Source: Escherichia coli
GTDB taxonomy: Bacteria > Pseudomonadota > Gammaproteobacteria > Enterobacterales > Enterobacteriaceae
Length of the DNA: 64,000 bases
Direction: 5' to 3' (one strand)
Assembly (NCBI RefSeq): GCF_044324785.1
Contig: NZ_CP172127.1
Part shown: piece after piece, positions 1 to 64,000 of the stretch
How the letters are laid out: every line of letters starts with the position of its first letter
Position numbering within the stretch: position 1 is the first letter of the stretch
Translations under genes and position numbers: made by a program
Notes under the pieces: generated by a model
What the model saw: only the letters and a program-made list of their open reading frames with translations
Databases searched by the model: none
What the model was told of the DNA's origin: nothing

Positions 1-177
1 TGCCGCCCTGTATTGCAGCAGATGCTGGCAGTTTATCCGCGCCTGGAAAACTACGTCGACGAGCGAAACCATGTTGCCAAAGCATGGCTGCACTGGCTTG
101 GATTCAGGCTTGAAGAAGCCGCGCCTTATGGTGCTCTTGGTCTTAATTTCCACAGATTTCACATGGAGAGAAAATAA
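1..177 (+). CDS. C-terminal fragment of a phage virion protein (5' end outside window)
   Basis: Open frame from base 1 to TAA at 175-177; stop overlaps next start as TAATG. Confidence 0.4.
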   Translation, partial: CRPVLQQMLAVYPRLENYVDERNHVAKAWLHWLGFRLEEAAPYGALGLNFHRFHMERK

Positions 178-722
178 TGTGCGATCCGGTTATTGCTGGT
201 GGCGCAATGCTCGCCATGAGTGGCATTCAGGCATACACCCAGTACCAACAGGGAAAGTATGCCTCGAAGGTTGCAGAAGCGAACGCAGATATAGCCACAG
301 CTCAGGCAAATGATGCAATAAACAGAGGTAACGCTGAAGCTGAGCAACGACGCAGAGAGACCCGACAGCGGCTTGGTACACAGGCGGCGACAATGGGGGC
401 TACCGGCGCTGATTTATCTACAGGTAACGCGCTGGATATATTTGGCGACACTGCCCAGTTTGGCGCTCTTGATTCGCTGACGACGGTGAATAACGCGCAA
501 CGCGAGGCTTACGGTTATCAGGTTCAGGCTGCCAACTATAAAGCAGAAGCCAGTTCAGCCCGTAAACAGGGGAATGTGGGAGCAGCAACAACATTGCTCA
601 CTGCGCCTCTGAAGGCATACGGTGCGTACCAGATGTTTGGTGGGACGTGGAGTCCGTTTACTCAAAGCACTCCTGCGCCAATCGGGGCAGCAGCAGGAAC
701 CAGATTACCAGGAGGATTATAA
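177..722 (+). CDS. Phage virion/internal protein, Ala/Gln/Gly-rich, 181 aa
   Basis: ORF track; translationally coupled (TAATG) to neighbours on both sides. Confidence 0.5.
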   Translation: MCDPVIAGGAMLAMSGIQAYTQYQQGKYASKVAEANADIATAQANDAINRGNAEAEQRRRETRQRLGTQAATMGATGADLSTGNALDIFGDTAQFGALDSLTTVNNAQREAYGYQVQAANYKAEASSARKQGNVGAATTLLTAPLKAYGAYQMFGGTWSPFTQSTPAPIGAAAGTRLPGGL

Positions 723-3235
723 TGCCAGTCGTACCAACAGTATCCGGACGTCAGGTTGAGAGTCGTGGAGTTCAGTCAGCAGGCTTGCAGACGTTTTCTC
801 AGCAAGGTATTGGTGATGCTTTTGTTCGGGCAGGGACAGAGGCAATTGATGTTTTGGGGCAGGCAAAACAGCGTGCCAATATCGCTCTGGCTCAGGAGGC
901 ATCTCTTAACCTCAGTCAGATAAGCAGCGATCTGCTGAATAATCCTGAAACAGGATTGCTTAACCTGAAAGGGAAAAATGCTATTGGAAAAGGCCATGAG
1001 TATACGCAGCAGTTTGATGCTCAGGTCGAACAACTGGCTATGTCGCTGCCGGATGAACAGGCTCGTAATGCTTTCATGCAGCAGGCGCAGCAGCAGCGCA
1101 TTCAGTTCACTACGCAGGCCGGGCGACACGAGATAGGGCAAATTAATGCCTACGAAGAAGGCCAGTTTCAGGCGACACTGCTGAACAATGGTAAAAATGC
1201 CGCAGCATTGTATGGCGACAACGCCGCATACGTATTGGCTAACAAACAAACTTTCCAGCAAATTGAGGAGTACGGTGTTGCACATGGCTGGAGCAACGAG
1301 CAAATCCAGGCCAAGAAAATCGAGTTTAAAGAGAAGGTTGCTGATGCTGCATTGTCCCAGTGGTCGGCAAACAATGCGACCGCATTCATCCAAAGTAATG
1401 GCGAGTTAAGTGATACTGCTGCTGGAGCTCGCCGTGCTGTAGCAGATAGTGACTCTTCCGAGCGTGCCCGTGGCATACGCAACAATAACCCAGGAAATCT
1501 CGAATACAGCAAAACTAATCCGTGGGTAGGCCAGACCGGTGATGATGGTCGATTTGCTAAATTCGAAACACCTGAACACGGGATTCGTGCATTAGGGCGG
1601 AACCTGATGTCGTATCAGAGGCAGGGTATTGATACCGTCAGCGAGATAATTAATCGCTGGGCACCGCCTGCTGATAAAAATGACACTATGTCGTATATCA
1701 AAGCAGTGTGCGAACAACTTGGCGTTTCTGCTGATGAGCCTCTCGATGCATCTAATCCTGATACCCTGAAGGCGCTTTGTGCAGCCATTATCCATCATGA
1801 GAACGGTAGCCAGCCATACAGTGATCAGCAGTTAACTGCTGGTGTCAGTGCAGCACTTGGTTTATCAACAATTCCAACCAACACCAAACGCTATACCGGT
1901 AATGCAGCATTCGATGCGGCATCTCCTGAGGCGCAGGCAAGTTTTATGCGACAGGCGGATCAACTGCGTCGGCAGCAGCAGGCTGAATATAAAACGATGA
2001 TTGACAGCCAGGTTCGCGATGCGACAGCTGCGTATATGCGTGGCGTTGAATTTCCTAACCCACCTGGTGAGGCTGATTTTATTGCAGCTTATGGAGTAAG
2101 AGAAGGAAACCTGCGATATACCGAGTTCAGAAATACGCAAATCGCCGGACAGTATATAGGCTCTTTCCGCAACATGCCGACAAGCAGCATTACAGCATAT
2201 GTTGAGCAATTACGCCCGGATACTGGTGAGACAGGGGAGGGTTATGCGGCACGAGCCGCTCTTTATGACAACGTTGTGTCGGCTGCAAGTCAGGTGATAA
2301 AGCAGCGACAGGCTGATCCTGTACAGTTCTCTCTTGCCGCCGGACAGACAAAGCCTATCGACATGAGCAATAAGGATAACTTTGGACAGAGCGTTGCCTT
2401 GCGTGCTGCTCAGGTCAGTGACCTTGCTAAGTCATATGGCACTCCACTGACGTTCTTTTCCAAAGACGAGGCCAATCAGATCGGTGTTTTCTTTCGTGAT
2501 GCGCCCGTTTCCCAACAGGCAGCATATCTCGATACCATCAGGCAGAGCACTGGTGGTGGGCAGGTGTATATGTCAGCACTACAGCAGATCAGTGCCAACG
2601 CTCCATCTGCTGCCGTTGCCGGGATACTGATGGATAAGCCAGGTGGTATTTTGGCAGAAAAAAACTGGTTTAATCCGGATGTTTCCGTGTCTCCTGAAAC
2701 CGCTGCGCAGACAATTCTTGCTGGCGCGGCGGCTCGTAAAGGTACTGATGATGCGAAAGGTATTCCGATGCCTAAAGATGCTGATCTTCGCCTTGAGTTT
2801 TCTGACATGGTGAAGGATGCATTTGCTGGTGACGCTCAGGGGGCATCAATGGCATACGAGATCGCAAAGGATTATTACGCTGGTGTGATGGCGAAAAAAG
2901 GCGTGGTATCAGGCGAAATTGACAATGATGTCTGGAAACAGGCTGTTAACGTAGCTACAGGTGGCGTGCATGACTATAACGGAATGGGGAATGTCCTTTT
3001 GCCGTGGGGAATGTCTGCAGAGCAATTCGATAAGCAGGTTAATCAGGCTTGGAATGAACAAGTTGTCGGCTCTGGGATAAAAACACCGCCTGGTCAGTAT
3101 GGTTTGCAAAGTTACGGCGATAGTCAGTACCTGGTGAAACTTGGTACTGGTTATCTGCTGAAAGATGATGGTTCTCCCGTTGTTCTTAATCTGACACAGA
3201 AGCGTCAGAGATTCTCCGGAGATATTCCGCAATGA
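722..3235 (+). CDS. Large phage virion/ejection (core or tail-hub type) protein, about 837 aa
   Basis: ORF 647..3235 with likely start at ATG 722 overlapping upstream stop; coiled-coil-like Gln/Ala-rich stretches; conserved-looking NNNPGNLEY segment. Confidence 0.5.
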   Translation: MPVVPTVSGRQVESRGVQSAGLQTFSQQGIGDAFVRAGTEAIDVLGQAKQRANIALAQEASLNLSQISSDLLNNPETGLLNLKGKNAIGKGHEYTQQFDAQVEQLAMSLPDEQARNAFMQQAQQQRIQFTTQAGRHEIGQINAYEEGQFQATLLNNGKNAAALYGDNAAYVLANKQTFQQIEEYGVAHGWSNEQIQAKKIEFKEKVADAALSQWSANNATAFIQSNGELSDTAAGARRAVADSDSSERARGIRNNNPGNLEYSKTNPWVGQTGDDGRFAKFETPEHGIRALGRNLMSYQRQGIDTVSEIINRWAPPADKNDTMSYIKAVCEQLGVSADEPLDASNPDTLKALCAAIIHHENGSQPYSDQQLTAGVSAALGLSTIPTNTKRYTGNAAFDAASPEAQASFMRQADQLRRQQQAEYKTMIDSQVRDATAAYMRGVEFPNPPGEADFIAAYGVREGNLRYTEFRNTQIAGQYIGSFRNMPTSSITAYVEQLRPDTGETGEGYAARAALYDNVVSAASQVIKQRQADPVQFSLAAGQTKPIDMSNKDNFGQSVALRAAQVSDLAKSYGTPLTFFSKDEANQIGVFFRDAPVSQQAAYLDTIRQSTGGGQVYMSALQQISANAPSAAVAGILMDKPGGILAEKNWFNPDVSVSPETAAQTILAGAAARKGTDDAKGIPMPKDADLRLEFSDMVKDAFAGDAQGASMAYEIAKDYYAGVMAKKGVVSGEIDNDVWKQAVNVATGGVHDYNGMGNVLLPWGMSAEQFDKQVNQAWNEQVVGSGIKTPPGQYGLQSYGDSQYLVKLGTGYLLKDDGSPVVLNLTQKRQRFSGDIPQ

Positions 3236-5034
3236 GTTACTTTGGCCTTAATCCAGTAAACCAGAATCAGCAGCTTGACGAAGCAGCATCAAATCCAGCT
3301 GGCTTTAACAGCGATGTTGGTTTTTTCGACAATGCTGTAGGAGCGGCATTGTCTGGTTTGTACTCCGGGCTGGTGGCAAAGCCAGATCAGTTGCTATGGG
3401 CAGGGATGGATAAAATCGTATCCCCGATTGCTCAGTTTATTAACGAAAACACCTCGCTCAATGATACTTCAGTTTCATACATTGCCGAGCAGAGAAAACT
3501 AGCAGAGCAGCAGGTTAAGCGGCTGACGCCTGATGCCGCGACAACCGGAACCGCCGGGCAGGTTCTTTATGGGTTGTTCGATATGGGCGGGCAGGCTGTT
3601 GTCGGTACAACGCTCGGTGGTCCTGTCGGAGGTGCAGCGGCGGTAACTTCGCTACAGGGTTTTTCTGAGTTTGAACGGCTGACAGCACAGGGTGTTGATT
3701 TCAGGACGGCGCAGGAAGCGGGATTAGTGCAGGGCATTACTGCTGGTGCCGGAACACTGATCCCTATGAGCCTCGGGTTACGTGCTGGTGGTGCGCTGGC
3801 GGAAGGTGTGGCGGCTCAGCTTGCGCGGGCGGGTGAGAGTTCAGTGCGACGCGCCGCAGCAACAGCAGTACGTGCAACGCCAGATATTGCCTATGCCGCA
3901 GGTACAAATATTGCGTTCGGTATGGCACAGCGTGGGCTTACTGCAAAAACACTTCGTGATGGTGGCTATAGCGAAATGGCTAACCAGTATGATGTGTTGG
4001 ATCGACAGGCAATTGCTATTGATGCTGTTCTTGGGGTGGCGTTTGGTGGTGTCGGCAGATTTATTAACTCTCGCGGCGAGTCTACAAGCGCACCAAATTT
4101 TTCACCAGTTGATGTTGATGCTGCACTGGCGGCGAATGCCGCTCATCATGCTGAAATTGATATTGCGCCCGGCGTGCCGATCAACGTGCTTTCGCGCAAT
4201 TCTCACATTCAGGCTCTGCGAAAAGCTATGTCTGATGTTAGCCAGGGGAGACCTGTAGACGTTGCCAGCATTGTTGAGTCTGCATCTTTCAGTGAAATTC
4301 CTGGGCGCAAGAGTCTGCTGTCTCAGGCAGTTAATGAGGCTCTGTCATCTGTAGATGATGGAGTAACGGCGCGCGCTATAGAAAATCGGTTGCTTGAAGA
4401 ACAGGCCGCGCAGCTTTTGCCGCGTGGCGATAGACAGGTTTACCAGTCTGAAATAGCTAATAGCCAACGAATTATTGAAAATCTCACTGAACAGCGCGCA
4501 CAAATTCTTGCAGAAGAGCCAACCGGTAGCGGTAAATCTTTGTCTCGTGCTCGATCAGATAAACAGGTCAGACTTCGCGATATTGACCAACGAATCCGGC
4601 AGGCACAAGAACGCCTGGAATTTTCCCGTAACGCGTTGGCACCGCATGAGCCTGGCGGTCAGTTTTTTGAAGCTCGAGCAGAACTGGCACGGAGACAGCA
4701 GGCTGAAAGTGAACTTAATGCTCAGGCTGTTTCATTCTATAAAACAGCAGAGGTCAGGACGCCAGACGAAGTAGCTCCTTTTGAGCCTGATAAAATATTG
4801 CAACAGGCAGAACAAAAAATGATGGCGGATCAGGCAGGAGATATTGATCTGCGCATAGCTGAAGACTCGCTGCTTGAATCACCTGACATGATAATCACCG
4901 TGCTGGATGATGATGGTAATCCACAATCGCGCAGCGCGCGTGAAGTACTGGATGAAGCGAACAGGGAAAGTGAGCAGGCAATACAGGATTCCAGCCTGTT
5001 TGATGTCGCTGTGGCGTGTTTCTTGAGAGGTTAA
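3232..5034 (+). CDS. Phage virion/ejection protein, 600 aa, Gly/Ala-rich N-terminal half and charged coiled-coil C-terminal half
   Basis: ORF track; ATGA overlap with upstream stop. Confidence 0.5.
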   Translation: MSYFGLNPVNQNQQLDEAASNPAGFNSDVGFFDNAVGAALSGLYSGLVAKPDQLLWAGMDKIVSPIAQFINENTSLNDTSVSYIAEQRKLAEQQVKRLTPDAATTGTAGQVLYGLFDMGGQAVVGTTLGGPVGGAAAVTSLQGFSEFERLTAQGVDFRTAQEAGLVQGITAGAGTLIPMSLGLRAGGALAEGVAAQLARAGESSVRRAAATAVRATPDIAYAAGTNIAFGMAQRGLTAKTLRDGGYSEMANQYDVLDRQAIAIDAVLGVAFGGVGRFINSRGESTSAPNFSPVDVDAALAANAAHHAEIDIAPGVPINVLSRNSHIQALRKAMSDVSQGRPVDVASIVESASFSEIPGRKSLLSQAVNEALSSVDDGVTARAIENRLLEEQAAQLLPRGDRQVYQSEIANSQRIIENLTEQRAQILAEEPTGSGKSLSRARSDKQVRLRDIDQRIRQAQERLEFSRNALAPHEPGGQFFEARAELARRQQAESELNAQAVSFYKTAEVRTPDEVAPFEPDKILQQAEQKMMADQAGDIDLRIAEDSLLESPDMIITVLDDDGNPQSRSAREVLDEANRESEQAIQDSSLFDVAVACFLRG

Positions 5035-5039
5035 ATTAA

Positions 5040-7514
5040 ATGAGACAGGAATGTATACAAGCGGTCCAGCAGGCGGCGCAGCGCACGTTAACGGCGCGAG
5101 AAATACAGAACATTGAAGACCGCATTTATCGAAATATGCGCTCCATTGCTCGTGATGACCCGATGTCGTGGAGACAACTTTCCGAATCAGAGCGGCTATA
5201 TCGTGCAGCACAATTGGCATCTGAAGAATTACAGCGAGAAGCGGCATTAAAGAAACGTCGTGTGGCCCTCACTATAGCCGCACGTCAGAGATTGGATAAA
5301 TTTATCAATAGCTATCAAGGGGCTGATGGGAAACTTGGCGCTCTTAACCGTACTATTGCTTTTAATGCAGACGGTAAATCGAATTTCCTCTCTGTTGAAT
5401 CCAGAACAAAAGCCACTCGTGATTATGCATTGAGTCAATTGCAGGAGGCATTTGAAGCAGTTGATCCTCGCTTTTTTGGCCTGTTTGAAGATGAAGCTGG
5501 CGTGCGTGACCTGGTATATGAAATGCGAGGGCAAAATACTGGCAATGCTAAAGCAAGAAAAGGTGCTAAGGCGTGGAGAGAAGTGACAGAGCTACTGCGC
5601 CGCCGGTTTAATGATGCTGGTGGGGACATTGGCTATCTCGAAAACTGGGGGCTCCCTCAACATCATTCTATGGAAAAGGTTGGGGCGGTATCAAAGGATA
5701 AGTGGGTTAGCGATGTTATAGGTAAGCTGGATCGCAAATATTATACCCGAGTCGATGGACAACTGATGAACGATGCCGAGTTGTCTGCATTTCTTGGAGA
5801 GGCTTATAACACGATCGCTACTGGTGGGCTGAATAAGCTTACTGATACCGGAATGCGAATTTCCGGCGCACGTGCTAACCGGGGTAATGCATCACGACAG
5901 ATACATTTCAAAGATGCAGATTCCTATCTGCAATATCAGCAACTTTATGGCGATCGCTCTCTATGGGAAATCATGGTCGGTCACCTGGAAGGTATCAGTA
6001 AAGATATTGCACTGGTGGAAACATATGGCCCAAACCCCGATCATGTTTTCCGCTCTCTTCTTGATCAGGTGAAGGCAGAAACGGCAACAGCTAACCCGAG
6101 TAAAACCGGTAAAGTCGAGCGGCTGGCGAACAACACAGAGAATCTGTACAACTTTATTTCCGGAAAGACACAGCCTGTAGCGAATCCGCACATCGCGCGA
6201 TGGTCTGACAATATCCGCAACTGGCTGGTTGCCAGCAGACTCGGATCCGCGTTGCTGTCATCGTTCTCTGATCTTGGAACCATGTATCTGTCTGCGAAGG
6301 TTACCAACCTTCCAATGAACCAGTTATTCCGCAACCAGCTTGAAGCTATGGACCCAACGAACCGTACAGAACTTGCGCGGGCGCGCCGCGCTGGTCTGGC
6401 GATGGAATCTCTACTTGGCAGCGTTAACCGCTGGGCGATGGATAATATGGGGCCGTCTGTGTCTCGTTGGGCTGCAACGGCGGTAATGCGTGCCAGTGGG
6501 CTTACAGCATGGTCAGATGCGCACAAGCGCGCCTATGGCGTAACCATGATGGGAAGCCTGGGAGAAGTAGTGTCACGGACACCAGACCTTCGTAGCCTCG
6601 ATGATTCTGATTTTCGTATCCTGAAAAGCAAAGGGATTACTGACACAGACTGGAGCGTATGGAAGCTGGCGCAACAGGAGGACTGGGGGAACGGTAATAA
6701 TACGATGCTGACACCGGAAAGCATTATGCGTATCCCTGATTCAGCAGTTAAACATCTTGGTGAGCCTGAACGCGTGAAATTTGAGGCAATGCGTAAACTG
6801 CTCGGTGCCGTAACTGAAGAAGTTGATATGGCTGTTATTACACCGGGTGCACGTGAGCAACTGATAACCGGTTCTGGTATTCAGCGTGGAACATGGAAAG
6901 GTGAATTAACGAGAAGTGTTTTCCTGTTTAAATCGTTCCCTATCTCGGTGGTTATGCGTCACTGGTCACGCGCTATGGGTATGCCGTCGGCTGGTGGGCG
7001 TGCGGCATATATTGCGACGTTTATTGCCAGTACGACCATTCTTGGCGCTTTGTCGCAGCAACTTAACGACCTTGCGTCTGGTCGTAATCCTCGCGAGATG
7101 ACAGGAGAAGATGCTGCTAAATTTTGGCTTGGTGCTCTACTGAAAGGTGGTGGTCTTGGCCTTTACGGTGACTTTTTATTGTCAGATCACACTAGGTACG
7201 GAAGCGGCGCGCTGGCGTCGATGCTTGGCCCGGTAGCTGGTCTGGTTGATGACGTAGTGAAGATTGCTCAGGGCATACCGTTAAATGCTGTGGAAGGGAA
7301 GAATGAGCAGACTGGTGGTGATCTGGTTAAGCTGGGGAAAGGTCTGATGCCAGGTGCGAATCTCTGGTACTTAAAGGCGGCTCTCGATCACATGATCTTT
7401 AACCAGATGCAGGAGTATTTTTCACCAGGTTATTTGCGTAAAATGGAGCAACGTTCGAAGAAAGAGTTTAACCAGACATACTGGTGGCGACCACAGGATG
7501 TCACTCCGCAATAA
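5040..7514 (+). CDS. Large phage virion/ejection protein, 824 aa
   Basis: ORF track; RBS gagagg upstream; last gene of coupled block. Confidence 0.5.
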   Translation: MRQECIQAVQQAAQRTLTAREIQNIEDRIYRNMRSIARDDPMSWRQLSESERLYRAAQLASEELQREAALKKRRVALTIAARQRLDKFINSYQGADGKLGALNRTIAFNADGKSNFLSVESRTKATRDYALSQLQEAFEAVDPRFFGLFEDEAGVRDLVYEMRGQNTGNAKARKGAKAWREVTELLRRRFNDAGGDIGYLENWGLPQHHSMEKVGAVSKDKWVSDVIGKLDRKYYTRVDGQLMNDAELSAFLGEAYNTIATGGLNKLTDTGMRISGARANRGNASRQIHFKDADSYLQYQQLYGDRSLWEIMVGHLEGISKDIALVETYGPNPDHVFRSLLDQVKAETATANPSKTGKVERLANNTENLYNFISGKTQPVANPHIARWSDNIRNWLVASRLGSALLSSFSDLGTMYLSAKVTNLPMNQLFRNQLEAMDPTNRTELARARRAGLAMESLLGSVNRWAMDNMGPSVSRWAATAVMRASGLTAWSDAHKRAYGVTMMGSLGEVVSRTPDLRSLDDSDFRILKSKGITDTDWSVWKLAQQEDWGNGNNTMLTPESIMRIPDSAVKHLGEPERVKFEAMRKLLGAVTEEVDMAVITPGAREQLITGSGIQRGTWKGELTRSVFLFKSFPISVVMRHWSRAMGMPSAGGRAAYIATFIASTTILGALSQQLNDLASGRNPREMTGEDAAKFWLGALLKGGGLGLYGDFLLSDHTRYGSGALASMLGPVAGLVDDVVKIAQGIPLNAVEGKNEQTGGDLVKLGKGLMPGANLWYLKAALDHMIFNQMQEYFSPGYLRKMEQRSKKEFNQTYWWRPQDVTPQ

Positions 7515-7523
7515 GGAAGTGTT

Positions 7524-7697
7524 GTGTTTTTAATTATTTTGAGTGTGATAATTTCTGGTGGATTGTTATTTATTGACCGCTACAAATATTTTCTTAACCC
7601 TCAGACTCAAGCTATTTGCTGGTTCATCTTTGTTGTGCAGGGAGTAGTTCTTGTTGCAAGCCTTATTGAGGGGAGGCCTCTTATTTTTACTGGGTAA
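7524..7697 (+). CDS. Small hydrophobic protein, 57 aa, GTG start
   Basis: AAGGAAG 4 nt before GTG 7524; translation is almost entirely hydrophobic; not in ORF track (<60 aa). Confidence 0.3.
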   Translation: MFLIILSVIISGGLLFIDRYKYFLNPQTQAICWFIFVVQGVVLVASLIEGRPLIFTG

Positions 7698-7710
7698 ATT
7701 AGGTGACTAC

Positions 7711-8007
7711 ATGCAAGCTATAGGATTCATTGTTTATATCGTCGTTGGTCTTTTTCAGTTGGCAGCAATTATGGCTGGGCTTGAATCATGGTGGGGATTG
7801 CACTGGATAATTGCAGCCCCCATTGCTTTCATCGTGAGCTATATTCCATTTGTTGGAGCGATTGTTGGTATGGTTGGCGCTGTGGATGTATGGCGGTGGG
7901 AGTGGTGGCAGGCTGGCCTTCTCTTCTTTGGTGGGATCATCTTTGCTATTGTCTGCGGTGGAATGTCATCATTTTTCGAATGGCTATCATTCAGAAAAGG
8001 GACGTGA
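7711..8007 (+). CDS. Small integral membrane protein, about 99 aa (candidate superinfection-exclusion type)
   Basis: ORF 7651..8007; likely start ATG 7711 after AGGTGA; several hydrophobic segments. Confidence 0.45.
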   Translation: MQAIGFIVYIVVGLFQLAAIMAGLESWWGLHWIIAAPIAFIVSYIPFVGAIVGMVGAVDVWRWEWWQAGLLFFGGIIFAIVCGGMSSFFEWLSFRKGT

Positions 8008-8015
8008 CATGTCAC

Positions 8016-8040
8016 AGGCCGCTTTCGCGGCCTTGTTTTT
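8016..8040. terminator. Hairpin plus T-tract terminator, likely bidirectional
   Basis: aggccgc-tttc-gcggcct followed by tgttttt directly after stop at 8007. Confidence 0.55.
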
Positions 8041-8200
8041 AACGAATGCCACCGCCGCCTGGGCGGGAATCCGCAGAACGCCCACCGCAGCGTGAGCCGT
8101 CAGCAGCAGTGTCGCTGTCGTGCTGACAACGACCGGCAAAGGCCTGAGTTGAAGCTACCAGAGACAACAAAACGAACAGTGCAGCAAATGCTTTTTTCAT
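8039..8200 (-). CDS. Small exported peptide, 53 aa, signal peptide with AFA cleavage motif and two-Cys Gly-rich mature part
   Basis: Internal ATG 8200 of ORF 8039..8272; N-terminus MKKAFAALFVLLSLVASTQAFA; own promoter. Confidence 0.3.
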   Translation of the reverse strand: MKKAFAALFVLLSLVASTQAFAGRCQHDSDTAADGSRCGGRSADSRPGGGGIR

Positions 8201-8212
8201 TGTGACATTTCC

Positions 8213-8241
8213 ATCTATAAGCCACCTCAATGTGGCGTCAA
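8213..8241 (-). promoter_or_regulatory. Sigma70-like promoter for small exported peptide gene (TTGACG, 16 bp, TATAGA)
   Basis: Read on minus strand between terminator of upstream cassette and ATG 8200. Confidence 0.4.
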
Positions 8242-8267
8242 TGAGTGTAGCACTGACTTTTGTTTCG

Positions 8268-8293
8268 TCCACAAAAAAGCCCGCAGCGCGGGC
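8268..8293 (-). terminator. Rho-independent terminator of the two-gene cassette
   Basis: Minus strand GCCCGCGCUGCGGGC hairpin followed by UUUUUUG, overlapping stop codon at 8293-8295. Confidence 0.6.
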
Positions 8294-8733
8294 TATTCTT
8301 CTTCATCATTAAAAAGCGGATTGTTGTTTCCATCTGATGAAAGGAAAGGTATGTGTTCTCTTGAAAATCCAACAATGACAATTTCATTATCATTTTTTGC
8401 ATAATGAATGCATTCATTAGAATGCCTTCCGCCAGGGTTGAAATTTAAGTTAATGGTATAATTCTTAAATGTGTTTGGATACCATGTTGGCCCACAATGA
8501 TAATGCCAATAATTCTCTTGCTCATAATTGTCTGAGCCGGGAATTTTATCATGGTTATCATCAACCCACGAGGGCTTGTTTTTTCCAACAAGCGCCCTTC
8601 CATTGGCAACATCCTCTAAAAAACTTTGTATGATTTTTATTTCATCATCAGTAAGGAAAGGTCCGTCTACAGCGAAAGGGGTGTTGCTTTCCCCATGTAG
8701 AAAACTATTAGATATTCTAATGTTAAACTTCAA
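8293..8733 (-). CDS. Unknown 146-aa protein, no internal Met, proposed TTG start, acidic C-terminus (AT-rich cargo gene)
   Basis: Frame of ORF 8293..8874; AGGAG 6 nt before TTG 8733; upstream part of the 193-aa ORF overlaps a better-supported small gene in another frame. Confidence 0.45.
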   Translation of the reverse strand: MKFNIRISNSFLHGESNTPFAVDGPFLTDDEIKIIQSFLEDVANGRALVGKNKPSWVDDNHDKIPGSDNYEQENYWHYHCGPTWYPNTFKNYTINLNFNPGGRHSNECIHYAKNDNEIVIVGFSREHIPFLSSDGNNNPLFNDEEE

Positions 8734-8753
8734 GGAAAACTCCTGATGTGCTT

Positions 8754-8921
8754 CTATTTGGAGCGAAATGCCGCCTTGAAGTCGCTGAAAGATGTTCCTG
8801 TCTGGTAAACCATATCCTTGTCGCGCTCTTTGCTTGCGCGGCCAAGCATAACTTTTCCAATGACATCCCAGCATTGCTTGGCTTGTTCATTGTGCTGAGT
8901 ACGATTTTTCAACGCTGTCAT
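8754..8921 (-). CDS. Unknown small basic protein, 55 aa (MTALKNRTQHNEQAKQCWDVIGKVMLGRASKERDKDMVYQTGTSFSDFKAAFRSK)
   Basis: ATG 8921 preceded by AAAGGAGG at 7-nt spacing; hand-translated; below ORF-track length cutoff. Confidence 0.45.
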   Translation of the reverse strand: MTALKNRTQHNEQAKQCWDVIGKVMLGRASKERDKDMVYQTGTSFSDFKAAFRSK

Positions 8922-8947
8922 ATCGCGCCTCCTTTACCTTTAAGGTA

Positions 8948-8976
8948 ATAGTACGCTATTCACCCACAGTCTGCAA
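8948..8976 (-). promoter_or_regulatory. Sigma70-like promoter of the two-gene cassette (TTGCAG, 17 bp, TACTAT)
   Basis: Minus-strand reading about 27 nt upstream of ATG 8921. Confidence 0.4.
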
Positions 8977-9020
8977 TCTGTACAGAATTATTTAAAGGCA
9001 CATCCCTGTGCCACCGCCCG

Positions 9021-9713
9021 TCAGAAGAACCCTGCTTTGTCGTTGATGTACTCCGCGTGCGTCTGGATATCACGCAGGCATTTGCTCACACCGACGATGT
9101 AGCAGAACATGGTGGTCAGCTCCGCCGCCGCGCCCGATACGTCGTGCCCGTCTTCCTGTAACTGGTTCAGCAGATTCATCAGCAGTGAGTTCTCCGTCAG
9201 GCCGAGAACACCAGACGGCGAATGAATCAGGCTGCGGTAGCCGGGCTTCAGCGGGGCGCTGTAGGTTTTGTTCTCTATCTTCATCGCCTGCATTACTGCT
9301 GACGCCGTGGCGTTGGCTACCTGGTCGGCAACCATCTTTATGCGTTCTTCCTGCGGGAGCGAGTTTTTAATGTAACTTCCGGTGCGACGGATCTGAGGAA
9401 GAACCTCACCTGTAACCCATTCAAGAAATCTGAATGCTCTCGTTCCCTCTGTCATTGCCTCTTTGCAACGCAGAATAAGGATGTAGAGACCTGATTCTGA
9501 AACGATGGATAGTTCTTGTATTCCACCAGGGGTCTGTATTGAATACAGCCCCTTTTTGTTCCAGCCTTTTTTATCAAGTTTTCTCGCTTGTGTAACATCA
9601 ATATTCAAAGCATTGCACACATCTTTGGTGACAAACCAAGGTTCTCCGTCAATCATGAACATACGGATCTGGCAGGATGACTCAAAGGAAAAGATGGAAG
9701 GTTTGGTATTCAT
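9021..9713 (-). CDS. Bro-N domain antirepressor-like protein, about 230 aa
   Basis: N-terminal FSF...IR..MIDGEPWFVTKDVCNALNI matches Bro-N/phage antirepressor signature; start ATG 9713 after AAGGTGA. Confidence 0.7.
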   Translation of the reverse strand: MNTKPSIFSFESSCQIRMFMIDGEPWFVTKDVCNALNIDVTQARKLDKKGWNKKGLYSIQTPGGIQELSIVSESGLYILILRCKEAMTEGTRAFRFLEWVTGEVLPQIRRTGSYIKNSLPQEERIKMVADQVANATASAVMQAMKIENKTYSAPLKPGYRSLIHSPSGVLGLTENSLLMNLLNQLQEDGHDVSGAAAELTTMFCYIVGVSKCLRDIQTHAEYINDKAGFF

Positions 9714-9857
9714 GGCGATCACCTTTGTAGTTAGGTTAATCACCACCGCTGAGACCAATCAGATGGTGGTGAACTGTGCAGAGTTGGTCTTACCGGCTAC
9801 AAAGGAACCCGGCGCACCTTTCGGTGCCCCCACACAGCCCACCATAGAATAGGTGCG

Positions 9858-9876
9858 CTTTACACATAAAAAAACC
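9858..9876 (-). terminator. Weak candidate terminator (4-bp GC stem plus U7) ending the LexA-controlled transcript
   Basis: Minus strand GCGG-auaa-CCGC then UUUUUUU. Confidence 0.3.
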
Positions 9877-9890
9877 GCTTATGCGGCATA

Positions 9891-9944
9891 TGTGCCTCTG
9901 TAGTAATCCGGGAGACCAATCCCGGCACTGGATTTTGCCAGTGC
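9891..9944. other. Three-way-junction forming element: 7-bp outer stem enclosing two 6-bp hairpins
   Basis: tagtaat / ccggga-gaccaa-tcccgg / cactgg-attttg-ccagtg / attacta, all perfect complements. Confidence 0.4.
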
Positions 9945-9960
9945 CTGATTACTATGGCAC

Positions 9961-9989
9961 AAGAGGAGTGCTTATATTTACCGCAAAGG
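9961..9989. other. Perfect 12-bp stem hairpin with 5-nt loop
   Basis: cttatatttacc gcaaa ggtaaatataag. Confidence 0.45.
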
Positions 9990-10023
9990 TAAATATAAGC
10001 ACTCCAGTTGGTAATTACAAACC

Positions 10024-10281
10024 TTATCTGGTTTGTTTTCGTAATTGTTCGGCACAATAGTCTAGATGTGTTTGCAGATCCTGCATAGACATCTGTGAGC
10101 TGGTGACGTAGTTAATCAGTGCAGTCAGTTCGGCAAGTGGGCCATCGACATTAAATCCATCCTTATCGAGATCCCGGAGTAATTTCATCAAGTGCGATCC
10201 CTCCACCAGTGACCTGACGCCTCCCGGCGTGTGAATCCTTTCGGTAAATCCGTCTTCCAGTGGATAGTGATACTGCTGCAT
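10024..10281 (-). CDS. 85-aa protein, stand-alone paralogue of the C-terminal domain of the Bro-N protein; candidate SOS-induced antirepressor
   Basis: ATG 10281 after GGAGAAG; alignable to residues about 170-230 of the 9021..9713 product; LexA box 22 bp upstream. Confidence 0.55.
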   Translation of the reverse strand: MQQYHYPLEDGFTERIHTPGGVRSLVEGSHLMKLLRDLDKDGFNVDGPLAELTALINYVTSSQMSMQDLQTHLDYCAEQLRKQTR

Positions 10282-10302
10282 CTTATCTTCTCCATGCAAT
10301 AA

Positions 10303-10318
10303 CTGTATAAATATACAG
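10303..10318. promoter_or_regulatory. LexA (SOS) box CTGTATAAATATACAG
   Basis: CTGT-N8-ACAG with AT-rich spacer, 18/20 match to TACTGTATATATATACAGTA including flanks. Confidence 0.65.
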
Positions 10319-10476
10319 TATCAAATAATTTGTTTGCTATCCAGCACGTTTTGCAAATCACCTGAAAGGTAATATCTTTTCGTATTTATGGATTATCTAT
10401 CCATATGTGGTTTTTCAGGTAATAGAATAACCAGATATGCGGCGCAACGGGTGCTGCGACTATCTGGAGATTTAAC

Positions 10477-13233
10477 ATGACGGTCTCAACCGAAGTTGAC
10501 CACAACGAATACACCGGTAACGGCGCTACGACATCATTTCCGTATACCTTCCGTATTTTCAAAAAATCCGACCTGGTTGTTCAGGTGTCTGACCTGAACG
10601 GGAACGTAACAGAATTGGTTCTGGATACCGGTTATACGGTAACTGGGGCGGGCACTTATAGTGGCGGTTCTGTTGTTCTTCCGTCGCCGCTTGCTGCTGG
10701 ATGGCGAATTACGATAGATCGTGTGCTTGATGTAGTGCAGGAGACAGACCTTCGCAATCAGGGAAAATTTTTCCCCGAAGTGCATGAAGATGCTTTTGAC
10801 TACCTGACGATGCTGATCCAGCAATGTTTTGGGTGGTTCAGACGTGCATTGATGAAACCATCTTTGCTTGCAAAATATTACGATGCAAAGCAAAACAGAA
10901 TTTCTAACCTTGCAGATCCATCACTTGAGCAGGATGCTGTAAATAATCGCTCAATGCGTAATTATGTTGATGCTGCAATCGCCGGAGTTGTTGGTGGTTT
11001 TGGTTGGTTTATTCAGTATGGTTCTGGAGCAGTATACCGAACGTTCCAGGATAAGATGCGGGATAACGTTAACGCTCTTGATTTTGTTCCGTTTGAGCAA
11101 AGATATGCTGCATTAAATTTTGAAGTTGATGCGTCTGAATGGTTAATTAATGCGATAAATTCTGGTGCAAGTGTCGTTAGAATACCTGCAGGTAAATGGA
11201 TGATTTCTAAGAACATAGATGTGCCTCCTGGAGTGTCATTAATTGGTGATGGCATTGATTATTGGGATACATATAGACCAGCGCCTGAAAGATTATTAAA
11301 AAGTTGGAGTAAAGGAACCCATCTTGTATTTACTGGTGATGGAGAAAAAAACAAATATTTTTTTAACATCTCTAATGAAAGACCAGTTAAAATTGTTGAA
11401 GGGATATCTTGTAAGTTCACTGAGTTTACAAATGAAGATTCTGTAGGTGTTACTCCTGCTACACCAAAAGCCATGAGCGTAGCTGTTAGTATCAACAGGG
11501 CATCACAGTTACGCAACCTGAGAATAATGGTAAGTAAAAATGGTATTGAAGGATACAATAACCCTGATTCTTATTCATTGGGTGATGACTGGGATATAGG
11601 GTTGCATGTATACGATAGCTGTGATTCAGTTATTGATAACGTACAGATTGTCGGCTATTGGAGGGTAAAAGGACTACTACTGACAGAAAATGACGGGAGC
11701 CTTTCAATGAAGGGAAATCCTGAAAAAACGCACTTTAATAACGTTTATGTCCAGTCAGGGATCGCGATAAGGAATAGCCCTCAGATTGATCTTGTAAGTA
11801 ATACTGAAAGCTCAGTGACATTTAAACATAAAAAGTCGATGAGAATAACTTCAGTTAAACAGTTTAAAATTGCTGGCAGTGAATTAGTATATACGTATTC
11901 AGATGCATCATTTGATGGAACTAACATCACACTATCTGGTATTTCTCCTGAAATACAAGGTACAATAAGTGTAATCAGGTTTCCGTCAATTGGTAATAAT
12001 TTTAGCGGGACTGTTTTTGAGAATACAGTAGCCACTACTCTTGATCATACATCAGGTAAGCCATCAGAATACTTTGGCCTTCCTGCATCCTTTGCATTAG
12101 AGGTTGATGGTTTCCCTGTTCGTAATTTAAGGTTTGATAAATTCAAAGCTCAAACAACATTTGATAAAGGAAATTGCATTTTTGGTGATTGCCGTGATGT
12201 TAAAATAACATCATCTGAGTTTGAAAATGGAATTATGATTGCGTATAACCTGACCGAGACTCAGGGTTATACAGGAAATCTTAGATTTTTTGCTTCTGAT
12301 CTTCAGAGCAGCGTTAACACAAGTGAGTTTAAACCAAGAGACGCATTTGTAGACAATAGACAAATAAAAACGGAGTTTACTGATGGTTCGTTCATTATAA
12401 AGAACTGGAGGCCTACAGATACAAAAATACAATGGTCGTCTGGAGCAGATGCTATTGTTCTTAGAGAGTCACCTGACGAACAATCAAACGGAAATATTTA
12501 CGGGCATCACATTGATGGTAAAAGATGGATTAATGTTAGTGGATATAACAAAGATATAAATATTTCATCAAGAAACTTAAGCGTAAAAAACCATGGTGAT
12601 GACTCTGCAGTTATTAATATATTCGGCGACTCTGGAAATATTGCCATTAAAGGTAATTTTTCACCAATTATTGATAACAGCAAATCTCTTGGTGCACCAT
12701 CATTTAGATGGGCACAGGTTTATTCTGCGAACGGTTCGATAAACACATCAGATGGTAGAGAAAAAAGTGAACCGATTAGTACAAGTGAGCTCAGCTTGTA
12801 TATGTCTCGTGGTTATGAAGGTGATGCAATTCTGGATGCATGGGGAGATATCAGGATTGTAGCTTTTCGCTGGCTTGATGCCGTCAGGGAAAAGGGAGAT
12901 GGTGCCCGCTGGCATTTTGGTGTTATAGCACAACAAGTGAGAGACGCTTTCCTCGCGCATGGGATTGATGGAACCAGATTTGGCCTTCTCTGTTACGATG
13001 AATGGGATGATAAATACGCGCCAGTGATGGCGGTAAGGATGATCACTAAAGTTGTGGATGGCGTCGAAATTGAGATGGAAGAAGAATACGAAACAGAAGA
13101 GCGAACTCTGGTTTGCAAGGCTGGAAATAGGTGGGGTATCCGTACTGACCAGTGTTTATGGCTTGAGTCAGCTTATTTGCGTAGAAGAATCGAAAAAATA
13201 GAATCACGTCTTGCAATGCTTGAAAGTAGCTAA
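10477..13233 (+). CDS. Tailspike/tail fibre, 918 aa: T7 gp17-like N-terminal anchor, AT-rich central receptor-binding part, C-terminal intramolecular chaperone (peptidase S74-like) domain
   Basis: ORF track; GGAG RBS; N-terminal pattern resembling podovirus fibre anchors; C-terminal SDGREK motif region; GC drop in the middle. Confidence 0.8.
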   Translation: MTVSTEVDHNEYTGNGATTSFPYTFRIFKKSDLVVQVSDLNGNVTELVLDTGYTVTGAGTYSGGSVVLPSPLAAGWRITIDRVLDVVQETDLRNQGKFFPEVHEDAFDYLTMLIQQCFGWFRRALMKPSLLAKYYDAKQNRISNLADPSLEQDAVNNRSMRNYVDAAIAGVVGGFGWFIQYGSGAVYRTFQDKMRDNVNALDFVPFEQRYAALNFEVDASEWLINAINSGASVVRIPAGKWMISKNIDVPPGVSLIGDGIDYWDTYRPAPERLLKSWSKGTHLVFTGDGEKNKYFFNISNERPVKIVEGISCKFTEFTNEDSVGVTPATPKAMSVAVSINRASQLRNLRIMVSKNGIEGYNNPDSYSLGDDWDIGLHVYDSCDSVIDNVQIVGYWRVKGLLLTENDGSLSMKGNPEKTHFNNVYVQSGIAIRNSPQIDLVSNTESSVTFKHKKSMRITSVKQFKIAGSELVYTYSDASFDGTNITLSGISPEIQGTISVIRFPSIGNNFSGTVFENTVATTLDHTSGKPSEYFGLPASFALEVDGFPVRNLRFDKFKAQTTFDKGNCIFGDCRDVKITSSEFENGIMIAYNLTETQGYTGNLRFFASDLQSSVNTSEFKPRDAFVDNRQIKTEFTDGSFIIKNWRPTDTKIQWSSGADAIVLRESPDEQSNGNIYGHHIDGKRWINVSGYNKDINISSRNLSVKNHGDDSAVINIFGDSGNIAIKGNFSPIIDNSKSLGAPSFRWAQVYSANGSINTSDGREKSEPISTSELSLYMSRGYEGDAILDAWGDIRIVAFRWLDAVREKGDGARWHFGVIAQQVRDAFLAHGIDGTRFGLLCYDEWDDKYAPVMAVRMITKVVDGVEIEMEEEYETEERTLVCKAGNRWGIRTDQCLWLESAYLRRRIEKIESRLAMLESS

Positions 13234-13247
13234 ATATTGAGGATTAA

Positions 13248-13300
13248 TCTTAGTAGCCGACTTGCTTATTACGAAGTAAGTTCGGCTTCTTTCTTCTTTA
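13248..13300 (+). terminator. Candidate terminator after tailspike (imperfect hairpin plus T-rich tract)
   Basis: agccgacttgctt...aagttcggct followed by tctttcttcttt. Confidence 0.35.
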
Positions 13301-13462
13301 ATTGTGACTGAGAGGTACACTAGACCATTTTCTGAACGAAATTTTCATTGCCGTAGAAGGTAGAAATACAGCGTTTTGAGGTAACTATTATCCTTAAATG
13401 GTTTATTATGTGTGAATCTTCAATAGTAAGGAGATTGTTATGCGTAATAAACGGTGTTCATT

Positions 13463-13867
13463 ATGTCAGCCCATCTAACTACTGATTCTTTAAATCAATG
13501 GCTTAGTGTGAGCTCTCTTGCTGCAGTTATCGTAGGCGTTCCGCCAGAGGTGGCGCTCGGTGCTCTTGCTGGTGCGGTAATTTTTGTTACCTCTGCGGTA
13601 GAGTACCCAATTCATCGTCGCGTACTCTTATCGATGCTTAGCTTTCTCTGTGGACTTCTTTTCTACAAACCAGCAGCATCAATTCTTATCGGCATAGCCA
13701 GCCTGATCCCTACCATCACGCAGGACTCTTTTGAAAAAGGGATTGTTTTCTCTGCTGGCGCATTCGTGTCAGCAATTGTCGCTGTGCGTATTGGTATATG
13801 GCTCTACCACCGTTCAGACAATCCACGCGATTTAATTCCGGGGAGAAAAGACGATGGTAACGCATGA
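13463..13867 (+). CDS. Membrane protein with multiple TM segments (holin partner or second holin type)
   Basis: ORF 13454..13867; hydrophobic stretches; start GTG 13454 or ATG 13463. Confidence 0.45.
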   Translation: MSAHLTTDSLNQWLSVSSLAAVIVGVPPEVALGALAGAVIFVTSAVEYPIHRRVLLSMLSFLCGLLFYKPAASILIGIASLIPTITQDSFEKGIVFSAGAFVSAIVAVRIGIWLYHRSDNPRDLIPGRKDDGNA

Positions 13868-14162
13868 GTTTTTTTTGCTTATCACCAATGCAGTTATTTG
13901 TACTGGCATAGCAATTCGCGTTGTCACATTCCGGCGTAACGGCTCTCAACATCGAAGATGGGGAGGGTGGCTTGCTTATTTCCTTATTGTTGCTGCGGCC
14001 AGTATTCCTGTTCGTGTCGTCTATGCAATCTGGTTACGCACGCCAATGGCTGTGGATTTATCTGAGGTCATTATCAACGCTGTCATGCTTGCCGCGGTTA
14101 TTAAAACACGCGGTAACGTTGTTCAGATTTTCAAAATATCGAGGTCTAAACATGGAGATTAA
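13854..14162 (+). CDS. Holin, 102 aa, three predicted TM segments, basic C-terminus
   Basis: ORF track; position immediately upstream of and overlapping endolysin. Confidence 0.55.
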
Positions 14163-14781
14163 ACAATTCCAGCGAGCTGCTGGTATTAGCGAGGCGCTGG
14201 CCGCACGCTGGTTCTCGCATATAACTTCTGCGATGAAAGAGTTTGGTATCAGCAAAGCAGAAGATCAGGCAATGTTTATTGCTCAAGTCGGGCATGAGTC
14301 TGGGGGCTTCACCAGGTTGCAGGAGAATTTCAACTACAGTGTCAGCGGACTGGCTAACTTCGTTCGGGCTGGGCGTCTCACTCAGGGGCAGGCTAATGCA
14401 CTGGGTCGCCATGCTGGTGAACCACCATTGCCACTCGAGCGCCAGCGAGCGATTGCCAATCTGGTGTACAGCAAACGCATGGGGAACAATGCCCCCGGCG
14501 ATGGCTGGAATTACCGTGGCCGCGGACTTATCCAGATTACCGGTTTGAATAACTATCGTGATTGCGGAAACGGCCTGAAAGTGGACCTGCTGGAGAATCC
14601 TGAACTGTTGGCGCAGGACGAATACGCGGCTCGTAGCGCGGCGTGGTTCTTCTCCAGCAAAGGTTGCATGAAGTATACCGGCGATATTGCACGTGTAACT
14701 CTGATTATCAATGGTGGCAGGAATGGCATCGACGACCGGCGCGCGCGGTACGTCACTGCCAGTAAGGTGCTGGCGGTATGA
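14152..14781 (+). CDS. Endolysin, glycoside hydrolase family 19 type, about 209 aa
   Basis: Internal start ATG 14152 (GAGG 7 nt upstream) of ORF 13921..14781; [11 protein letters not shown] motif typical of GH19-type endolysins. Confidence 0.8.
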
Positions 14782-15260
14782 TCTGGGCATTCGTAAAAGC
14801 ATACTGGAAACAGTTGATTATCGTGGCAGTGCTTGCTGTTCTGGTCATATCAGGAGTTGTTGCCTGGAATGTACACGGTATCCGTCAGTACGACGCCGGG
14901 TATGCGCAGGCGAAAGAAGACTGCAAAGCCGAAGAAGAAAAAGTTCGTCAGTACTACGAACAGGAGAAAGTGACCAATGAACGTGAAGCTCAGCAGAGGA
15001 TCGACCAGGCGCGCAATGATGCTCTTGATGCTGCCGCTAGCGCTGGCCGGTTGCAGCAACAACTCTTTGCCATCCGTGAGCAGCTCAGGCAGTATAACGC
15101 CATTGTCGGCGCTGGGTCGTCAGCCGCAGACACCGGAGTTTTGCTTGCCGACGTGCTCAGCAAATCTCTCGAGAGAAACAGACAACTGGCAGAGTATGCT
15201 GACCGGGCAGCCGAAGCCGGAAGAGTCTGCGAAAAACAGTACGACACTTTGACCAGATAG
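14778..15260 (+). CDS. Rz-like i-spanin, 160 aa, N-terminal TM then coiled-coil
   Basis: ATGA overlap with endolysin stop; TM helix then charged helical region. Confidence 0.7.
15016..15252 (+). CDS. Rz1-like o-spanin lipoprotein embedded in the Rz gene in another frame
   Basis: ORF 14977..15252; lipobox LALAGC; Ser/Pro-rich mature region; ends 8 nt before Rz stop. Confidence 0.65.
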   Translation: MMLLMLPLALAGCSNNSLPSVSSSGSITPLSALGRQPQTPEFCLPTCSANLSRETDNWQSMLTGQPKPEESAKNSTTL

Positions 15261-15364
15261 CATGGCATTTTTCATGGTACTGATTTCCGGTGACGGTATA
15301 TAAAACGGTACGGGAAAAATTGAGATTTGGAAAAATGTTATCACTCAATTGGTTATGGTTATCG

Positions 15365-15385
15365 TAAATAATTGAGTGGGAATGA
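15365..15385 (+). other. guaA: attR core region with remnant of guaA 3' end (reads ...IIEWE stop)
   Basis: att gag tgg gaa tga at 15371-15385 matches the GuaA C-terminus as I recall it, preceded by an in-frame stop where phage sequence begins. Confidence 0.45.
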
Positions 15386-15410
15386 TTTGACCCTGCACTA
15401 TGAATGAACA

Positions 15411-15440
15411 AAACCCTCTGTTACTACAGAGGGTTTTTTA
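15411..15440. terminator. Rho-independent terminator (native guaA terminator, possibly bidirectional)
   Basis: ccctctg-ttacta-cagaggg followed by ttttttat. Confidence 0.6.
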
Positions 15441-15477
15441 TCTTCAAGAATTATAGGCTTGAAGTTACTTACATCGA

Positions 15478-16017
15478 TTAATTAAACCAGCTGTCCGATT
15501 TGTTCTCTTCTGCTTTGCCCACGCTTTTCATCAGATCGCGACCGCCCTCAGTCATATTCCTGTTTGCGTCAGCTTCAGATTGCACCACATCGGTTTGCGC
15601 AGCTTTGTGCTTCAGTTCCTGATCGATAAATTCGTTTTCGCGCTTAACGCGGGCTTCTTCTTTCGCCAGCGCCAGTTTTTGTTTCTGAATCTCTAAGCTG
15701 CGTAGCTCATCTTCATAACTTTGATCGCGTTTTTTGTCCGCAGTGGCTTCGGCGTCCAGTTTATCCTGACGAGCTTTCTTATTTGCCGCTGCCGTTGCCG
15801 CTCTTTTATTAGCGGCGGCCTGGGCATTTGCGCGACGTTGCTTCTCTTGCTGGATTTCCCTGTTGCGCTCCGCGACCCATTCGTCATGCTGCCTTTGCTC
15901 TTCATTTTTACCTTGCTGTTCCGCTTCTGCGACAGCAGAGAGTTGATCCTGCAATGATGAGGCGATAGCCGGATAGCTTAAGGAGGCTAAGATGGCGCAA
16001 AGAAAAACTTTCTTCAT
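15478..16017 (-). CDS. yfgI: YfgI, 179 aa, signal peptide, charged repetitive protein
   Basis: ORF track; length and synteny with K-12. Confidence 0.8.
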   Translation of the reverse strand: MKKVFLCAILASLSYPAIASSLQDQLSAVAEAEQQGKNEEQRQHDEWVAERNREIQQEKQRRANAQAAANKRAATAAANKKARQDKLDAEATADKKRDQSYEDELRSLEIQKQKLALAKEEARVKRENEFIDQELKHKAAQTDVVQSEADANRNMTEGGRDLMKSVGKAEENKSDSWFN

Positions 16018-16032
16018 GACTCCTCCTGATTA

Positions 16033-16551
16033 TTAGCTCTTTTCAGGACATTTGGTATTTGGCTGAATACGCGTTTCGTTATACGTCGTGGTAATAACAA
16101 CGGCTAAACCTGTCGTAAACTGGCACTCTTTACCCACCTGGGTGGAGGTATACACTTTGGTGCCTTCCTTATACGTTAGAGAAACACCTTCCACTAAGGT
16201 TTTATCATTCACCATAGAACCTGCTGCCGCGCCTACAGCTCCGCCGCCAACTGCACCTGCCGTCGTTCCGGAATTGCTGCCAGACCCGACGTTGTGGCCA
16301 ATAACACCGCCAGCGACTGCACCAATAAGCGCGCCGAAGGCTTGTGCGTTTCGTTTATTTTGGGAGTTGTCTACGGCAACTTTTGCGGGAAGAATGGAAA
16401 TAATATTAACGGTTTTAGTTTCTTGTTTGGTATTCAGTTGATCGGTTTGATAAACATCGGCGGCATGATCATCAGCATTTGACTGGCATCCTGCCAGAGT
16501 GAATGACGCTAACATTGCCACAGGCAGAAGACATTTTTTAAATTTCATCAC
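16033..16551 (-). CDS. yfgH: YfgH outer-membrane lipoprotein, 172 aa, Gly-zipper region
   Basis: Lipobox LAGC; synteny. Confidence 0.8.
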   Translation of the reverse strand: MMKFKKCLLPVAMLASFTLAGCQSNADDHAADVYQTDQLNTKQETKTVNIISILPAKVAVDNSQNKRNAQAFGALIGAVAGGVIGHNVGSGSNSGTTAGAVGGGAVGAAAGSMVNDKTLVEGVSLTYKEGTKVYTSTQVGKECQFTTGLAVVITTTYNETRIQPNTKCPEKS

Positions 16552-16861
16552 TATTCCTTGTTATACACATTACGAAAAATAAGACATTTAAGATCATCAA
16601 AAGAGGAAAGTAAATGTATTGCGTATAAAGGAATAGATTAAATTTATTAAAATTCATGTGGAAAATAATTTATAAAAATACATCATTAAAACATATGTAT
16701 TAATTTTATATTTATTTCGCAGCCAAACAGGATAAACATCAGTCAGGACAAAGACGTAAAATTTAAGATGAAAGAATATCTGCCGCTTTGATAATCCCAA
16801 AGAGCAAAAGCATCCGACAGCGAGGTGCCGTTATGTTCTGTGAAAGTGGAGAAGGTAACCG

Positions 16862-17053
16862 CTAACGTTGTACCGGTGATTCGACGGAGAGTGTGGATTG
16901 CTGAGCTTCTTTTTTGCTCTGATGGTGCTGCCATGCACCGACGGACGAGTAGATAAAACGGCCAAAGAAGAAGATAAAGCTGATGAGCAGTACGATACGG
17001 GTCATGCGACTGTTAAATCGGTGTCGTTTTCGCATACTGGTTGCCTGACTCAC
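16862..17053 (-). CDS. yfgG: YfgG small membrane protein, 63 aa
   Basis: ORF track; synteny. Confidence 0.7.
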   Translation of the reverse strand: MSQATSMRKRHRFNSRMTRIVLLISFIFFFGRFIYSSVGAWQHHQSKKEAQQSTLSVESPVQR

Positions 17054-17301
17054 AAAAGGTTCCTTGAAGTATGTCCCACGCTGTGGACGGTACTTACATT
17101 AAGGCACAACAGGACAAAATGGTCAATTCTTCGTTATGTAAAAAAGCGTCAGTGGATACATATTTTAATGTTATGGAAGTTAATTTAATTATTTACAATG
17201 ATGATGTAATAATGATGAATTAACATGATAAACGTAATAATTCATTAATCAGGGTTATTTTGTTTGATATATATCAATTGGAACTTTCATATGACACTTA
17301 G

Positions 17302-18496
<1,195 letters not shown>

Positions 18497-18603
18497 TTAG
18501 AATCAATGCTCTCTATAGTGATGAATAATCATCATTCGAAGTCAGGTGGGATGCCTGTCTGAATACACCTCCTTCAGGATGTGGGGGATTCTGCTGAGCA
18601 TCT

Positions 18604-20847
18604 ATGAAACTGAATGCAACCTATATAAAAATACGTGATAAATGGTGGGGGCTTCCGCTGTTCCTGCCTTCTTTAATCTTGCCCATTTTCGCCCACATTA
18701 ATACTTTCGCGCATATTTCTTCCGGTGGGGTTTTTCTCTTTTATCTGCCTCTGGCACTGATGATCAGCATGATGATGTTTTTCAGCTGGGCGGCATTGCC
18801 AGGGATCGCCTTAGGGATTTTTGTCCGCAAATATGCAGAGCTGGGTTTTTACGAAACGCTCTCATTAACGGCTAATTTTATTATCATTATCATTCTCTGT
18901 TGGGGCGGTTACAGGGTCTTTACTCCCCGGCGTAACAACGTTTCACATGGTGATACCCGTTTAATTTCCCAGCGTATATTCTGGCAGATTGTGTTTCCTG
19001 CAACGCTGTTTCTGATACTTTTCCAGTTTGCCGCATTTGTAGGATTACTGGCGAGTAGAGAAAATCTGGTCGGCGTCATGCCTTTTAACCTCGGGACATT
19101 AATCAATTATCAGGCCTTACTGGTGGGTAATCTGATCGGTGTCCCGCTGTGCTACTTCATCATTCGAGTGGTGCGAAATCCGTTTTATTTACGTAGCTAT
19201 TATTCGCAATTAAAACAGCAGGTTGATGTCAAAGTCACCAAAAAAGAGTTCGCGCTCTGGCTACTGGCATTAGGTGCGTTGTTGTTGCTGTTATGCATGC
19301 CGTTAAATGAAAAAAGCACAATTTTTAGCACCAATTATACCCTGTCATTATTGCTGCCCCTGATGATGTGGGGAGCCATGCGCTATGGTTATAAGTTGAT
19401 TTCGCTGCTCTGGGCGGTCGTGCTGATGATCAGCATCCACAGCTATCAAAATTACATTCCCATTTATCCTGGATATACCACGCAACTGACCATAACCTCC
19501 TCCAGTTATCTGGTATTTTCTTTTATTGTTAATTATATGGCTGTACTGGCAACCCGTCAGCGAGCGGTAGTCAGACGCATTCAGCGGCTTGCGTATGTGG
19601 ACCCGGTGGTTCATCTGCCAAATGTTCGCGCCCTGAATCGCGCGTTGCGTGATGCCCCCTGGTCTGCGCTTTGTTATTTACGCATCCCTGGCATGGAAAT
19701 GCTGGTTAAAAACTATGGCATCATGCTACGGATTCAGTACAAGCAAAAACTTTCTCACTGGCTGTCACCCTTGCTGGAACCGGGTGAAGATGTTTATCAG
19801 CTTTCGGGTAACGATCTCGCGCTGCGACTGAATACAGAATCGCACCAGGAGCGCATTACCGCACTGGATAGCCATCTCAAGCAATTTCGTTTCTTTTGGG
19901 ATGGCATGCCGATGCAACCGCAGATTGGCGTCAGTTACTGCTATGTGCGCTCGCCAGTGAATCATATCTACCTGCTGCTGGGAGAGCTAAATACGGTCGC
20001 CGAACTTTCCATCGTGACCAACGCCCCGGAAAATATGCAGCGTCGCGGGGCAATGTATTTGCAACGCGAATTGAAAGATAAAGTCGCGATGATGAATCGA
20101 CTACAGCAGGCGCTGGAACACAACCATTTTTTCCTGATGGCCCAGCCGATTACCGGTATGCGTGGTGATGTTTACCATGAAATTCTTCTGCGCATGAAAG
20201 GTGAGAATGATGAATTGATCAGCCCCGATAGCTTCTTGCCGGTCGCGCACGAATTTGGTTTATCGTCGAGTATCGACATGTGGGTCATTGAGCATACGCT
20301 GCAATTTATGGCTGAAAACAGAGCGAAGATGCCCGCTCACCGTTTTGCTATTAATCTGTCTCCAACCTCGGTATGTCAGGCTCGTTTTCCTGTTGAAGTC
20401 AGTCAGTTGCTGGCTAAATATCAGATTGAAGCGTGGCAACTTATTTTTGAAGTCACCGAAAGTAATGCTCTGACCAATGTTAAGCAGGCGCAAATCACCT
20501 TGCAGCATCTTCAGGAATTAGGCTGCCAGATTGCGATTGATGATTTCGGCACCGGCTACGCCAGCTATGCGCGGCTTAAAAATGTGAATGCCGATCTGCT
20601 TAAAATTGACGGCAGTTTTATCCGCAATATTGTGTCAAATAGTCTGGATTATCAGATAGTGGCATCGATTTGCCACCTGGCGCGAATGAAGAAAATGCTG
20701 GTAGTGGCAGAGTACGTTGAAAACGAAGAGATCCGCGAGGCGGTGCTCTCTTTGGGGATCGATTATATGCAGGGTTATCTTATTGGTAAGCCGCAGCCGT
20801 TAATTGATACGTTGAATGAAATCGAACCCATTCGCGAAAGTGCCTGA
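18604..20847 (+). CDS. pdeF: Cyclic-di-GMP phosphodiesterase PdeF (YfgF), 747 aa, N-terminal membrane domain and C-terminal EAL domain
   Basis: ORF track; length; synteny next to ppx. Confidence 0.85.
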   Translation: MKLNATYIKIRDKWWGLPLFLPSLILPIFAHINTFAHISSGGVFLFYLPLALMISMMMFFSWAALPGIALGIFVRKYAELGFYETLSLTANFIIIIILCWGGYRVFTPRRNNVSHGDTRLISQRIFWQIVFPATLFLILFQFAAFVGLLASRENLVGVMPFNLGTLINYQALLVGNLIGVPLCYFIIRVVRNPFYLRSYYSQLKQQVDVKVTKKEFALWLLALGALLLLLCMPLNEKSTIFSTNYTLSLLLPLMMWGAMRYGYKLISLLWAVVLMISIHSYQNYIPIYPGYTTQLTITSSSYLVFSFIVNYMAVLATRQRAVVRRIQRLAYVDPVVHLPNVRALNRALRDAPWSALCYLRIPGMEMLVKNYGIMLRIQYKQKLSHWLSPLLEPGEDVYQLSGNDLALRLNTESHQERITALDSHLKQFRFFWDGMPMQPQIGVSYCYVRSPVNHIYLLLGELNTVAELSIVTNAPENMQRRGAMYLQRELKDKVAMMNRLQQALEHNHFFLMAQPITGMRGDVYHEILLRMKGENDELISPDSFLPVAHEFGLSSSIDMWVIEHTLQFMAENRAKMPAHRFAINLSPTSVCQARFPVEVSQLLAKYQIEAWQLIFEVTESNALTNVKQAQITLQHLQELGCQIAIDDFGTGYASYARLKNVNADLLKIDGSFIRNIVSNSLDYQIVASICHLARMKKMLVVAEYVENEEIREAVLSLGIDYMQGYLIGKPQPLIDTLNEIEPIRESA

Positions 20848-20885
20848 ATAATGCGGGCCGACATTTCTCGTCGGCCCGCAAAGTA

Positions 20886-24498
<3,613 letters not shown>

Positions 24499-24668
24499 TA
24501 CCACTTTTACTCCGTTTTATTCACGGGACACTGCCTGGATATTATGGCGAGCAATATTGGCAGATGTCCAACTATGCCAGAAAAGGGGGAAAAAAACTGC
24601 TGGAGCTTGCGATTTACAGGTGAATTGAAAAACGCCAGCGGCAGAGCTGGCGTTTTAACTACGGGGCA

Positions 24669-25306
24669 TTACTCGTCGGCAGCGTAGCCCTGCTGCGGCA
24701 GACGTTGACCATCCAGCCACGCGGCGTTTTCGTGCATTTTCAGACGACCATCGGCAAACCAGCTAATCACCAGTGGATAAATAGCGTGTTCCTGGGTTTG
24801 CACGCGGGCGGTGATGTCATCTTCCGTATCACCAGCAAATACCGGGACTTTCGCCTGTAAAATAACCGGGCCACCGTCCAGTTCATCGGTGACGAAATGC
24901 ACTGATGTACCGTGCTCTTCATCGCCATTTTCCAGGGCCTGACGATGGGTGTGTAATCCGGGATATTTCGGCAGCAGAGAAGGGTGAATGTTCAGCAAAC
25001 GCCCGGCATAGTGGGAGACAAACGCCGGGCTGAGAATGCGCATAAAACCAGCCAGCACGACCACATCGGGTGCGTACATGTCGATTTCATGAATCAACTC
25101 CCGGTCATAGGCTTCACGACTGTCAAACGCGCTGGCGATGAGCGTATGCGTTGCAATACCCGCCTGGCGGGCGCGTTCAAGGCCGAACGCGTCGGCCTTA
25201 TTGCTGAAAACTGCCCGTACGGTGCCTTTAATTTTGTTGGTTTTGCAGGCGTCAATAATTGCCTGCAAATTACTTCCGTTGCCGGAAATAAGCACCACAA
25301 TATTCA

Positions 25307-25307
<1 letters not shown>
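24669..25307 (-). CDS. purN: Phosphoribosylglycinamide formyltransferase, 212 aa
   Basis: MNIVVLISGNGSNLQAI N-terminus; overlaps purM stop. Confidence 0.9.
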
Positions 25308-26362
<1,055 letters not shown>

Positions 26363-26407
26363 TTACTTGCGGTAGAAAAATAAAATTCGGCGCAATTCTA
26401 ACAGGGA

Positions 26408-26423
26408 AAGCAAACGTTTGCGA
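26408..26423. promoter_or_regulatory. PurR operator upstream of purMN
   Basis: aagCAAACGTTTGCga palindrome matching PurR box consensus. Confidence 0.6.
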
Positions 26424-26668
26424 GACTGCTTTACACAACCTTTTTGCACGTCTTTTCCCCAGGCGCGCGGCAAAACAATACTTGTACCAGGGCAAAGGAT
26501 CGTTTTCGGATGGAATAATCTTCTTCCATAACCATTTGAATACAAAATAACTTTATCTCAAACCGTTATCATTTTGACTAAAGTCAACGAAAATAATATT
26601 GCCGCCTTGAAGAAAGGAGGTATAATCCGTCGATTTTTTTTGTGGCTGCCCCTCAAAGGAGAAAGAGT

Positions 26669-27295
26669 ATGAAGATCGTGGAAGTCAAACACCCACTCGT
26701 CAAACACAAGCTGGGACTGATGCGTGAGCAAGATATCAGCACCAAGCGCTTTCGCGAACTCGCTTCCGAAGTGGGTAGCCTGCTGACTTACGAAGCGACC
26801 GCCGACCTCGAAACGGAAAAAGTAACTATCGAAGGCTGGAACGGCCCGGTAGAAATCGACCAGATCAAAGGTAAGAAAATTACCGTTGTGCCAATTCTGC
26901 GTGCGGGTCTTGGTATGATGGACGGTGTGCTGGAAAACGTTCCGAGCGCGCGCATCAGCGTTGTCGGTATGTACCGTAATGAAGAAACGCTGGAGCCGGT
27001 ACCGTACTTCCAGAAACTGGTTTCTAACATCGATGAGCGTATGGCGCTGATCGTTGACCCAATGCTGGCAACCGGTGGTTCCGTTATCGCGACCATCGAC
27101 CTGCTGAAAAAAGCGGGCTGCAGCAGCATCAAAGTTCTGGTGCTGGTCGCTGCGCCAGAAGGTATCGCTGCGCTGGAAAAAGCGCACCCGGACGTCGAAC
27201 TGTATACCGCATCGATTGACCAGGGACTGAACGAGCACGGATACATTATTCCGGGCCTCGGCGATGCCGGTGACAAAATCTTTGGTACGAAATAA
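26669..27295 (+). CDS. upp: Uracil phosphoribosyltransferase, 208 aa
   Basis: Internal ATG with AGGAGA RBS; N-terminus [16 protein letters not shown]. Confidence 0.9.
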
Positions 27296-27310
27296 AGAAT
27301 AAAAATAATT

Positions 27311-27345
27311 AAAGCCGACTTTAAGAGTCGGCTTTTTTTTGAGTA
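27311..27345 (+). terminator. Hairpin plus T8 between upp and uraA (attenuator/terminator)
   Basis: aaagccgac-tttaaga-gtcggcttttttttg. Confidence 0.6.
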
Positions 27346-27380
27346 AAGCGCCTATAACACATAATACAGAGGATAATACT

Positions 27381-28670
27381 ATGACGCGCCGTGCTATCGG
27401 GGTGAGTGAAAGACCGCCACTTTTACAGACAATCCCGCTTAGTTTGCAACATTTGTTCGCCATGTTTGGTGCAACCGTCCTGGTGCCCGTCTTATTTCAT
27501 ATTAACCCGGCGACTGTACTGTTATTTAACGGTATAGGAACGCTGCTATATCTCTTCATCTGTAAAGGGAAAATTCCGGCTTATCTTGGTTCCAGCTTTG
27601 CCTTTATTTCACCGGTATTGTTACTGTTGCCGTTGGGGTATGAAGTCGCGCTGGGCGGCTTTATTATGTGCGGCGTGCTGTTCTGCCTGGTTTCTTTTAT
27701 CGTGAAGAAAGCGGGGACCGGCTGGCTGGACGTGCTGTTTCCACCTGCGGCAATGGGCGCAATCGTTGCCGTCATCGGTCTGGAGCTGGCGGGCGTAGCT
27801 GCCGGTATGGCAGGTTTACTCCCGGCTGAAGGGCAAACTCCAGACTCCAAAACCATCATCATCTCCATTACCACCCTGGCAGTCACGGTTTTAGGTTCCG
27901 TGCTGTTTCGTGGTTTCCTGGCAATTATCCCGATTTTAATTGGCGTGCTGGTGGGCTACGCGCTCTCTTTCGCAATGGGAATTGTCGATACCACGCCGAT
28001 TATTAATGCTCACTGGTTTGCGCTGCCAACCCTCTATACGCCGCGCTTCGAGTGGTTTGCCATTCTGACTATTCTGCCAGCGGCGTTAGTGGTTATTGCC
28101 GAACACGTAGGGCACCTGGTGGTAACGGCTAATATCGTCAAAAAAGATCTGCTGCGCGATCCAGGTCTGCACCGTTCGATGTTTGCTAACGGCTTGTCGA
28201 CCGTGATCTCCGGCTTCTTTGGCTCCACGCCAAATACCACCTACGGGGAAAACATTGGCGTGATGGCGATCACCCGTGTTTACAGTACCTGGGTTATCGG
28301 CGGGGCAGCGATTTTCGCTATCCTGCTTTCCTGCGTCGGTAAACTGGCTGCTGCTATCCAGATGATCCCATTGCCGGTGATGGGCGGCGTTTCGCTGCTG
28401 CTTTATGGTGTCATCGGTGCTTCCGGTATTCGTGTTTTGATCGAATCGAAAGTGGATTACAACAAAGCACAGAACCTGATCCTGACTTCCGTGATTTTGA
28501 TCATCGGTGTCAGTGGCGCGAAGGTAAACATCGGCGCGGCGGAGCTGAAAGGTATGGCGCTGGCGACCATCGTCGGTATCGGCTTAAGTTTGATCTTCAA
28601 ACTGATTAGTGTGCTGCGCCCTGAAGAAGTGGTGCTGGACGCAGAAGACGCGGATATAACAGACAAATAA
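27381..28670 (+). CDS. uraA: Uracil permease, 429 aa
   Basis: ORF 27339..28670 with recalled start [15 protein letters not shown]. Confidence 0.9.
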
Positions 28671-28764
28671 TGTACCGACCGGGCAGTGTTGCTGCCCGGT
28701 TCAAACATCATGGGATTCTGTGGTAAACTTCTCGCGATTTTGTGAAATCCTGGTTGAGGTATCT

Positions 28765-29466
28765 CTGAACACACCGGCACAGCTCTCTTTGCCACTTTAT
28801 CTTCCTGACGACGAAACCTTTGCAAGTTTCTGGCCGGGGGATAACTCCTCTTTACTGGCCGCGCTGCAAAACGTGCTGCGTCAGGAACATAGCGGTTACA
28901 TCTATCTCTGGGCACGCGAAGGCGCGGGGCGCAGCCATCTGCTGCACGCGGCTTGCGCGGAATTGTCGCAGCGTGGCGATGCGGTGGGCTATGTCCCGCT
29001 GGATAAACGCACCTGGTTTGTTCCGGAAGTGCTCGACGGTATGGAGCATTTGTCGCTGGTCTGTATCGACAACATTGAGTGTATTGCAGGCGATGAGTTG
29101 TGGGAGATGGCGATTTTCGATCTCTACAATCGAATTCTGGAATCGGGCAAAACACGATTGTTGATCACTGGCGATCGTCCACCGCGGCAGTTGAATCTGG
29201 GATTACCGGATCTCGCGTCGCGACTCGACTGGGGGCAGATCTACAAATTGCAGCCACTTTCTGATGAAGATAAGTTGCAGGCGCTACAGTTACGCGCGCG
29301 TTTGCGTGGTTTTGAACTGCCGGAAGATGTGGGGCGTTTCTTGCTGAAGCGGCTCGACAGAGAAATGCGCACGTTATTTATGACGTTGGATCAGTTGGAT
29401 CGTGCGTCGATTACCGCGCAACGTAAGCTGACCATTCCGTTTGTGAAAGAAATTCTGAAACTGTAG
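28765..29466 (+). CDS. hda: DnaA-inactivating protein Hda, 233 aa with CTG start
   Basis: ORF 28720..29466; Hda is known to initiate at CUG; CTG at 28765 gives [12 protein letters not shown]. Confidence 0.75.
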
Positions 29467-29505
29467 ACAAGACGTTTATTGTCGGAAATGCACCCATAGT
29501 ATTCG

Positions 29506-29550
29506 TCGGCCGGATAAGACGCGGCAAGCGTCGCATCCGGCAATGTGCTT
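29506..29550. repeat. REP-like palindromic element
   Basis: gtcggccggataagacgcggcaagcgtcgcatccggca resembles REP consensus. Confidence 0.5.
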
Positions 29551-29571
29551 CAACTAGCGATGGAGCACTTC

Positions 29572-29931
29572 TTAACCCACGATTTCCAGCACCTGCTCCG
29601 GTGGACGACCAATTCGCGCTTTGCCATTCGCGACCACAATCGGGCGCTCCATTAGCTTCGGATTATCCACCATTGCCTGAATCAGCGCCTCTTCGCTAAG
29701 CGAACTGTCAGCCAGGTTCAGTTCTTTATAAAGATCCTCTTTCTGGCGCATCAATTCACGAGCGCTATTCATCCCCAGCATTTTCAGCAAATCACGCAGC
29801 GTTGCCGCATCGGCGGGTGTCTCAAGGTAGAGCACCACTTCTGGCTCCACGCCGTTTTCTTTCAGCAGGTTCAGCGTTTCCCGGCTCTTTGAACAGCGTG
29901 GGTTATGGTAGATTTTTACCTGTTTGGTCAT
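29572..29931 (-). CDS. arsC: ArsC-family oxidoreductase (YfgD), 119 aa
   Basis: ORF track; CxxS/R motif near N-terminus; synteny. Confidence 0.8.
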   Translation of the reverse strand: MTKQVKIYHNPRCSKSRETLNLLKENGVEPEVVLYLETPADAATLRDLLKMLGMNSARELMRQKEDLYKELNLADSSLSEEALIQAMVDNPKLMERPIVVANGKARIGRPPEQVLEIVG

Positions 29932-29951
29932 TGTTCTTCCTTTAATGCGAA

Positions 29952-31415
29952 TTACATCTTGGTATAAGGCTTAAAGCGTTCTTGCAGCTGGCGCAACTGG
30001 TCGATGCGCGCATCGTAACGCGCTTGTTGCAGGCTGCCTAATTTCACCTGCGAACTGGCGCTACTCAACAAGGAAATGGCCTGATCGAGTCGCCCGGCGA
30101 GCGCATAACCTTCTGCTCGCGCAGCCAGTTCCTGATCGCGGTTATTTAGCGCGGCCTCCGCCTGTGCCAGTAAATCCCAGCCATTGCTGTCATCTTTATT
30201 ATTAAATGTGTAGCGATTCAGAATATTGGCCGCTTCTTGTGGTTGACCGCCTTGCAGATAAGCGTTCGCCAGGTTGAGCTGCAACACTGGATTGGTGCGC
30301 AAATCACGGGCATTTTTCAGGCGATTGATCGCTTCATTGGCTTTGTTTTGCCCAAGATCGATATCGGTAGCCAGATCGAGATACCATGCGTTGCCAGGTT
30401 CTGCCGCCAGTAACGGTTGCAGCGTTTTACGCGCTTCGTCGTATTTATTGGCTTCCATCGCCTGTAAAGCACGACCATATTGCGCCGCTCGTTGCTGACG
30501 AACGTTTCCTTTCGCCCATTCATCCAGCAAATCACTGGTGAGCTGATTACGTCCGGAATTATACATCCCCAGTGTGCGCGCTTTCGCCAGATAGAAATCT
30601 TCCGACGACTGCACCACCATCGGGCGCATCTGATTAGCACGGTTGCGGGCATCTGCCAGACGACTTTCCGGCAATGGGTGAGTCAATAAAATTTCTGGCG
30701 GACGCGAGGAGTAACGCGCCTGATCGAGCAATTTTTCGAGGAAGGTCGGCATCGCCTGCGGATCGAATCCTGAGCGTTGCAGCACCTGAATACCAATGCG
30801 ATCCGCTTCCTGTTCATTTTGCTGGGTGAAGCTGATCATCCCCTGGCGCGTTCCCGCCAGTGTACCGGTCAGCGCTGCCATCCCCGCCTGCGGACTGGCC
30901 ATCGCCAGTAAAATAGAACCTAACGCGCCGACCCAGGTCAGCGGCGCGCTGCGCTGTTGATCTTCCATCGCTCGCGCCAGGTGACGTTGGGTGACGTGGG
31001 AGATTTCGTGCGCCATAACTGAAGCCAGTTGGCTTTCGTTATCGGAATAACGGAACAGGGCAGAGTGCAGTACCACGTTGCCGCCAAAGAAAGCAAAGGC
31101 GTTAATTTCGTCGTTGTTGATCAGAAAAAAATGAAACGGTGTCTTAACCGAATTGGCATGCGAAACCAGACGCATTCCTAGTGAATTAATGTACTGCGTT
31201 AATAGTGGATCATTAATTAACGGCGCGCTGCCGCGTAGCTGGCGGACATAATAGTCGCCCATCTGCATTTCCTGACCAATGGAAAGCGTGCTTCCTGCGG
31301 AGGTTCCCATATCCGGCAAGGTGTCTGCGCTGTCGGCAAACGCCGGGGCTACCTGACCAATGGTCATAGCAGCAATGAGGGTTGCAACCAGGTTTTTTTT
31401 CAACTGCCTGAACAT
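29952..31415 (-). CDS. bepA: Periplasmic beta-barrel assembly-enhancing protease BepA (YfgC), 487 aa
   Basis: Signal peptide, HEISH zinc motif, TPR-like C-terminus. Confidence 0.9.
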
Positions 31416-31627
31416 AACCTCTATCCTGTATTTCTGAAGATAGTCATTTGACCGATACTGTGAAATATCGTTCCCACCGCGCCGCCTTTGAGTGTAACGG
31501 CGAAGATTAGCCCACTCAAATGACTTTTCAGTTTCCTGAATCCGTCATAAAAAGCGAAGTCTTTTTTGTGACATTTCGATACAATTGCGGATCGCAATCC
31601 CGCTCTTGAGGTTCAGGGAAGGTCTTT

Positions 31628-32689
31628 ATGCTCGAAATGTTGATGCAATGGTATCGCCGCCGTTTTAGCGACCCGGAAGCGATTGCCTTGCTGGTTATTT
31701 TAGTTGCCGGATTTGGCATTATCTTTTTCTTTAGTGGCCTGCTTGCTCCGTTGCTGGTGGCTATTGTGCTGGCCTATTTGCTGGAATGGCCAACCGTGCG
31801 CCTGCAATCTATTGGCTGCTCCCGCCGCTGGGCGACGTCGATTGTATTGGTGGTTTTCGTCGGTATATTGCTACTGATGGCGTTTGTGGTACTGCCTATC
31901 GCCTGGCAACAGGGCATCTACTTAATCCGCGATATGCCGGGGATGCTCAATAAGCTTTCTGACTTTGCCGCCACGTTGCCGCGCCGCTATCCGGCGTTAA
32001 TGGACGCGGGCATTATTGATGCAATGGCCGAAAATATGCGCAGTCGGATGCTTACCATGGGCGATTCGGTGGTGAAAATTTCCCTCGCCTCGCTGGTCGG
32101 TTTGCTGACCATAGCCGTCTATCTGGTGCTGGTGCCATTGATGGTCTTCTTCCTGCTGAAAGACAAAGAGCAGATGCTGAACGCCGTTCGTCGGGTGCTA
32201 CCGCGTAACCGCGGACTGGCAGGACAGGTGTGGAAGGAGATGAATCAACAAATCACCAACTATATCCGCGGCAAAGTGCTGGAGATGATCGTGGTGGGGA
32301 TCGCCACCTGGCTGGGATTCTTACTCTTCGGGCTGAACTATTCGCTGCTGCTGGCGGTGCTGGTCGGCTTCTCGGTACTTATTCCGTACATTGGTGCATT
32401 TGTGGTGACCATTCCGGTGGTTGGCGTGGCGCTATTCCAGTTTGGTGCTGGCACGGAATTCTGGAGCTGCTTCGCGGTGTATCTGATCATTCAGGCGCTG
32501 GACGGCAACCTGTTAGTACCTGTGTTGTTCTCCGAAGCGGTTAACCTGCATCCGCTGGTCATTATTTTATCAGTAGTGATCTTCGGTGGTTTGTGGGGAT
32601 TCTGGGGCGTATTCTTCGCCATTCCATTGGCGACGCTGATCAAAGCCGTGATTCACGCCTGGCCCGATGGGCAAATCGCGCAAGAATAA
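31628..32689 (+). CDS. perM: AI-2E family transporter PerM (YfgO), 353 aa
   Basis: Polytopic membrane protein; synteny. Confidence 0.85.
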   Translation: MLEMLMQWYRRRFSDPEAIALLVILVAGFGIIFFFSGLLAPLLVAIVLAYLLEWPTVRLQSIGCSRRWATSIVLVVFVGILLLMAFVVLPIAWQQGIYLIRDMPGMLNKLSDFAATLPRRYPALMDAGIIDAMAENMRSRMLTMGDSVVKISLASLVGLLTIAVYLVLVPLMVFFLLKDKEQMLNAVRRVLPRNRGLAGQVWKEMNQQITNYIRGKVLEMIVVGIATWLGFLLFGLNYSLLLAVLVGFSVLIPYIGAFVVTIPVVGVALFQFGAGTEFWSCFAVYLIIQALDGNLLVPVLFSEAVNLHPLVIILSVVIFGGLWGFWGVFFAIPLATLIKAVIHAWPDGQIAQE

Positions 32690-32725
32690 TCTTCAGCCCG
32701 ACGAACTGTTTCGCCGGGCTGATTT

Positions 32726-33574
32726 TTAGGGTTCCTGACGTAAATAAATAGCCCGATAACAAATACTCACCAGCACTGCACCGCCGATAATATTACCCAG
32801 CATCACCGGGAGCAGATTGGCAGTAATAAAATGGCTGACCGTCAGTGCCGGAAAATGGTCTGCGCTACTGTGCGCCAGTTGCCAGAAGGTGGTAGGGGCG
32901 AAATGGCGAATGGCAATGGCGAACGGAATCACAAACAAATTGGCGATACAGTGCTCAAAACCACTGGCGACAAACAGGGTGATGGGCAAAATCATGGCGA
33001 CGATTTTGTCGCATAACGAACGTCCGCAATAACTCATCCACAGCGCCAGGCAAACCATCACATTGCACATAATGCCGAGGCTGACTGATTCAGTAAATGT
33101 ATGATGCATTTTGCCCTCGGCGCAGTGTAAAACCGCGACTCCCCACATCGCGTTTTCACTCATCACCAGCCCGGAAAACCAGATTAACAAACTGAAACAG
33201 GCAATACCTGCCAGATTACCGCAGGCCACCAGAAGTGCATTAATCAGCCATGTTCGCCAGCTAATAACGCCCCGACTTTTTGCCATCACCGTCATTACCG
33301 ACGAGGTGAACAGGCTGGTGCCGCAAACCGCCAGCAAAATAAAGCCGAGTGTAAAGCAAAGGCCTCCCACCAGATGGGTTAATGCCTGTGAAGACGGGGC
33401 ATCGGCGATAACGGTAAGGTAAAAAGTAAATCCGATCGCCATAAACACGCCTGCGGACACCGCCATTAAAAAGACCGACACTTTGCTGCGGGCAATTTTA
33501 TGGGCGGCAATCCGTTCAGCGATTGCCGCTTTTCTGGCGCTCAACTGCAAGTCGAAAGAGAGTTTGTTTCTCAT
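32726..33574 (-). CDS. focB: Formate channel FocB, 282 aa
   Basis: FNT-family membrane protein at end of hyf operon. Confidence 0.85.
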   Translation of the reverse strand: MRNKLSFDLQLSARKAAIAERIAAHKIARSKVSVFLMAVSAGVFMAIGFTFYLTVIADAPSSQALTHLVGGLCFTLGFILLAVCGTSLFTSSVMTVMAKSRGVISWRTWLINALLVACGNLAGIACFSLLIWFSGLVMSENAMWGVAVLHCAEGKMHHTFTESVSLGIMCNVMVCLALWMSYCGRSLCDKIVAMILPITLFVASGFEHCIANLFVIPFAIAIRHFAPTTFWQLAHSSADHFPALTVSHFITANLLPVMLGNIIGGAVLVSICYRAIYLRQEP

Positions 33575-33595
33575 GCATACTCCTGCAAAAGCAGA

Positions 33596-35611
33596 TTACA
33601 ACACCTCGCGAACCGAGATCCCCAGACGCTGCATTCGTGACAGCAGCGTGGTGCGCTTCATCCCTAATCGTGTCGCCGCGCCACGGGGCCCGGCAACAAT
33701 GCCATTGGTTTCTCGCAATACCTGAACAATGCGCTGACGTTCTTCTTCGTCATTCTCTGGCGTCGTCGGGTGCAGCAACTGCGCCATTGAACTGCGAAGC
33801 GCTGAATCTTCATTTAGCGTCGGCAGTAAACGGCTTTGTCGGACATTAAGATGTAAATTCAGACTGTTACCGCGAGTCAGTAGTACCGCTCGCTCAATCA
33901 CGTTTTCCAGCTCGCGCACGTTGCCCGGCCAGTCCCACGACATCAACTGGCGTAGCGCCTCGGTCGGGATGGCGTCAATTGCGCGATTCATATGGCGCGC
34001 CATTTTTTGCGTGAAATGCTTTGCTAAAAGAGGGATATCTTCCGGACGGTCGCGTAGCGGGGGCAATTCCAGTGGGAAGACATTCAGGCGATAAAAGAGA
34101 TCGCTGCGAAACTGGCGATCTTCAACCATTTGCCACAAATCACGGTTGGTGGCGGCAATGACTCTGACATTCACCGGGATCGTTCTACTCCCGCCGAGAC
34201 GCTCAATCTCCCGCTCCTGCAATACGCGCAGCAGTTTAGGCTGAAGTTCTAACGGCAGATCGCCAATTTCATCGAGAAACAACGTGCCGCCATCGGCAAT
34301 TTCAAAACGACCACGATGGGTATTAATCGCACCAGTAAACGCCCCTTTGTCATGACCGAATAACTCACTTTCCAGAAGACTGGCGGGGATGGCAGCGCAG
34401 TTGATTTTGACCAGTGGCTTGTCGCGTCGTGGGCTAAGTTGATGGATCGCTCTGGCGATCACCTCTTTGCCGGTTCCGGTTTCACCACAAATCAACACCG
34501 TACTGTCGCTCTTCGCCACAATATCTACCTGCTGGAGTAGGTCTTCCATTGCCTGGCTTTGATAGATAATGTCACCGACGCCCAGATTCGAAAGGAGCTG
34601 CTCGCTAAGCTGGTGGTTTTCTTGCTGCAAACTTTCCTGCAAATCGGTCATGCTGCGCCAGGCATCGGCATTGCCAACGGCAATAGCGATGCGATCGGCA
34701 ATATGTTGTAGTAGCTGGCAGTTTTCCTCACTAAAGAGAGTGGAAGAGGTATGCGCCAGCAACAATGCACCCGGTGTATGGTTGCCAAAGGTGAGCGGTA
34801 TCAGGAGCGCAGATTCGCAGCCGTTAGATGCAAGTAAGTGTAATAACGGGTCGCGTTGCCAGAGAAACAGATCGTCTGCACGGTGCGTCAAGGTCGGTTG
34901 TCGGGTTTGTAGCGTTTGTGTCAGCAATACACTTTCGCCAGGCATACTGCGTGGCAGACATGCACAATCTGAGGCGGAAAAAACGCTGCACCACAGGCTG
35001 AACTTCTCGTTCTTTCGATGATCGCCCAGTACCATACTGACTGAAGCCAGACCGAAAAAATGATGGATCTCACGAGCGACGTCAGCGATCAGATCGTCGA
35101 GATCAAGATGTGACAATACTGCATTAGTGATATCCACCAGTACCCGATGATGATCGCGATCTTTCTCCAGCAAACGCAGCGCCACCTGCTGTTCTTCATC
35201 ATTGAGCCATGATTGCAGAACCGGGGTGATTATCCGCGCCAGCCAGTTAAACAGTGTGCAATCCTGGGGAGTAAAACGGCTGCCGTGAGTGCGAATAAAG
35301 CGTAGCTCCGCCATTCCACTACTGCCGAGAAGGACGGCGTGGCGCGAATAATCGACCATCTCGCCCTGATACTCTGTTGTTGCCGTCACATCGCTGCCAT
35401 CATCATGGTAGCGGTAATAGAAGTTGCTTTTGAGAACATGCAGTTCAATAAGTTGTACCGGGCTGAACGGCGGCGGCAGCGGGATGAAGGCGCGTAATAA
35501 AGACGCCTTGCCGTGTTTCTGCGCTAACCGCTCCGCGAGCATTCCGTTTACCGCTTCAATTGTTATTCCTTGCGGCGGGGCAAACATCGCCTCGTCTGAC
35601 ATAGCCATCAA
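33596..35611 (-). CDS. hyfR: Sigma54-dependent formate-responsive activator HyfR, 671 aa
   Basis: GAFTGA-type AAA+ sigma54 activator motifs ([16 protein letters not shown]); C-terminal HTH. Confidence 0.9.
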
Positions 35612-35637
35612 CAGTCCTTATTAATGAGAAATCCTTC

Positions 35638-36051
35638 TCACGCAATTTTTCTGGCCATCAGATAGATGGCCGGTTCCTGCACAATTTCATCCAACAGATG
35701 AATGAATTGAATGCTACGCGCCTGCCACACAGACGTCGCGTCATCTGCCAGTGGCGCGAATGCCCGGGTCAACAGGGCGGTGTGGCTGGCGTCAATAACA
35801 ATCTCACCAAAGGTCATCACCCCCAGCATCTTACGTCGGGCTTGCTCCTCTTCGACCTGTGCAAGCCAATCATCGTATTCCGTCTGTGGGCAGCGGAAGG
35901 CGACATTCAAACAATCAATCACGCCAACGTGATGACCGATAGCCAACGAGTAATACATTACCTGGGAGCTGTGTTCCGGCATCTCGTCGCTACTGGCGAC
36001 AAACTTTTTTCGCAGCGTCCAGAAAACAATTTCCCCGCACGCCTCAGCCAT
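35638..36051 (-). CDS. hyfJ: Hydrogenase-4 component J, 137 aa
   Basis: Length and operon position. Confidence 0.85.
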
Positions 36052-36802
36052 GTAACCCCCGGAGAACGCGAAAGAGTTGCTGAACGATACTATTGAGACG
36101 TGGATCGTCGGCTTCGCGCAACCAGGTGTTAACCCGATTTCCTGTAGGATCGTCGCTTAAATGGCGCAGGAGCCGATCGCAAATTTCTCGCCCCTGACGA
36201 TAGCCCGCCAGCCGCCTCGCTTCTCGCTCAATGGCGATACGCTGTGATGGCGGGATCTGCGGCCATAGCGGTTGCATGGTCACCCCGGTGGGATCGCGAT
36301 AATCCACAGCGTGAATCTTCTGTTGCAGCAAACCGAGCGCCACGGCGAAACCGTGAATGGTGGCGGCCGGTGTTGGCGGGCAGCCGGGGATCCAAACATC
36401 AATGGGGACAATGGTGTCGCTGCCGCCCCAGACGCTGTAAAGATCGTGGAAAATACCGCCGCCGACACCGCACGCGCCGTAGGAAATACAGATTTTATGA
36501 TCGGGGGCAGACTCATATGCCCGAAGTGCAGGCATACGCATCGCCCGGGTGACTGCGCCAGTAAATAACAAAATATCGGCGTGACGCGGTGATGAAACAA
36601 CCTTAATGCCAAAACGTTCTGCGTCGAATACGGGTGTGATGGCGGCAAAAATTTCGATTTCGCAGGCGTTGCAGCCGCCGCAATCGACGCGATAAACGTA
36701 GGCCGAGCGACGGATATCCTGTAACAAATGCTGCTTCATCTTTTGCGTTTGCTCGTCCAGCGTGATGGGCTGGCTGACATATTGCGTAAGCACTGGACTC
36801 AT
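36044..36802 (-). CDS. hyfI: Hydrogenase-4 small subunit HyfI, 252 aa
   Basis: Fe-S small-subunit Cys pattern; operon position. Confidence 0.85.
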
Positions 36803-37344
36803 AGCTGCTCCTTAGCCACCAGCGGTACATCTGTATCGTCGTTGATCAGCGTCGCGCGTTGTTTGCACTCCGGGCAGACGCTCGCTTGCGCCCATAACAT
36901 TTCGCGGTTTTGTGGCGCATTTTGTTGCTGTGCCAACAATTCAGCAGCCAGTGCGACGGTTTTTTGCGGGGCAAACGGGCGTTCGCAACGGCTGCAACGT
37001 TGTAGATGAAACGTCGCGCGGGTATAGAGATCGGCTTTATTGGTGACGGTCAGTTCAAAGTTATTGGTAAGCTGAATGGCTCTGGTCGGGCACACTTCTT
37101 CACAACGTCCGCAGTAAATACAACGCCCCAGATAGAGCTGCCAGGTGCGCGTATTTTGCTGGTCGTCGGTCTGGATAGTCAGCGCGTTTGCCGGACAAGC
37201 ACAGGCGCAGGCACCGCAGGCAATACATTGGCTGGGCATCAGGTCCGGTTTCCCGCGAAAGCCTGGGCTGACCTCCAGTGGCGCGAAGGGATATTTCACC
37301 GTCGCGGTTCCGGCGCGCATAATAGTTTTCAGTAACTTCAGCAT
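36799..37344 (-). CDS. hyfH: Hydrogenase-4 ferredoxin-type subunit HyfH, 181 aa
   Basis: Two 4Fe-4S Cys clusters. Confidence 0.85.
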
Positions 37345-37353
37345 CTTCTGTCC

Positions 37354-39069
37354 TTACTTCAGCGGCGAACGGTTACGATCAATGCCGTAGCGTTCGATCT
37401 CTTTATACGGCACGGTTTTTGACTGGCGCTTGCGCACATCAACCAGCGTCACACGGTCGGTACAGGAGTAGCAGGGATCAAGGCTACCGATAATTAGCGG
37501 TGCGTCAGAAACGGTATTGCCGCGCAGCATGTAACGCAGCACTGGCCAGTTGGCGTAGGTGGCGGCACGACAGCGCCAGCGGAACAATTTTTGGTTATCA
37601 CCGAGCATGCTCCAGTGCACGTCTTCACCACGTGGCGCTTCAACAAAGCCCAGCGCGAATGCGTGAGGTTTATAGCTAAAGCCTTCGGTCAGCAGTGGGG
37701 TATCTGGCATGTTGTCGAGGGCAAATTCCAGCATTGCCAGCGAATCAAACGTCTCTTTGACACGGACCATCACGCGGGAGAAGACATCGCCGCCGGTAAA
37801 GGTAAACAGCGTTTTTGGAATATTGCCGTAGTCGGCGTAGGGGTGAGCAAAGCGCAAATCACGGGCAAAACCACTGCCGCGGATCAGCGGCCCTACGGGG
37901 CTATAATCACGGGCGATTTGTCGGTCGAGAATGCCAATGCCCTGAGTGCGTTGTTCCATATTCGGCGTGGCAAGCAGCATCTCTACCAGCTCCGACACGT
38001 CGGCGCGCATCTCGCGCACTAGTTTCAGCGTTTGCAGACGTTGCTCTTTGAGAATATCGCGGCGAACACCACCAATCAGATTCAGACCGTAGGTTTTACG
38101 CGACCCGGTCAGCAATTCCGCCATCGTCATCGACTTTTCCCGCACGCGGAAAAATTGCATAAAGCCGGTATCAAAACCAACAAAATGGCAGGAGAGGCCA
38201 AGGTTGAGCAAATGACTATGCAGCCGTTCGACTTCCAGCAGAATCGAGCGAATAGTATGCGCTCGTTGCGGCACTTCAATCCCCAGTGCATTTTCAACCG
38301 AGTTGGTATAGGCCACACTGTGGGCAAAACCGCAAATCCCACACACGCGGTCGGATAAGAAGGTCACTTCGTTGTAGCCCATCCGCGTTTCTGCCAGTTT
38401 CTCCATGCCGCGATGGACATAAAACAGGCGGTAATCAGCATCGACAATTTGCTCGCCATCCACAAACAAGCGGAAGTGACCTGGTTCATCGGAGGTGATA
38501 TGCAGCGGGCCGACAGGGATCACCCGCGCATCGCTGTTGCCCTCGTTGATAAACGGATACGTTTCGGTATCAGTCGTCGGTTCTGGGCGCAGTCGATAAT
38601 CCATCGCGTCTTTGCGCAGCGGATGCATATCTTCCGGCCAGTCATCGGGCAACACCAGCCGACGCTGATCCGGCAGGCCAACCGGAATCAGCCCGTACAT
38701 ATCGCGAATTTCTCGCTCGCCCCAGACCGCGGCAGGGACGCGCGGTGTGACTGACGGAAACTCCCGACTGTCGGCATCGACCAGTGCCTTCACCACGATC
38801 CAGCATTTTTCGGCCCCTTCCATAGAAAGGGCATAATAAACCGCGTAATGACCGTTAAGTGTCCGCTCGTCGTTGCCAAACAGGACTGGAAGCCAGCCAT
38901 CATGTTGATAATAAAGATAATGCACAACGTCAGGCAGCAGATTGATTTTCACCGTAATGGTGACCTGTTCAGGCGTTTGTCGCTCTTCATCCAGCACCGC
39001 GCCGGGGAACTGCGTTTTCAGGGCGGCGAGAATCGCTTCGCCACGATTTGACGATGAATTAACGTTCAC
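37354..39069 (-). CDS. hyfG: Hydrogenase-4 large NiFe subunit HyfG, start probably GTG at 39069
   Basis: ORF 37354..39114; GGAGA RBS before GTG; C-terminal DPCYSCTDR Ni-binding motif. Confidence 0.8.
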
Positions 39070-40639
39070 TGTGTTTCTCCGAAACAGATGCGGTGCCTGA
39101 AGGCAAAAAATCATGCCAGGTGCTACGTTGTGCAGGCAGGTCGTGCGTCCCTGAGAGGACTATAGTGGAAGCGCTTGCCAGGATCCTGATGACAGGTTGT
39201 GGAATATGCGTTCCCATCGCCAGCATCATGACCAGCAGAATCACCATTGGCGAGGTGGTCAACCAGCCAAGTTCACCCCGGTTAACGGCCTGCGGCGGTT
39301 TCGCCATTAACACCCGCGCAGCCATCCGTACCAGGCCCGCCAGCACCAGCGTTAACAGCAATAACAGCAGGACGATAAGCAGCAGATGATTACGCGCCAG
39401 TCCGGCGGTAACGGTCATAAATTCGCTAAGAAAAATGTTGAAGGGCGGCATCCCGGCCAGCGCCAGCGCACCGCCGCCAAACAACACGGCGGTAAATGGC
39501 ATGATTTTGAGCATCCCACAGACGACGTTGAGATCGCGCGTGCCGTACTTGAGCAGTACATTGCCGGAACCGCAGAACAACAGCGTTTTTGCCAGACTGT
39601 GGTTTAAGGTGTGCAGCAGCGCGGCAAAAATTCCCAGCGGCCCGCCAATGCCTAACGCCACCGCGACCAGTCCCATGTTCTCCACGCTGGAGTACGCCAG
39701 CAGACGCTTAATGTCCCGCTGTACCAGAATGAAAAATGCCGCCACGGCAACCGACAACATGCCGAAGATGAGCAACAACCGGTTGGGGAAATCGCTGCCG
39801 ATGGCCTGGCAAATAATGATGTAATAGCGAATAAGCACCAACAGCGCGCAGTTCAGCAATACGGCGGAGAGCAGGGCGCTGACCGGACTCGGCGCTTCAC
39901 TGTGAGCATCTGGCAGCCAGGCATGCATGGGGAATAGCCCGGTTTTAGTGCCAAAGCCAATTAGCACAAACACAAAGGCCAACAGCATTAATGTTGGGTC
40001 AAGCAAGGACGATTGCTTAAGAACCTCGCTCCAGAATATCGCCATTTCTGCCTGCGGCATAACGCTGGCGGCGTTGGCGTATACCAGCACGGTACCGAAC
40101 AGACCAAAAGCGACACCAACAGTACAAATAATGATGTACTTCCATGCAGCTTCCAGCGATGAACGCTGACCGTAAATGCCTACCAGAAACGCCGAGCTTA
40201 AGGTGGTGGCTTCGATTGCCGCCCACATCACAATCAGGTTATTGCTGGTAACAACCAGCAGCATGGTGAACAAAAACAGATGGAAGAAACCGTAGTAATC
40301 GCACAGCGTAACGGGTGAAAGCTCGCCGTGTGCCACTTCATGACGCATGTAGCCAATCGAGTAAACACCGGTGAGAAAGCCAATCACACCAAGAATGGCG
40401 AGGAACAAACCGCCCAGACCATCAATGTGAAGCCACAGTCCCGCAGCGAATATTTCTCCCGCATCAGCGGCAGTTTGGACCACCCACAGTGCCAGAATCA
40501 GCAGCAGTGTGATCCCTAAGCCATGTAGTACTGTCACCGTACGAGTCGCAGAGTGTCCCCGTTTCCGGCAGGCAAAACAGAGCAGCGAAAAAAGCAGCGG
40601 CGTGAGCAGGAGTAAAGCGAACATCACAAAATAACTCAT
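39059..40639 (-). CDS. hyfF: Hydrogenase-4 membrane subunit HyfF, 526 aa
   Basis: NuoN/L-like antiporter-type membrane protein. Confidence 0.85.
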
Positions 40640-40643
40640 CTCA

Positions 40644-41294
40644 TTATCCCTTCAGCGCGGTCAAGTTGTTCACGTCCAGCGTGCCGTGGGTACGCCATAT
40701 TTTTCTTGCCAGTAACACCATCACAATGACGGCGAAGATGGCGTCGGTAGCGATACCAATTTCCACCAGTTCCGGTGCACGCCAGGCTAGAAGCGCCAGC
40801 ACCAGATGGGAGCCGTTTTCCATCAGGCAGTAACCAAAGATTTGCCGCAGGATATTGCGCTGGCTGACAATGCACAGCAGGCCAAGCAGAAAATGACCTA
40901 ACGCCACCGCCAGCGCCGGTTTCAGCCCGGTAGCCATCGGTAGCTTCACGGGCTGAACGACAAATGTGCAAAGCAGGACAATTAACGCCGCGAGCAGTGT
41001 CATCATTGCCGGACCGAATAACGCTTTTTCCGGGATGTTCTGGGGAATATTTCGTGCAGCGTAAGTCATGATTAACGGTACCAGCAGCACTTTGGTGATA
41101 AAGGCGCTGGCGGACCAGATCAGCAGTTGCTCTGCGGCGAATAGGCACGAGAGGGTGGCGAAAATAGACACCAGCACCAGTGACTGGCAGGCGTAAAATC
41201 CGCATGACAGGCGATAGCTTTTGACGCTAATCACAAACAGCGATGTCAGCATCATCAGTCCCGCCAGATTATTTACGATCGTAGAACCGGTCAT
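40644..41294 (-). CDS. hyfE: Hydrogenase-4 membrane subunit HyfE, 216 aa
   Basis: Operon position, hydrophobic. Confidence 0.85.
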
Positions 41295-41305
41295 TCATCA
41301 TCTCC

Positions 41306-42745
41306 TTACTGCAACCAGGTCGCGGCGATTACGCTGGAAATCAGCGACATCACAATCAGTACAATCAACACCAGGCGCATTGATCCTGGCAGCGGTGCGG
41401 CATCGGCGACGGCCTCGCTCGGTTTGCCAGGCACGACGCGACCAAACCAGCGAATAAACCAGGCGAAACTGGCGACCGATTCAATCATCAGCAGAATCAT
41501 GGCGGGCAGCAGGATCCAGTACTCCACTGACAACGCAAAACCGGCAGCAAACAGCGGGAATTTACTGAAGAAGCCGTTGAACGGCGGCACGCCGGTAATT
41601 GCCAGCGCTGCCACGCAGAAACCCACGCCAGGCAACGGCAGGGTGTGCAATACGCCACGCAGACGCGGCAACAAGCGCGTGCCGCAGCTGTAACTCAGCG
41701 CACCTGCTACAAGGAAAAACAGGCTTTTAGCGAACGCGTGGTTGACGATGTAGGCGATGCTACCCTCCAGCGCCAGCCGCGAGCCGAAGATGGAGAGCGA
41801 CAAGCCGAAAAACATCCAGCCAAGTTGAGTGATGGTCGACCAGGCCAGCAACCGCTTCATATCCTGCTGTGGCAAATACATCAGGAAGCCATAAAGAATG
41901 GTGACCAGTGCCATAACCATGCCAACGCCGCCAATCACATGCGGGATATTGCCGCCGTCGATAATGGCACGGGCAAAAATGTAAACGCCCACTTTCACCA
42001 TCGATGCGGCGTGGAGATAGGCGCTGATCGGTGTTGGCGCTTCCATTGCATCCGGTAGCCACGCTTGCATCGGTAGCTGGGCCGATTTCCCCCACGCGGC
42101 AAACAGGATGCCACCATAAACCAGATAGCGTGCGTCGCCGTGTAACTCGCTCATCGCGCTGAGCGCAAACGTTCCGGTCTGCAAAAACAGCGTGGCGGCG
42201 GCAAGATACAACCCCAACGAACCGATATGAGTGATAAGCAACGCTTTTAGTGCTGAACGCTGCGCTTTATCGCTCTGGTAATAACTGATCAACGCCCAGG
42301 AGCAGCCGCCCGTAATTTCAAAAAACAACAACTGACCGAGCAGCGTCGAGGAGAGTACCAGTCCCGCCATCGCGCCGATAAAAACCAGCAAAAATGCGTA
42401 ATAACGATTCGTGCCGTTATGCGGGTGTTCGCGATTTTTATCCGTCAGATAACCCGTGGAGTAGATCGTGACCAGCAAACCGAGGAACACCACCACAAAC
42501 AGAATCAGCGTACTCACGCGATCAATGACCAGGCCAAACAACGCCACATCCCCCACGTTGACCAACGTCAACGTGACGGCAACTTTATCGGCCTGATAAA
42601 ACGCGGAGATCAGCGACAACATGCACAGCGTGGTCAGCGCGGCGAACAAAATCCCCCATTCGGCGGCCCGACGTTGTGGCGAAAACGAAACGACCAGTGC
42701 GCCGATAAAAGGCAGCAATAACGTCGTCAGAGCAAGATTTTCCAT
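41306..42745 (-). CDS. hyfD: Hydrogenase-4 membrane subunit HyfD, 479 aa
   Basis: Antiporter-like membrane subunit. Confidence 0.85.
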   Translation of the reverse strand: MENLALTTLLLPFIGALVVSFSPQRRAAEWGILFAALTTLCMLSLISAFYQADKVAVTLTLVNVGDVALFGLVIDRVSTLILFVVVFLGLLVTIYSTGYLTDKNREHPHNGTNRYYAFLLVFIGAMAGLVLSSTLLGQLLFFEITGGCSWALISYYQSDKAQRSALKALLITHIGSLGLYLAAATLFLQTGTFALSAMSELHGDARYLVYGGILFAAWGKSAQLPMQAWLPDAMEAPTPISAYLHAASMVKVGVYIFARAIIDGGNIPHVIGGVGMVMALVTILYGFLMYLPQQDMKRLLAWSTITQLGWMFFGLSLSIFGSRLALEGSIAYIVNHAFAKSLFFLVAGALSYSCGTRLLPRLRGVLHTLPLPGVGFCVAALAITGVPPFNGFFSKFPLFAAGFALSVEYWILLPAMILLMIESVASFAWFIRWFGRVVPGKPSEAVADAAPLPGSMRLVLIVLIVMSLISSVIAATWLQ

Positions 42746-42761
42746 ATTCCGTCAGTGCTCC

Positions 42762-43709
42762 TTACAGACCGGTTAACCAGAAGACCCAGGCAAGCGCAGC
42801 AAGGCTGAAGCCAAGCCAGGTCACATGGTGAATGAGTAAAAAACGCCCGCGTGCCAGCGTGTTTTCTGCGATTGAGGCCAGAACAAAAATCAGCAAAACC
42901 TTGAGCAGCGTAACGATAAGTGAAGTCAGCAGGCAGGTGAGAGAAAGCTCTTGCGCGCGCCCAAAGGGCAAAAACAGGGCCACAAACAGTGATGCCATCA
43001 CGACCTGTTTCAGCCCCAGCCCCAACTTCGCCAGCGCCAGCCCGGCACCGGAATATTCGGTCAGCGGGCCTTCCTGTAATTCCTGTTCTGCTTCAGCAAC
43101 ATCAAAGGGAATTTTTCCCATCTCAATGAAGCAGGCAAAACCACAGGCCAGTAACGCCAGTACGGTGGTTAGCGGCGAGTTCCAGCCCGTCGCCAGCGTC
43201 TTGCTGATCATCTCGATATGCGTGGAATCCGCTATCAGCGCCAATACCAGCAGTGAGAGAAGGAGCATTGGTTCGACCAGAATGCCGAGCGTCAACTCGC
43301 GACTGGCACCGACTCCCGCAAACGGGCTTCCGGTATCCAGCCCGGAAAGAGCAAAGAAAAAACGAAACAGGGCAAGAAGATAGATAAGGGTGATCAGATC
43401 GCCGCCGCCCGCAAAAGGGGAAACAGTAATAAATAGTGGTAGGGCCATCGCCAGCACCAGCATGCTGCTGATTAATACCCACGGCATCAGGCGGAACATC
43501 AGACCTGAAGATGTCGGCGCAACTTCCTGGCGTTTAAACAGTTTGTGGATATCGCGATAATCCTGCCAGATCCCCGGTCCGCGACGGGAGTGCATACGCG
43601 CGCGTATCTGCCGGGAAATCCCCGTAAAAAGCGGGGTTAGCACCAGCAGAATCACGGCCTGTGCTAACGCAAAAATGATCAGATATCCGTCGCAAAGAGT
43701 TTGTCTCAT
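42762..43709 (-). CDS. hyfC: Hydrogenase-4 membrane subunit HyfC, 315 aa
   Basis: ORF 42762..43730 with start at second ATG (MRQTLCDGYL). Confidence 0.85.
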   Translation of the reverse strand: MRQTLCDGYLIIFALAQAVILLVLTPLFTGISRQIRARMHSRRGPGIWQDYRDIHKLFKRQEVAPTSSGLMFRLMPWVLISSMLVLAMALPLFITVSPFAGGGDLITLIYLLALFRFFFALSGLDTGSPFAGVGASRELTLGILVEPMLLLSLLVLALIADSTHIEMISKTLATGWNSPLTTVLALLACGFACFIEMGKIPFDVAEAEQELQEGPLTEYSGAGLALAKLGLGLKQVVMASLFVALFLPFGRAQELSLTCLLTSLIVTLLKVLLIFVLASIAENTLARGRFLLIHHVTWLGFSLAALAWVFWLTGL

Positions 43710-43719
43710 GGTGATTTCC

Positions 43720-45738
43720 TTAGACGGCAATAGCGATTAGCAGCACAACCAGTGCGGCGATCACATACAGGCAATAGAGACGAAAGTCGCCGCTTTGCAG
43801 ATGCTGTATTTCTTTGGCCAGCCGTTGGGTGGCGCTCACGATGGGGCGGATCACCCGCTCATCCCAGAAGGGTTCTGTGCTCTGAGCCCTGGCGGTGATG
43901 TGCGCAAGACCTTTATTTAGCTTCAGCGTAGGGTCGAGCTGTTGTCGTAGACGAAATAGCGCAGAAAAGACCACACGCAGCGGCTGCATCACGCCATTGC
44001 CTGACGGGGCCATCGCATTATCCCAGCCGTAGCCGCATGCCCAGGCATCTCCTGTGCGACGAAACGCTGCGCGGCGCGAACGACGCCACAGCCAGTAAAG
44101 GCCAGGCAGCAAAGGCATCGCCAGTAGTAACAGCAACAGTAATGAGGGAGTGACCCGTGTATGAAACGTGCCGGGTACAAGTGCTATTCCGCTGGCGACA
44201 GTGACGGGAGGGGTATTGGTAAACGCATGGGCAATGTGCATTATCTTCGGTGCCAGCCAACTGGCACTAAGCGCAATGAATACGCAGAGTGCCGCGAGCA
44301 GTAGCATGGCGACGATCATCGTATTTGGCACTTCCTGTGCCTCTTCAGCGTGTGTACTGCGCGGCGCTCCACAGAAAGTAATACCGTACATTTTGGCGAA
44401 GCACATTACTGCCAGCCCACCAGTGACTGCCAGCATCACCATAGCAATAGGACCCGCAAGTTGTAGCGCTACGGCTTCCACACGACTTAGTGAGAACAGC
44501 GACTGCCAGGTGTACCATTCGCTGATAAAACCATTCAGCGGAGGAATGGCTGATATCGCGAGGCAACCAATCAGGCATGCTGCGGCTGTCCACGGCATCC
44601 GTTTTGCCAGTGCCCCCATTTTTTCCATGTCGTGGGTATGCAAACGCGAAATAATCGCACCCGCGCCGAGAAACAGCAGCCCTTTGAACAGTGCATGGTT
44701 GAGCAAATGAAACAGCGCGCCGAGCAGTCCAACCACGGTGAGCAGCGGGTCGTGCAGTGACAGACCGACCATCGCCACACCGACCGCCAGCAAAATAATG
44801 CCGACGTTTTCGACGGTACTCCAGGCCAGCAGCCGTTTGATATCCTGTTCCGCCAGCGCATACAGCACTCCCAGGAGCGCGGAGATTGCGCCGATCGCCA
44901 TCACCAGAATGCCCCACCACAGCGGCAAACCCGTTTGCGCCAGCAGGTCCATCGCTACTTTCAGGATGCCGAAAATACCGATTTTGACCATTACGCCAGA
45001 CATCAACGCCGAAGCGTGCGATGGTGCGGCAGGGTGAGCGCGTGGCAACCAGCTGTGCAACGGCATCATCCCGGCTTTCGCGCCAAAACCGAAGAAGGCC
45101 AGCAGGAACACCGCCGACGCCAGCCCCGGAGAAAGTGAAAGCGTGCGGAAACTGGCAAAATCGAGGCTGCCGCTTTCGCGCCACATCAGCAAGAAGGCGA
45201 TCATAATCAGCACCGATCCGGCGTGGGCGATAAAAAAGTAGAGCATGCCAGCGTTGATTGACGTTTTATCCTGCCTGGCAATGACCAGAAACCAGGAAGA
45301 CAGCGACATCATTTCAAACAGCACGATGAACCAAAAAGCGTTATCCATCACCAGCAGGGCAACCATCGATGCGATGAAAAGATTCATAAAGAAGCCCATT
45401 GCCGCCGCGCCTTTGCCCTCGTATTCGCGCATATAAGTCAATGAATAGAGCGAACAAACCCCCACCAGCAAGGAGATAACCAACACCATAAATGCCGAGA
45501 GGCTATCCATTCGCAGGGTTAAATCGGCAAAATCAAAAGGCGTGGCAAAACGGGCGACTAAAGTTACGCCTGCATGTAATTGCGTAATTCCGCTGATGAT
45601 GCCAATCACGCCGCCCACCAGCGATGTGATGCCGGAAAGCTTAATAGTCAGTCTGTCCAGACCGAGTAAAAACAGCGAAGCCAGACTGGCAAACAGATAG
45701 AGGATCAGCGACCAGGTTAATAATTGCAGGGCATCCAT
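43720..45738 (-). CDS. hyfB: Hydrogenase-4 membrane subunit HyfB, 672 aa
   Basis: Antiporter-like membrane subunit. Confidence 0.85.
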   Translation of the reverse strand: MDALQLLTWSLILYLFASLASLFLLGLDRLTIKLSGITSLVGGVIGIISGITQLHAGVTLVARFATPFDFADLTLRMDSLSAFMVLVISLLVGVCSLYSLTYMREYEGKGAAAMGFFMNLFIASMVALLVMDNAFWFIVLFEMMSLSSWFLVIARQDKTSINAGMLYFFIAHAGSVLIMIAFLLMWRESGSLDFASFRTLSLSPGLASAVFLLAFFGFGAKAGMMPLHSWLPRAHPAAPSHASALMSGVMVKIGIFGILKVAMDLLAQTGLPLWWGILVMAIGAISALLGVLYALAEQDIKRLLAWSTVENVGIILLAVGVAMVGLSLHDPLLTVVGLLGALFHLLNHALFKGLLFLGAGAIISRLHTHDMEKMGALAKRMPWTAAACLIGCLAISAIPPLNGFISEWYTWQSLFSLSRVEAVALQLAGPIAMVMLAVTGGLAVMCFAKMYGITFCGAPRSTHAEEAQEVPNTMIVAMLLLAALCVFIALSASWLAPKIMHIAHAFTNTPPVTVASGIALVPGTFHTRVTPSLLLLLLLAMPLLPGLYWLWRRSRRAAFRRTGDAWACGYGWDNAMAPSGNGVMQPLRVVFSALFRLRQQLDPTLKLNKGLAHITARAQSTEPFWDERVIRPIVSATQRLAKEIQHLQSGDFRLYCLYVIAALVVLLIAIAV

Positions 45739-46355
45739 TAGCGTTGCTCCTGAGTGAGGGAAAGGGGATCCTCCCCGCCATTGGCAAACCAGCTTGCGGC
45801 AAGGCGCTGTTTTTCTTTCATCTGGCGTTGCAGGCTATCGTCGGTGATCAGCCGTAACGCCTTATTCGGGCAAGCGCGAACGCATGCCGGACCTTCTGGC
45901 AAGAAATCACACAGGTCGCATTTCACCGCGACGGTCTGGACACCCGGTTCCCAGCGCAGCAACGCATGTTGGGTCGACACGTTTACTTCTCCGTCTTTGA
46001 GTGAGCCCTCAGCCTGAAAAACATATTGCGCAGGGGCATTCACCGGACGGCTTCCTGAAGCGCTGATTGCGCCAAATGGGCAGACCACGGCACAAAGCTT
46101 GCAGCCAATACAGAGGCTTTCGTTGAGTTGGATCGCATCATCCCTCTGGGAGATGGCATTGACCGGGCAGACCTGCAGGCAAGGGGCTTCCTCACAGTGA
46201 TGACACACGACAGGGGCAGTGAGTGTTGACGTCTTCGCCAGGGCCAGGCGCGGGTGTTGCTGTAAACCTTGCGTTTTATGCACGTCCGAACAGGCAGCGA
46301 GACAGGTATTACATCCTGTACACCACAGTGGTTCGGCCACCACAAAGCGGTTCAT
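45738..46355 (-). CDS. hyfA: Hydrogenase-4 Fe-S subunit HyfA, 205 aa
   Basis: ORF 45738..46394 with start MNRFVVAEPLWCTGC; four Cys clusters. Confidence 0.85.
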   Translation of the reverse strand: MNRFVVAEPLWCTGCNTCLAACSDVHKTQGLQQHPRLALAKTSTLTAPVVCHHCEEAPCLQVCPVNAISQRDDAIQLNESLCIGCKLCAVVCPFGAISASGSRPVNAPAQYVFQAEGSLKDGEVNVSTQHALLRWEPGVQTVAVKCDLCDFLPEGPACVRACPNKALRLITDDSLQRQMKEKQRLAASWFANGGEDPLSLTQEQR

Positions 46356-46395
46356 GTCGGCTCCTTGAAAATGATATGAAACATTGCATTTCATA

Positions 46396-46414
46396 TTGCA
46401 TAAAGGATGCCAGT
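46396..46414 (-). promoter_or_regulatory. Candidate sigma54 promoter of the hyf operon (minus strand TGGCAT-N-TATGCA with GG and GC 10 nt apart)
   Basis: ctGGcatcctttatGCaat about 40 bp upstream of hyfA start. Confidence 0.5.
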
Positions 46415-46607
46415 CTGATTAATTTAATATATTCAATAAGTTATGAATTAACTGTATTCTGAACGGTACAAAAATGATGGTCATTAACGTTCAGCAAAAA
46501 ATGAATTCGACACCCGTGTCGCAGGGGAAAGCGAGAATGTGATCTTGATCACGAGAAGTGAGGTGTGCTGACCGCAAGCGCAGCCAGCACGGAATGGAGC
46601 AAAGTAA

Positions 46608-47078
46608 TCAGGCGTGTTCTTTCAGCCAGTTCAGCACAACGTCGTGGTGATTGCTGGTTTTGAAATCGTCAAAGACATGTTCGATTTTGCCATCAGCGTC
46701 AATCAGGAAGCTGATGCGATGAATACCATCGTAGGTTTTGCCCATGAAGGACTTTTCACCCCAGACGCCGAATTGTTCGCACACCTGGTGGTCCTCATCA
46801 GACAGGAGCGTAAAGTTAAGCAGCTCTTTTTCCGCAAAACGGGAGAGTTTTTCGGGTTTATCGGTGCTGATACCCAGCACATCAACGCCCGCTTTTTTCA
46901 ACTCATCCATGTTATCGCGTAAGCCGCAGGCTTGTACGGTACAGCCGGGGGTCATGGCTTTCGGGTAGAAATAAACCAGAACACGCTGTCCCTGGAAGTC
47001 GGTCAAATTAACTTGTTCTCCGTCTTGATCCGGCAAGCTAAATTTCGGTGCGATATCACCGGCTTTCAGTGGATTCAT
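46608..47078 (-). CDS. bcp: Thiol peroxidase Bcp (peroxiredoxin), 156 aa
   Basis: PGCT active-site motif; synteny. Confidence 0.9.
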   Translation of the reverse strand: MNPLKAGDIAPKFSLPDQDGEQVNLTDFQGQRVLVYFYPKAMTPGCTVQACGLRDNMDELKKAGVDVLGISTDKPEKLSRFAEKELLNFTLLSDEDHQVCEQFGVWGEKSFMGKTYDGIHRISFLIDADGKIEHVFDDFKTSNHHDVVLNWLKEHA

Positions 47079-47650
47079 TACTTAACTCCATCCTGTTCAT
47101 CATGTTGGGAATAATTGACGACGTTAATACTGCCTTGTGCATTGAGTTCTGTACATAGGGCTTTGAACGCTTGCTCAATATTTGCTGCGTCCGCAGATGC
47201 GGGGCTGTGGGCGGTTATCTGAATATGCAACTGCGCAGCCCGTTCATTTTCAGCAGGTTGCGTGCGCGACACCAGCTCCGCAATGTTCATATGATGCGCG
47301 TCGAAAAGTGCTGTGAAGCGTTCAATTAAATGCGGGGAGTCTGCCACATCGACCTGAACCCAGACAGATGCTGGCATTGGCGGACGCGGACGCGCCGTCG
47401 TGCGCTTCATCACGATTAAAAGATCCAGCTCGGCACCTTTCAACGGTAACGTTGATTCAATCAGAGTAATGGCATTCCATGAACCGGAAAGCAGCATGAT
47501 AAACGTGAACTCTTCTCCCAGCATCGCCAGGCGACTGTCTTCAATATTACAGCCGCAACTACTGACATGACGGGTGATGGTGTTCACAATTCCAGGGCGA
47601 TCGGCACCCAACGCAGTGATCACCAGATAATGTTGCGATGACAGTGTCAA
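47078..47650 (-). CDS. gcvR: Glycine cleavage system regulator GcvR, 190 aa, TTG start
   Basis: ORF 47078..47716; recalled N-terminus MTLSSQHYLVITALGADRPGIV begins at in-frame TTG. Confidence 0.8.
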   Translation of the reverse strand: MTLSSQHYLVITALGADRPGIVNTITRHVSSCGCNIEDSRLAMLGEEFTFIMLLSGSWNAITLIESTLPLKGAELDLLIVMKRTTARPRPPMPASVWVQVDVADSPHLIERFTALFDAHHMNIAELVSRTQPAENERAAQLHIQITAHSPASADAANIEQAFKALCTELNAQGSINVVNYSQHDEQDGVK

Positions 47651-47795
47651 ACTGGTTATTCCTTTAAGGGGTGAGTTGTTCTTAAGGAAAGCATAAAAAA
47701 AACATGCATACAACAATCAGAACGGTTCTGTCTGCTTGCTTTTAATGCCATACCAAACGTACCATTGAGACACTTGTTTGCACAGAGGATGGCCC

Positions 47796-48674
47796 ATGTT
47801 CACGGGAAGTATTGTCGCGATTGTTACTCCGATGGATGAAAAAGGTAATGTCTGTCGGGCTAGCTTGAAAAAACTGATTGATTATCATGTCGCCAGCGGT
47901 ACTTCGGCGATCGTTTCTGTTGGCACCACTGGCGAGTCCGCTACCTTAAATCATGACGAACATGCTGATGTGGTGATGATGACGCTGGAGCTGGCTGACG
48001 GGCGCATTCCGGTGATTGCCGGGACCGGCGCTAACGCTACTGCGGAAGCCATTAGCCTGACGCAGCGCTTCAATGACAGTGGTATCGTCGGCTGCCTGAC
48101 GGTAACCCCTTACTACAATCGTCCGTCGCAAGAAGGTTTGTATCAGCATTTCAAAGCCATCGCTGAGCATACTGACCTGCCGCAAATTCTGTATAATGTG
48201 CCGTCCCGTACTGGCTGCGATCTGCTCCCGGAAACGGTGGGCCGTCTGGCGAAAGTAAAAAATATTATCGGAATCAAAGAGGCAACAGGGAACTTAACGC
48301 GTGTAAACCAGATCAAAGAGCTGGTTTCAGATGATTTTGTTCTGCTGAGCGGCGATGATGCGAGCGCGCTGGACTTCATGCAATTAGGCGGTCATGGGGT
48401 TATTTCCGTTACGGCTAACGTCGCAGCGCGTGATATGGCCCAGATGTGCAAACTGGCAGCAGAAGGGCATTTTGCCGAGGCACGCGTTATTAATCAGCGT
48501 CTGATGCCATTACACAACAAACTATTTGTCGAACCCAATCCAATCCCGGTGAAATGGGCATGTAAGGAACTGGGTCTTGTGGCGACCGATACGCTGCGCC
48601 TGCCAATGACACCAATCACCGACAGTGGTCGTGAGACGGTCAGAGCGGCGCTTAAGCATGCCGGTTTGCTGTAA
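47796..48674 (+). CDS. dapA: 4-hydroxy-tetrahydrodipicolinate synthase, 292 aa
   Basis: Start [17 protein letters not shown]. Confidence 0.9.
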
Positions 48675-48690
48675 AGTTTAGGGAGATTTG

Positions 48691-49725
48691 ATGGCTTACT
48701 CTGTTCAAAAGTCGCGCCTGGCAAAGGTTGCGGGTGTTTCGCTTGTTTTATTACTCGCTGCCTGTAGTTCTGACTCACGCTATAAGCGTCAGGTCAGTGG
48801 TGATGAAGCCTACCTGGAAGCGGCACCGCTTGCGGAGCTTCATGCCCCGGCTGGAATGATTTTGCCGGTGACCTCCGGTGATTATGCAATCCCGGTGACC
48901 AACGGTAGTGGTGCTGTCGGTAAGGCGCTGGACATTCGTCCACCAGCCCAGCCGCTGGCACTGGTTTCTGGCGCGCGTACCCAGTTCACGGGCGATACCG
49001 CTTCATTGCTGGTGGAAAATGGTCGTGGCAATACTCTGTGGCCGCAGGTGGTTAGCGTGCTGCAGGCGAAAAACTACACCATCACCCAACGTGATGATGC
49101 TGGTCAGACACTGACCACCGATTGGGTACAATGGAACCGTCTGGACGAAGACGAGCAGTATCGTGGTCGTTATCAAATCTCTGTTAAGCCGCAGGGTTAT
49201 CAGCAGGCGGTTACGGTTAAACTGCTGAACCTGGAACAGGCGGGCAAACCGGTTGCAGACGCGGCTTCCATGCAGCGTTATAGCACGGAGATGATGAACG
49301 TTATTTCCGCCGGTCTGGATAAATCTGCCACTGACGCCGCGAACGCTGCGCAAAATCGTGCCTCCACCACTATGGACGTACAAAGTGCAGCTGATGACAC
49401 CGGTTTACCGATGCTGGTCGTACGCGGGCCGTTCAATGTGGTTTGGCAACGTCTGCCAGCGGCGCTGGAAAAAGTGGGCATGAAAGTGACCGACAGCACC
49501 CGTTCGCAGGGCAACATGGCCGTAACTTATAAGCCGCTGTCTGACAGCGACTGGCAGGAACTGGGCGCGAGCGATCCAGGCCTGGCATCCGGTGACTATA
49601 AACTGCAGGTTGGCGATTTAGATAACCGCAGCAGCCTACAGTTCATCGATCCGAAAGGTCATACTCTGACTCAGAGTCAGAACGACGCGCTGGTATCTGT
49701 CTTCCAGGCAGCGTTTAGCAAGTAA
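48691..49725 (+). CDS. bamC: Outer membrane protein assembly lipoprotein BamC (NlpB), 344 aa
   Basis: Lipobox LLAAC; synteny after dapA. Confidence 0.9.
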
Positions 49726-49768
49726 AAATACAGGGCTGGAGTCATCCGGCCCTTTTTTCTGATATGAT

Positions 49769-49784
49769 ACGCAAACGTGTGCGT
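49769..49784. promoter_or_regulatory. PurR box-like operator upstream of purC
   Basis: ACGCAAACGTGTGCGT. Confidence 0.5.
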
Positions 49785-49840
49785 CGGCAGAAAAATGCGA
49801 TTTTAGCGGTAATTCGCACGAAATTTGTTTGTCGGACGTA

Positions 49841-49885
49841 GGTCGGATAAGGCGTTCTTGCCGCATCCGACAAAACATCCGGCAC
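49841..49885. repeat. REP-like palindromic element
   Basis: taggtcggataaggcgttcttgccgcatccgacaaaacatccggca. Confidence 0.5.
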
Positions 49886-49936
49886 ACCAGACAGCAAAGA
49901 TTTTAAAACGTTAATTCACACCCAGGAGTGATAAAG

Positions 49937-50650
49937 ATGCAAAAGCAAGCTGAGTTGTATCGTGGTAAAGCGAAAACCGTATACAGCACGGAAAACCCGG
50001 ACCTGTTGGTGCTCGAATTCCGCAATGATACGTCAGCAGGGGATGGCGCGCGCATTGAGCAGTTTGATCGCAAAGGTATGGTGAACAACAAGTTCAACTA
50101 CTTCATTATGAGCAAACTGGCTGAAGCGGGTATCCCGACTCAAATGGAGCGTCTGCTCTCCGATACCGAATGTCTGGTGAAAAAGCTGGATATGGTGCCG
50201 GTTGAGTGTGTCGTGCGTAACCGTGCTGCTGGCTCTCTGGTGAAACGTCTTGGAATCGAAGAAGGTATTGAGCTGAACCCGCCGCTGTTCGATCTGTTCC
50301 TGAAAAACGACGCCATGCACGATCCGATGGTCAACGAATCTTACTGCGAAACCTTTGGCTGGGTGAGCAAAGAGAACCTGGCGCGTATGAAAGAGCTGAC
50401 CTACAAAGCGAACGACGTGCTGAAAAAACTGTTCGATGATGCTGGTCTGATTCTGGTCGACTTCAAGCTGGAATTTGGTCTGTACAAAGGCGAAGTGGTA
50501 CTGGGTGATGAGTTCTCCCCGGACGGTAGCCGCCTGTGGGACAAAGAAACGCTGGAGAAAATGGACAAAGACCGTTTCCGCCAGAGCCTCGGTGGCCTGA
50601 TCGAAGCCTATGAAGCCGTCGCCCGCCGCCTGGGTGTACAGCTGGACTGA
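49937..50650 (+). CDS. purC: SAICAR synthetase, 237 aa
   Basis: Start [22 protein letters not shown]. Confidence 0.9.
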
Positions 50651-50817
50651 TTTTTCTGTTCATCATCTTGCCGTGCAGCTGGCACGGCAAGACAACCGCT
50701 CTCGGAAGATGTGCATTGAACGCTCATTCCTCCGCCATTTCATCCCGCTTTCCTGTGGTAATCTTCCTCTGAACCACCTACGATCATTTCTATAATGAAT
50801 ATATTGTTGAGGTATCT

Positions 50818-51681
50818 ATGCGTTGGCAAGGGCGACGTGAAAGTGACAATGTTGAAGACAGGCGCAACAGCTCTGGTGGTCCGTCAATGGGCGGTCCAGG
50901 TTTTCGCCTGCCAAGCGGTAAAGGCGGGCTGATTTTACTGATAGTCGTGCTGGTTGCAGGCTATTATGGCGTTGATTTAACCGGGTTGATGACCGGACAG
51001 CCGGTTTCCCAACAGCAATCAACGCGGTCAATTAGCCCAAATGAAGACGAAGCCGCAAAATTCACTTCGGTGATTCTGGCAACCACGGAAGACACCTGGG
51101 GACAGCAATTCGAGAAGATGGGTAAAACCTATCAGCAACCGAAGCTGGTCATGTACCGTGGAATGACGCGCACCGGATGCGGGGCGGGCCAGTCCATAAT
51201 GGGGCCGTTCTATTGCCCGGCGGATGGCACGGTTTATATCGATCTCTCCTTCTATGATGACATGAAAGACAAACTTGGCGCGGATGGCGATTTTGCCCAG
51301 GGGTACGTTATCGCCCATGAAGTCGGTCATCATGTGCAGAAACTGTTAGGCATCGAGCCGAAAGTTCGTCAACTGCAACAAAACGCGACGCAGGCGGAAG
51401 TGAACCGCTTATCTGTGCGTATGGAACTCCAGGCCGACTGTTTTGCTGGTGTCTGGGGGCATAGTATGCAGCAGCAAGGCGTTCTGGAAACCGGCGATCT
51501 GGAAGAGGCGCTGAACGCGGCGCAGGCCATCGGCGATGATCGTTTACAACAGCAAAGTCAGGGGCGAGTAGTACCAGACAGTTTCACTCATGGCACTTCT
51601 CAGCAACGCTACAGCTGGTTTAAACGTGGTTTCGACAGCGGCGATCCGGCACAATGCAATACTTTTGGTAAAAGCATTTAA
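50818..51681 (+). CDS. ypfJ: YpfJ, predicted zinc metalloprotease-like protein, 287 aa
   Basis: HEVGHH motif; synteny. Confidence 0.8.
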
Positions 51682-51695
51682 CTTCCGGGGCAGGG

Positions 51696-53699
51696 ATGGC
51701 TGAACTAACTGCGCTTCACACATTAACAGCGCAAATGAAACGTGAAGGGATCCGCCGCTTGCTGGTGTTGAGCGGGGAAGAGGGTTGGTGTTTTGATCAT
51801 GCGCTTAAGTTGCGTGATGCCTTACCTGGCGACTGGCTGTGGATTTCGCCGCAGCCAGTCGCTGAAAACCACTGTTTTCCCTCGGCGCTACAAACTTTAC
51901 TTGGGCGCGAATTCCGGCATGCGGTATTCGACGCCCGCCACGGCTTTGATGCCGCTGCCTTTGCAGCACTTAGCGGAACGTTGAAAGCGGGAAGCTGGCT
52001 GGTTTTGTTACTCCCTGTATGGGAAGAGTGGGAAAACCAACCTGATGCCGACTCGCTGCGCTGGAGTGATTGCCCTGACCCTATTGCGACGCCGCATTTT
52101 GTCCAGCATCTCAAACGTGTACTTACGGCGAATAACGACGCCATCCTCTGGCGGCAAAACCAGCCGTTCACGTTGGTGCATTTTGCTCCCCGTACTGACT
52201 GGCACCCCGCGACCGGCGCACCACAACCAGAACAACAGCAACTCTTACAGCAGCTACTGACCATGCCATTGGGCGTGGCGGTGGTAACGGCTGCGCGTGG
52301 GCGCGGTAAATCGGCGCTGGCAGGGCAACTCATTTCTCGTATTGCGGGTAGTGCGATTGTCACCGCGCCCGCAAAAGCGGCAACGGATGTACTGGCACAA
52401 TTTGCGGGCGAGAAGTTTCGCTTTATTGCGCCGGATGCCTTGTTAGCCAGCGATGAGCAAGCCGACTGGCTGGTGGTCGATGAAGCCGCAGCCATACCTG
52501 CGCCGTTGTTGCATCAACTGGTATCGCGTTTTCCTCGAACGTTGTTAACCACTACGGTGCAGGGCTACGAAGGTACCGGACGTGGTTTTTTGCTGAAATT
52601 TTGCGCTCGCTTTCCGCATTTACACCGTTTTGAATTGCAACAGCCGATCCGCTGGGCGCAGGGATGCCCGCTGGAAAAAATGGTCAGCGAGGCACTGGTT
52701 TTTGACGATGAAAACTTCACCCATACACCACAAGGCAATATCGTCATTGCCGCATTTGAACAGACGTTATGGCGAAGCGAGCCAGAAACGCCGTTAAAGG
52801 TTTATCAGCTATTGTCTGGTGCGCACTACCGGACCTCGCCGCTGGATTTACGCCGGATGATGGATGCACCAGGGCAACATTTTTTACAGGCGGCTGGCGA
52901 AAATGCCATTGCCGGGGCGCTGTGGCTGGTGGATGAGGGCGGATTATCTCAAGAACTCAGTCAGGCGGTATGGGCAGGTTTTCGTCGCCCGCGGGGTAAT
53001 CTGGTGGCCCAGTCGCTGGCGGCGCACGGCAGCAATCCACTGGCGGCGACATTGCGCGGAAGGCGGGTCAGCCGAATAGCAGTTCATCCGGCTCGTCAGC
53101 GGGAAGGCACAGGTCAGCAACTGATTGCTGGTGCTTTGCAATATACGCAAGGCCTCGACTATCTTTCGGTGAGTTTTGGTTACACCGAGGAGTTATGGCG
53201 TTTCTGGCAACGCTGCGGTTTTGTGCTGGTGCGAATGGGTAATCATCGTGAAGCCAGCAGCGGTTGCTATACGGCGATGGCGCTGTTACCGATGAGTGAT
53301 GCGGGTAAACAGCTGGCTGAACGTGAGCATTACCGTTTACGTCGCGATGCGCAGGCTCTCGCGCAGTGGAATGGCGAAATGCTTCCTGTTGATCCACTAA
53401 ACGATGCCGTCCTTTCTGACGACGACTGGCTTGAACTGGCCGGTTTTGCTTTCGCTCATCGTCCGCTATTAACGTCGTTAGGTTGCTTAATGCGTCTGTT
53501 ACAAACCAGCGAACTGGCATTACCGGCGCTGCGTGGACGTTTACAGAAAAACGCCAGTGACGCGCAGTTATGTACCACACTTAAACTTTCAGGCCGTAAG
53601 CTGTTACTGGTCCGTCAACGCGAAGAAGCCGCGCAGGCGCTATACGCACTTGATGATGTTCGCACTGAGCGTTTGCGCGATCGCATAACGCAATGGTAA
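51696..53699 (+). CDS. tmcA: tRNA(Met) cytidine acetyltransferase TmcA (YpfI)
   Basis: Length about 667 aa; Walker A GRGKS; C-terminal acetyltransferase region; synteny. Confidence 0.85.
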   Translation: MAELTALHTLTAQMKREGIRRLLVLSGEEGWCFDHALKLRDALPGDWLWISPQPVAENHCFPSALQTLLGREFRHAVFDARHGFDAAAFAALSGTLKAGSWLVLLLPVWEEWENQPDADSLRWSDCPDPIATPHFVQHLKRVLTANNDAILWRQNQPFTLVHFAPRTDWHPATGAPQPEQQQLLQQLLTMPLGVAVVTAARGRGKSALAGQLISRIAGSAIVTAPAKAATDVLAQFAGEKFRFIAPDALLASDEQADWLVVDEAAAIPAPLLHQLVSRFPRTLLTTTVQGYEGTGRGFLLKFCARFPHLHRFELQQPIRWAQGCPLEKMVSEALVFDDENFTHTPQGNIVIAAFEQTLWRSEPETPLKVYQLLSGAHYRTSPLDLRRMMDAPGQHFLQAAGENAIAGALWLVDEGGLSQELSQAVWAGFRRPRGNLVAQSLAAHGSNPLAATLRGRRVSRIAVHPARQREGTGQQLIAGALQYTQGLDYLSVSFGYTEELWRFWQRCGFVLVRMGNHREASSGCYTAMALLPMSDAGKQLAEREHYRLRRDAQALAQWNGEMLPVDPLNDAVLSDDDWLELAGFAFAHRPLLTSLGCLMRLLQTSELALPALRGRLQKNASDAQLCTTLKLSGRKLLLVRQREEAAQALYALDDVRTERLRDRITQW

Positions 53700-53784
53700 T
53701 TTTTTCACTGACTCCTTCAATTTTCTCCCATGGTCATTGTGAGTCAGCGGCGTAAAATTAATGACATCAGTTAAGGAGTTCGCC

Positions 53785-54483
53785 ATGAAACATGACCATT
53801 TTGTTGTTCAAAGCCCGGATAAACCTGCGCAACAGTTGTTACTGCTTTTCCACGGTGTCGGGGATAACCCGGTGGCAATGGGGGAAATAGGCAGCTGGTT
53901 TGCGCCGCTATTTCCTGATGCGCTGGTGGTGAGTGTCGGTGGCGCGGAGCCGAGCGGTAATCCGGCGGGGCGTCAGTGGTTTTCGGTGCAGGGTATTACG
54001 GAAGATAATCGCCAGGAGCGTGTGGATGCCATCATGCCGACGTTTATTGAAACGGTACGCTACTGGCAGAAACAGAGCGGAGTAGGGGCTAACGCCACGG
54101 CGCTAATCGGTTTCTCACAAGGCGCGATTATGGCGCTGGAGAGCATTAAAGCCGAACCGGGCCTTGCTTCGCGCGTCATTGCCTTCAACGGACGCTACGC
54201 GAGCCTGCCGGAAACCGCGTCTACAGCCACGACAATTCACTTGATTCATGGCGGTGAAGATCCGGTTATCGATCTGGCGCATGCGGTTGCGGCGCAGGAA
54301 GCGTTAATCAGTGCCGGTGGTGACGTGACGCTGGATATCGTGGAGGATTTAGGCCATGCGATCGACAATCGCAGTATGCAATTTGCCCTGGATCACTTGC
54401 GTTATACCATTCCGAAACATTATTTCGACGAAGCGCTAAGTGGCGGTAAGCCTGGCGATGATGATGTGATTGAAATGATGTAA
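53785..54483 (+). CDS. ypfH: Esterase YpfH, 232 aa
   Basis: GFSQG serine-hydrolase motif; start MKHDHFVVQ. Confidence 0.85.
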   Translation: MKHDHFVVQSPDKPAQQLLLLFHGVGDNPVAMGEIGSWFAPLFPDALVVSVGGAEPSGNPAGRQWFSVQGITEDNRQERVDAIMPTFIETVRYWQKQSGVGANATALIGFSQGAIMALESIKAEPGLASRVIAFNGRYASLPETASTATTIHLIHGGEDPVIDLAHAVAAQEALISAGGDVTLDIVEDLGHAIDNRSMQFALDHLRYTIPKHYFDEALSGGKPGDDDVIEMM

Positions 54484-54489
54484 TAATAG

Positions 54490-54560
54490 CCGGGTAGGCC
54501 TGATAAGACCGTATCAGGCATCATGGCCGGATGCGGCGTTAACGCCTTATCCGGCCACTC
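54490..54560. repeat. REP elements (two copies)
   Basis: gccgggtaggcctgataagacc... and gccggatgcggcgttaacgccttatccggcc. Confidence 0.6.
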
Positions 54561-54563
54561 AGC

Positions 54564-54764
54564 TTACTTCTTCGGTTGATCCTTTTTCGGCCAGTCGTCG
54601 TCATCGTCCCACTTATCGTTGAAATCACGATGCGGGGGAAGCTCCGGCTTGTTGGCGAGAAATTTCTTATGGTCGACGCGCTTGAGATCTTTAATCACGT
54701 TCAGCAGGACGCCTACCAAAAAGACAATCACCAGAATCCACCAATATTTAGCCAGCCAGTCCAT
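54564..54764 (-). CDS. ypfN: Small membrane protein YpfN, 66 aa
   Basis: Internal ATG of ORF 54564..54788 giving [18 protein letters not shown]... Confidence 0.7.
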
Positions 54765-54791
54765 GCTTATTTCCTCTTGCAGAACCACTCA

Positions 54792-55919
54792 TCAGGCGAC
54801 GAGCTGTTCCATGATACGTTGATACATACGGGCAAGTAGCTGCAGGTCGGCAGCGTTCACACATTCATTAATTTTATGAATAGTGGCATTGACCGGCCCG
54901 AGTTCCACCACCTGCGCCCCCATGCGGGCAATAAAGCGCCCGTCGGACGTTCCGCCTGTGGTCAGTAGCTGCGGTTTAATTTCATTATAGTGCTCAACCG
55001 CGTTAACGACCGCATCCACCAGTTTACCGCGCGCGGTCAAAAATGGCTGCCCGGAAAGCCACCAATCCACCGTATAGCGCAGTTGATGTTTTTCAAGCAG
55101 GGCAAGTACCTGCGCTTTGATCATCTCATCAGTTAGTTCGGTGCTGAAGCGGAAGTTAAACTGCACAAACAGTTCACCCGGAATAACGTTGTTACTGCCC
55201 GTTCCCGCCTGAATATTGGCAATCTGCATACTGGTCGCCGGGAAGAATTCATTGCCCTGATCCCACTCAATAGCCACTAATTCATTAAGGAAAGGTGCTG
55301 CGCGATGTACCGGATTGTCAGCCAGATGTGGGTAGGCAACATGCCCCTGCACGCCATGAATGGTAAGGTTGCATGTTAACGATCCGCGACGACCATTTTT
55401 CACCACGTCACCTACCACTTCGATACTCGACGGTTCGCCGACCAGGCAGTAATCGAGACGCTCATTACGCGCCATTAACGCTTCGACGACTTTTACCGTA
55501 CCGTTGTGGGCACTGGCTTCTTCATCAGAGGTGATCAGAAATGCCAGTCGTCCCGTATGGTTGGGATGTTGTGCGACAAAGCGTTCTGCCGCTACCACCA
55601 TCGCTGCCAGCGAGCCTTTCATATCTGCCGCACCGCGCCCGAATAACATACCGTCACGAATGGTCGGTTCAAACGGCGGATTGATCCAACGATCTGCGTC
55701 GCCAGGCGGCACCACGTCGGTATGCCCGGCAAAGGCCAACGTTTCACCCTGCCCACGCCATGCCCAAAAATTCTGCGTATCGGCAAAATCCATGCGTTCA
55801 ACGGTAAAACCGATCGCCTGCAAACGTTCAATCAACAAAGCCTGGCATCCTGCGTCATCAGGACTCAGGGAAGGGCGGCGAATAAGCTGTTGTGTCAGCT
55901 CAATAACCGGGCACGACAT
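54792..55919 (-). CDS. dapE: Succinyl-diaminopimelate desuccinylase, 375 aa
   Basis: M20 peptidase motifs; start [20 protein letters not shown]. Confidence 0.9.
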
Positions 55920-55922
55920 AGA

Positions 55923-56297
<375 letters not shown>

Positions 56298-56659
56298 TTA
56301 TGAGAATAAATACTCATTTAAGGGTGAAAACATTTTGCCTGCAAATGATTATCAGGAAATATAACATTATCGAAGTATTCAAATTAACAACTATTAAATA
56401 ATATTAAACATTTTTAACGTAAACATTAAGAATATTCATCTTGTTATCTGTCTGTATTTTAACCAGAATTAAATCAGTATTAGATACCGTATGAATATCT
56501 CGAAATGGTGCTGTGTATCACATACAAATCATCACCGCAGGACCATAGTATTTACATAAGGTTTGTCCCCCGGAGGTAGTCATCGCAGCAATCGAGTAAA
56601 TTAGCTTCACCACGGTATATTGTTTCCGTAGAATACCCATAATTATAAGAGAGGTTGTT

Positions 56660-56719
56660 ATGATTGAACGTGAACTGGGGAACTGGAAAGACTTTATCGA
56701 AGTTATGCTTCGTAAGTAA
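56660..56719 (+). CDS. ypfM: Small protein YpfM, 19 aa (MIERELGNWKDFIEVMLRK)
   Basis: AGAGAGG RBS then ATG; hand-translated. Confidence 0.6.
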   Translation: MIERELGNWKDFIEVMLRK

Positions 56720-56774
56720 TTCCTGAGACAAAGTACAAACAGCAAGAACCTGCTGAGCAGGTTCTTAATCGGAA

Positions 56775-56812
56775 AGTTGAAAAGGGCGACACATTGGCAT
56801 GTCGCCTTTTTT
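56775..56812. terminator. Bidirectional hairpin terminator between ypfM and acrD
   Basis: aaagggcgacacattggcatgtcgccttttttatt. Confidence 0.6.
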
Positions 56813-56817
56813 ATTGC

Positions 56818-59800
56818 TTATTCCGGGCGCGGCTTCAGCGGGAAGCGGCGGCGCACCAGCACAAAGAACAGCGGCACGAAGTAAATAGCCAGAATAGTGG
56901 CCGAAATCATCCCGCCCATTACGCCAGTACCCACCGCATGCTGACCACCGGAACCGGCACCCGTGCTGGTTGCCATTGGCAATACGCCGAAGATAAATGC
57001 CAGCGAGGTCATCAGAATCGGGCGTAAACGCTGACGGCAGGCGTGGAGCGTCGCTTCAAACAGGTCGTGGCCTTTTTGGTTCATCTCGTTAGCAAACTCG
57101 ACGATCAGGATGGCGTTTTTCGCCGATAAACCAATGACCGTTAACAGGCCCACCTGGAAGTAAACGTCGTTTTCCAGCCCGCGCATCCAGGTTGCCAGCA
57201 GCGCGCCGATAACCCCCAGCGGCACGACCAGCATTACCGAGAACGGCACCGACCAGCTTTCATACAGCGCCGCCAGACACAGGAATACCACCAGCAAGGA
57301 AATGGCGTACAGCGCCGGAGCCTGCGCGCCGGAAAGCCGCTCCTGATACGACATCGCCGTCCACTCCAGACCAAAGCCGTTTGGCAGCTGCTTCACTAAC
57401 GATTCCATAATATCCATCGCCGTACCGGTACTGACCCCCGGTGCGGCTTCCCCTACAATCTCTACCGCAGAATAACCGTTATAGCGTTCCAGACGCGGCG
57501 AGCCTGTCTCCCAGCGTGAGGTCGCGAAAGCAGAGAAGGGCACCATGCCGCCATCTTTATTTCGGACATACCAGAGATTGATGTCATCTGGCAGCATGCG
57601 ATATGGCGCAGCTGCCTGCACATAGACTTTCTTCACGCGACCGCGATCCATAAAGTCATTCACATAGCTCGAACCCCAGGCGGTTTGCAGTGTGTCGTTA
57701 ATATCGTCGATAGCAACGCCCAGCGCCTGAGCTTTACGCTGGTCGATATCAATCTGCAACTGCGGACTGTCGTCGAGGCCGTTATGGCGCACACGGGTTA
57801 GCTCCGGGTTTTCCGCCGCCAGCGCCAGCAACTGGTTACGTGCTGCCATCAGCGCATCGTGACCTGCCCCGGCGTGGTCCTGCAACTCCATATCAAAACC
57901 CGCAGAACTGCCAAGACCGCTAATTGCTGGCGGGCTGCTGGCGATAACGCGAGCTTCTTTAATCTTGTTAAACGCCTTCGTTGCACGCTCGATAATGGCA
58001 AACGAGGTGCCGGTCTTACTGTCGCGTTCGCTCCAGTCTTTCAGGCGGATAAACATTCGCGCCACGTTTTGCCCGTTACCCCCAGGGCCAGAACCAACAG
58101 TGGCAAACACCGACATGATGTTGTCTTTTTCATGGGTGAAGTAGTATTTCTCGATTTGCTCAACGACTTTCAGGGTCTGTTGTTGGGTTGAACCGCTGGG
58201 CAACTGTACCGAGGTAGTAAACATGCCCCGGTCTTCCAGTGGCAAGAACGACGTCGGCAAACGCAGGAACAGGAACACCATGCCGCCAAGCAGCAGGACA
58301 TAAATCACAATCCAGCGCAGGCTACGGTGGAGAATTTTCGCCACCCCTTTTTCGTAGCGTTCGGCGTTGCGGTTAAACATCTGGTTAAACCAGGCAAAAA
58401 AGCCTTTTTGCCCGTGATGCTCACCTTTTTTCAGTGGCTTAAGTAGCGTGGCACACAGAGCCGGAGTGAGGATCATCGCTACCAGTACTGACAGCACCAT
58501 CGCCGCAACAATGGTAATAGAGAACTGGCGATAGATGGCACCGGTGGTGCCGCCGAAGAAGGCCATTGGCACAAATACCGCCGAAAGCACCATCGCAATC
58601 CCGACCAGTGCCCCCTGGATCTGCCCCATCGATTTACGTGTGGCTTCGCGAGGAGTGAGTCCTTCCTCACTCATAATACGTTCGACGTTTTCCACCACCA
58701 CGATGGCGTCATCCACCAGCAGACCGATCGCCAGCACCATCGCGAACATGGTTAAGGTGTTGACGCTGTAACCGAAGGCATAAAGTACGGAGAAGGTTCC
58801 CATCAACACCACCGGCACGGCGATAGTGGGTATCAGCGTGGCGCGGAAGTTTTGCAGGAACAGATACATAACGAGGAAAACCAGAGCGATAGCTTCCAGC
58901 AGCGTTTTCACCACGTCTTCAATGGAGGCTTTAACAAACGAGGTGGTTTCATACGCCACCTTGTATTCCAGTCCATGCGGGAAATACTGCGCCAGCTCGT
59001 CAAGACGATTGAGCACCAGCTCCGCTGTCGCCATTTCGTTCGCGCCGGAGGCCAGTTTTACCCCCAACCCGGAGGCTGGCTTACCATTGAAGCGGCTAAG
59101 ATAATCGTATTTCTCCGCCCCCATTTCGACGGTGGCGACATCGCCCAGCCTTACCTCTGAGCCGTCCTGATTCACCCGCAAGGTGATATCGCGGAACTGT
59201 TCTGGTGTTTGCAGCAGTGACTGGGCGTTAATGGTGGCGTTGAGCGCCTGCTTATCGACGGAAGGCGTACCACCAAGTTGCCCAACCGCAATCTGCGCGT
59301 TCTGTGACTCAATGGCATCAGTGACATCTTTAGCCGTCATCTGGAAACTGTTGAGTTTCGCCGGGTCCAGCCAGATACGCATGGAATATTGCGAACCATA
59401 GGCATCGATATCCCCAACGCCATTCACGCGGCTTAACGGATCCTGAATATTACTGGCAACGTAATCGGCAATATCCTGTTTATCCATCGAACCATCGGTA
59501 GAGACGAAGGCAATGGTCAGAATGTTGGTATCGCCGGTTTTACGCACCGTCACGCCCTGATTTTGCACTGCCTGCGGTAACTTTCGCATGGCAGATTGCA
59601 GCTGGTTTTGTACTTGCTGCACGGCTTCGTCCGGATCGGTGCCTGCTTTAAAACTTAAAGTGACAGATGCCTGACCGGTGCCGCTGCTCTGAGATGACAT
59701 ATACATCAGATTATCGAGACCGGTCATATTTTGCTCGATAACCTGGGTCACGGTGTTTTCCAGCGTCTGGGCCGATGCGCCGGGATAGTTAGCGGTCACT

Positions 59801-59931
59801 CGCACATTCGGTGGCGCGAGATCGGGGTATTGTTCAACGGGCAATGAGAAAATCGCCAGGGTCCCTGTCAGACACAACAGGATTGCCAGCACCCAGGCAA
59901 AAATGGGGCGATCAATAAAGAAATTCGCCAT
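56818..59931 (-). CDS. acrD: RND multidrug efflux pump AcrD, 1037 aa
   Basis: [20 protein letters not shown]-terminus; RND length. Confidence 0.9.
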
Positions 59932-60094
59932 TAAAAGAGGACCTCGTGTTTCTGCGTATCGTTGTAGGCTTGACTTGCTTCACTGTAGCGGCAAGGTACG
60001 AGCCAATCGTGGAGAAAAAAAGGAGTTAATGTAAATTATCATGCCCTTTTATACTGAACTTTAAGGGCCAGTATTCTTTGGTCAGTCGGAGGCA

Positions 60095-61795
60095 TTACAT
60101 CAGCTGGCTTTCCTCACCCTCCGCGGAGCGAAAGCTAATACTCACTAACGTGCCGCCGCCGGAAGGTTGTGAAAAAGTCAGCGTCCCACCCAGCCGTTCC
60201 GCGCGCTCGCGCATGATATTCAGACCATAATGACCTTCGGGTTCTTTCGGTTCACCGATGCCAATCCCGTTGTCTCGAATATAGACTGTGTGATTGCCGT
60301 CCGGCGCGGTGACGCAACTGACGGCGATTTCGCTGGCGTTGGCGTGCTTCATCGCATTCAGCACCGCTTCGCGAATAATTTGCAACAAATGCACCTGCAT
60401 TTGCGCATCCAGCGCCAGGGTTGGCAGGCGGCAGTCGAGGGTCAGTTTAGCGCTGGTTTGATTTTGTAACGTATCCAGCATTTCCCTCAACGCGGAGGGG
60501 AGATCTGCCTGCTGCAGCGTCAGGCGGAAAGTAGTCAACAGCTCGCGTAACTGCCGATAAGCATCATTCAACGCCTGGGAAAAATCGGCCATGATACTTT
60601 GTGCGGTGGTGTTATCTTCCGGTATCGAACGCTTAAGTAACGTCAACTGGATACGTAAGTAAGAAAGTACCTGAGCCAGCGAGTCGTGCAATTCGCGGGC
60701 GATGGTCGCACGTTCTTCCATCAACAGTAACTGCTGAAAATGCTTCTGCGCCTGATTAAAGTACAAACCGCGTCCCAGCATCGACGAAACGCTGTTAAGC
60801 AGCGGTTCTGATGATGAAACGTGACTATTTTGCCAGTGCAGTTCGCCGTAAACCGTCTCTTGCATTGTCACTGGTAAAATCTGCATCGGCAATTCCGGGT
60901 TTGGTTGCCCTTCGCTAATCCGCCAGTTTTCACCGACATTTAACTCCAGATATTCAGCCGCTTCATTGTCGCGCACAATCTGCAAAATATGGCGGAAACA
61001 ATGCACATCAATCTGGCTGGTGTTCAGCGCCTGCGAACACTGATACAACACCTCCAGGCGACGCTTGGCCTCGTGGAGGTCGCGGGTCTTTTCTTCTACT
61101 GACGCTTCCAGCGAACGGTACAATTTATGCAGCTCGCTCGACATCTGGTTAAAGGTTTTGGCAAGCAGGCCAAGCTCATTCGGCAGGCTGGTATCCAGCG
61201 GCGGCGAGTCGAACTGCCCGTGTTCAATACGCTGACTGGCGGTAACCAGCTGATTCAGCGGGGCAACCACCTGATGGCGTATGCGGCGCAAAGTAAAAAA
61301 GACCAGCGTGAAAATACCGATACCGCCAGCCAGGGAAATCGCCACTACCAGCAGCATTTTGCGTTCAGCGTAGTGCTGTAAAGCCAGCACGAACAGGTCT
61401 ATCTGATTAACATAATTATTAATATTGGCCTGATACCACGGCAAATCGCCTTTGCTGAGCCGATTATTCATCTCCAGCCAGTTGGCATTCAGATGCGCAT
61501 AGCGAGTTTTTACTGCTTCTGGCACATACCAGACGTTGAGGTTGGTTAATACCGGTGAATGCAGTGCCTGATGAAATAACTGGCGATGTGCATTGAGTTG
61601 CGGACTGCCACTTTGCAAGTCGTAGCCCAGGCGGTAACTCTGCATACGCAGCGATCCGGCAATATTGATAGCCTCAGCATCGCGCAAACTGCTCGCCAGA
61701 GTTAGCAGAGCGATACCCGTGGAAAGAATCGACAGCAGCACAATGTAAAAAAAGGCCCGGGCCAGACTGGCCGAGACGGGTCGTTTAACAATCAC
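60095..61795 (-). CDS. narQ: Nitrate/nitrite sensor histidine kinase NarQ, 566 aa, GTG start
   Basis: ORF 60095..61810; recalled start MIVKRPVSASLARAFF at in-frame GTG; HAMP and HisKA_3 regions. Confidence 0.85.
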   Translation of the reverse strand: MIVKRPVSASLARAFFYIVLLSILSTGIALLTLASSLRDAEAINIAGSLRMQSYRLGYDLQSGSPQLNAHRQLFHQALHSPVLTNLNVWYVPEAVKTRYAHLNANWLEMNNRLSKGDLPWYQANINNYVNQIDLFVLALQHYAERKMLLVVAISLAGGIGIFTLVFFTLRRIRHQVVAPLNQLVTASQRIEHGQFDSPPLDTSLPNELGLLAKTFNQMSSELHKLYRSLEASVEEKTRDLHEAKRRLEVLYQCSQALNTSQIDVHCFRHILQIVRDNEAAEYLELNVGENWRISEGQPNPELPMQILPVTMQETVYGELHWQNSHVSSSEPLLNSVSSMLGRGLYFNQAQKHFQQLLLMEERATIARELHDSLAQVLSYLRIQLTLLKRSIPEDNTTAQSIMADFSQALNDAYRQLRELLTTFRLTLQQADLPSALREMLDTLQNQTSAKLTLDCRLPTLALDAQMQVHLLQIIREAVLNAMKHANASEIAVSCVTAPDGNHTVYIRDNGIGIGEPKEPEGHYGLNIMRERAERLGGTLTFSQPSGGGTLVSISFRSAEGEESQLM

Positions 61796-62000
61796 ACGCG
61801 TCTTCTCCACAAAAAATCATTAATGTTCCAGCTCGCTGAAACGCAATTTAGTCAGTGATGGGATTATTTGATCTGCCACAGTTTATAGCGAAATAGTTAC
61901 TTATTCTGGGCACATGAACATTGCCGATTCCCCTGTAAGTCGGGTAATAACAACACTCATATAAAGAATAAGGTTTTTACAACCAAAAAAGAAGGTCGTT

Positions 62001-63980
62001 ATGAATCGTTTTATTATGGCCAACAGTCAGCAATGTCTGGGTTGTCATGCTTGTGAAATCGCCTGTGTCATGGCTCACAATGATGAGCAACATGTCCTGA
62101 GCCAACACCATTTTCATCCCCGAATTACGGTTATCAAACATCAGCAGCAACGTAGTGCAGTGACCTGTCACCATTGTGAAGATGCGCCCTGCGCCCGTAG
62201 CTGCCCTAATGGCGCAATCAGCCACGTTGATGACAGCATTCAGGTCAATCAGCAAAAGTGTATTGGCTGTAAATCCTGCGTGGTGGCCTGTCCATTTGGT
62301 ACGATGCAAATCGTCCTGACACCCGTCGCGGCGGGCAAAGTAAAAGCCACGGCGCATAAATGCGACCTTTGTGCAGGGCGCGAAAACGGTCCTGCCTGTG
62401 TCGAGAATTGCCCGGCGGACGCGCTGCAACTGGTCACTGACGCCGCACTCTCTGGCATGGCGAAATCCCGCCGCTTGCGTACCGCACGTCAGGAACATCA
62501 ACCGTGGCATGCCAGTACCGCGGCGCAAGAAATGCCGGTAATGAGTAAAGTCGAGCAAATGCAGGCAACGCCCGCGCGTGGCGAGCCGGACAAACTGGCG
62601 ATTGAAGCGCGCAAAACCGGTTTTGATGAAATTTATCTGCCATTCCGTGCCGATCAGGCACAACGGGAAGCCTCGCGCTGCCTTAAGTGCGGCGAGCACA
62701 GCGTTTGTGAATGGACCTGCCCGCTGCATAACCATATTCCACAGTGGATTGAACTGGTGAAAGCCGGAAACATCGACGCCGCCGTCGAGCTTTCTCACCA
62801 GACCAACACCCTGCCGGAAATTACCGGACGCGTTTGTCCGCAAGACCGTTTGTGTGAAGGTGCCTGTACTATTCGCGATGAGCACGGTGCGGTAACTATC
62901 GGCAACATTGAACGCTACATTTCAGATCAGGCGTTGGCGAAAGGTTGGCGTCCTGACTTAAGCCATGTCACCAAAGTGGACAAGCGGGTGGCGATTATCG
63001 GTGCGGGTCCGGCAGGGCTGGCCTGTGCGGATGTTCTGACCCGCAATGGCGTGGCGGTGACGGTGTACGATCGCCATCCAGAAATCGGTGGCTTGCTCAC
63101 TTTCGGCATTCCTTCTTTCAAACTGGATAAATCCCTGCTGGCACGCCGTCGGGAAATCTTCAGCGCGATGGGGATTCACTTCGAACTCAATTGTGAAGTG
63201 GGTAAAGATGTCTCTTTGGATTCGCTTTTGGAACAATACGACGCGGTCTTCGTTGGCGTAGGCACTTACCGTTCCATGAAAGCGGGTTTACCCAATGAAG
63301 ATGCGCCAGGCGTTTATGACGCGCTGCCGTTCCTCATCGCCAACACTAAACAGGTGATGGGACTCGAAGAGCTACCGGAAGAGCCGTTTATCAATACCGC
63401 CGGACTCAACGTCGTGGTACTGGGCGGCGGCGACACCGCGATGGACTGTGTGCGTACCGCGCTGCGCCACGGCGCGAGTAACGTCACCTGCGCTTATCGT
63501 CGTGATGAAGCTAACATGCCAGGCTCGAAGAAAGAGGTGAAGAACGCCCGCGAAGAGGGGGCCAACTTCGAATTTAACGTCCAGCCGGTGGCGCTTGAGC
63601 TGAATGAGCAAGGTCACGTTTGCGGGATTCGTTTCCTGCGTACGCGTCTTGGCGAGCCGGATGCCCAGGGGCGTCGGCGTCCAGTACCGGTGGAAGGCAG
63701 TGAATTTGTCATGCCAGCCGACGCGGTGATTATGGCGTTTGGCTTCAATCCACACGGGATGCCGTGGCTGGAGTCGCACGGTGTAACGGTAGACAAATGG
63801 GGCCGCATCATCGCGGATGTGGAAAGCCAGTACCGTTACCAGACCACGAATCCGAAAATCTTCGCCGGTGGTGACGCCGTGCGTGGTGCGGATCTGGTGG
63901 TTACCGCAATGGCAGAAGGACGTCATGCGGCACAGGGGATTATTGACTGGCTGGGGGTAAAATCAGTCAAATCTCACTGA
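62001..63980 (+). CDS. aegA: Fe-S/FAD oxidoreductase AegA, 659 aa
   Basis: N-terminal 4Fe-4S ferredoxin repeats then GltD-like NAD(P)-binding domain. Confidence 0.85.
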   Translation: MNRFIMANSQQCLGCHACEIACVMAHNDEQHVLSQHHFHPRITVIKHQQQRSAVTCHHCEDAPCARSCPNGAISHVDDSIQVNQQKCIGCKSCVVACPFGTMQIVLTPVAAGKVKATAHKCDLCAGRENGPACVENCPADALQLVTDAALSGMAKSRRLRTARQEHQPWHASTAAQEMPVMSKVEQMQATPARGEPDKLAIEARKTGFDEIYLPFRADQAQREASRCLKCGEHSVCEWTCPLHNHIPQWIELVKAGNIDAAVELSHQTNTLPEITGRVCPQDRLCEGACTIRDEHGAVTIGNIERYISDQALAKGWRPDLSHVTKVDKRVAIIGAGPAGLACADVLTRNGVAVTVYDRHPEIGGLLTFGIPSFKLDKSLLARRREIFSAMGIHFELNCEVGKDVSLDSLLEQYDAVFVGVGTYRSMKAGLPNEDAPGVYDALPFLIANTKQVMGLEELPEEPFINTAGLNVVVLGGGDTAMDCVRTALRHGASNVTCAYRRDEANMPGSKKEVKNAREEGANFEFNVQPVALELNEQGHVCGIRFLRTRLGEPDAQGRRRPVPVEGSEFVMPADAVIMAFGFNPHGMPWLESHGVTVDKWGRIIADVESQYRYQTTNPKIFAGGDAVRGADLVVTAMAEGRHAAQGIIDWLGVKSVKSH

Positions 63981-64000
63981 TAGCCTGCGCAGACAAACCC

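Follow-up and report, generated by a model that had tools for sequence, protein, structure and literature searches.

What can two very small membrane-protein genes be doing when they lie immediately behind the last large gene of a prophage's late structural block, and might they protect the infected cell against other phages? The question is raised by a locus within a 64,000-nucleotide stretch of Escherichia coli DNA (assembly GCF_044324785.1, contig NZ_CP172127.1; hereafter the window), for which a first-pass annotation, made from the sequence without database searches, had proposed that a 57-codon hydrophobic ORF and a membrane protein of 99 aa form a superinfection-exclusion pair. We find that the two, referred to here as ORF1 and ORF2, are almost certainly genuine accessory inner-membrane protein genes that do not constitute an obligate pair. 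Superinfection exclusion or defence is our leading guess for their function, offered tentatively and by analogy with known systems.

Organization of the locus

The prophage that carries ORF1 and ORF2 is an epsilon15/phiV10-like Uetakevirus. The gene preceding ORF1 (5040..7514, + strand; TAA stop codon at 7512-7514) encodes an 824-aa internal virion protein that matches phrog_684, 'virion structural protein', with E=0, and whose homologues, phiV10 gp20 and epsilon15 gp17, are both annotated as virion structural proteins; it is probably an ejection or core protein. It is the final large gene of the late structural block of head and internal-protein genes, and the order continues through ORF1 and ORF2 to an antirepressor block on the minus strand and then to the tailspike gene (10477-13233). 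The earlier placement of the two genes after the last virion gene is thus correct in that they directly follow the 824-aa gene at the end of the head and internal-protein block, but not with respect to the tailspike gene, which lies downstream. A lysis cassette containing two holin-family genes, a GH19 endolysin gene and further lysis genes is located at 13454-15260, approximately 5.5 kb downstream of ORF2. Between the tailspike and lysis genes of this prophage there is no O-antigen-modifying gene, whereas phiV10 and epsilon15 have one. In a search with 901 bases of the locus, the match to phiV10 DNA reaches approximately the ORF1 start and picks up again at the terminator.

ORF1 and ORF2 are read in the same direction as the late operon, the ORF1 start lying 9 nt and the ORF2 start 13 nt past the preceding stop codon. 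The late operon is closed, as the first-pass annotation had recognized, by a strong intrinsic terminator (8016..8040, + strand) with the sequence AGGCCGC-TTTC-GCGGCCT followed by TGTTTTT; its GC-rich 7 bp stem (8016-8033) has a folding energy of -17.2 kcal/mol (z = -2.3). An identical hairpin is present 3' of ORF2 in related loci, and about 250 additional E. coli genomes match query bases 303-340 only, a stretch that includes the terminator. Immediately upstream is a perfect 12 bp palindrome, GTGACATGTCAC (8004..8015), which overlaps the ORF2 stop codon, is conserved with the cassette and probably forms a small extra hairpin before the terminator. As a repeated operator it was rejected, there being no excess of copies within the window.

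No match to the sigma-70 promoter consensus was found on the + strand upstream of either the ORF1 or the ORF2 start. The sole candidate obtained under relaxed settings, an extended -10 element, TGTGATAAT, at 7544-7552 inside ORF1, was discarded as an ORF2 promoter because its conservation is accounted for by the coding requirement and it is lost in diverged copies. A weak hairpin at 7667-7683 was likewise rejected as an ORF1-ORF2 attenuator, since shuffled sequence folds just as well (z=+0.5). Given the coupling to the late operon and the lack of a recognizable promoter, expression in the lysogen, which classic prophage exclusion needs, is unsupported.

The ORF1 and ORF2 proteins

ORF1 (7524..7697, + strand) starts with GTG and encodes a hydrophobic protein of 57 aa (GRAVY 1.31). 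Its Shine-Dalgarno sequence, AAGGAAG (7513..7519, + strand), lies 4 nt ahead of the GTG, overlaps the TAA of the 824-aa gene and has an anti-SD duplex energy of -6.9 kcal/mol; the reading frame, start codon and ribosome-binding site are thus those that had been described for it. There are two hydrophobic segments, and an AF2 model (pLDDT 79) has helices at residues 2-20 and 26-49, giving a two-helix membrane hairpin for which we infer an N-out / loop-in / C-out topology; the loop, D18-R-Y-K-Y-F-L, is nearly invariant. The 13 homologues analysed are 56-58 aa long, share 67-98% identity and come from five genera, with dN/dS values of 0.19-0.28 at a dS of about 0.7. An open frame, a GTG or TTG start and a purine-rich Shine-Dalgarno sequence are found in all of approximately 70 ORF1 copies, and the diverged variants all retain the last of these (TAAGGGGGATCC-TTG, TAAGGAGGGGGA-GTG). 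RefSeq leaves ORF1 unannotated in every listed record among the 204 E. coli genomes that carry it.

ORF2 (7711..8007, + strand) starts with ATG and encodes a polytopic inner-membrane protein. The earlier description of it as polytopic stands, with three spans predicted, but its length is 98 aa rather than 99, the 99 codons including the stop. The Shine-Dalgarno sequence, AGGTGA (7701..7706, + strand), belongs to the conserved sequence that forms the left-hand boundary of the ORF2 cassette, (T)AAATAGGTGACTAC-ATG, and this junction is nearly identical in cassettes preceded by ORF1, by the gene for a 103-aa 2-TM protein or by one for a secreted protein of 123/102 aa. A mechanical ORF list gives ORF2 only as a TTG-extended version of 118 aa (7651-8007), as had been pointed out; all 28 aligned homologues begin at the ATG, mostly with MQAIG, and RefSeq likewise annotates 7711-8007. 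Residues 1-98 match positions 1-98 of the phrog_3075 profile over its full length (E=1.6e-54), although no function is assigned to this family. The AF2 model (pLDDT 90.9) contains helices at 2-28, 32-42, 46-59 and 65-97, and a basic C-terminal tail runs about 8 residues beyond the last helix; the predicted arrangement is one of three spans, N-out / C-in, with a cytoplasmic tail. Among the invariant residues are Q16, P46, G53, G56, W63 and a W-x-W-x-W-W-Q-A-x-L-L-F-F motif. Purifying selection is very strong (dN/dS 0.02-0.05 at a dS of 1.2-3).

TM prediction had been suggested as a check on both proteins, and hydropathy and AF2 give two helices for ORF1 and three membrane spans for ORF2. That the interval is instead a non-coding spacer separating the virion operon from its terminator, and the ORFs spurious, might be suggested by the absence of ORF1 from RefSeq annotation, its GTG start and the GC content of its region (37.5%). 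This notion is effectively refuted by dN/dS values well under 1 for both genes, by frames that are intact in all copies, by Shine-Dalgarno sequences kept despite divergence, by the stable length of ORF1 across genera and by confident helical models, so that the claim of two real small membrane-protein genes holds.

Occurrence and the variable slot

The genes are carried by approximately 4% of complete E. coli genomes and by 7 of 50,697 phage records, for which all taxonomy lines checked read Uetakevirus. Both are missing from epsilon15 and phiV10, in which the same slot is filled by unrelated 2-TM proteins, gp18 (64 aa) and p21 (46 aa) respectively. ORF1 is upstream of ORF2 in 65 of 80 IMG/VR loci; other upstream neighbours of ORF2 are a distinct 54-aa 2-TM protein, a 103-aa 2-TM protein, secreted proteins of 123/102 aa and 175 aa, or none, and a 127-aa lipoprotein can take the place of ORF2 behind ORF1. 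Each gene therefore occurs without the other, on which ground an obligate two-gene system is ruled out and the fixed pair of the first-pass annotation has to be given up. The arrangement is that of an accessory cassette, present or absent in otherwise collinear relatives, with interchangeable partners and with conserved edges formed by AAATAGGTGACTAC-ATG on one side and the palindrome plus terminator on the other. The slot, bounded by internal-virion genes on one side and by the antirepressor/tailspike region on the other, is a hot spot of recombination that exchanges genes for small envelope-targeted proteins.

In the lineages of E. coli, Cronobacter/Kosakonia/Klebsiella, Salmonella and Yersinia, four in all, an ORF2 homologue comes immediately after the final large internal-virion gene, although the big internal-virion proteins of these lineages are just 26-36% identical or of a different type. 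ORF2 proteins that are 94% identical are encoded beside big virion proteins sharing only 26-28% identity, a mismatch that speaks against ORF2 having co-evolved specifically with the ejection protein encoded next to it. On a primase/integrase element, ORF2 comes after the gene for an 872-aa SLT protein and adjoins Abi_2 and SocA_Panacea genes. It is also found away from virion genes, next to an integrase gene (loci L099/L100) or, in Yersinia (L098), standing alone with an opposite-strand gene on either side. All of the Enterobacteriaceae copies examined are in accessory regions of phages or integrative elements.

The ORF2 family and database searches

The ORF2 family at large comprises 749 clusters at 50% identity, mostly of 90-120 aa, and is unnamed, with no Pfam entry. 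A chromosomal homologue with 56% identity is present in Microvirga beside aconitase, TctC and GntR genes, and overlaps the downstream gene for a 416-aa secreted protein; this homologue, together with the strong purifying selection on ORF2, is not typical of an arms-race exclusion factor. A scan of genome contigs recovered two loci only. Some distant relatives are fused to DUF805, RDD or MORN, which are membrane domains of unknown function, and the fusions are uninformative.

Scans of ORF1, ORF2 and their neighbours against Pfam, NCBIfam, PADLOC and PHROGs returned only PHROGs of unknown function and one holin match below threshold, the best for ORF2 being Phage_holin_5_2 (E=0.027, 15.2 bits against a cut-off of 29.2). 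No model in PADLOC-DB v2 matched ORF1, ORF2 or a neighbouring 53-aa protein at E<=1. When 52 diverse relatives of ORF2 were scanned against Pfam, no match was obtained, holin families included, and a profile built from the same 52 gave none among PDB sequences. Foldseek comparison of the ORF2 model with BFVD and PDB was at noise level (best E>4), and the top PDB fold matches, to K+ channel pores, are not significant (E>5, TM 0.38). Functional data for ORF1 or ORF2 were not found in the literature, including that on phiv142-3, on phiV10/epsilon15 and on Uetakevirus exclusion; among phages with these genes, phiv142-3 is the only one with a functional study, and that study is silent on them.

Comparison with known systems

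The comparison with P22-like phages drawn in the first-pass annotation has a basis in gene position. The P22 sieA gene has gene 16, the final gene for an ejection protein, on one side and the antirepressor/tailspike region on the other, and encodes an inner-membrane protein of 162-164 aa with three TM helices and a conserved cytoplasmic C-terminal motif, FxRYPxEAxxFNK; escape mutants map to the ejection proteins gp16 and gp20, and the gene is accessory, being present in 22 of 66 P22-like phages as types A, B and C (PMC10883804). In the present temperate podovirus, too, the slot that holds ORF1 and ORF2 follows a probable ejection-protein gene and precedes the tailspike gene, the genes are accessory, and ORF2 is predicted to have three TM helices. 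However, the phage is a Uetakevirus, the FxRYPxEAxxFNK motif is missing from both proteins, and hhalign probabilities of 0.2% for the ORF2 profile and 0.04% for the ORF1 profile indicate no homology with SieA. Moreover, sieA is transcribed from the other strand under a promoter of its own and is active in the lysogen, whereas ORF1 and ORF2 form the distal end of a late operon. The parallel is thus real in position only.

T4 Imm, which leaves the DNA of a superinfecting phage in the periplasm, is a protein of 83 aa with two hydrophobic stretches around a short basic loop, an architecture like that of ORF1; a small two-TM hairpin is indicated by hydropathy and AF2 for ORF1 only. Imm is not homologous to either protein (ORF1, hhalign probability 1.4%; ORF2, 0.25%), and imm is an early gene of a virulent myovirus, whereas ORF1 and ORF2 are in the late operon of a temperate podovirus. 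Closer in setting are epsilon15 gp18 and phiV10 p21 (annotated as PhiV10p21, 'putative integral membrane protein'), which occupy the slot just behind the gp17/gp20 homologue on the same strand, have two TM helices and are followed by the operon terminator, but neither is detectably homologous to ORF1 (hhalign probability 0.7% with gp18; 21% identity in alignment with p21).

HK97 gp15, studied by Cumby et al. in 2012, is reportedly a small protein of the inner membrane and the product of a moron inside the late structural operon, with a promoter and terminator of its own and expression from the prophage; it is said to be a proven superinfection-exclusion protein that blocks DNA entry and to have ubiquitous cellular homologues (YebO). 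It belongs to a siphovirus and to another protein family, and differs also in its promoter, none having been found for ORF1 or ORF2. Class I and class II holins, such as lambda S105 and phage 21 S68, are comparable to the ORF1 and ORF2 proteins in length, in how many TM helices they have, in a basic C-terminal tail and presumably in being expressed late. They differ in that the Pfam match of ORF2 is below the curated cut-off, ORF2 is strongly conserved and has chromosomal homologues, and both genes lie outside the separate, complete lysis cassette of the prophage.

Possible functions

ORF1 and ORF2 are, with high probability, two separate 'moron'-type genes stacked at the distal end of a Uetakevirus late structural operon. 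They are presumably transcribed by read-through from it; expression in the lysogen would require an unrecognized weak promoter. Under the exclusion reading, which we favour only tentatively, the proteins would insert into the inner membrane and interfere with the trans-envelope DNA-delivery channel that ejection proteins form for incoming podoviruses, much as P22 SieA and T4 Imm do. The precedents of SieA and Imm, the recurrence of ORF2 behind big internal-virion genes, the variety of small envelope proteins in the slot and the lack of an O-antigen-modifying gene in this prophage speak for such a role; the lack of similarity to known exclusion families, the coupling to the late operon, the extreme conservation of ORF2 and its large family with a chromosomal member speak against it. 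A more specific version, which we regard as distinctly unlikely, is that the ORF2 family consists of mobile-element proteins whose three spans jam the inner-membrane end of the ejection-protein channel and so block entry of the phage genome, while whatever stands in the variable first position (ORF1, a different 2-TM protein or a periplasmic protein) would serve as an interchangeable partner that confers specificity or gives help. Such jamming would explain why ORF2 has been retained behind the ejection-protein genes of four or more podovirus lineages and, since expression is from the late operon, exclusion would then act during lytic growth and not in the lysogen.

It is somewhat unlikely that ORF2 is instead a captured cellular membrane protein that alters the host inner membrane, in transport, stress tolerance or envelope homeostasis, to the benefit of the lysogen or infected cell and without effect on other phages, ORF1 being an unrelated small membrane passenger. 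The large size of the family, the fused domains in some of its members, the metabolic gene neighbourhood in Microvirga, the very strong selection and the lack of any defence-family match are all consistent with such a role, and must be set against the confinement of the Enterobacteriaceae copies examined to mobile elements and the absence of any hint as to what the physiological function is; cellular homologues are, moreover, reportedly no bar to exclusion in the case of HK97 gp15.

A late lytic role, in which the proteins modulate the timing of lysis in a holin- or antiholin-like manner or handle membrane-active internal virion proteins, is in our judgement unlikely. All of the Uetakeviruses examined have a small TM protein right behind the gp17 homologue, be it epsilon15 gp18, phiV10 p21, ORF1 or, in Cronobacter and Kosakonia, ORF2, and the tight coupling of ORF1 and ORF2 to the late operon with no promoter of their own points in the same direction. 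ORF2 is moreover like a class I holin in its size, three spans, N-out / C-in orientation as we infer it, basic tail and sub-threshold Phage_holin_5_2 match, and ORF1 is of a size with class II two-TM holins. Yet lysis is already provided for by a full cassette in this prophage, epsilon15 and phiV10 do without ORF2, and ORF2 is found at a distance from virion genes (at L098 and L099/L100) and on a bacterial chromosome; conservation as high as that of ORF2 is rare among holins, and the secreted proteins and lipoproteins among the slot occupants suit neither of these roles. Quite improbable, finally, is abortive infection of the type of lambda RexB or small membrane toxins, with ORF1 and/or ORF2 forming or gating an infection-triggered membrane leak that kills the cell. 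Small, very hydrophobic proteins would be appropriate to it, as would the low, controlled expression that a non-ATG start of ORF1 fits, and ORF2 homologues do adjoin Abi_2 and SocA_Panacea genes in one element; but no sensor partner is evident, known Abi and toxin families show no similarity, the resemblance to K+ channel pores is at noise level and non-significant, and the cellular homologues of ORF2 speak against a toxic effector.

If either protein does exclude phages, it would represent a new exclusion family unrelated to SieA, carried by about one in 25 complete E. coli genomes and by prophages of Klebsiella, Salmonella, Cronobacter and Yersinia. It would also provide a second system, beside P22 SieA, with which to study the passage of podovirus ejection proteins across the inner membrane, and would bear on the host range of phiV10-type phages used in therapy or diagnostics. 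Should ORF1 and ORF2 turn out to be accessory late genes of an ordinary kind, the result would be a routine one. For annotation, ORF1 is systematically overlooked by RefSeq and the ORF2 start is sometimes wrongly extended, and the Uetakevirus interval from gp17 to the tailspike gene is to be read as a hot spot for small envelope proteins.

Two genes for small membrane proteins

ORF1 (7524-7697, + strand) and ORF2 (7711-8007, + strand) are both genuine genes; they encode accessory inner-membrane proteins and occupy a recombination hot spot paralleling the sieA locus of P22. ORF1 is as the first-pass annotation described it, a 57-aa ORF that opens with GTG at 7524, ends at 7697 and is preceded by AAGGAAG (7513-7519), which overlaps the TAA stop codon (7512-7514) of the gene for the 824-aa internal virion protein. 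The membrane-protein ORF that follows it (7711-8007) was likewise correctly recognised, but is 98 aa long rather than 99, the stop codon having been counted. Its ATG at 7711 lies behind AGGTGA (7701-7706), and ATG is the start in all 28 aligned homologues, most of which begin MQAIG, as well as in RefSeq. The mechanical ORF list has this gene only in a TTG-extended form of 118 aa, as had been noticed, and the annotation of Escherichia phage phiv142-3 uses the same 118-aa form; the TTG start in that record is wrong.

Conservation supports both frames. ORF1 homologues in the databases number 13; they are 56-58 aa long, 67-98% identical and come from E. coli, Citrobacter, Klebsiella, Salmonella and Enterobacter. 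The dN/dS of ORF1 is 0.19-0.28 at a dS of about 0.7 against copies that are 66-79% identical. In all of about 70 loci the frame is open, starts with GTG or TTG and has a purine-rich Shine-Dalgarno sequence 4-6 nt upstream, the sequence of which varies (AAGGAAG, GGGGGA, GGGGAGGGG or AGGAGGGGG). For ORF2 there are 52 homologues with identities down to 44%, and dN/dS is 0.02-0.05 (dS 1.2-3, saturating). Among the 204 complete E. coli genomes with ORF1, no listed record has a RefSeq/PGAP feature under it; although purifying selection is clear and the Shine-Dalgarno sequence is conserved, this small protein falls into a systematic annotation gap.

Neither product matches Pfam, NCBIfam or PADLOC, ORF2 belongs to a family of unknown function (phrog_3075), and fold searches returned matches at noise level only. 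The ORF1 product (GRAVY 1.31) is predicted to be a helical hairpin, with helices 2-20 and 26-49 in an AF2 model (pLDDT 79); the positive-inside rule would put its almost invariant D-R-Y-K-Y-F-L loop in the cytoplasm and both ends in the periplasm. The ORF2 model (pLDDT 90.9) has helices at 2-28, 32-42, 46-59 and 65-97, those within 32-59 being read as a single predicted span with a kink at Pro46, an invariant residue in a Y-I-P motif. With its Trp-rich interface segments (ESWWGLHW and VWRWEWWQA) and basic C-terminal tail, ORF2 most likely crosses the membrane three times, N-out and C-in, although its middle part could conceivably form a re-entrant hairpin.

Prophage context and expression

The window opens with the right-hand part of a prophage (16-17 kb), whose annotated relatives are Uetakeviruses of the epsilon15/phiV10 group. 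Escherichia phages phiv142-3 and HEMP4 are 98-99.9% identical to the stretch around ORF1 and ORF2, which 555 of 5,426 complete E. coli genomes match at least in part. Three of the E. coli matches to ORF1/ORF2 come from records classed as plasmids; one of these (NZ_CP076267.1, strain NADC1036; 38,709 bp, about the size of a phage genome) may be a Uetakevirus genome that is excised or episomal.

Genes for an 862-aa SLT-type protein, a 600-aa protein and the 824-aa protein (5040-7514, + strand; phrog_684, a homologue of phiV10 gp20 and epsilon15 gp17) are followed directly by ORF1 and ORF2, then by a minus-strand block encoding a 53-aa secreted peptide, 146-aa and 55-aa proteins, an AntA/AntB antirepressor and a gp19-like protein. 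Beyond this lie the tailspike gene (10477-13233), the lysis cassette (13454-15260) and chromosomal genes. The 824-aa gene was taken to be the last virion gene, but since the tailspike gene is further downstream it closes only the head/internal-protein block. At the interval between tailspike and lysis genes phiV10 carries oac and epsilon15 its polymerase and inhibitor genes, whereas this prophage has no O-antigen-modifying gene there (13233-13454).

Only 9 nt separate the 824-aa stop from ORF1, and 13 nt ORF1 from ORF2. A consensus scan found no plus-strand promoter upstream of either start. The sole candidate of a relaxed scan, TGTGATAAT at 7544-7552 within ORF1, was rejected, as it decays in diverged copies and coding constraint accounts for its conservation; a hairpin at the 3' end of ORF1 was not significant. 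Our default reading is co-transcription with the late virion genes, and expression is the weak point of the exclusion idea. Neither gene is among those up-regulated by serum in the single study of phiv142-3 prophage transcription, which gives no baseline values. The strong terminator reported behind ORF2 has the canonical form, an AGGCCGC/GCGGCCT stem with a TTTC loop and a TGTTTTT tail (-17.2 kcal/mol, z = -2.3).

A hot spot for envelope-targeted proteins

The two genes were proposed to be a pair, but each is found without the other. ORF1 is directly upstream of ORF2 in 65 of the 80 IMG/VR loci with ORF2; in the other 15 its place is taken by an unrelated 54-aa or 103-aa two-TM protein, or a 123-/102-aa or 175-aa secreted protein. 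ORF2 starts 2-35 nt after the stop of the large virion gene, with nothing between, in prophages of Cronobacter, Kosakonia and Salmonella, and in Salmonella Muenchen a 127-aa lipoprotein replaces ORF2 after ORF1. Epsilon15 and phiV10 have neither gene; in the same slot they encode non-homologous two-TM proteins, gp18 (64 aa) and p21 (46 aa). The left edge of the ORF2 cassette, (T)AAATAGGTGACTAC-ATG, is nearly unchanged behind three different upstream gene types, and its right edge consists of the terminator preceded by a conserved, perfect 12-bp palindrome, GTGACATGTCAC (8004-8015), which overlaps the ORF2 stop codon and has no copies beyond chance elsewhere in the window. Given these exchangeable neighbours, conserved edges and alternative two-TM proteins, the interval behind the gp17 homologue is a recombination hot spot, occupied by small envelope-targeted proteins.

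The positional analogy with P22 holds: sieA directly follows gene 16, ahead of mnt/arc/ant and tailspike gene 9, and lies in the gene 16-to-tailspike interval in all P22-like prophages examined (PMC10883804). The analogy is one of position only. P22 carries sieA on the opposite strand, under a promoter of its own, and the 162-164-aa product has a conserved cytoplasmic motif absent from both ORF1 and ORF2; neither has homology to SieA. Nor are the carriers P22-like: the genes occur in only 6-7 of 50,697 phage records, from Escherichia and Klebsiella phages, and every taxonomy line checked was Uetakevirus. T4 Imm resembles ORF1 in architecture, with a basic loop between two hydrophobic stretches, though not in sequence.

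The last large internal-virion gene is followed by an ORF2 homologue in lineages in which the large proteins share only 26-36% identity or differ in type (824 aa in E. coli, 848 aa in Cronobacter/Klebsiella, 833 aa in Salmonella with a T7_gp14-like neighbour, 1130 aa in Yersinia). In Yersinia a minus-strand gene intervenes, leaving ORF2 alone on its strand, and in a metagenomic prophage ORF2 adjoins Bro-N genes and an integrase, remote from recognisable virion genes. In a primase/SSB/AlpA/integrase element (loci L101 and L102, 4023-7312) a 103-aa homologue follows an 872-aa SLT-domain protein; next to it is defence-like cargo that differs between the two copies, one having Abi_2 and the other SocA_Panacea, PP2C and a protein kinase. 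A profile search (E<=0.001; 50% identity clusters) gave 749 clusters, with members mostly of 90-120 aa and some fused to DUF805, RDD or MORN. The family has no Pfam entry, and 52 diverse members matched no Pfam family except for one weak DUF4112 match. Among species-representative genomes the diagnostic motif occurs only in Klebsiella pneumoniae and Microvirga tunisiensis. The Microvirga homologue (NZ_VOSK01000111.1; 4989-5279 of locus L097; 96 aa, 56% identity) sits among aconitase, TctC and GntR genes in what looks like an ordinary chromosomal setting, its stop overlapping the start of a 416-aa secreted protein without a family.

Possible functions

Our best single guess, and a tentative one, is phage defence at the DNA-entry step. 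It is suggested by the location, by the fact that all alternative occupants of the slot are envelope-targeted, by the persistent linkage to ejection-protein genes and by the absence from this prophage of an O-antigen-modification module. Counting against it are the coupling to the late operon, the extreme conservation, the cellular homologues and the presence of near-identical ORF2 beside very different ejection proteins. A generic moron acting in membrane physiology is a rather unlikely reading, a late lytic function (in lysis timing or ejection-protein handling, for example) is more doubtful, and an Abi-type membrane effector is improbable. For a phage specialist the finding itself will be no surprise.

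Neighbouring genes

The 53-aa gene (8039-8200, - strand) is convergent with ORF2, shares the terminator region with it and is present with or without ORF1 and ORF2, including in phage TL-2011b from E. coli O103:H25. Its product (phrog_14503, 'membrane associated protein', moron category) has a clear signal peptide (MKKAFAALFVLLSLVASTQAFA|G) ahead of a 31-aa mature part that is rich in Gly, Arg and Asp and contains two Cys. Between it and the 146-aa gene a GC-rich hairpin, AGCCCGCAGCGCGGGCT (8278-8294), resembles a bidirectional terminator in having T-rich tails on both strands.

The phiv142-3 'orf10' (QGF19616.1), which is reported to increase both serum resistance and the expression of K1-capsule genes (PMC7724020), corresponds to an ORF of about 52 aa (8445-8603, - strand) that lies out of frame within the intact 146-aa gene (8293-8733, - strand; RefSeq WP_112864197.1; phrog_5954, E=7e-74), the equivalents in comparison locus L003 being 7046-7204 and 6894-7334. 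The published 'orf10' deletion phenotype is probably due to the 146-aa protein.

Follow-up and report, generated by a model that had tools for sequence, protein, structure and literature searches.

A mobile single-gene prophage cassette of Escherichia coli encoding a predicted Sec-exported peptide with a conserved C-x12-C module

The window analysed here, a stretch of 64,000 nucleotides of Escherichia coli DNA, carries on its minus strand a gene of 53 codons plus TAA (8039..8200; ATG at 8200, stop codon at 8041-8039) that appears to encode a small secretory pre-peptide and to travel between phages as a compact cassette. Taken as one explanation, and with a probability that we put at about 0.6, the cassette would be a moron with its own promoter, and its product a cleaved, disulfide-looped periplasmic peptide with a role at the cell envelope. 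The reading frame is annotated by PGAP as WP_000708858.1 and also appears in phage records, corresponding to Orf11 of phiv142-3 and gp43 of TL-2011b; phage HEMP4 carries the gene as well. The profile PHROG 14503, categorized as moron, auxiliary metabolic gene and host takeover, matches the peptide over residues 1-53 of 53 (E = 2.3e-40). Nothing relevant emerged from the literature when it was searched for the gene's name, accession, PHROG id and motif. The published study of phiv142-3 examined orf6 and orf10; orf11 was not mutated, nor was it among the significantly serum-induced genes, which were the only kind listed in the supplement.

The sequence of the product strongly argues for a Sec pre-protein with a cleavable signal. 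The predicted signal peptide MKKAFAALFVLLSLVASTQAFA (8135..8200, minus strand) precedes a 31-residue remainder and shows the classical anatomy, with an MKK n-region of charge +2, the 13-residue h-region AFAALFVLLSLVA (mean Kyte-Doolittle hydropathy 2.74) and the c-region STQAFA followed by G, and signal peptidase I is predicted to cut after Ala22. The sequence features expected of a Sec/signal peptidase I substrate are present, namely a charged n-region, an h-region of 7-15 residues, a polar c-region and small residues at positions -3 and -1. An A-x-A motif precedes G-N/R-C; among the relatives, the (-3,-1) rule is satisfied at the same position in 122 of 136 proteins, and the N-terminus is positively charged in 92%; the signal region evolves fast, its sequence drifting while its properties stay. 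A sequence-only reading of this DNA had described a textbook Sec signal peptide and a Gly-rich mature part of roughly 31 residues with two cysteines, and both descriptions agree with our results (8 Gly and 2 Cys in 31 residues). No published experiment on cleavage or export of the peptide was found in the literature search.

Three other classes of exported product were considered and rejected. Lipoproteins, processed by signal peptidase II, have a signal that ends in a lipobox of the form [LVI][ASTVI][GAS]C; here the first cysteine is preceded by F-A-G-R, placing Arg at -1, and the family consensus at this site is A-G-N-C. The defining motif of Tat substrates is absent. A class II microcin or a bacteriocin with a double-glycine leader is at odds with the Sec-type leader and with a neighbourhood of phage and accessory genes that includes no exporter.

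A competing view of the product is that the signal stays uncleaved and serves as an anchor, in which case all 53 residues would form a bitopic protein of the inner membrane whose C-terminal module faces the periplasm. This would fit the database names 'transmembrane anchored protein' and 'membrane associated protein', the tethering of the module behind a hydrophobic segment in many larger relatives, and the N-terminal helix of the AlphaFold model. We nevertheless regard an anchored product as unlikely. The uncharged core spans only about 13-15 residues before the polar c-region begins, the h-region itself is too short for a membrane anchor, and small residues kept at -3 and -1 in so many relatives are expected of a cleavage site rather than of an anchor. 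The names are automatic propagations that cite no experiment. The NCBI 'transmembrane anchored protein' entries, as well as PHROG 14503 and PHROG 3117, describe the same protein family as the peptide; their labels differ from our reading in that they have no experimental basis, whereas the sequence evidence favours a cleaved soluble peptide. Because the (-3,-1) rule is kept across the relatives, the label 'transmembrane anchored' is disfavoured and is probably wrong.

Cleavage would leave the mature peptide GRCQHDSDTAADGSRCGGRSADSRPGGGGIR (8042..8134, minus strand; 31 aa, 3.06 kDa, pI 8.1), which contains a conserved C-x12-C module and is nearly invariant across genera. A profile of the module matched 196 proteins, with the consensus G-N-C-x4-D-x-A-A-D-G-S-R-C-G-x-R-S/A-A-x-x-R-P-G-G-x. 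Larger proteins carry it after signal peptides or alongside SH3_3, PG_binding_1, T2SS-T3SS_pil_N and NucA/NucB domains; these partner domains are all extracytoplasmic, which lends support to export of the module. In some larger members the module follows a hydrophobic segment, and if that segment spans the membrane the module would be cytoplasmic. Neither the peptide nor the module as carried by 117 larger proteins gave a match in Pfam, even at E <= 1, and NCBIfam gave only matches far below the cut-off (for the peptide, and for the module in 10 of these 117 proteins). A profile search of the PDB returned nothing at E <= 10, and a Foldseek comparison of the AlphaFold model with the PDB likewise returned nothing; the model itself is of moderate confidence (pLDDT 75) and its structure is dominated by the signal helix. 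The mature part might, tentatively, represent a stand-alone copy of a widespread extracytoplasmic mini-domain lying outside the curated libraries.

The gene moves within narrow limits. In most of 89 loci compared, similarity ends at 8278-8316 upstream and at 8003, 8004 or 8014 downstream, delimiting a cassette of about 275-314 bp on the minus strand whose largest recurrent extent is 8003..8316 and whose smallest is 8014-8278. Phage TL-2011b has only 8316-8003 in common with the window, and its neighbouring genes are different. Identical copies of the protein occur in no fewer than 10 different settings upstream and 5 downstream, and the neighbours in other slots include Q-holin, cI-Rap1a, RelB/YafQ and MuF_C. 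Of the gene, phiV10 and the O157 typing phages have retained no more than 57 bp at the 3' end. Used as a query, the cassette DNA matched 543 of 5426 complete E. coli genomes; the cassette also occurs in many prophages of Klebsiella, Cronobacter, Pectobacterium and others. The gene is present or absent among close relatives at the same position, and the boundaries lie tightly around this one gene. These observations support the view of the cassette as an autonomous single-gene moron of an epsilon15-like (Uetakevirus) prophage, and the earlier proposal of a single-gene moron is borne out by the bounding hairpins, the varied neighbours and the absence of the gene from the close relative phiV10.

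On its left, the cassette is bounded by the intrinsic terminator of the preceding gene (8272..8294, minus strand; stem 8294-8278, T-run 8277-8273), which was detected by the terminator scan where the sequence-only reading had placed one, just upstream, and which coincides with recurrent breakpoints at 8278 and 8294. In Rfam, only a sub-threshold Trp_leader match fell on this terminator and was taken as chance. On the other side lies the GC-rich hairpin AGGCCGC-TTTC-GCGGCCT (8016..8033), a canonical terminator on the plus strand only, where it is followed by a T-tract (8034-8040); read on the minus strand, it forms a 3' hairpin that no U-tract follows. The gene had been said to end inside this hairpin, but 5 nt separate its stop codon from the stem (8033-8016); the codon falls within the A-run constituting the U-tract of the convergent gene's terminator. 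The shared terminator that had been proposed is canonical for the convergent gene only, as the peptide gene's own strand has no U-tract. Homologs elsewhere possess hairpins with U-tracts on their own strand, and canonical terminators follow the gene in the loci L011 and L012. The right edge of the cassette is a perfect 12-bp palindrome, GTGACATGTCAC (8004..8015), which follows the gene with constant spacing in 81 loci, among them phiV10 and those of diverged genera, and which has breakpoints at both of its ends. It is present in a single copy in the window, and a role as a repeated operator was rejected.

Known morons include lambda bor and lom and HK97 gp15. The cassette resembles morons in being a single extra gene, present or absent at the same slot among relatives and found in several phage types, with terminator-type hairpins on either side, a promoter-like element of its own and a product that is predicted to be located in the envelope. 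It differs in that its downstream hairpin is a canonical terminator for the opposite strand only, and in that its amino-acid content accounts for the contrast in composition with the flanking DNA (GC3 0.47). The moron concept itself is said to stem from Juhala et al. 2000 and Hendrix et al. 2000.

The Bro-N/Ant gene and the gene at 8293-8874 share their strand with the cassette, and this arrangement would fit another explanation of how the cassette is expressed: lacking a promoter of its own, the peptide gene would be transcribed by read-through from the ant-side operon or during lytic growth, and would serve the phage cycle, for example in entry, exit or lysis timing, rather than the lysogen. 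The modest quality of the cassette's own promoter candidate, the failure of the promoter scan to find any in the loci L012 and L095, and a Pantoea locus in which the gene adjoins Q and the lysis genes would all be compatible with this. However, the gene is separated from its upstream neighbour by a strong intrinsic terminator (6 GC pairs in a 7-bp stem, followed by T6), the 5' region is kept while the upstream genes swap among at least 10 types, and the Pantoea copy is encoded on the other strand from Q and the lysis genes. Moreover, the copy on contig L012 lies within a repressor operon, in which cI and, across an 8-nt gap, a Rap1a-domain gene precede it and a terminator comes next; by analogy with lambda cI-rexAB, such an operon would be expressed in the lysogen. 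We consider dependence on read-through to be improbable.

Within the cassette, a candidate sigma70 promoter at 8244..8271 (minus strand) combines the -35 element TGGACG (8271-8266), a 16-bp spacer and the extended -10 element TGcTACACT (TG at 8252-8251, hexamer at 8249-8244), with a predicted start near 8238-8236. It is the only site in the 120 nt upstream that passed the scan rules, matching the consensus at 4/6 plus 4/6 positions in addition to the TG extension; its -35 element is poorly conserved. In seven of seven diverged loci, representing the epsilon15 slot or remnants of it, the true ATG is preceded at 39-43 nt by a -10 element that reads TAnAnT or TATTAT. By position and scan, TGGACG-16 bp-TGcTACACT thus appears to be a better and positionally conserved candidate than the promoter chosen by eye some 30 bp further downstream, TTGACG (8241-8236), a 16-bp spacer and TATAGA (8219-8214), which had been called good and was thought to drive the gene.

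That this downstream pair (8214..8241, minus strand) drives the gene is unlikely. Its hexamers are indeed there, the spacer is 16 bp, the -35 element matches the consensus at five of six positions, and both hexamers lie within the cassette and would travel with the gene. Yet TATAGA lacks T at position 6, the highly conserved -7 T, the site was not called by the scan, and at the corresponding site no more than 1-3 of 6 bases fit the consensus in Klebsiella, Cronobacter, Enterobacter, Atlantibacter and Kosakonia, none of which has a terminal T. Only 13 nt separate this -10 element from the ATG, and transcription would start about 6-7 nt before the ATG, leaving out a conserved GG and yielding an mRNA that is neither leaderless nor led by a Shine-Dalgarno sequence. 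Sites of comparable strength (9 of 12 positions, under a stricter -10 rule) numbered five in 1.6 kb, against 3.3 expected by chance.

Furthermore, the -35 element of the downstream pair overlaps the base of a covarying stem-loop that is predicted at the 5' end of the mRNA (8221..8236, minus strand; GCCAC 8236-8232, loop 8231-8226, GTGGC 8225-8221). A stem-loop was predicted in all seven diverged leaders; 95% of cells were paired, compared with 19-50% in slid controls, and three of the six pairs showed compensatory changes. The sequence of this inverted repeat varies while its pairing is kept, making a protein operator unlikely. Translation would begin behind a weak Shine-Dalgarno-like GGA (8210..8212, minus strand; 9 nt before the ATG), of which the GG is conserved in the aligned leaders; where homologs occur in other phage settings, their Shine-Dalgarno sequences are strong (AGGAGG, AAGGA). 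A longer form of 77 aa, beginning with GTG at 8272 and modelled by PHROG 3117, was rejected, as the N-terminal extension is not conserved and, in 9 of 11 diverged loci, runs into in-frame stops.

Comparison of the coding sequence across at least 10 genera, in which the amino-acid sequence is kept, indicates that the 53-codon ORF is a genuine gene under strong purifying selection. In the mature part, differences between genera affect 10-21 of about 23 synonymous sites, as opposed to 2-7 of the roughly 64 non-synonymous ones. Saturated synonymous sites go together with an almost invariant stretch of some 27 C-terminal residues, with 16 positions invariant among 20 distinct mature sequences, and the ORF is therefore far beyond what chance would produce. 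A chance ORF or non-coding remnant in the spacer between two terminators, as might be suspected from the short length, the weak Shine-Dalgarno sequence and the GC-rich, compositionally simple 3' half, is refuted by this conservation and can be dismissed, the more so with 905 related protein clusters and an intact reading frame in 99 of 99 loci. The frame had been proposed from the single sequence, and all of the sequence elements quoted for it are present on the minus strand. Its GC-rich 3' half is poor evidence of foreign origin, since GC3 is 0.47 and the bias follows the Gly, Arg and Ala codons.

In the reading that we favour, these elements would act together. The cassette, which by comparison moves as a unit between neighbourhoods and phage types, would be transcribed from its own sigma70 promoter, with a start about 36-38 nt before the ATG and an mRNA beginning with the conserved stem-loop, and its expression would probably be independent of the lytic programme. 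Signal peptidase I would cut after A-F-A22 and release a very hydrophilic 31-residue peptide of about 3 kDa into the periplasm, where the two invariant cysteines of the C-x12-C module would be oxidized to form a disulfide loop. Rather more tentatively, the peptide might then benefit the lysogen by binding a target in the envelope or periplasm, protecting it from incoming phage or from envelope-targeting toxins rather than contributing to virion production. The role in exclusion or host interaction suggested by the sequence-only reading is plausible, and the gene's surroundings are consistent with a possible envelope-protective role. About four independent contexts have a gene of the Rap1a immunity family some 0.1-0.6 kb away, and other neighbours include SieA-domain, toxin-antitoxin and YafO-like genes. 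The proximity to Rap1a and defence genes may merely reflect shared cargo hot spots. An obligate Rap1a-peptide operon was rejected, as the arrangement is not constant, and PADLOC-DB 2.0 gave no match at E <= 0.01 for the peptide or for the flanking genes.

A more far-reaching proposal, to which we assign a low probability, is that the mini-domain is ancient and spread across Proteobacteria and cyanobacteria, and that the free copy captured by temperate phages acts as a periplasmic decoy or inhibitor that protects the lysogen and travels with Rap1a-type genes. In this proposal, the 28-residue 'GNC...DGSRCG.R[SA]A..RPGG' module might be orphan-immunity-like or entry-blocking, directed against peptidoglycan-targeting effectors or a superinfecting phage.

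Several known systems offer points of comparison for the predicted envelope peptide. Envelope superinfection-exclusion factors include T4 Sp and Imm, P22 SieA, T5 Llp, phi80/N15 Cor and Ltp of the Streptococcus phage TP-J34. Like these, the peptide is a small product of a temperate phage that is predicted to be exported; its gene occupies the region between ejection-protein and tailspike genes, where P22 carries sieA and immI, and in Kosakonia it adjoins a SieA-domain gene. Unlike them, it shows no sequence or profile similarity, lipobox, membrane-spanning core or PADLOC match. Rap1a proteins (PF18602) are periplasmic type VI secretion (T6SS) immunity proteins, as exemplified by Rap1a/Ssp1 of Serratia. 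The peptide resembles them in being small, predicted to reach the periplasm by Sec export and carried by mobile elements as orphan cargo, and Rap1a genes recur as its gene's close neighbours in Klebsiella, a lambdoid contig, Devosia and Kaistia; the two are, however, non-homologous, the peptide is about four times smaller, and their genes form no fixed operon, lying either on one strand, 8 nt or about 320 nt apart, or convergent. Finally, the Excalibur and DxDxDG calcium-binding motifs and other small disulfide-bonded extracellular modules are known. The C-x12-C module is likewise short, Asp/Gly-rich and extracytoplasmic, contains conserved Cys and is often appended to secreted proteins, but it reads D-x-D-x-x-x-D-G-S-R-C, with Arg (three) conserved as much as Asp (two).

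For annotation practice, the start codons of this peptide family are often called too far upstream, and a promoter picked by eye in a single sequence can be displaced by comparative evidence. Approximately one in ten complete E. coli genomes carries the cassette, and its product has been labelled only 'hypothetical' or 'transmembrane anchored'. The mature part appears to define a very conserved mini-domain missing from Pfam, NCBIfam and the PDB, and as a 3-kDa peptide that can be synthesized it offers a cheap and concrete target to family curators and small-protein researchers. If released into the periplasm as predicted, the peptide would join the few prophage-encoded envelope factors that change how lysogens deal with phages, competitors and hosts.

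The small gene on the minus strand runs from an ATG at 8200 to a TAA at 8041-8039 (53 codons; WP_000708858.1, named 'hypothetical protein' by PGAP), and its product consists of MKKAFAALFVLLSLVASTQAFA followed by GRCQHDSDTAADGSRCGGRSADSRPGGGGIR. It resides in an epsilon15-like (Uetakevirus) prophage of E. coli; phage phiv142-3, in which it is Orf11, and several E. coli chromosomes are 99-100% identical to the stretch. The counterpart in phage TL-2011b, gp43, is named 'putative transmembrane anchored protein', and homologs were observed in Klebsiella, Citrobacter, Cronobacter, Franconibacter, Enterobacter, Pantoea, Pectobacterium, Dickeya, Salmonella and further taxa. Aligned family proteins drift over their first ~22 residues, whereas C-Q-H-D-x-D-T-A-A-D-G-S-R-C-G-G-R-S-A-D-S-R-P-G-G is near-invariant. 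Nei-Gojobori counts over ten loci gave a dN of 0.1-0.9 for the signal part and placed synonymous sites of the mature part at or near saturation; between the window and one homologous locus, L009, the mature part differs at 18 of 23 synonymous and 4 of 64 non-synonymous sites. The ORF was intact in 99 of the 99 loci where it was located. Judged by synonymous saturation, the near-invariant mature part and these intact copies, the frame proposed in the sequence-only reading can be taken as a genuine gene beyond reasonable doubt. A 77-aa form starting at GTG 8272, as modelled by PHROG 3117 and found in many metagenomic gene calls, was rejected, the extension being closed by in-frame stops in nine of eleven diverged loci. 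Start codons placed too far upstream account for the length of 61-93 aa given in many database entries of the family (locus L096, 2536-2703; homologous proteins P0001, P0003, P0004, P0007, P0013 and others).

The borders of the mobile cassette carrying the gene were defined by setting 94 loci against 5.5 kb of the window. Similarity breakpoints recur upstream at 8278, 8294, 8303-8305 and 8316, inside the upstream terminator hairpin or just beyond it, and downstream at 8003/8004 or 8014. The terminator scan placed the intrinsic terminator of the preceding gene on the minus strand, with a stem at 8294-8278 and a T-run after it. Across 84 loci encoding an identical 53-aa protein, at least ten unrelated upstream neighbourhoods (including YafO-like toxins, DUF4760, DUF2335 membrane proteins and unknowns) and at least five downstream ones (including Ant, secreted proteins and a small membrane protein) were observed. 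Distant homologs occupy other slots and other phage types: between antiterminator Q and holin in a Pantoea lambdoid prophage, after RelB/YafQ adjoining lysis genes, adjacent to MuF_C polyvalent proteins (Pectobacterium, Dickeya), adjacent to a SieA-domain gene (Kosakonia), and, on a lambdoid contig, immediately behind cI and a Rap1a-domain gene across a gap of 8 nt. The close relative phiV10 is without the gene, retaining only the last ~19 coding nucleotides, the hairpin and the palindrome downstream. Recurrent breakpoints, swapped neighbours and absence from phiV10 support the proposal of a single-gene moron, and the wider reading of a moron that encodes a small exported peptide is supported as well. 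The classification is not new; it was implicit in databases, PHROGs having placed the family in its category 'moron, auxiliary metabolic gene and host takeover'.

The slot just upstream of the cassette (window 8293-8874; loci L003, L016, L018, L024, L025, L038, L063, L067) is hypervariable: its occupants differ among E. coli prophages (YafO-like toxins, DUF4760, DUF2335 membrane proteins, unknowns) and all end at one terminator hairpin. The one gene-by-gene study of phiv142-3 mutated orf6, orf10, orf24, orf40 and orf41 (PMC7724020); orf11 is neither mentioned in that study nor present in its table of serum-induced genes. Serum resistance was credited to orf10 (PMC7724020), whose annotation corresponds to window 8445-8603 (minus). 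This lies out of frame inside a 146-aa gene at 8293-8733, called by PGAP and supported by PHROG 5954, and the deletion phenotype may therefore belong to the larger gene.

The N-terminus shows Sec-type anatomy, with MKK, a 13-residue hydrophobic core and a polar STQAFA, and neither a lipobox nor a twin-arginine motif or double-glycine leader was found in the product. Export-site statistics were compiled from 136 distinct relatives carrying the mature part after an N-terminal hydrophobic segment. Ala occupies position -1 in 117, and Ala, Ser or Val position -3 in 128; the (-3,-1) rule is satisfied in 122, a G stands two positions before the first Cys in 126, and the net charge of the N-terminus is positive in 92%. 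The claimed Sec signal peptide is well supported by this anatomy and by the (-3,-1) rule, and export via a cleavable signal is a strong inference. A cleavage-site pattern kept beside a freely drifting hydrophobic core is as expected of a cleaved signal and argues against the 'transmembrane anchored' label, a new point; literature searches found no experimental source for that label. The predicted cleaved product is very hydrophilic (31 residues, 3.06 kDa, mean hydropathy -1.19, pI 8.1) and contains two invariant cysteines 12 residues apart.

The mature peptide is a stand-alone instance of a C-x12-C module that occurs widely and is uncurated, and its recognition as such is new. A mature-part profile matched 196 representative proteins at E <= 0.001, and the whole-family profile 905 clusters, with the consensus G-N-C-x-x-P-x-D-x-A-A-D-G-S-R-C-G-G-R-S/A-A-x-x-R-P-G-G-x. 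In most matches exactly one residue follows RPGG, so that the module ends the protein; in others it comes directly after a signal peptide. Among species-representative genomes it occurs in Enterobacterales, Pasteurellaceae, Vibrio, many Rhizobiales, Burkholderiaceae, cyanobacteria and Bacteriovorax, among others. Pfam, NCBIfam, PDB (by profile) and Foldseek do not recognise it. Pfam partner domains, where any, are all extracytoplasmic: T2SS-T3SS_pil_N (four proteins), bacterial SH3 (three), PG_binding_1 and NucA/NucB. AlphaFold2, run on a 100-sequence alignment, modelled the product as a compact loop in which regular secondary structure is scarce (mean pLDDT 75; 77-83 over residues 21-40). A four-cysteine subfamily reads C-P-C-P-Y...N-G-S-R-C-G-G-R-S-A-Y-S-R-P-G-G-x-x-P-x-C-Y. 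This variant (CPCPY..NGSRCGGRSAYSRPGG..P.CY) was seen in bacterial SH3 or PG_binding_1 proteins (P0093, P0109, P0130, P0137, P0162, P0169, P0176), partners that hint at a peptidoglycan-related setting. In conserved lipoprotein-type subfamilies from Burkholderiaceae (L124, L126, L128, L131, L145) and Mesorhizobium (L122, L137, L138, L140, L148), a hydrophobic segment and a run of glycines precede the module, which forms the very C-terminus; it would be cytoplasmic if that segment spans the membrane, in conflict with a periplasmic reading.

The regulatory anatomy of the cassette was revised, giving a candidate promoter and predicted leader that are also new. The minus-strand hexamers TTGACG (8241-8236) and TATAGA (8219-8214), separated by 16 bp and previously taken for a good sigma70-like promoter, are present exactly as quoted and form the weakest part of that reading; this promoter and the placing of the stop codon aside, the earlier observation holds. 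TATAGA is without T at the last -10 position and was not called by the promoter scan, under whose rules five 9/12 sites were found in 1.6 kb against 3.3 expected. It lies 13 nt from the ATG, and its transcript would begin ~6-7 nt before the ATG, without the conserved GG at -12/-11. Aligned positions in six diverged loci of the epsilon15 slot and one remnant match the consensus at one to three of six sites, never with the terminal T. In seven of seven loci a -10 hexamer whose second base is A and whose sixth is T ends 39-43 nt before the true ATG (TACACT, TAAACT, TAAAAT in three, TACAAT, TATTAT), each with a -35-like hexamer 16-18 bp upstream. On this positional conservation, the candidate minus-strand promoter is TGGACG at 8271-8266, a 16-bp spacer and the extended -10 TGcTACACT at 8252-8244. 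Immediately past the predicted start, each of the seven leaders is predicted to fold into a stem-loop whose sequence varies (GCCAC/GTGGC, CACCACC/GGTGGTT, AGGCCAT/ATGGCCT, CCATC/GATGG) with pairing retained: 95% of cells are paired, against 19-50% in slid controls, compensatory changes occur at three of six pairs, and one of 500 shuffles reached the observed score. Covariation across seven sequences is supportive, not conclusive. The earlier -35 shares positions with both the predicted start and the stem-loop's 5' arm, and the earlier -10 falls within the predicted 5' UTR.

At the other end, both strands were considered for a GC-rich hairpin at 8033-8016. Contrary to the earlier statement, the gene does not end inside it; its stop lies in the A-run ahead of the stem, 5 nt away. 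The idea of a shared terminator is partly right: the hairpin is canonical for the convergent plus-strand gene, because TTGTTTTT comes next, whereas on the peptide gene's strand GTGACATGTCAC and GTCCCTTTTCT follow and leave no U-tract. Two other loci (L011, L012) have a hairpin with a proper U-tract downstream of the gene. A perfect 12-bp palindrome, GTGACATGTCAC at 8004-8015, marks the cassette's right edge and occurs once in the window. In 81 loci it is retained 24-27 nt past the stop codon, diverged genera and the gene-deleted phiV10 among them. Similarity breakpoints fall at both its ends, and it may represent a junction between modules, a site bound by a protein or an element of a 3' RNA structure. 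It is overlapped by the stop codon of the convergent gene (window 7711-8007, plus strand), which encodes a 98-aa multi-pass membrane protein of PHROG 3075; in phiV10 that place is taken by a shorter membrane protein, for which two transmembrane helices are predicted.

Outside Enterobacterales, resolvases, integrases and HTH_3 regulators are enriched among the nearest neighbours, and some copies lie among ordinary chromosomal genes. The only operonic context of the gene is a repressor operon, and its company (toxin-antitoxin genes, YafO-like toxins, a SieA-domain gene, Ant) is typical protective hot-spot cargo. Rap1a-family proteins are periplasmic T6SS immunity proteins. Their genes lie ~0.1-0.6 kb from the small gene in a Klebsiella prophage, in the lambdoid cI-Rap1a-peptide arrangement, in Devosia and in Kaistia (L004 4711-5094; L012 3618-3992; L118 4213-4581; L139 4453-4842; L158 4481-4924), about four independent contexts of roughly sixty examined. 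Since the arrangement varies between them, shared cargo hot spots would be an adequate alternative to a functional link. Together with a predicted periplasmic or extracytoplasmic location, the repressor operon, protective cargo and Rap1a neighbours suggest, with low confidence, an envelope-acting role benefiting the lysogen: the peptide would bind a periplasmic target and so protect against incoming phage or envelope-targeting toxins.

Follow-up and report, generated by a model that had tools for sequence, protein, structure and literature searches.

Between the ejection-protein genes (3232..7514, plus strand) and the tailspike gene (10477..13233, plus strand) of an Escherichia coli prophage lie two small minus-strand genes, here called ORF-A and ORF-B, and the question raised by this locus is what kind of unit they form. 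The window, that is the whole 64-kb stretch of DNA that was analysed, has a GC content of 0.508. The reading that we favour, with a probability of about 0.6, is that ORF-A and ORF-B constitute a type II toxin–antitoxin pair of a new sequence family: a toxin of the RelE/ParE fold, probably an mRNA endonuclease, and a minimal direct-binding antitoxin, the pair being one of several interchangeable cargos held in a backbone socket that lies where the antirepressor operon ends.

Over this locus, the window is 99.8% identical to phage phiv142-3 from the avian pathogenic E. coli strain DE142. A first reading made from the sequence only (hereafter the sequence-only reading) had described an AT-rich accessory module, two genes long and lying on the opposite strand in a cargo slot of the prophage. 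Both parts of this description were borne out, the GC content of the cargo being 0.396 as compared to 0.50 and 0.49 in the flanks.

Two genes as exchangeable cargo of a fixed socket

Sequence comparison indicates that ORF-A and ORF-B are both real genes under purifying selection because (i) PGAP annotates exactly these two as CDS (hypothetical proteins) in E. coli 702/18, (ii) PHROGs profiles match them end to end, phrog_8607 from the ATG of ORF-A and PHROGs 5954 from the TTG of ORF-B, and (iii) substitutions are in excess at the third codon position (8/8/25 by codon position for ORF-A against its relatives; 24/11/72 for ORF-B against relatives of about 75% nucleotide identity). The sequence-only reading held that ORF tracking had missed the first gene and that neither protein could be placed in a family. 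No named family was indeed found, but PHROGs families and RefSeq hypothetical proteins exist for both. The size, basic character and near-perfect Shine-Dalgarno sequence that it gave for ORF-A are correct, as are the 146 methionine-free codons of the second frame and the AGGAG located 6 nt upstream of it; the spacing before the ORF-A start is however 6 nt rather than 7, and the gap between the two genes 20 nt rather than 21.

It also preferred TTG 8733 as the start of ORF-B, and in this it was right. A 193-amino acid form beginning at ATG 8874 is rejected because the additional segment is interrupted by stops in relatives of 95-98% identity, while homologues and the PHROG profile begin at the TTG. 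Across Enterobacterales homologues with 57-99% protein identity ORF-B starts with TTG (GTG in Erwinia), and ORF-A starts with ATG in every Enterobacterales homologue compared. A weak start placed behind a strong one is the pattern that would be expected of a toxin kept below its antitoxin. The features of the locus are collected in Table 1.

Table 1. Features of the ORF-A/ORF-B locus, with positions counted from the first letter of the window.
Feature	Position	Strand	Description
Hairpin GGCACA-GGGA-TGTGCC	8997..9012	-	Directly past the stop of the BRO-N/antirepressor-like gene; backbone
Sigma-70-like promoter candidate TTGCAG-17-TACTAT	8948..8976	-	TTGCAG 8976..8971, TACTAT 8953..8948; backbone
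Leader and 5' junction TACCTYAARGGTAAA	8933..8947	-	Identity between socket variants ends after 8933
Exchangeable cargo, about 634 nt	8299..8932	-	Part of the Shine-Dalgarno sequence, ORF-A, 20-nt spacer, ORF-B to its last two codons
ORF-A Shine-Dalgarno AAAGGAGG	6 nt before ATG 8921	-	Strong, near-perfect
ORF-A	8754..8921	-	55 aa, ATG start, pI 9.8; predicted antitoxin/binding partner
ORF-B Shine-Dalgarno AGGAG	8740..8744	-	6 nt ahead of TTG 8733; context kept in E. coli relatives
ORF-B	8293..8733	-	146 aa, TTG start, stop 8295..8293, pI 4.9, no internal Met, acidic NDEEE tail; predicted toxin
ORF-B motifs		-	G50-K-N-K-P-S-W56; Y75-W-H-Y-H-C-G81; I109-H-Y111; S124-x-x-H127-x-P-F130; then the acidic NDEEE tail
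Segment removed in DE142 Δorf10	8445..8603	-	ORF-B codons 44-97, including the GKNKPSW and WHYHCG motifs
Intrinsic terminator	8272..8294	-	Stem AGCCCGC/GCGGGCT, 7 bp (6 G-C), loop 3, T6; overlaps the ORF-B stop; backbone

Alignment with phage TL-2011b revealed near-identity running through the antirepressor-like gene, the hairpin, the promoter hexamers and a further 15 nt of leader, up to position 8933; identity returns at 8298 (GAATAG) and extends across both the terminator and the membrane-protein gene that follows. Because identity with phages carrying other cargos stops and restarts at these two points, only the segment of about 8932..8299 is exchangeable, and the expression signals are owned by the phage. 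The self-contained cassette of the sequence-only reading, a moron bringing its own promoter and terminator, is thus abandoned: the junction analysis puts both signals outside the inserted DNA, and the promoter hexamers, the first 15 nt or so of the leader and the terminator are backbone, common to unrelated cargos.

The signals themselves were partly as described. The hexamers and the 17-nt spacer of the sigma-70-like promoter are present and make this promoter plausible on sequence grounds, but the consensus is matched at just 7 of 12 positions; as the promoter scan required 9 of 12, this site was not listed, and GTGGCA-16-AATAAT at 9014..8987, about 30 nt further upstream, was listed instead. 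The 29-nt promoter string occurs without change in 38 viral contigs that carry different cargos. On the other side, the acidic tail of ORF-B does abut a hairpin and U-tract terminator, which even overlaps the stop codon. This terminator is common to four of the five cargo types, and the 39-nt segment 8300..8262 that contains it has an MFE of -14.4 kcal/mol (z = -2.4). The upstream hairpin, identical in all socket variants, has an MFE of -9.9 kcal/mol with a z of -1.55 that is not significant, and may be a weak terminator or an operator. A search of Rfam for an RNA antitoxin or riboswitch in the cassette gave a chance Trp_leader match only (E 0.38).

Between the same two junctions, at least five cargos can be distinguished (38 loci on viral contigs): (i) the ORF-A/ORF-B pair, (ii) a 59-amino acid protein with a 181-amino acid YafO-family toxin, (iii) a 108-amino acid protein with a 170-amino acid YafO-family toxin, (iv) a single protein of 210 amino acids and (v) a 69-amino acid protein with a 288-amino acid protein containing hydrophobic segments. 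Among 5,426 complete E. coli genomes the flanks were found in 469, the ORF-A/ORF-B cargo in 76 and the first YafO-type cargo in 61, and in PLSDB no plasmid carrying the ORF-A/ORF-B cargo was found.

Predicted fold of ORF-B and its pairing with ORF-A

A sequence-level link between ORF-B and a known toxin family was sought in Pfam, NCBIfam, PADLOC, PDB sequences and an hhalign comparison with YafO, and none was found. Pfam-A gave no match for ORF-B even at E <= 10, and a profile search of PDB sequences gave chance matches only. NCBIfam gave no match for ORF-A, ORF-B, the neighbouring genes or the other socket cargos, and PADLOC-DB v2 likewise none for ORF-B, the neighbours or the other cargos, nor did its defence models match ORF-A. 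A profile search of 1.84 billion representative proteins retrieved 118 relatives of ORF-B; those in AFDB50 are all "uncharacterized", and none of 20 remote relatives matched the toxin-family profiles (ParE_toxin, YoeB, YafQ, HigB, YafO and similar). Literature searches with the protein accessions and the PHROG ids of the pair found nothing, and the SieA paper is silent on this slot.

Structure prediction was more informative. The AlphaFold2 model of ORF-B, built from a 28-sequence alignment (pLDDT 92.3, pTM 0.86), has a RelE/ParE α/β fold. The sequence-only reading had proposed such a structure search; the predicted fold is of RelE/ParE type, and Foldseek ranks the same proteins first, although without significance. 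On the strength of the model we place ORF-B in the predicted fold superfamily only, because the profile-profile comparison with YafO fails. That ORF-B might be a distant member of the YafO family (PF13957) had been suspected from a likeness of motifs (GKD/GKN, xHxH, LxY and a C-terminal His) and from the YafO-type slot mates. This candidate was rejected: Pfam gives no match, two hhalign comparisons with the YafO alignment returned probabilities of 0.1-0.2%, and the likeness of motifs has no statistical support. Among the proteins compared, only the slot mates (TL-2011b gp44 and the relatives of P0162) belong to the YafO family.

Examination of 52 diverse members of the ORF-B family showed that H77, H79 and H127 are invariant and that G50, N52, K53, S55, H110, Y111, P129 and F130 are at least 90% conserved. 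In the AlphaFold2 model the conserved residues sit on the central strands and just past the last strand. In RelE, YoeB, YafQ and HigB, the catalytic Lys, His and Tyr residues are carried on the central strands and just past the last strand. The conserved residues of ORF-B would therefore fit an RNase, their placement being matched to RelE-type enzymes by strand order. A toxin–antitoxin pair in which ORF-B is a ParE-like poison of DNA gyrase, or acts on some other target that is not RNA, would share the predicted superfamily and is given a slim chance.

ORF-A has a predicted layout of a helix (2-25), a strand (36-37) and a second helix (45-53), which is neither ribbon-helix-helix nor helix-turn-helix; it gives no match in Pfam or NCBIfam and has no recognisable DNA-binding domain. 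Classical autoregulation by the antitoxin is unlikely, since unrelated cargos share the promoter region and ORF-A lacks a DNA-binding fold.

The association of the two genes is strict. An ORF-A-like domain is encoded directly upstream in all of about 100 related loci with an intact ORF-B, with gaps between the partner and ORF-B genes that range from small overlaps to 31 nt; in the Aeromonas type the genes overlap. In Pasteurellaceae the domain forms the C-terminal 40 or so amino acids of proteins of 159-194 amino acids, whose N-terminal parts match nothing, Pfam included. The pair is found in several settings: P22-like slots (E. coli, Pectobacterium, Serratia), lambdoid prophages of Klebsiella, where it occupies the nin region, a place beside a replication gene in Proteus and, in Erwinia persicina, a non-phage chromosomal site with accA on one side and a core metabolic gene on the other. 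Two adjacent, co-oriented genes are thus inherited as a unit in differing contexts, which is the layout of type II toxin–antitoxin systems. One remote member of the ORF-B family, P0145, lies 13 nt downstream of a SocA/Panacea (PF13274) gene, at a single locus; other remote members are accompanied by upstream partners of 57-65 amino acids. The ORF-B gene is split in Canicola (L020) and the YafO-type toxin gene in another locus (L111).

An AF2 model of a fusion of ORF-A, a 30-residue linker and ORF-B (25 paired rows), made with no control, gave a pLDDT of 84-96 for ORF-A residues 11-50 and a whole-chain pTM of 0.78, and suggests that the two proteins may form a defined complex.

These observations also bear on the view that the pair is a phage life-cycle or counter-defence module, with ORF-B at work during the lytic cycle (shutting off the host or inactivating one of its defences, for instance) and ORF-A regulating or escorting it. 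Its position at the 3' end of the antirepressor operon would make read-through on induction possible, and most family members are on phage contigs; the pair is nevertheless also found at the non-phage site in Erwinia, and a relative is paired with a Panacea antitoxin. In addition, while some of the other socket cargos have no obvious toxin–antitoxin character (the single 210-amino acid protein, the 69- and 288-amino acid proteins), the module is dispensable and replaceable in phages that are otherwise near-identical, and the searches found no homology to anti-defence proteins. We consider this view improbable.

The sequence-only reading had compared the layout to toxin–antitoxin, abortive-infection or anti-defence modules. 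The first of these is backed by the predicted fold, the obligate partner, the Panacea neighbour and the YafO slot mates, whereas no PADLOC match speaks for the defence options.

Proposed mechanism and the published orf10 mutant

In the toxin–antitoxin reading, ORF-B would be the toxin; its core would be of the RelE/ParE superfamily, with a loop inserted into it and an acidic tail added. The protein would most probably act as an endoribonuclease of the RelE/YoeB/YafQ/HigB/YafO type that cuts mRNA, probably on the ribosome, with a putative active site made of the invariant H77, H79 and H127 and the nearly invariant K51, K53 and Y111. ORF-A, with no DNA-binding domain of its own, would neutralise ORF-B by direct binding and would be made in excess, its ATG and near-perfect Shine-Dalgarno sequence contrasting with the conserved weak TTG of ORF-B. 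The pair brings no transcription signals of its own and is inserted in the fixed socket of P22-like (Uetakevirus) coliphages, which consists of the promoter-like site, leader and terminator of the backbone, lies where the C4/IsrK–antirepressor operon has its 3' end and holds YafO-family pairs or other cargos in related phages. In a lysogen, its most likely role would be abortive infection or superinfection defence, or else stabilisation of the prophage. The toxicity, RNase chemistry, direct neutralisation and biological role of the pair are what we infer.

The charges of the two proteins, acidic for ORF-B and basic for ORF-A, are the reverse of classical RelBE and count against a toxin–antitoxin pair. 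The YafO-type cargos of the socket likewise consist of a larger protein that is slightly acidic and a small upstream protein that is very basic (pI 10.0 or 10.6), and remote relatives of ORF-B are basic, unlike ORF-B itself; because of this, the reversal is no distinguishing mark of the pair.

A mutant affecting this locus has already been published. The annotation of phiv142-3 omits ORF-B and calls a 52-amino acid "Orf10" nested within it in another frame, and Li et al. (PMC7724020) deleted this "orf10" in DE142. The 60-nt homology arms of their primers (PMC7724020) correspond to 8604-8663 and 8385-8444, which means that the core of ORF-B (8445-8603) is missing from the mutant. Neither the 52-amino acid orf10 nor the 55-amino acid ORF 8445..8612 is accepted as a gene: stops interrupt the frame in relatives of 75% nucleotide identity, where the ORF-B frame shows third-position bias, and for this reason we regard orf10 as an artefact. 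As the complementing clone (PMC7724020) ends at the orf10 stop, it cannot encode the full ORF-B.

The Δorf10 mutant grew in LB like the wild type, its survival in serum was about 60%, its kps transcripts were about 2-fold lower, and its loads in blood and heart were 7-8% of those of the wild type; the transcript was reported to be 2^4.12-fold (about 17-fold) higher in chicken serum than in LB (PMC7724020). Unimpaired growth in LB without the ORF-B core agrees with a toxin role for ORF-B rather than an antitoxin role. The fitness loss in serum is an observation that a toxin–antitoxin pair does not obviously predict, and the phenotype is not explained by a silent pair.

It keeps alive another reading, in which ORF-B is a lysogenic-conversion or regulatory factor of the RelE fold, possibly an RNase of mild or selective action that would alter host gene expression (capsule, serum resistance), ORF-A serving as its modulator or chaperone. 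The serum, kps and organ-load effects of removing 8445-8603 and the induction in serum speak for such a function, and an acidic ORF-B is unusual for a ribosome-binding toxin. The experiments were nonetheless aimed at a spurious out-of-frame ORF and complemented with a clone too short for ORF-B, the differences that they show are modest, and little detail is given on whether the deletion has polar or scar effects on the membrane-protein gene downstream, whereas the strict pairing, the Panacea neighbour and the YafO-type slot mates suit a toxin better; we hold this reading to be unlikely.

Somewhat more doubtful still is a combined proposal that starts from the socket. There, the constant promoter, the leader TACCTYAARGGTAAA and the terminator (GAATAG and the hairpin) would form fixed recombination and expression junctions of a dedicated cargo-exchange socket, swapping unrelated two-gene effectors, and ORF-B would be a new acidic His-triad enzyme of the RelE fold, regulated in the lysogen and induced in serum, that reprograms host mRNA pools and raises serum resistance and virulence and is not a classical growth-arrest toxin. 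The phenotype ascribed to phiv142-3 "orf10", which was reported as a serum-resistance gene of avian pathogenic E. coli, needs re-examination, as the mutant removed the core of the putative toxin.

Significance and comparison with known systems

The toxin–antitoxin reading provides a testable function for PHROGs families 5954 and 8607, both of unknown function. They are present in 76 of the 5,426 complete E. coli genomes, and many Enterobacterales, Pasteurellaceae and Aeromonas have prophages that carry them. ORF-B would represent a sequence-novel branch of the RelE/ParE toxin superfamily, and ORF-A a new minimal antitoxin. Moreover, with the expression signals of the accessory genes belonging to the phage and the cargo being swapped, the junctions can be used as anchors for finding more cargos.

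A parallel in layout is offered by YafN–YafO and the YafO-family pairs such as gp45/gp44 of TL-2011b, in which two genes are likewise arranged with the small protein first. Pairs of the gp45/gp44 type occupy the same socket in sister phages, with identical junctions on the promoter and terminator sides, and the prophage YafO-type pairs share with ORF-B and ORF-A the combination of a larger, slightly acidic protein and a small, very basic one. The activity proposed for ORF-B is that of YafO, a ribosome-dependent mRNA interferase (PMC7781912). At the sequence level, however, the YafO family has no detectable homology with ORF-B, and ORF-A is unrelated to YafN and gp45.

RelBE, YefM–YoeB, DinJ–YafQ and HigBA differ from the pair in several respects. 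ORF-B exceeds their toxins by about 55 residues, carries a loop at 82-107 as well as an acidic tail, is acidic overall and has no Pfam membership, while ORF-A lacks the ribbon-helix-helix, helix-turn-helix or Phd/YefM-type DNA-binding domains of their antitoxins. Exceptions to the rule that a type II antitoxin binds DNA through a domain of its own and autoregulates its operon are known, PaaA2 being an example. In the paaR2-paaA2-parE2 system of an E. coli O157:H7 prophage, ParE2 targets gyrase and a separate gene encodes the regulator; in contrast, no third gene travels with ORF-A and ORF-B, and the conserved residues of ORF-B point to RNase chemistry.

Panacea is a promiscuous antitoxin domain that neutralises dozens of unrelated toxins (PMC8832971). 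As in PanA–PanT, a PF13274 protein is the partner of one remote relative in the ORF-B superfamily, although ORF-A itself has no Panacea domain (PF13274/DUF4065). From the position of the P0145 relative beside a PF13274 gene, the ORF-B superfamily may be counted among the toxins that swap antitoxin partners.

Finally, the locus resembles the lambdoid morons: an AT-rich unit of accessory genes sits among virion genes, with a promoter-like site on one side and a terminator on the other. It differs from them in that the flanking signals are constant and are not brought by the insert, the coding cargo being swapped between them at fixed junctions.

Cargo exchange between constant junctions

At least five unrelated cargos are inserted between an identical 5' junction (TACCTYAARGGTAA) and an identical 3' junction (GAATAG plus hairpin) of the socket, the P22-like phage backbone promoter-like site, leader and terminator surrounding exchangeable genes. 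This was revealed by comparison of the viral contigs carrying the socket promoter string (L102-L139) with window positions 8933-8976 and 8272-8298. Socket variants differ in their terminator hairpin: its 3-nt loop reads GCT in some and AGC in others, and the canonical hairpin is missing from the third cargo type. A small backbone gene encoding a 53-aa product is kept downstream of every cargo type. Its product has a signal-peptide-like or membrane-anchor N-terminus followed by a Gly/Ser/Asp/Arg-rich tail, matches phrog_14503 ('membrane associated protein') and shows a weak, sub-threshold match to the His-Xaa-Ser repeat protein HxsA3.

Features in and around the socket, in window coordinates
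Feature	Position	Strand	Remarks
98-118-aa protein gene	7651-8007	+	phrog_3075 (unknown function)
Terminator	8016-8033		closes the 98-118-aa protein gene
53-aa product gene	8039-8200 (longer ORF to 8272)	-	just past socket terminator
GenBank 'Orf10' (QGF19616.1)	8445-8612 (phiv142-3 MN187550.1, 6498-6656)	-	nested out-of-frame in ORF-B
BRO-N antirepressor-like gene	9021-9731
C4 antisense RNA (RF01695)	9762-9849	-	Rfam, 78.6 bits
C4 a1/b1 target element (RF03163)	within 9762-9957	-	Rfam, sub-threshold, 38.4 bits (gathering score 46.7)
IsrK-like sRNA (RF01394)	9868-9944	-	Rfam, 74.7 bits
91-aa ORF	10024-10299	-

Relatives of the predicted toxin and antitoxin

Toxin genes decay in both the YafO-type cargo and relatives of the predicted toxin ORF-B. 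In the socket of one viral contig (L111) the YafO-type toxin gene is broken into 121-aa and 108-aa ORFs, and in Canicola (L020, L066 and L069, from Canicola haemoglobinophilus and related contigs) the ORF-B homologue is split into two pieces of 45 aa and 47 aa. In the avian pathogenic E. coli phage phiv142-3, 'Orf10' has been described as a serum-resistance gene (PMC7724020). Relatives with 75% nt identity have this frame interrupted by stop codons, and the published 'orf10' knockout lacks ORF-B codons 44-97.

The domain resembling ORF-A, the predicted antitoxin or partner, forms the C-terminus of 159-194-aa proteins in Pasteurellaceae phage loci (L023, L074, L083 and about 40 others). Those of 184-194 aa belong with phrog_18778, a family of unknown function, by profile match, and a Pfam search of the long proteins returned no match. 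Their N-terminus carries a hydrophobic stretch (LKVAAMSALFIAPLA), which is atypical for an antitoxin.

Candidate exclusion and immunity functions around the socket

The phrog_3075 gene, whose product has hydrophobic, membrane-like segments, lies directly 3' of the last ejection-protein gene. In P22 this position is occupied by sieA, and superinfection exclusion is therefore a possible role for the gene.

The RNA elements are located immediately upstream of the BRO-N antirepressor-like gene. Further upstream, between the tailspike gene and these elements, the 91-aa ORF shares homology with the BRO-N protein over the latter's C-terminal domain, and phrog_450 and phrog_15539 each match both; it is a stand-alone version of this domain. 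The RNAs and the BRO-N gene have ORF-A and ORF-B at their 3' end, so read-through transcription into the pair is possible. Together the RNA elements and the BRO-N gene constitute a C4/IsrK–antirepressor immunity module of a P22-like prophage, of the P1/P7 or Gifsy-1 type.

Follow-up and report, generated by a model that had tools for sequence, protein, structure and literature searches.

Two paralogous antirepressors with a common Ant fold, probably wired to different inputs, in an epsilon15-like prophage of Escherichia coli

The window analysed here is a stretch of 64,000 nucleotides from Escherichia coli, into which an epsilon15-like prophage extends. Within it, the gene for an 85-aa protein (ant) lies on the minus strand beside a divergently oriented tailspike gene (10477–13233, plus strand), with an injection-protein gene on the other side. 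Its minus-strand neighbour encodes a Bro-N protein of 230 aa and, as the initial annotation had stated, the two genes are adjacent and on the same strand. Between them we see an isrK-like leader followed by a C4-type antisense RNA, with short inverted repeats—putative operators for the repressor Rep—distributed around the pair. The arrangement is real and common, and is made of known parts; the features are collected in Table 1.

Table 1. Features of the antirepressor locus, in window coordinates (a dot denotes a feature without assigned strand)
Feature	Position	Strand	Basis or remark
Putative Rep operator TTACC-TTTAA-GGTAA, exact	8934..8948	.	Downstream of Bro-N gene, upstream of next minus-strand unit
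Bro-N::Ant-like antirepressor gene, 230 aa from ATG	9021..9713	-	phrog_130 'anti-repressor Ant', 3.5e-51
Ant-like C-terminal domain, residues 149-225	9039..9269	-	BLASTP to small Ant; 5d50_E, E = 9e-14
Bro-N domain, residues 16-106	9396..9668	-	Pfam PF02498, E = 4.2e-13
C4 target b2 CUACAAAGG	9722-9730	-	Exactly complementary to C4; spans Bro-N Shine-Dalgarno sequence
C4 target a2 UUGGUCU	9752-9758	-	Exactly complementary to C4
C4-type antisense RNA	9762..9849	-	Rfam RF01695, 78.6 bits vs gathering score 45, full length 1-87
C4 segment a' AGACCAA	9784-9790	-	
C4 loop b' CCUUUGUAG	9797-9805	-	
isrK-like leader RNA	9868..9944	-	Rfam RF01394, 74.7 bits vs gathering score 50
Intrinsic terminator in isrK-like leader	Stem 9874-9887 + T7 run	-	Terminator scan
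Upstream C4 target copies a1 and b1	9913-9919 (a1), 9895-9903 (b1)	-	Within isrK-like leader
Perfect 18-bp inverted repeat directly 3' of ant	9964..10005	.	RNA hairpin, -31 kcal/mol
Putative Rep operator TTACC-GCAAA-GGTAA, exact	9978-9992	.	Core of 9964-10005 inverted repeat
Promoter-like site	10020 to 9992	-	Weak consensus match, 9/12; overlapped by putative Rep operator
ant, 85-aa small antirepressor	10024..10281	-	ATG start; SPC32H Ant orthologue by 5d50_E match and slot shared with SPC32H_020
LexA box CTGTATAAATATACAG	10303..10318	.	Perfect CTGT-N8-ACAG, 22 nt upstream of ant ATG
Putative Rep operator TCACC-TGAAA-GGTAA	10358..10372	.	ant-tailspike intergenic; one mismatch to TTACC-N5-GGTAA

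Judged by its sequence, the 85-aa protein is an SPC32H-type Ant, and with that an antirepressor that has already been characterised: residues 2–84 match PDB chain 5d50_E with E = 4e-47, at 88% identity to SPC32H Ant. SPC32H Ant is reported to be under LexA control and has been crystallised with the repressor Rep (PDB 5D50); its tetramer binds Rep dimers, breaking up the DNA-binding Rep tetramer, and the domain needs no fusion partner to work as an antirepressor. The setting of the gene is equally familiar: the layout of ant and tailspike in the window is that of SPC32H_020/SPC32H_021, and the slot between injection-protein gene and tailspike is also kept in two distant members of the family (L017 and L019). 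Upstream of ant, CTGTATAAATATACAG is the sole perfect CTGT-N8-ACAG adjoining a gene start in the phage part of the window and is conserved in SPC32H, ZX5 and Kp4865, so that the LexA control originally proposed for the small gene is supported as a predicted site shared with SPC32H ant. Among the distant free-standing members, L019 has a LexA box with one mismatch; for L017 none was found at the standard spacing. The small ant gene is present in 528 of 5,426 complete E. coli genomes, where most copies are annotated 'hypothetical protein'.

The larger protein is annotated merely as 'BRO-N domain-containing protein'. Its reading frame can be extended in frame from a TTG—the sole upstream reading frame—to 9758. 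BLASTP aligns its C-terminal domain to the small protein with 31/74 residues identical, no gaps and E = 6e-16; the Smith-Waterman score of 161 compares with 26.4 +/- 4.3 (maximum 61) for 2000 shuffles of either sequence, or z ~31. The two 60-mers on which the similarity was first noticed begin at residues 17 (small protein) and 164 (large protein) and agree at 26/60 positions, and both proteins match phrog_450 (9e-48 for the small, 3e-37 for the large). A Pfam search of both proteins returned no family for the shared domain; a match to DUF724 (0.004) was dismissed as noise, and no NCBIfam model matches either protein. In the stretch downstream, a 193-aa ORF was considered as a YafO-family toxin, which is how the ORF there is annotated in TL-2011b, and is not homologous.

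The full-length AF2 model of the Bro-N protein has a beta/alpha N-domain, for which Foldseek returned weak fold matches to the Ski/Dachshund and APSES DNA-binding domains; with this model only such N-domain matches were obtained, and Ant was not found. Re-modelling the C-terminal domain alone (pLDDT 87) recovered the Ant match: the model superposes on 5d50_E with a TM of 0.84, an rmsd of 1.1 Å and a probability of 1.0, the second match having E = 3.8. The gap-free alignment claimed at the outset thus withstands shuffling, and the structural comparison agrees with it; that the likeness arose from chance or composition instead of a duplication has next to no probability, being refuted by the z-score, the E-value, the common PHROG, the PDB chain and the fold. 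The initial annotation spoke of a 'free-standing copy' of the C-terminal domain, and whilst the homology so described holds, the direction does not: as it is the 85-aa protein that is the characterised antirepressor, the accurate wording gives an Ant domain to the Bro-N protein.

The fused tail is found in 469 of 5,426 complete E. coli genomes, and its partner varies. Ant-like tails also stand behind AntA, Phage_pRha, ORF6N and P22_AR_N heads and, at the E. coli locus, heads are swapped (Bro-N subtypes, AntA and ORF6N, with P22_AR_N in a second cassette) before a tail that stays 94–100% identical, as a tail in charge of lineage-specific targeting would be expected to do. Since Ant is described as a tetramer in SPC32H, the C-terminal domain might instead merely tetramerise the Bro-N protein, leaving its putative DNA-binding head to do the work, for example by operator competition. 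The best-modelled part of the protein is indeed a long C-terminal helix (residues 193–229, pLDDT >90) typical of assembly helices, and the fold matches of the head are DNA-binding domains. We nevertheless hold this to be unlikely: the exchange of five unrelated Pfam heads with the tail kept is hard to square with a specific function borne by the head, the polar residues retained in both paralogues (H17, D41, E51, T71 and H72 in small-Ant numbering) exceed the needs of a coiled-coil core, and the SPC32H domain is, by itself, sufficient as an antirepressor.

The small and fused domains are ~37–42% identical and fall into separate clades, and both paralogues are retained in E. coli phages and in Klebsiella phages, for which reason we take the duplication to be old. 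The survey of related prophages that had been suggested finds the small/fused pairing again in E. coli and Klebsiella relatives, as well as in metagenomic epsilon15-like prophages; TL-2011b has three Ant-domain proteins. The stretch DGHDVSGAAAEL occurs in the small Ant of Klebsiella as well as in the fused domain, and gene conversion was considered as its origin; since DGHDVSGAAAEL is the family consensus, no conversion has to be assumed. In phiV10 a frameshift falls within the fused domain and the phage is still viable and temperate; the fused protein is therefore dispensable. That paralogues of a tetrameric protein sit side by side, and do so recurrently, could also point to the modulator or decoy that the initial annotation had offered as an alternative, mixed tetramers of fused domain and small Ant serving to damp or redirect the SOS-triggered antirepressor. 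At ~40% identity and after so old a split, however, hetero-assembly is not the default expectation, the predicted expression times of the paralogues differ (see below), and overexpression of the orthologue in ZX5 favoured lytic growth and did not hold it back (PMC9782041); we regard such a role as distinctly improbable.

The RNA elements upstream of the Bro-N gene, together with the putative Rep operators, were missed in the earlier reading, and it is these that define the second of the 'different conditions' to which it referred. Both the isrK-like leader and the C4-type RNA pass their Rfam gathering scores, whilst the RF03163 c4-a1b1 model gives 38.4 bits, under its gathering score of 46.7. 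The C4 element folds in C4-like fashion (-43.6 kcal/mol) and presents two segments, a' and b', with exact complements downstream, the second of them across the Shine-Dalgarno sequence of the Bro-N gene. In the leader, a1 equals a2 in every phage compared, and b1 pairs with b', with one G-U wobble in the window. Duplexfold predictions of C4 against its flanks were uninformative when set against shuffles, because long partners pair promiscuously, and C4 targeting was judged instead by explicit complementarity and by covariation counts. On these measures all 16 of the 16 C4-target pairs across six phages are paired (100%), four of them with compensatory double changes, with a co-deletion of b' and b2 and with four different a'/a specificities among the relatives. 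At six other loci, isrK and C4 stand upstream of every fused gene; both are absent from SPC32H, a phage without the fused gene. No leader ORF of the icd or orf45 type lies in the 48 nt between C4 (9762) and the Bro-N ATG (9713).

The motif TTACC-N5-GGTAA, which we infer to be the Rep operator, occurs ten times in SPC32H against 0.01 expected, always in intergenic positions and with three copies on each side of rep. In the window, one exact copy forms the core of the inverted repeat 3' of ant and overlaps the promoter-like site ahead of isrK; here the core ATTACC-N5-GGTAAAT is invariant across six phages. The copy in the ant-tailspike intergenic region has one mismatch, and its counterpart matches the motif fully in SPC32H, ZX5 and Kp4865. 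The third, downstream of the Bro-N gene, has a homologue in L007 (at 37402), and this putative operator marks the end of the antirepressor unit. A search of the window for rep itself found none, the left part of the prophage being off-window. Relatives that share the locus (Z142-1, ZX5, TL-2011b and Kp4865) encode a Rep of the 5d50_A family (E = 4e-42), the E. coli type being 43% identical to SPC32H Rep over its length and 38% in the C-terminal domain. Because Rep has diverged to this extent and the small Ant has not (88%), partner choice in the E. coli phages is uncertain.

Each gene thus has control elements of its own, in keeping with the initial annotation's 'separately transcribed', but that description does not hold entirely: the interval from the ant stop codon to the promoter region of isrK has a strong hairpin, but its U tail is poor and a canonical terminator is missing, so that transcripts begun at the SOS promoter may run on into the isrK leader.

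The interpretation that we favour, and consider probable, is that the locus holds two paralogous antirepressors of common Ant fold, wired to different inputs. LexA would keep ant off until, on DNA damage, Ant is made and disrupts the Rep tetramer as in SPC32H. For the Bro-N protein, we infer both that its diverged Ant domain binds a Rep-type repressor and when it is expressed. Its gene would form a P1-immI-like cassette—a Rep-operator promoter, the isrK leader with its terminator and a1/b1 decoys, C4, and targets at the ribosome-binding site (RBS)—and, given the Rep operator and the C4 targets, would be shut off twice in the lysogen, in transcription by Rep and in translation by C4. Inactivation of Rep would allow expression, as would the early phase of an infection, when Rep and C4 have yet to build up, and the product might then latch derepression at a second stage, counter the immunity of related resident prophages, or both. 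Rep is the likely target common to both proteins, the small one being an SPC32H-type Ant and a ZX5 Bro-N protein with the same last 115 residues having reduced lysogeny on overexpression, and the earlier suggestion of a shared target engaged under different conditions is, although indirect, still the best reading.

The choice of the phage's own Rep as a common target has to be weighed against cross-talk, in which the fused domain would bind the Rep of heteroimmune epsilon15-like prophages during superinfection or co-induction (compare P22 Ant and Gifsy/Fels) and the small Ant alone would induce the resident. The separation of the small and fused domains into clades suggests different specificities, and the Rep C-terminal domains, at 38–63% identity between lineages that all share the operator motif, would fit an arms race at the antirepressor interface; the three Ant-domain proteins of TL-2011b, the tolerance of phiV10 for loss of the fused domain, and the documented cross-acting Salmonella antirepressors, one of them under phage-repressor rather than LexA control (PMC3121763), point the same way. 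Against this, the overexpressed ZX5 protein hit ZX5's own lysogeny and rep transcripts (PMC9782041), and the fused C-terminal domain is nearly constant in the E. coli phage lineage examined, which has one Rep type. We think cross-talk of this kind rather doubtful.

More tentatively, it is possible that a whole class of enterobacterial Bro-network antirepressors recognise their repressors through the Ant fold, with the Bro-N, AntA, Rha, ORF6N and P22_AR_N heads as interchangeable accessories, and that the epsilon15-like phages of E. coli and Klebsiella use it twice in series: Ant, freed by the SOS response, would remove Rep, whereupon the Rep- and C4-gated fused Ant would make derepression self-sustaining or would reach co-resident prophages with diverged Rep. 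If such a two-stage latch exists, target specificity should be readable from the sequence of the tail.

The individual parts (Ant, Bro-N and C4/isrK) are known already. Multi-domain phage antirepressors mostly have tails without annotation, and which part of them contacts the repressor is in general not known; here a tail without Pfam family is tied, by sequence and by fold, to a crystallised antirepressor-repressor complex, which offers the concrete proposal that the tail binds the repressor and the head is accessory. One phage would combine, in one fold, two classic induction logics, a LexA-controlled small antirepressor and an immI antirepressor gated by repressor and antisense RNA, and annotation could improve in ~10% of complete E. 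coli genomes.

Among known systems, immI of P1 and P7 reportedly combines a C1-controlled promoter, a C4 RNA with a1/b1 and a2/b2 targets, and icd-ant. The window shares the order of parts with P1: an operator at the promoter (putative here), upstream targets, C4, RBS targets and the antirepressor gene. Like the difference between P1 and P7, the specificity variants in the window's family come from C4 and its targets changing together. Unlike P1, the window lacks an icd-like ORF, for which the 48 nt leave no space, so that the C4 target spans the antirepressor's own RBS; its upstream element also has an isrK-type terminator, its antirepressor C-terminal domain is unrelated to P1 Ant, and its repressor would be Rep rather than C1.

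The isrK-orf45-anrP unit of Gifsy-1 consists of an isrK with a leaky terminator and a processed RNA of ~80 nt, ahead of an antirepressor-like gene that is silent in translation (Hershko-Shalev et al. 2016, PMC4825925), and the window's element passes the isrK gathering threshold. The likeness rests on the layout of RNA and genes and not on AnrP sequence. In Gifsy-1 a 45-codon ORF mediates control and the output studied was AntQ toxicity (PMC4825925), whereas the window's cassette sits beside a LexA-controlled paralogue.

Experiments have been done on a relative, vB_EcoP_ZX5, which shares the locus and its neighbours and whose ORF4 is 81% identical to the Bro-N protein, the last 115 residues being identical. 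Overexpression of ORF4 lowered the lysogen titre ~1000-fold and rep transcripts by 75% (PMC9782041); the construct was GST-tagged and its domains were not separated. ORF4 was there taken as the only antirepressor, the adjacent small ant was left as a 'hypothetical protein', and neither the homology between the two nor the RNA leader was noted. These experiments need re-reading, since ZX5 has two antirepressors and the one tested, ORF4, is probably not the SOS trigger.

Within the Bro-N network, the Bro-N, AntA, Phage_pRha, ORF6N and P22_AR_N heads are swapped before a common tail, often beside immunity RNAs (PMC10111431); to this we add that the tail here is matched to a solved antirepressor and to a free-standing form with a LexA box. 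The Gifsy prophage antirepressors and Tum of coliphage 186 are small, LexA-controlled proteins encoded outside the immunity region that inactivate non-cleavable repressors, and a second Salmonella antirepressor, FsoA, is under phage-repressor control (Lemire et al. 2011, PMC3121763). Their likeness to the window's ant is functional only, and that study describes no locus that encodes one fold in both free-standing and fused form. Finally, SPC32H and the other Salmonella members have the small ant only, with neither the Bro-N fusion nor isrK/C4, but the Ant-Rep system of SPC32H (Kim & Ryu 2013; Kim et al. 2016; PDB 5D50/5D4Z) resembles the window in Ant itself, in the slot that the gene occupies, in the LexA box and in the operator-like site upstream.

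The 85-aa protein matches a single solved chain, the ‘Anti-repressor protein’ of the Rep-Ant crystal structure (5d50_E; E = 4e-47), and within the phage collection is 88% identical to the ant product of Salmonella phage SPC32H (SPC32H_020). The window covers the right-hand portion of a prophage of the epsilon15-like (Uetakevirus) kind, related to phiV10, TL-2011b, ZX5 and EC.W1-9 and integrated in E. coli between guaA and yfgI; here ant occupies the same slot as its SPC32H counterpart, flanked by the last of the injection-protein genes and by the tailspike gene, from which it diverges. LexA control of the small gene, as proposed in the initial annotation, is supported by the sequence: a perfect LexA box precedes its ATG and is kept in SPC32H, ZX5 and a Klebsiella relative. 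Antirepressors of the SPC32H type are produced once LexA is cleaved, and inactivate a non-cleavable repressor. Given the match to the solved chain, the identity to SPC32H ant, the shared slot, the LexA box and this documented class, the 85-aa protein is identified as the antirepressor already characterised. The right end of the prophage lies near 15.3–15.45 kb, and the host flank beyond it (window 15478–20847) carries genes resembling yfgI and yfgH, followed by an ORF for an IS5-family transposase (17370–18362) and by a gene resembling pdeF (yfgF).

The initial annotation had read the small protein as a free-standing copy of the domain that ends the neighbouring 230-aa Bro-N (‘fused’) protein; the observation is borne out, and its core idea is reasonable. 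The two align without gaps (31/74 identical; BLASTP E = 6e-16), with both assigned to PHROG 450, and the similarity is significant against shuffled controls: a local alignment score of 161, compared to 26 ± 4.3 for shuffles of either partner (n = 2000). Chance similarity is refuted. No Pfam family was found in the region shared by both proteins. Residues 149–225 of the fused protein match 5d50_E (E = 9e-14), the only PDB match obtained with a family profile of the domain. AlphaFold models the full protein (pLDDT 80) as a Bro-N head (1–111), a linker helix (121–143) and a helical tail (159–229); a full-length search with this model gave only weak fold matches, in which the head is paired with DNA-binding domains of the Ski/Dachshund and APSES types. 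Modelled alone (pLDDT 87), the tail fits onto Ant chains E and G in the Rep-Ant crystal structure (TM 0.84, rmsd 1.1–1.7 Å, probability 1.0), the next match lying at E = 3.8, so that the two folds are not unrelated.

Features of the ant and Bro-N region; window coordinates unless a phage or strain is named
Feature	Position	Strand	Remarks
85-aa protein ORF (ant)	10024–10281	minus	
230-aa Bro-N protein ORF	9021–9713	minus	counted from ATG; in-frame TTG extension to 9758
Bro-N domain	residues 16–106 of 230-aa protein		Pfam
LexA box, perfect	10303–10318		22 nt upstream of ant ATG
isrK-type RNA	9868–9944	minus	Rfam 74.7 bits; gathering score 50
Intrinsic terminator at end of isrK-type RNA	stem 9874–9887 + T7	minus	
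C4 antisense RNA	9762–9849	minus	Rfam 78.6 bits; gathering score 45
Perfect 18-bp inverted repeat	9964–10005		just upstream of isrK
Putative Rep operator, exact	9978–9992		isrK promoter region
Putative Rep operator, exact	8934–8948		next operon
Putative Rep operator, one mismatch	10358–10372		ant-tailspike region
55-aa ORF of two-gene unit	8754–8921	minus	PHROG 8607, function unknown
~145–190-aa ORF of two-gene unit	ends 8293	minus	PHROG 5954, function unknown
Bidirectional terminator closing two-gene unit	8278–8294		
~1 kb insertion between ant and isrK promoter region	TL-2011b 3826–4914; EC.W1-9 4162–5077; E. coli 2/0 10081–11104		two plus-strand genes

The Ant-domain family is narrow (68 clusters at E ≤ 1e-3 among 1.84 billion representative proteins) and comprises both free-standing proteins of 82–98 aa and larger proteins with the domain at their extreme C-terminus and, by Pfam, heads of the Bro-N (7), Phage_pRha (3), AntA, ORF6N or P22_AR_N type. 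A distance tree places the free-standing domains in one clade and the fused ones in another, and the Uetakeviruses of E. coli and Klebsiella each carry one copy of either kind (identity between genera of 59–63% for the small and 52% for the fused; ~37–42% between paralogues). Since the clades are separate and both paralogues are kept in each genus, the duplication is, judged by sequence, older than the split between the two groups of phages. The same pairing recurs among the related prophages surveyed, in E. coli, in Klebsiella and in a metagenomic epsilon15-like prophage; in the latter, an 87-aa ant whose LexA box has one mismatch is accompanied by a Rha::Ant-like fusion, and this fusion is preceded by a site resembling the operator, by isrK and by C4.

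At the guaA locus of E. coli prophages the head is swapped whilst the tail remains 94–100% identical, the heads being two Bro-N subtypes (~62% identical, as estimated from the alignment), AntA (strain 2/0) and ORF6N (strain 2020C08-115). TL-2011b has a third copy of the domain, in gp42 (733–1917), with a P22_AR_N head and a tail 91–94% identical to the window's; as this gene sits in its own P22-immI-like cassette (Arc-like repressor plus sar antisense RNA; Rfam RF00262, 44.8 bits), the phage possesses three antirepressor genes under three types of control. Were the tail the targeting part, one would expect it to stay constant while the heads are exchanged, as seen here; that a domain shared by such different heads should serve purely for oligomerisation seems to us quite improbable. 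Among 5,426 complete E. coli genomes the small gene is found in 528 and the fused tail in 469 (581 places), labelled by RefSeq as ‘hypothetical protein’ and ‘BRO-N domain-containing protein’, respectively.

The 310-nt gap from ant to the Bro-N gene is occupied by RNA elements, which Rfam places on the minus strand. Loop b′ of the C4 RNA (CCUUUGUAG) is exactly complementary to CUACAAAGG at 9722–9730, the Shine-Dalgarno region of the Bro-N gene, and segment a′ (AGACCAA) to UUGGUCU at 9752–9758, with a second copy inside the isrK element (9913–9919). The C4–target pairs, 16 in number, are 100% paired across six phages; four are changed on both sides, b′ and its downstream target b2 show a co-deletion, and none of the slid controls approaches the pairing observed. 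A seventh locus displays a fourth a′/a specificity. All relatives with a fused gene have both isrK and C4 ahead of it; SPC32H, without a fused gene, has neither RNA. More than 200 relatives of the leader, usually unannotated, are present in phage records, mostly in Stx1- and Stx2-converting phages (~70% identity). We take its anatomy to be that of the P1/P7 immI operon. The isrK-orf45-anrP locus of Gifsy-1 is built in the same way (PMC4825925). Unlike in P1/P7 immI and Gifsy-1, a leader ORF does not fit into the version in the window, and the target of the antisense RNA therefore spans the ribosome-binding site of the antirepressor gene itself.

The inverted repeat preceding isrK has a core, ATTACC-N5-GGTAAAT, that is invariant in 6/6 aligned phages and overlaps a promoter-like site. 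The rep gene lies outside the window; in SPC32H, TTACC-N5-GGTAA occurs 10 times (0.01 expected), always between genes; among these, three copies separate rep from the divergent early gene, three more follow shortly after rep, and one falls between ant and tailspike. The E. coli prophage of strain Z142-1 has the same pattern. The motif behaves like a repressor operator, and we infer that it is that of Rep. With this putative operator at the isrK promoter region and C4 pairing over the Shine-Dalgarno, the Bro-N gene is probably repressed twice, its transcription being blocked by Rep and its translation by C4. In the window and in phiV10, where no other gene stands between ant and the isrK promoter region, the 5+5 core is extended to the perfect 18-bp palindrome, an extension that may double as the ant terminator hairpin; relatives with genes in between keep the core alone. 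A minus-strand two-gene unit (8293–8948) behind the other exact copy resembles a slot for variable cargo controlled by the phage repressor, its longer ORF in the window not being homologous to the YafO-family toxin pair that relatives carry at the same place.

That the two antirepressor genes are separately transcribed, as originally claimed, stands in part: the Bro-N gene is served by a separate promoter region, operator and RNA leader, but in the window ant is followed only by a hairpin. Formed by the extended operator palindrome, this hairpin is strong (−31 kcal/mol, z = −6.4) but has a poor U tail, and it is all that separates the ant stop codon from isrK; SOS transcription could therefore run on into the isrK leader. 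Added IsrK RNA switches on translation of the downstream antirepressor in Gifsy-1 (PMC4825925), and by analogy an SOS link to the Bro-N gene through the leader is possible but speculative. In TL-2011b, EC.W1-9 and strain 2/0 the two genes are physically uncoupled by ~1 kb of opposite-strand genes; one of these, in strain 2/0, is annotated as a YafO-family toxin.

Comparing E. coli-type phages with SPC32H gives 43% identity for Rep (38% for its C-terminal domain) and 88% for the small Ant; between SPC32H and the Klebsiella relative Kp4865, the Rep C-terminal domain is 63% and Ant 60% identical. The divergence of the two proteins is thus decoupled, suggesting either immunity-module swapping or an Ant that reads a small conserved patch. 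The operator motif is apparently common to SPC32H, ZX5, Kp4865 and TL-2011b despite the divergence of Rep. Cross-talk, in which the fused tail would target the Reps of foreign phages, we regard as rather unlikely. The Bro-N gene of phiV10 (3012–3691) carries a frameshift within its Ant-like domain and appears in the annotation as two CDSs (p23, p22); on its sequence this phage is without a functional fused tail, so that the fused protein is dispensable.

ORF4 of ZX5 is 81% identical to the Bro-N protein of the window, the C-terminal 115 residues being identical. In the part of the ZX5 study covered here, its overexpression lowers the lysogen titre from ~1e9 to 1e6 and rep transcripts by 75%, and ORF4 is taken as the phage's antirepressor, with the adjacent ant unnamed; neither ORF4–ant homology nor an RNA leader is mentioned there (PMC9782041). 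That the fused protein is instead a decoy of the small Ant, whose fold its tail shares, is very improbable. We think it moderately probable that these phages encode two antirepressors with one repressor-binding fold: ant, released by LexA, would be the trigger, and the fused protein, gated by Rep and C4 and hence firing after Rep falls or early in infection, would act as a latch and/or anti-immunity factor.

Swapping domains and neighbouring immunity RNAs are described in the ‘Bro network’ paper (PMC10111431); the literature searched, this paper included, yielded nothing that connects the network with the Ant structure of SPC32H. All of the components are of known kinds: the Ant of SPC32H, the Bro-network antirepressors and the C4/isrK control of immI. 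What appears to be new is the recognition of the solved Ant fold as the tail of multi-domain antirepressors, together with the systematic pairing of free and fused forms under two different control logics.

Follow-up and report, generated by a model that had tools for sequence, protein, structure and literature searches.

An IsrK-C4 antirepressor cassette and a putative Rep operator in an epsilon15/phiV10-like prophage of Escherichia coli

What is the densely structured stretch of DNA that follows a LexA-controlled gene in this Escherichia coli sequence? The initial annotation saw in it a 12-bp stem hairpin, a three-way junction and a GC hairpin followed by seven T on the minus strand, and proposed either a noncoding RNA from the 3' region of that gene or a DNA-level site for a recombinase or replication protein. 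Here we report a computational analysis of this stretch within the window, by which we mean the whole 64,000 nucleotides of DNA analyzed. As judged from its sequence, the stretch is part of a known phage control cassette, composed of an IsrK RNA, a C4 antisense RNA, and an antirepressor gene; it covers the control region and the front half of a cassette of the 'immunity I' type. The host element is an E. coli prophage of the epsilon15/phiV10-like type (Uetakevirus), and the cassette features lie on the minus strand (Table 1). Prophages of this type were found in about 280 of 5426 complete E. coli genomes. The kind of cassette is already known, and the window adds another member to it. We consider it highly probable that, taken as a whole, the locus is an immI-type cassette gating a second antirepressor and equipped with a putative Rep operator, whose large palindrome became perfect secondarily.

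Table 1. Positions of cassette features and neighboring elements in the window.
Feature	Position	Strand	Description
att core of the integrase	15371-15387		ATTGAGTGGGAATGATT; 5.4 kb from the palindrome
Second operator-like site	10358..10372		TCACCTGAAAGGTAA; one mismatch
LexA box	10301..10320	minus	core CTGT-N8-ACAG at 10303-10318; promoter region of the small antirepressor gene
Small antirepressor Ant	10024..10281	minus	85 aa; SPC32H / epsilon15 gp19 type
Distal promoter-like site	9992..10020	minus	TTGTAA-17-TATATT; ends just upstream of the operator
Palindrome	9960..10010		23-nt arms 9960-9982 and 9988-10010, 91% complementary
Palindrome core	9978..9992		TTACC-GCAAA-GGTAA; putative epsilon15/SPC32H-type repressor (Rep) operator, motif TTACC-N5-GGTAA
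Extended -10 of the proximal IsrK promoter	9951..9959	minus	TGcCATAGT
IsrK-family sRNA	9868..9944	minus (9944->9868)	RF01394; hairpin 1 (9945-9924), hairpin 2 with a1 in its loop, b1, terminator
IsrK a1	9919-9913	minus	UUGGUCU
IsrK b1	9903-9895	minus	CUACAGAGG
Intrinsic terminator of IsrK	9867..9887	minus (9887->9867)	GCCGC AUAA GCGG, then seven U
C4 antisense RNA	9762..9849	minus (9849->9762)	RF01695; clan CL00128
C4 b'	9805-9797	minus	CCUUUGUAG
C4 a'	9790-9784	minus	AGACCAA
Leader of the second antirepressor gene	9719..9758	minus	carries C4 target sites a2 and b2
Leader a2	9758-9752	minus	UUGGUCU
Leader b2	9730-9722	minus	CUACAAAGG
BRO-N::Ant fusion antirepressor	9021..9713	minus	230 aa
Third operator-like site	8934..8948		TTACCTTTAAGGTAA; perfect; downstream of the BRO-N::Ant gene

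IsrK and C4 RNAs and their gene context

The structure in this stretch far exceeds chance expectation: the minus-strand RNA from 10023 to 9860 has a minimum free energy (MFE) of -74.3 kcal/mol against -40.3 +/- 4.0 kcal/mol in shuffles (z = -8.47), and the large hairpin folded as DNA reaches -20.1 kcal/mol (z = -10.1). Only two Rfam covariance models matched the 64-kb window at gathering score, namely IsrK, at 74.7 bits over a cut-off of 50, and C4, at 78.6 bits over a cut-off of 45; both alignments span the complete model (positions 1-77 of 77 and 1-87 of 87, respectively). Other models in the region (FtrA, miRNA, and scaRNA) remained far under their cut-offs and were taken as chance, and a tRNA-like or tmRNA fold for the junction was rejected, since no tRNA or tmRNA was found in the window. 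The noncoding RNA suspected in the 3' region of the LexA-controlled gene thus corresponds to a full-length, minus-strand IsrK that ends at the terminator noted there, and the reading frame across it was rightly regarded as noncoding, given the RNA-family matches and the adjacent short frame in C4, which is frameshifted in phiV10; the C4 region was likewise rejected as protein-coding, its frame not being conserved. The view that no feature explained the structures does not hold, as two curated RNA families and a repressor operator motif annotated in epsilon15 fall on them. C4, the decisive partner, lies just outside the range first described. Another 10 phage loci contain an IsrK and C4 pair (phiV10, Tyrion, two Klebsiella phages, EC.W1-9, TL-2011b, three Stx-type phages, and APSE-7), upstream of an antirepressor gene wherever the record is annotated. 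In the matching RefSeq and GenBank records, only a 'hypothetical protein' and a 'BRO-N domain protein' are annotated. A catalogued RNA pair left unmarked by genome annotation accounts for the apparently unexplained structure.

The conserved fold of IsrK consists of two adjacent hairpins and a terminator. Both small hairpins of the three-way junction previously placed at 9891-9944 are present (9908-9913 with 9920-9925, and 9924-9931 with 9938-9945); the first IsrK hairpin has compensatory changes at 5 of its 8 pairs across 12 homologues, the second is 96% paired, and all homologues possess the terminator. The junction itself was reproduced in the MFE fold of the minus-strand RNA from 10023 to 9860, but its outer stems use 9945-9961, outside the range given and upstream of the IsrK 5' end. 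These stems are 84-87% paired across the 12 homologues with little covariation, and the junction was therefore rejected as the conserved fold. The GC hairpin with seven T, first assigned to 9858-9876, is a genuine terminator that spans 9887 to 9867 (GCCGCAUAAGCGG followed by seven U). Its stem is short, so the terminator is probably leaky; read-through at the homologous Gifsy-1 terminator is documented (PMC4825925).

The RNA pair is flanked by two antirepressor genes. The LexA box of the upstream gene, AACTGTATAAATATACAGTA, agrees with the E. coli LexA-box consensus. The small Ant that this gene encodes matches PDB 5d50 chain E, 'Anti-repressor protein', over residues 2-84 (E = 4e-47), as well as phrog_450, and its homologue in SPC32H is annotated 'ant'. 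The downstream gene product, which matches phrog_130 'anti-repressor Ant', combines a Bro-N domain (PF02498, E = 4e-13) with about 77 C-terminal residues that match SPC32H Ant (5d50_E, E = 9e-14). Over-expression of a BRO-N antirepressor (ORF4) of phage vB_EcoP_ZX5 moved that phage toward the lytic cycle (PMC9782041). A defense-system search with the neighboring 193-aa and 118-aa ORFs gave no match.

The palindrome, its operator motif, and the promoters

The hairpin that had been described with a 12-bp stem at 9961-9989 exists but is larger: 18 perfect pairs (9965-9982 with 9988-10005) enclose a 5-nt loop, and the earlier range covers one arm and the loop. The extended core TTTACC-GCAAA-GGTAAA (9977-9993) agrees with the motif (A)TTACC-N5-GGTAA(T) at the 10 inner positions and differs at the outermost one. 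Sites of the form ATTACC-N5-GGTAAT are annotated as repressor-binding in the GenBank record of epsilon15. The motif was observed 14 times in phiV10, where 0.52 are expected, clustered around the repressor gene. A prophage of 98.7% identity has 7 copies around its Rep gene, compared with an expectation of 0.13, and its Rep matches PDB 5d50_A (E = 4e-42). The operator assignment is based on the GenBank annotation and this enrichment. The resident rep gene lies outside the window, and its product is presumably a Rep of the type seen in these relatives. All Uetakevirus-type modules share an unchanged operator core. The Stx and APSE modules, whose repressors are different, lack it, and in a P1-like phage the corresponding position is taken by a C1-operator-like sequence. 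The second operator-like site of the window occupies the same relative position as the repressor site annotated in epsilon15 between gp19 and the tail-fibre gene. A half-site search of the window and phiV10 found no further copies of the long palindrome arm; only the short core recurs. The large palindrome is most likely a DNA element, a predicted Rep operator flanked by promoter elements.

Although the sequence diverges, 8 of 9 Uetakevirus-type modules have an equivalent of the distal -35/-10 pair at the same position. At the proximal promoter, all 14 modules examined have a -10 box whose end is 6 nt upstream of the IsrK 5' end, and 11 of them also have a -35 box (TTTACA or TTGACG), the exceptions being the window, phiV10, and TT12B. 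In the window, the putative IsrK promoter retains its -10 at the right distance and has lost its -35 by deletion; the distal promoter-like site remains. Of 211 matching E. coli records, about 204 have an imperfect palindrome in which a bulge holds the -35 box, the common variant having TTTACA-17-CATAGT. Perfect arms occur only in the window, phiV10, and TT12B (one O157 strain), in which the bulge is the exact complement of the other arm; in phiV10 alone, the loop is flipped relative to TT12B and the window. These comparisons indicate that the 18-bp perfection is derived from an ancestral quasi-palindrome and is not the original state. Template switching would have 'corrected' the quasi-palindrome, so that TATAA, complementary to the opposite arm, now stands where the -35 bulge (TTTACATC) had been.

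The long hairpin might instead act as RNA: located 3'-terminally in the ant message under LexA control, it would separate ant from the IsrK cassette by stabilizing the message against 3' exonucleases, by offering an RNase III site, or as a pause or termination signal. It begins 14 nt past the ant stop codon and dominates the fold of the read-through RNA; epsilon15 has a terminator directly after gp19, and extra outer complementarity of different sequence surrounds the element in KpST11 (ATGGG/CCCAT) and EC.W1-9 (TGCA/TGCA). However, the stem lacks a following U-tract, invariance is limited to exactly the operator motif and does not extend to the whole stem, and the element is kept in EC.W1-9 and TL-2011b though ant is not directly upstream. 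The perfect stem is moreover rare (about 2 of 211 E. coli records) and was gained at the cost of a promoter box, so we regard a role as RNA hairpin as unlikely and prefer the operator assignment. As an intrinsic terminator the 18-bp hairpin was rejected, having an AT-rich stem center and UCUUGUGCC in place of a U-tract on the minus strand, and it was not called by the minus-strand terminator prediction. Outer complementarity around the operator (ATGGG/CCCAT, TGCA/TGCA) recurs in several lineages, and the larger hairpin could itself be selected.

Pairing sites of C4 and its targets

The a' and b' segments of C4 are complementary to a2 and b2 of the leader and also to a1 and b1 of IsrK, b1 with one G-U pair, and b2 overlaps the Shine-Dalgarno sequence AAGGUGA (9725-9719) of the BRO-N::Ant gene. 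The three site sets (a1/b1, a'/b', and a2/b2) co-vary across 11 phage modules, in which four a-types (UUGGUCU, UUGGCGU, UUGAGAC, and UUAGCAC) and several b-types are each matched in IsrK, C4, and leader. The Rfam model c4-a1b1 (RF03163) scores 38.4, below its cut-off of 46.7, and the overlapping IsrK model passes. Duplex energies of full-length C4 and targets barely exceed those of shuffles (z of about -2), with cognate and non-cognate pairs overlapping, so the support for pairing comes from the short exact sites; pairing specificity was therefore judged by exact complementary segments in place of the uninformative full-length energies. In the predicted fold of the long transcript, a1/b1 pair with a'/b' in cis, resembling the inactive 'structure A' (PMC4825925). 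Synteny and complementarity place a pairable antirepressor message in the predicted read-through from IsrK. Neither an icd-like nor an orf45-like conserved frame was found between C4 and the antirepressor start.

Alternatively, IsrK could chiefly regulate host messages in trans as an Hfq-dependent sRNA, contributing to lysogenic conversion and not serving as a decoy within the cassette. Its Rfam family is named as Hfq-binding RNA, its terminator with U-tail is typical, and its loop 1 (CAAAAUC) is nearly invariant in the 12 homologues without an identified cassette role. On the other hand, the variable a1 and b1 track C4 and the leader exactly, pointing to a function inside the cassette, and in Gifsy-1 the target demonstrated for IsrK is the transcript that reads through from IsrK itself (PMC4825925). 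Both roles could coexist, and we consider a mainly trans-acting role unlikely.

Relation to known immunity systems and proposed working

The closest counterpart is the immI operon of P1 and P7, described as c4 antisense RNA, icd, and ant (Citron & Schuster 1990, as relayed in PMC8198154 and PMC12197685). The common features are a C4 of the same Rfam family with an antirepressor downstream, the pairing of a'/b' with a2/b2 at the ribosome-binding site and with the upstream a1/b1, putative tandem promoters with an operator motif of the primary repressor, and variable a/b sequences that define specificity types. Unlike in P1 and P7, the locus has no icd-like coupled frame, b2 lies directly on the Shine-Dalgarno sequence of the antirepressor itself, the antirepressor is a BRO-N::SPC32H-Ant fusion and not Ant1/2, the repressor would be an SPC32H-type Rep and not C1, and the host phage is a 39-kb integrating podovirus and not a plasmid prophage. 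With the Gifsy-1 locus of Salmonella (IsrK - orf45 (STnc1160) - AnrP; PMC4825925) it shares the IsrK family and the order of promoter, two hairpins, leaky terminator, conserved RNA segment, and antirepressor; in both, the middle of IsrK is predicted to pair with the downstream segment of the long transcript. That segment is treated as a translated orf45 in the Gifsy-1 study, whereas here it scores as a C4 RNA whose frame is not conserved; the upstream neighbor is the LexA-box ant gene in place of antQ, and the proximal promoter lacks a -35 box. The P1 and Gifsy-1 accounts disagree on the middle RNA, which is taken as a repressor in one and as a translated upstream frame in the other. Recent reviews keep IsrK/orf45 and a1b1/c4 as separate entries (PMC12197685); a more tentative reading of our comparison is that they are one device.

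The Rep-Ant lysogeny switch of SPC32H and epsilon15 (PDB 5d50; Kim & Ryu 2013, as cited in PMC7380047 and summarized in PMC9638917) is represented here by the nearly identical small Ant (E = 4e-47) behind its LexA box, by the Rep homologue in the 98.7%-identical relative, and by the palindrome core, which has the Rep operator motif annotated in epsilon15. SPC32H and epsilon15 themselves lack the IsrK-C4-BRO-N cassette, whereas in this lineage a second, RNA-gated antirepressor is added behind the first. That the palindrome serves recombination or replication as a cruciform or hairpin substrate, or marks an insertion junction of IsrK-C4-ant, is very improbable. In favor of such a role, epsilon15 homology stops at the ant stop codon beside it, the cassette is mobile between phage types, and the inverted loop of phiV10 relative to TT12B and the window indicates that hairpin-mediated DNA events occur here, but no recombinase or replication gene is adjacent, the att core is elsewhere, the core motif occurs at 14 phiV10 places centered on the repressor gene, as fits an operator and not a unique site, and any long inverted repeat would be expected to undergo arm correction and inversion of its loop as side effects. 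Of the DNA-level site first suggested, the protein-binding alternative is thus retained as a prediction, and the recombinase or replication site is disfavored.

More distant parallels concern the P4 and P22 immunity systems. In P4 (seqA - CI RNA - seqC), a processed small RNA likewise pairs with target copies upstream and downstream of itself, a likeness to P4 immunity noted by the authors of the IsrK study themselves (PMC4825925); CI, however, terminates transcription rather than blocking the ribosome-binding site, and we found no sequence-family match. The immI region of P22 (mnt, arc, ant, and sar RNA) occupies the same genome position, between the tail-spike gene and the injection/virion genes, and likewise serves to keep an antirepressor under tight control, partly by RNA. 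It relies on the Mnt and Arc proteins and a true cis-antisense sar RNA, and no homology was found.

By analogy with P1/P7 c4-ant and Gifsy-1 IsrK-orf45-AnrP, transcripts of the cassette would either stop at the leaky terminator, yielding short IsrK, or read through into C4 and the antirepressor mRNA. C4 would then pair with a2/b2 and block antirepressor translation, as it would for a superinfecting phage of the same a/b type, and IsrK, as a copy of the target, would compete for C4 and thereby open the antirepressor message. Since the putative operator is located between the distal and proximal promoters, Rep would shut the cassette in the lysogen, like C1 at the immI promoter of P1 (Op51/P51).

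A further, tentative proposal is that the two antirepressors are wired in series through RNA in this lineage. There is no terminator between the LexA-box ant gene and IsrK; the a1/b1 decoy would therefore form the 3' UTR of the ant message made upon SOS induction, and with the proximal IsrK promoter destroyed by the palindrome 'correction', decoy production would become largely SOS-dependent. If this wiring is true, DNA damage would release Ant and at the same time titrate C4, unlocking BRO-N::Ant as a feed-forward step.

The locus also offers a clean natural example of quasi-palindrome correction, a class of mutation, hitting a regulatory site, where a single templated event appears to have eliminated a -35 box while giving rise to a perfect palindrome of 41 bp. 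By carrying a copy of the C4 target, IsrK acts as a candidate target mimic that links the Gifsy-1 and P1 literatures. For the epsilon15/phiV10-like prophages of E. coli, the cassette points to a second antirepressor behind the LexA-controlled one, which would be gated by RNA and is apparently controlled by Rep.

IsrK and C4 RNAs and their flanking genes

The structured region lies between two minus-strand prophage genes (see the table), and its interval 9858-9990 had been described in the initial annotation as an unexplained element, a candidate ncRNA or recombination site. The Rfam scan proposed there supports an ncRNA, as IsrK and C4 score above their thresholds, and removed the label "unexplained", as both are curated families. 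IsrK and C4 are both members of their Rfam families, the latter falling just beyond the interval originally described, and they represent the sole Rfam matches at gathering score across the 64-kb window. The Rfam model 'a1, b1 targets of C4' overlaps IsrK at a sub-threshold score (38.4 versus 46.7), and no tRNA-like gene was found in the window.

The IsrK and C4 pair was found in 10 further loci, namely phiV10, Tyrion, two Klebsiella phages, EC.W1-9, TL-2011b, three Stx-type phages, and APSE-7, with an antirepressor gene downstream wherever the record has annotation. C4 plus an IsrK-like leader also occurs in a P1-like phage and a Gifsy-like Salmonella phage, and both RNAs were previously annotated in APSE by its authors (PMC7313666). 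In other phages, the antirepressor gene is in turn followed, downstream of IsrK-C4, by the Rfam sRNAs IsrJ and sRNA-Xcc1 (Salmonella phage SW-37, locus L013, 1717-1791; phage Stx2_EH0787, locus L015, 1543-1626); no RNA of this type was detected after the antirepressor gene in the window.

Features of the cassette and its surroundings in the window
Feature	Coordinates	Strand	Remarks
Perfect operator-like site TTACCTTTAAGGTAA	8934-8948		just upstream (minus strand) of 193-aa ORF 8293-8874 (-)
BRO-N protein gene	9713->9021	-	downstream gene; start codon at 9713
b2 CUACAAAGG	9730-9722		leader
a2	9758-9752		leader
C4 antisense RNA (RF01695)	9849->9762	-	Rfam full-length match, 78.6 bits (cut-off 45)
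a' AGACCAA	9790-9784		C4
b' CCUUUGUAG	9805-9797		C4
IsrK (RF01394)	9944->9868	-	Rfam full-length match, 74.7 bits (cut-off 50)
b1 CUACAGAGG	9903-9895		IsrK; one G-U pair
a1	9919-9913		IsrK
Distal promoter-like pair TTGTAA-17-TATATT	10020->9992		
Small ORF (Ant)	10281->10024	-	upstream gene
LexA box AACTGTATAAATATACAGTA, perfect	10301-10320		precedes small ORF; read from sequence
Operator-like site TCACCTGAAAGGTAA, one mismatch	10358-10372		between ant LexA-box promoter and tail-fibre gene (10477-13233)
att core ATTGAGTGGGAATGATT	15371-15387		prophage right end; same core as phiV10, epsilon15, vB_EcoP_ZX5

The small upstream ORF matches the SPC32H-type antirepressor Ant (PDB 5d50 chain E, E = 4e-47), and its SPC32H homologue carries the annotation 'ant'. 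The downstream product contains a Bro-N domain, is also labeled as an antirepressor by PHROGs families, and its C-terminal ~77 residues repeat the SPC32H Ant domain (5d50_E, E = 9e-14), so that two neighbouring prophage genes each encode an Ant domain. Sequence comparison thus assigns antirepressor homology to both genes flanking the cassette, and they are predicted to be under different controls, LexA (10024-10281) versus C4 RNA/Rep (9021-9713). In the related phage vB_EcoP_ZX5, over-expression of the BRO-N antirepressor results in less lysogeny (PMC9782041).

Nucleotide identity of the prophage DNA is ~98% against prophages of some 280 complete E. coli genomes, 90.6% against phage phiV10, and 82% against Enterobacter phage Tyrion; these relatives are epsilon15-like podoviruses (Uetakevirus). 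The att core of phiV10, epsilon15 and vB_EcoP_ZX5 is known (PMC9782041), and the E. coli genes yfgG/yfgH/yfgI adjoin it on the far side (15400-18400). An IS5-like element (~17370-18362) lies beyond the core, and few genomes carry one at this site. The IsrK-C4-BRO-N block is absent from epsilon15 and SPC32H, though both have the small ant gene, and therefore represents a mosaic addition.

Folding and co-varying pairing sites

The amount of structure is far above chance, both for the minimum-energy fold of the RNA 10023->9860 (-74.3 kcal/mol, z = -8.47) and for the palindrome folded as DNA (-20.1 kcal/mol, z = -10.1). The three-way junction is present in this RNA fold, with outer stems that need 9945-9961 and so exceed its claimed extent; the minus-strand terminator, first placed at 9858-9876, is located at 9887->9867; and the large hairpin, reported with a 12-bp stem, contains 18 perfect pairs (9965-9982/9988-10005) within the 23-nt arms of the palindrome at 9960-10010. 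In the comparison of homologues that had been proposed as a check, compensatory changes support IsrK's own fold. The structured element is real but ordinary.

Modules were extracted from the phage loci and searched for exact complementary segments. The a' sequence of C4 is complementary to IsrK positions 26-32, which form the hairpin 2 loop (a1), and to leader positions 4-10 (a2), while b' is complementary to IsrK positions ~41-50 (b1) and to the leader segment holding the Shine-Dalgarno sequence (b2). Four a-types (UUGGUCU, UUGGCGU, UUGAGAC, and UUAGCAC) and several b-types were observed among the modules, and the IsrK, C4 and leader copies change in concert in each phage. By sequence, the a/b complementarity is three-way and co-varying, and b2 overlies the Shine-Dalgarno sequence of the antirepressor leader. 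In the fold of the long transcript, a1/b1 are paired in cis with a'/b', resembling the translationally silent 'structure A' of Gifsy-1 (PMC4825925). The IsrK hairpin 1 loop (9937-9932, CAAAAU; GCAAAAUC) is nearly invariant in all 12 homologues, with no C4-pairing role identified.

In the window, a frame of 28 codons (9759-9845, minus strand) starts from an AUG within the 5' end of C4; its counterpart in phiV10 (locus L001, 2526-2633, minus strand) has 35 codons and is frameshifted, which indicates that conservation acts at the RNA level. The position of this frame is that of 'orf45'/STnc1160 in the Gifsy-1 study, suggesting that orf45 and C4 are one element. According to a review, Gifsy-1 'orf45' is nucleotide-conserved and protein-variable (PMC12197685).

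Probable repressor operator and origin of the palindrome

In alignments of Uetakevirus-type modules, the palindrome centre TTACC-N5-GGTAA is the only invariant part, and ATTACC-N5-GGTAAT sites are annotated as repressor-binding in the epsilon15 record. The motif is enriched in phiV10 (14 sites with at most one mismatch versus 0.52 expected), clustering to either side of the repressor gene, and also around the immunity genes of an E. coli prophage with 98.7% identity (7 versus 0.13 expected), whose repressor matches the structure of SPC32H Rep (5d50_A, E = 4e-42). Within the window, four sites lie in the prophage portion (8934, 9978, 10358, and 13587), and that at 10358 corresponds in place to a repressor site annotated in epsilon15. 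Motif identity and enrichment make the palindrome centre a probable Rep operator. The motif is absent from the Stx and APSE modules, whose repressors differ, and a C1-operator-like sequence occupies the equivalent place in the P1-like module. The 193-aa ORF behind the site at 8934, which may be a repressor-controlled accessory gene, has no counterpart at this place in phiV10; it matches phrog_5954 and had no match in PADLOC.

In all 11 other modules examined, the -10 box of a proximal promoter ends 6 nt 5' of the IsrK start (TTTACA-17-CATAGT with a TG motif in Uetakevirus types; TTGACG-18-TATATT or TATAGT in Stx and APSE), and a distal promoter-like pair ends directly upstream of the operator in eight of nine Uetakevirus-type modules. 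A repressor bound to the palindrome centre would block both flanking promoters, resembling C1 repression of the c4-icd-ant operon in P1 (PMC8198154).

The long hairpin could possibly act instead as RNA at the ant 3' end; this is less likely, since it lacks a U-tract, its conservation is limited to the operator core, the element is kept in contexts without ant, and perfect copies of it are uncommon. The palindrome is unlikely to serve as a site of recombination or replication. In 204 of the 211 matching E. coli records, this 91-nt stretch is just 90-95% identical and 3 nt longer; the common form, read from three such strains, is GGAGTGC-TTATA-TTTACC / TTTGC / GGTAAA-TTTACATC-GCACTCC, with the proximal -35 box TTTACA in the right-arm bulge. 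All more distant relatives have the imperfect form, which is therefore ancestral, and sequence comparison identifies the perfect palindrome as derived. The window, phiV10 and O157:H7 strain TT12B have TATAA in place of the bulge TTTACATC; this replacement is exactly complementary to TTATA of the opposite arm, creates the 18 perfect pairs and removes the -35 box. It bears the signature of a known mutation class, the correction of quasi-palindromes by template switching. Only phiV10 has the 5-nt loop flipped (GCAAA versus TTTGC in TT12B and the window), a further change of the kind that inverted repeats typically undergo. The corrected form occurs in two a/b backgrounds, UUGGUCU (window) and UUGGCGU (phiV10), so the correction either recurred or spread by recombination, which points to recurrent hairpin-templated mutation or inter-cassette recombination. 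We take the perfection to be a product of mutation, not a designed structure, and it likely weakens IsrK's own promoter.

Proposed regulation by the cassette

By analogy with P1/P7 (PMC8198154, PMC12197685) and Gifsy-1 (PMC4825925), Rep would repress the cassette in the lysogen, and residual transcripts would either end at the short terminator of IsrK or continue into C4. C4 would then block translation of the BRO-N::Ant message, as it would for a phage of matching type that enters the cell, and IsrK, as a target mimic, would relieve this block. A host-directed role of IsrK, compatible with its role in the cassette, appears improbable. No terminator was found between ant and IsrK in the window. 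Speculatively, ant transcripts induced by SOS would therefore extend through IsrK as their 3' UTR, and LexA cleavage would in this way be linked to unlocking of the second antirepressor.

The cassette is a new instance of IsrK/C4 (immI-type), preceded by a probable Rep operator, and goes unrecorded in standard annotation. Its interest is modest and lies in the tandem antirepressors, in the interpretation of IsrK as an a1/b1 decoy for C4, and in a natural quasi-palindrome correction.
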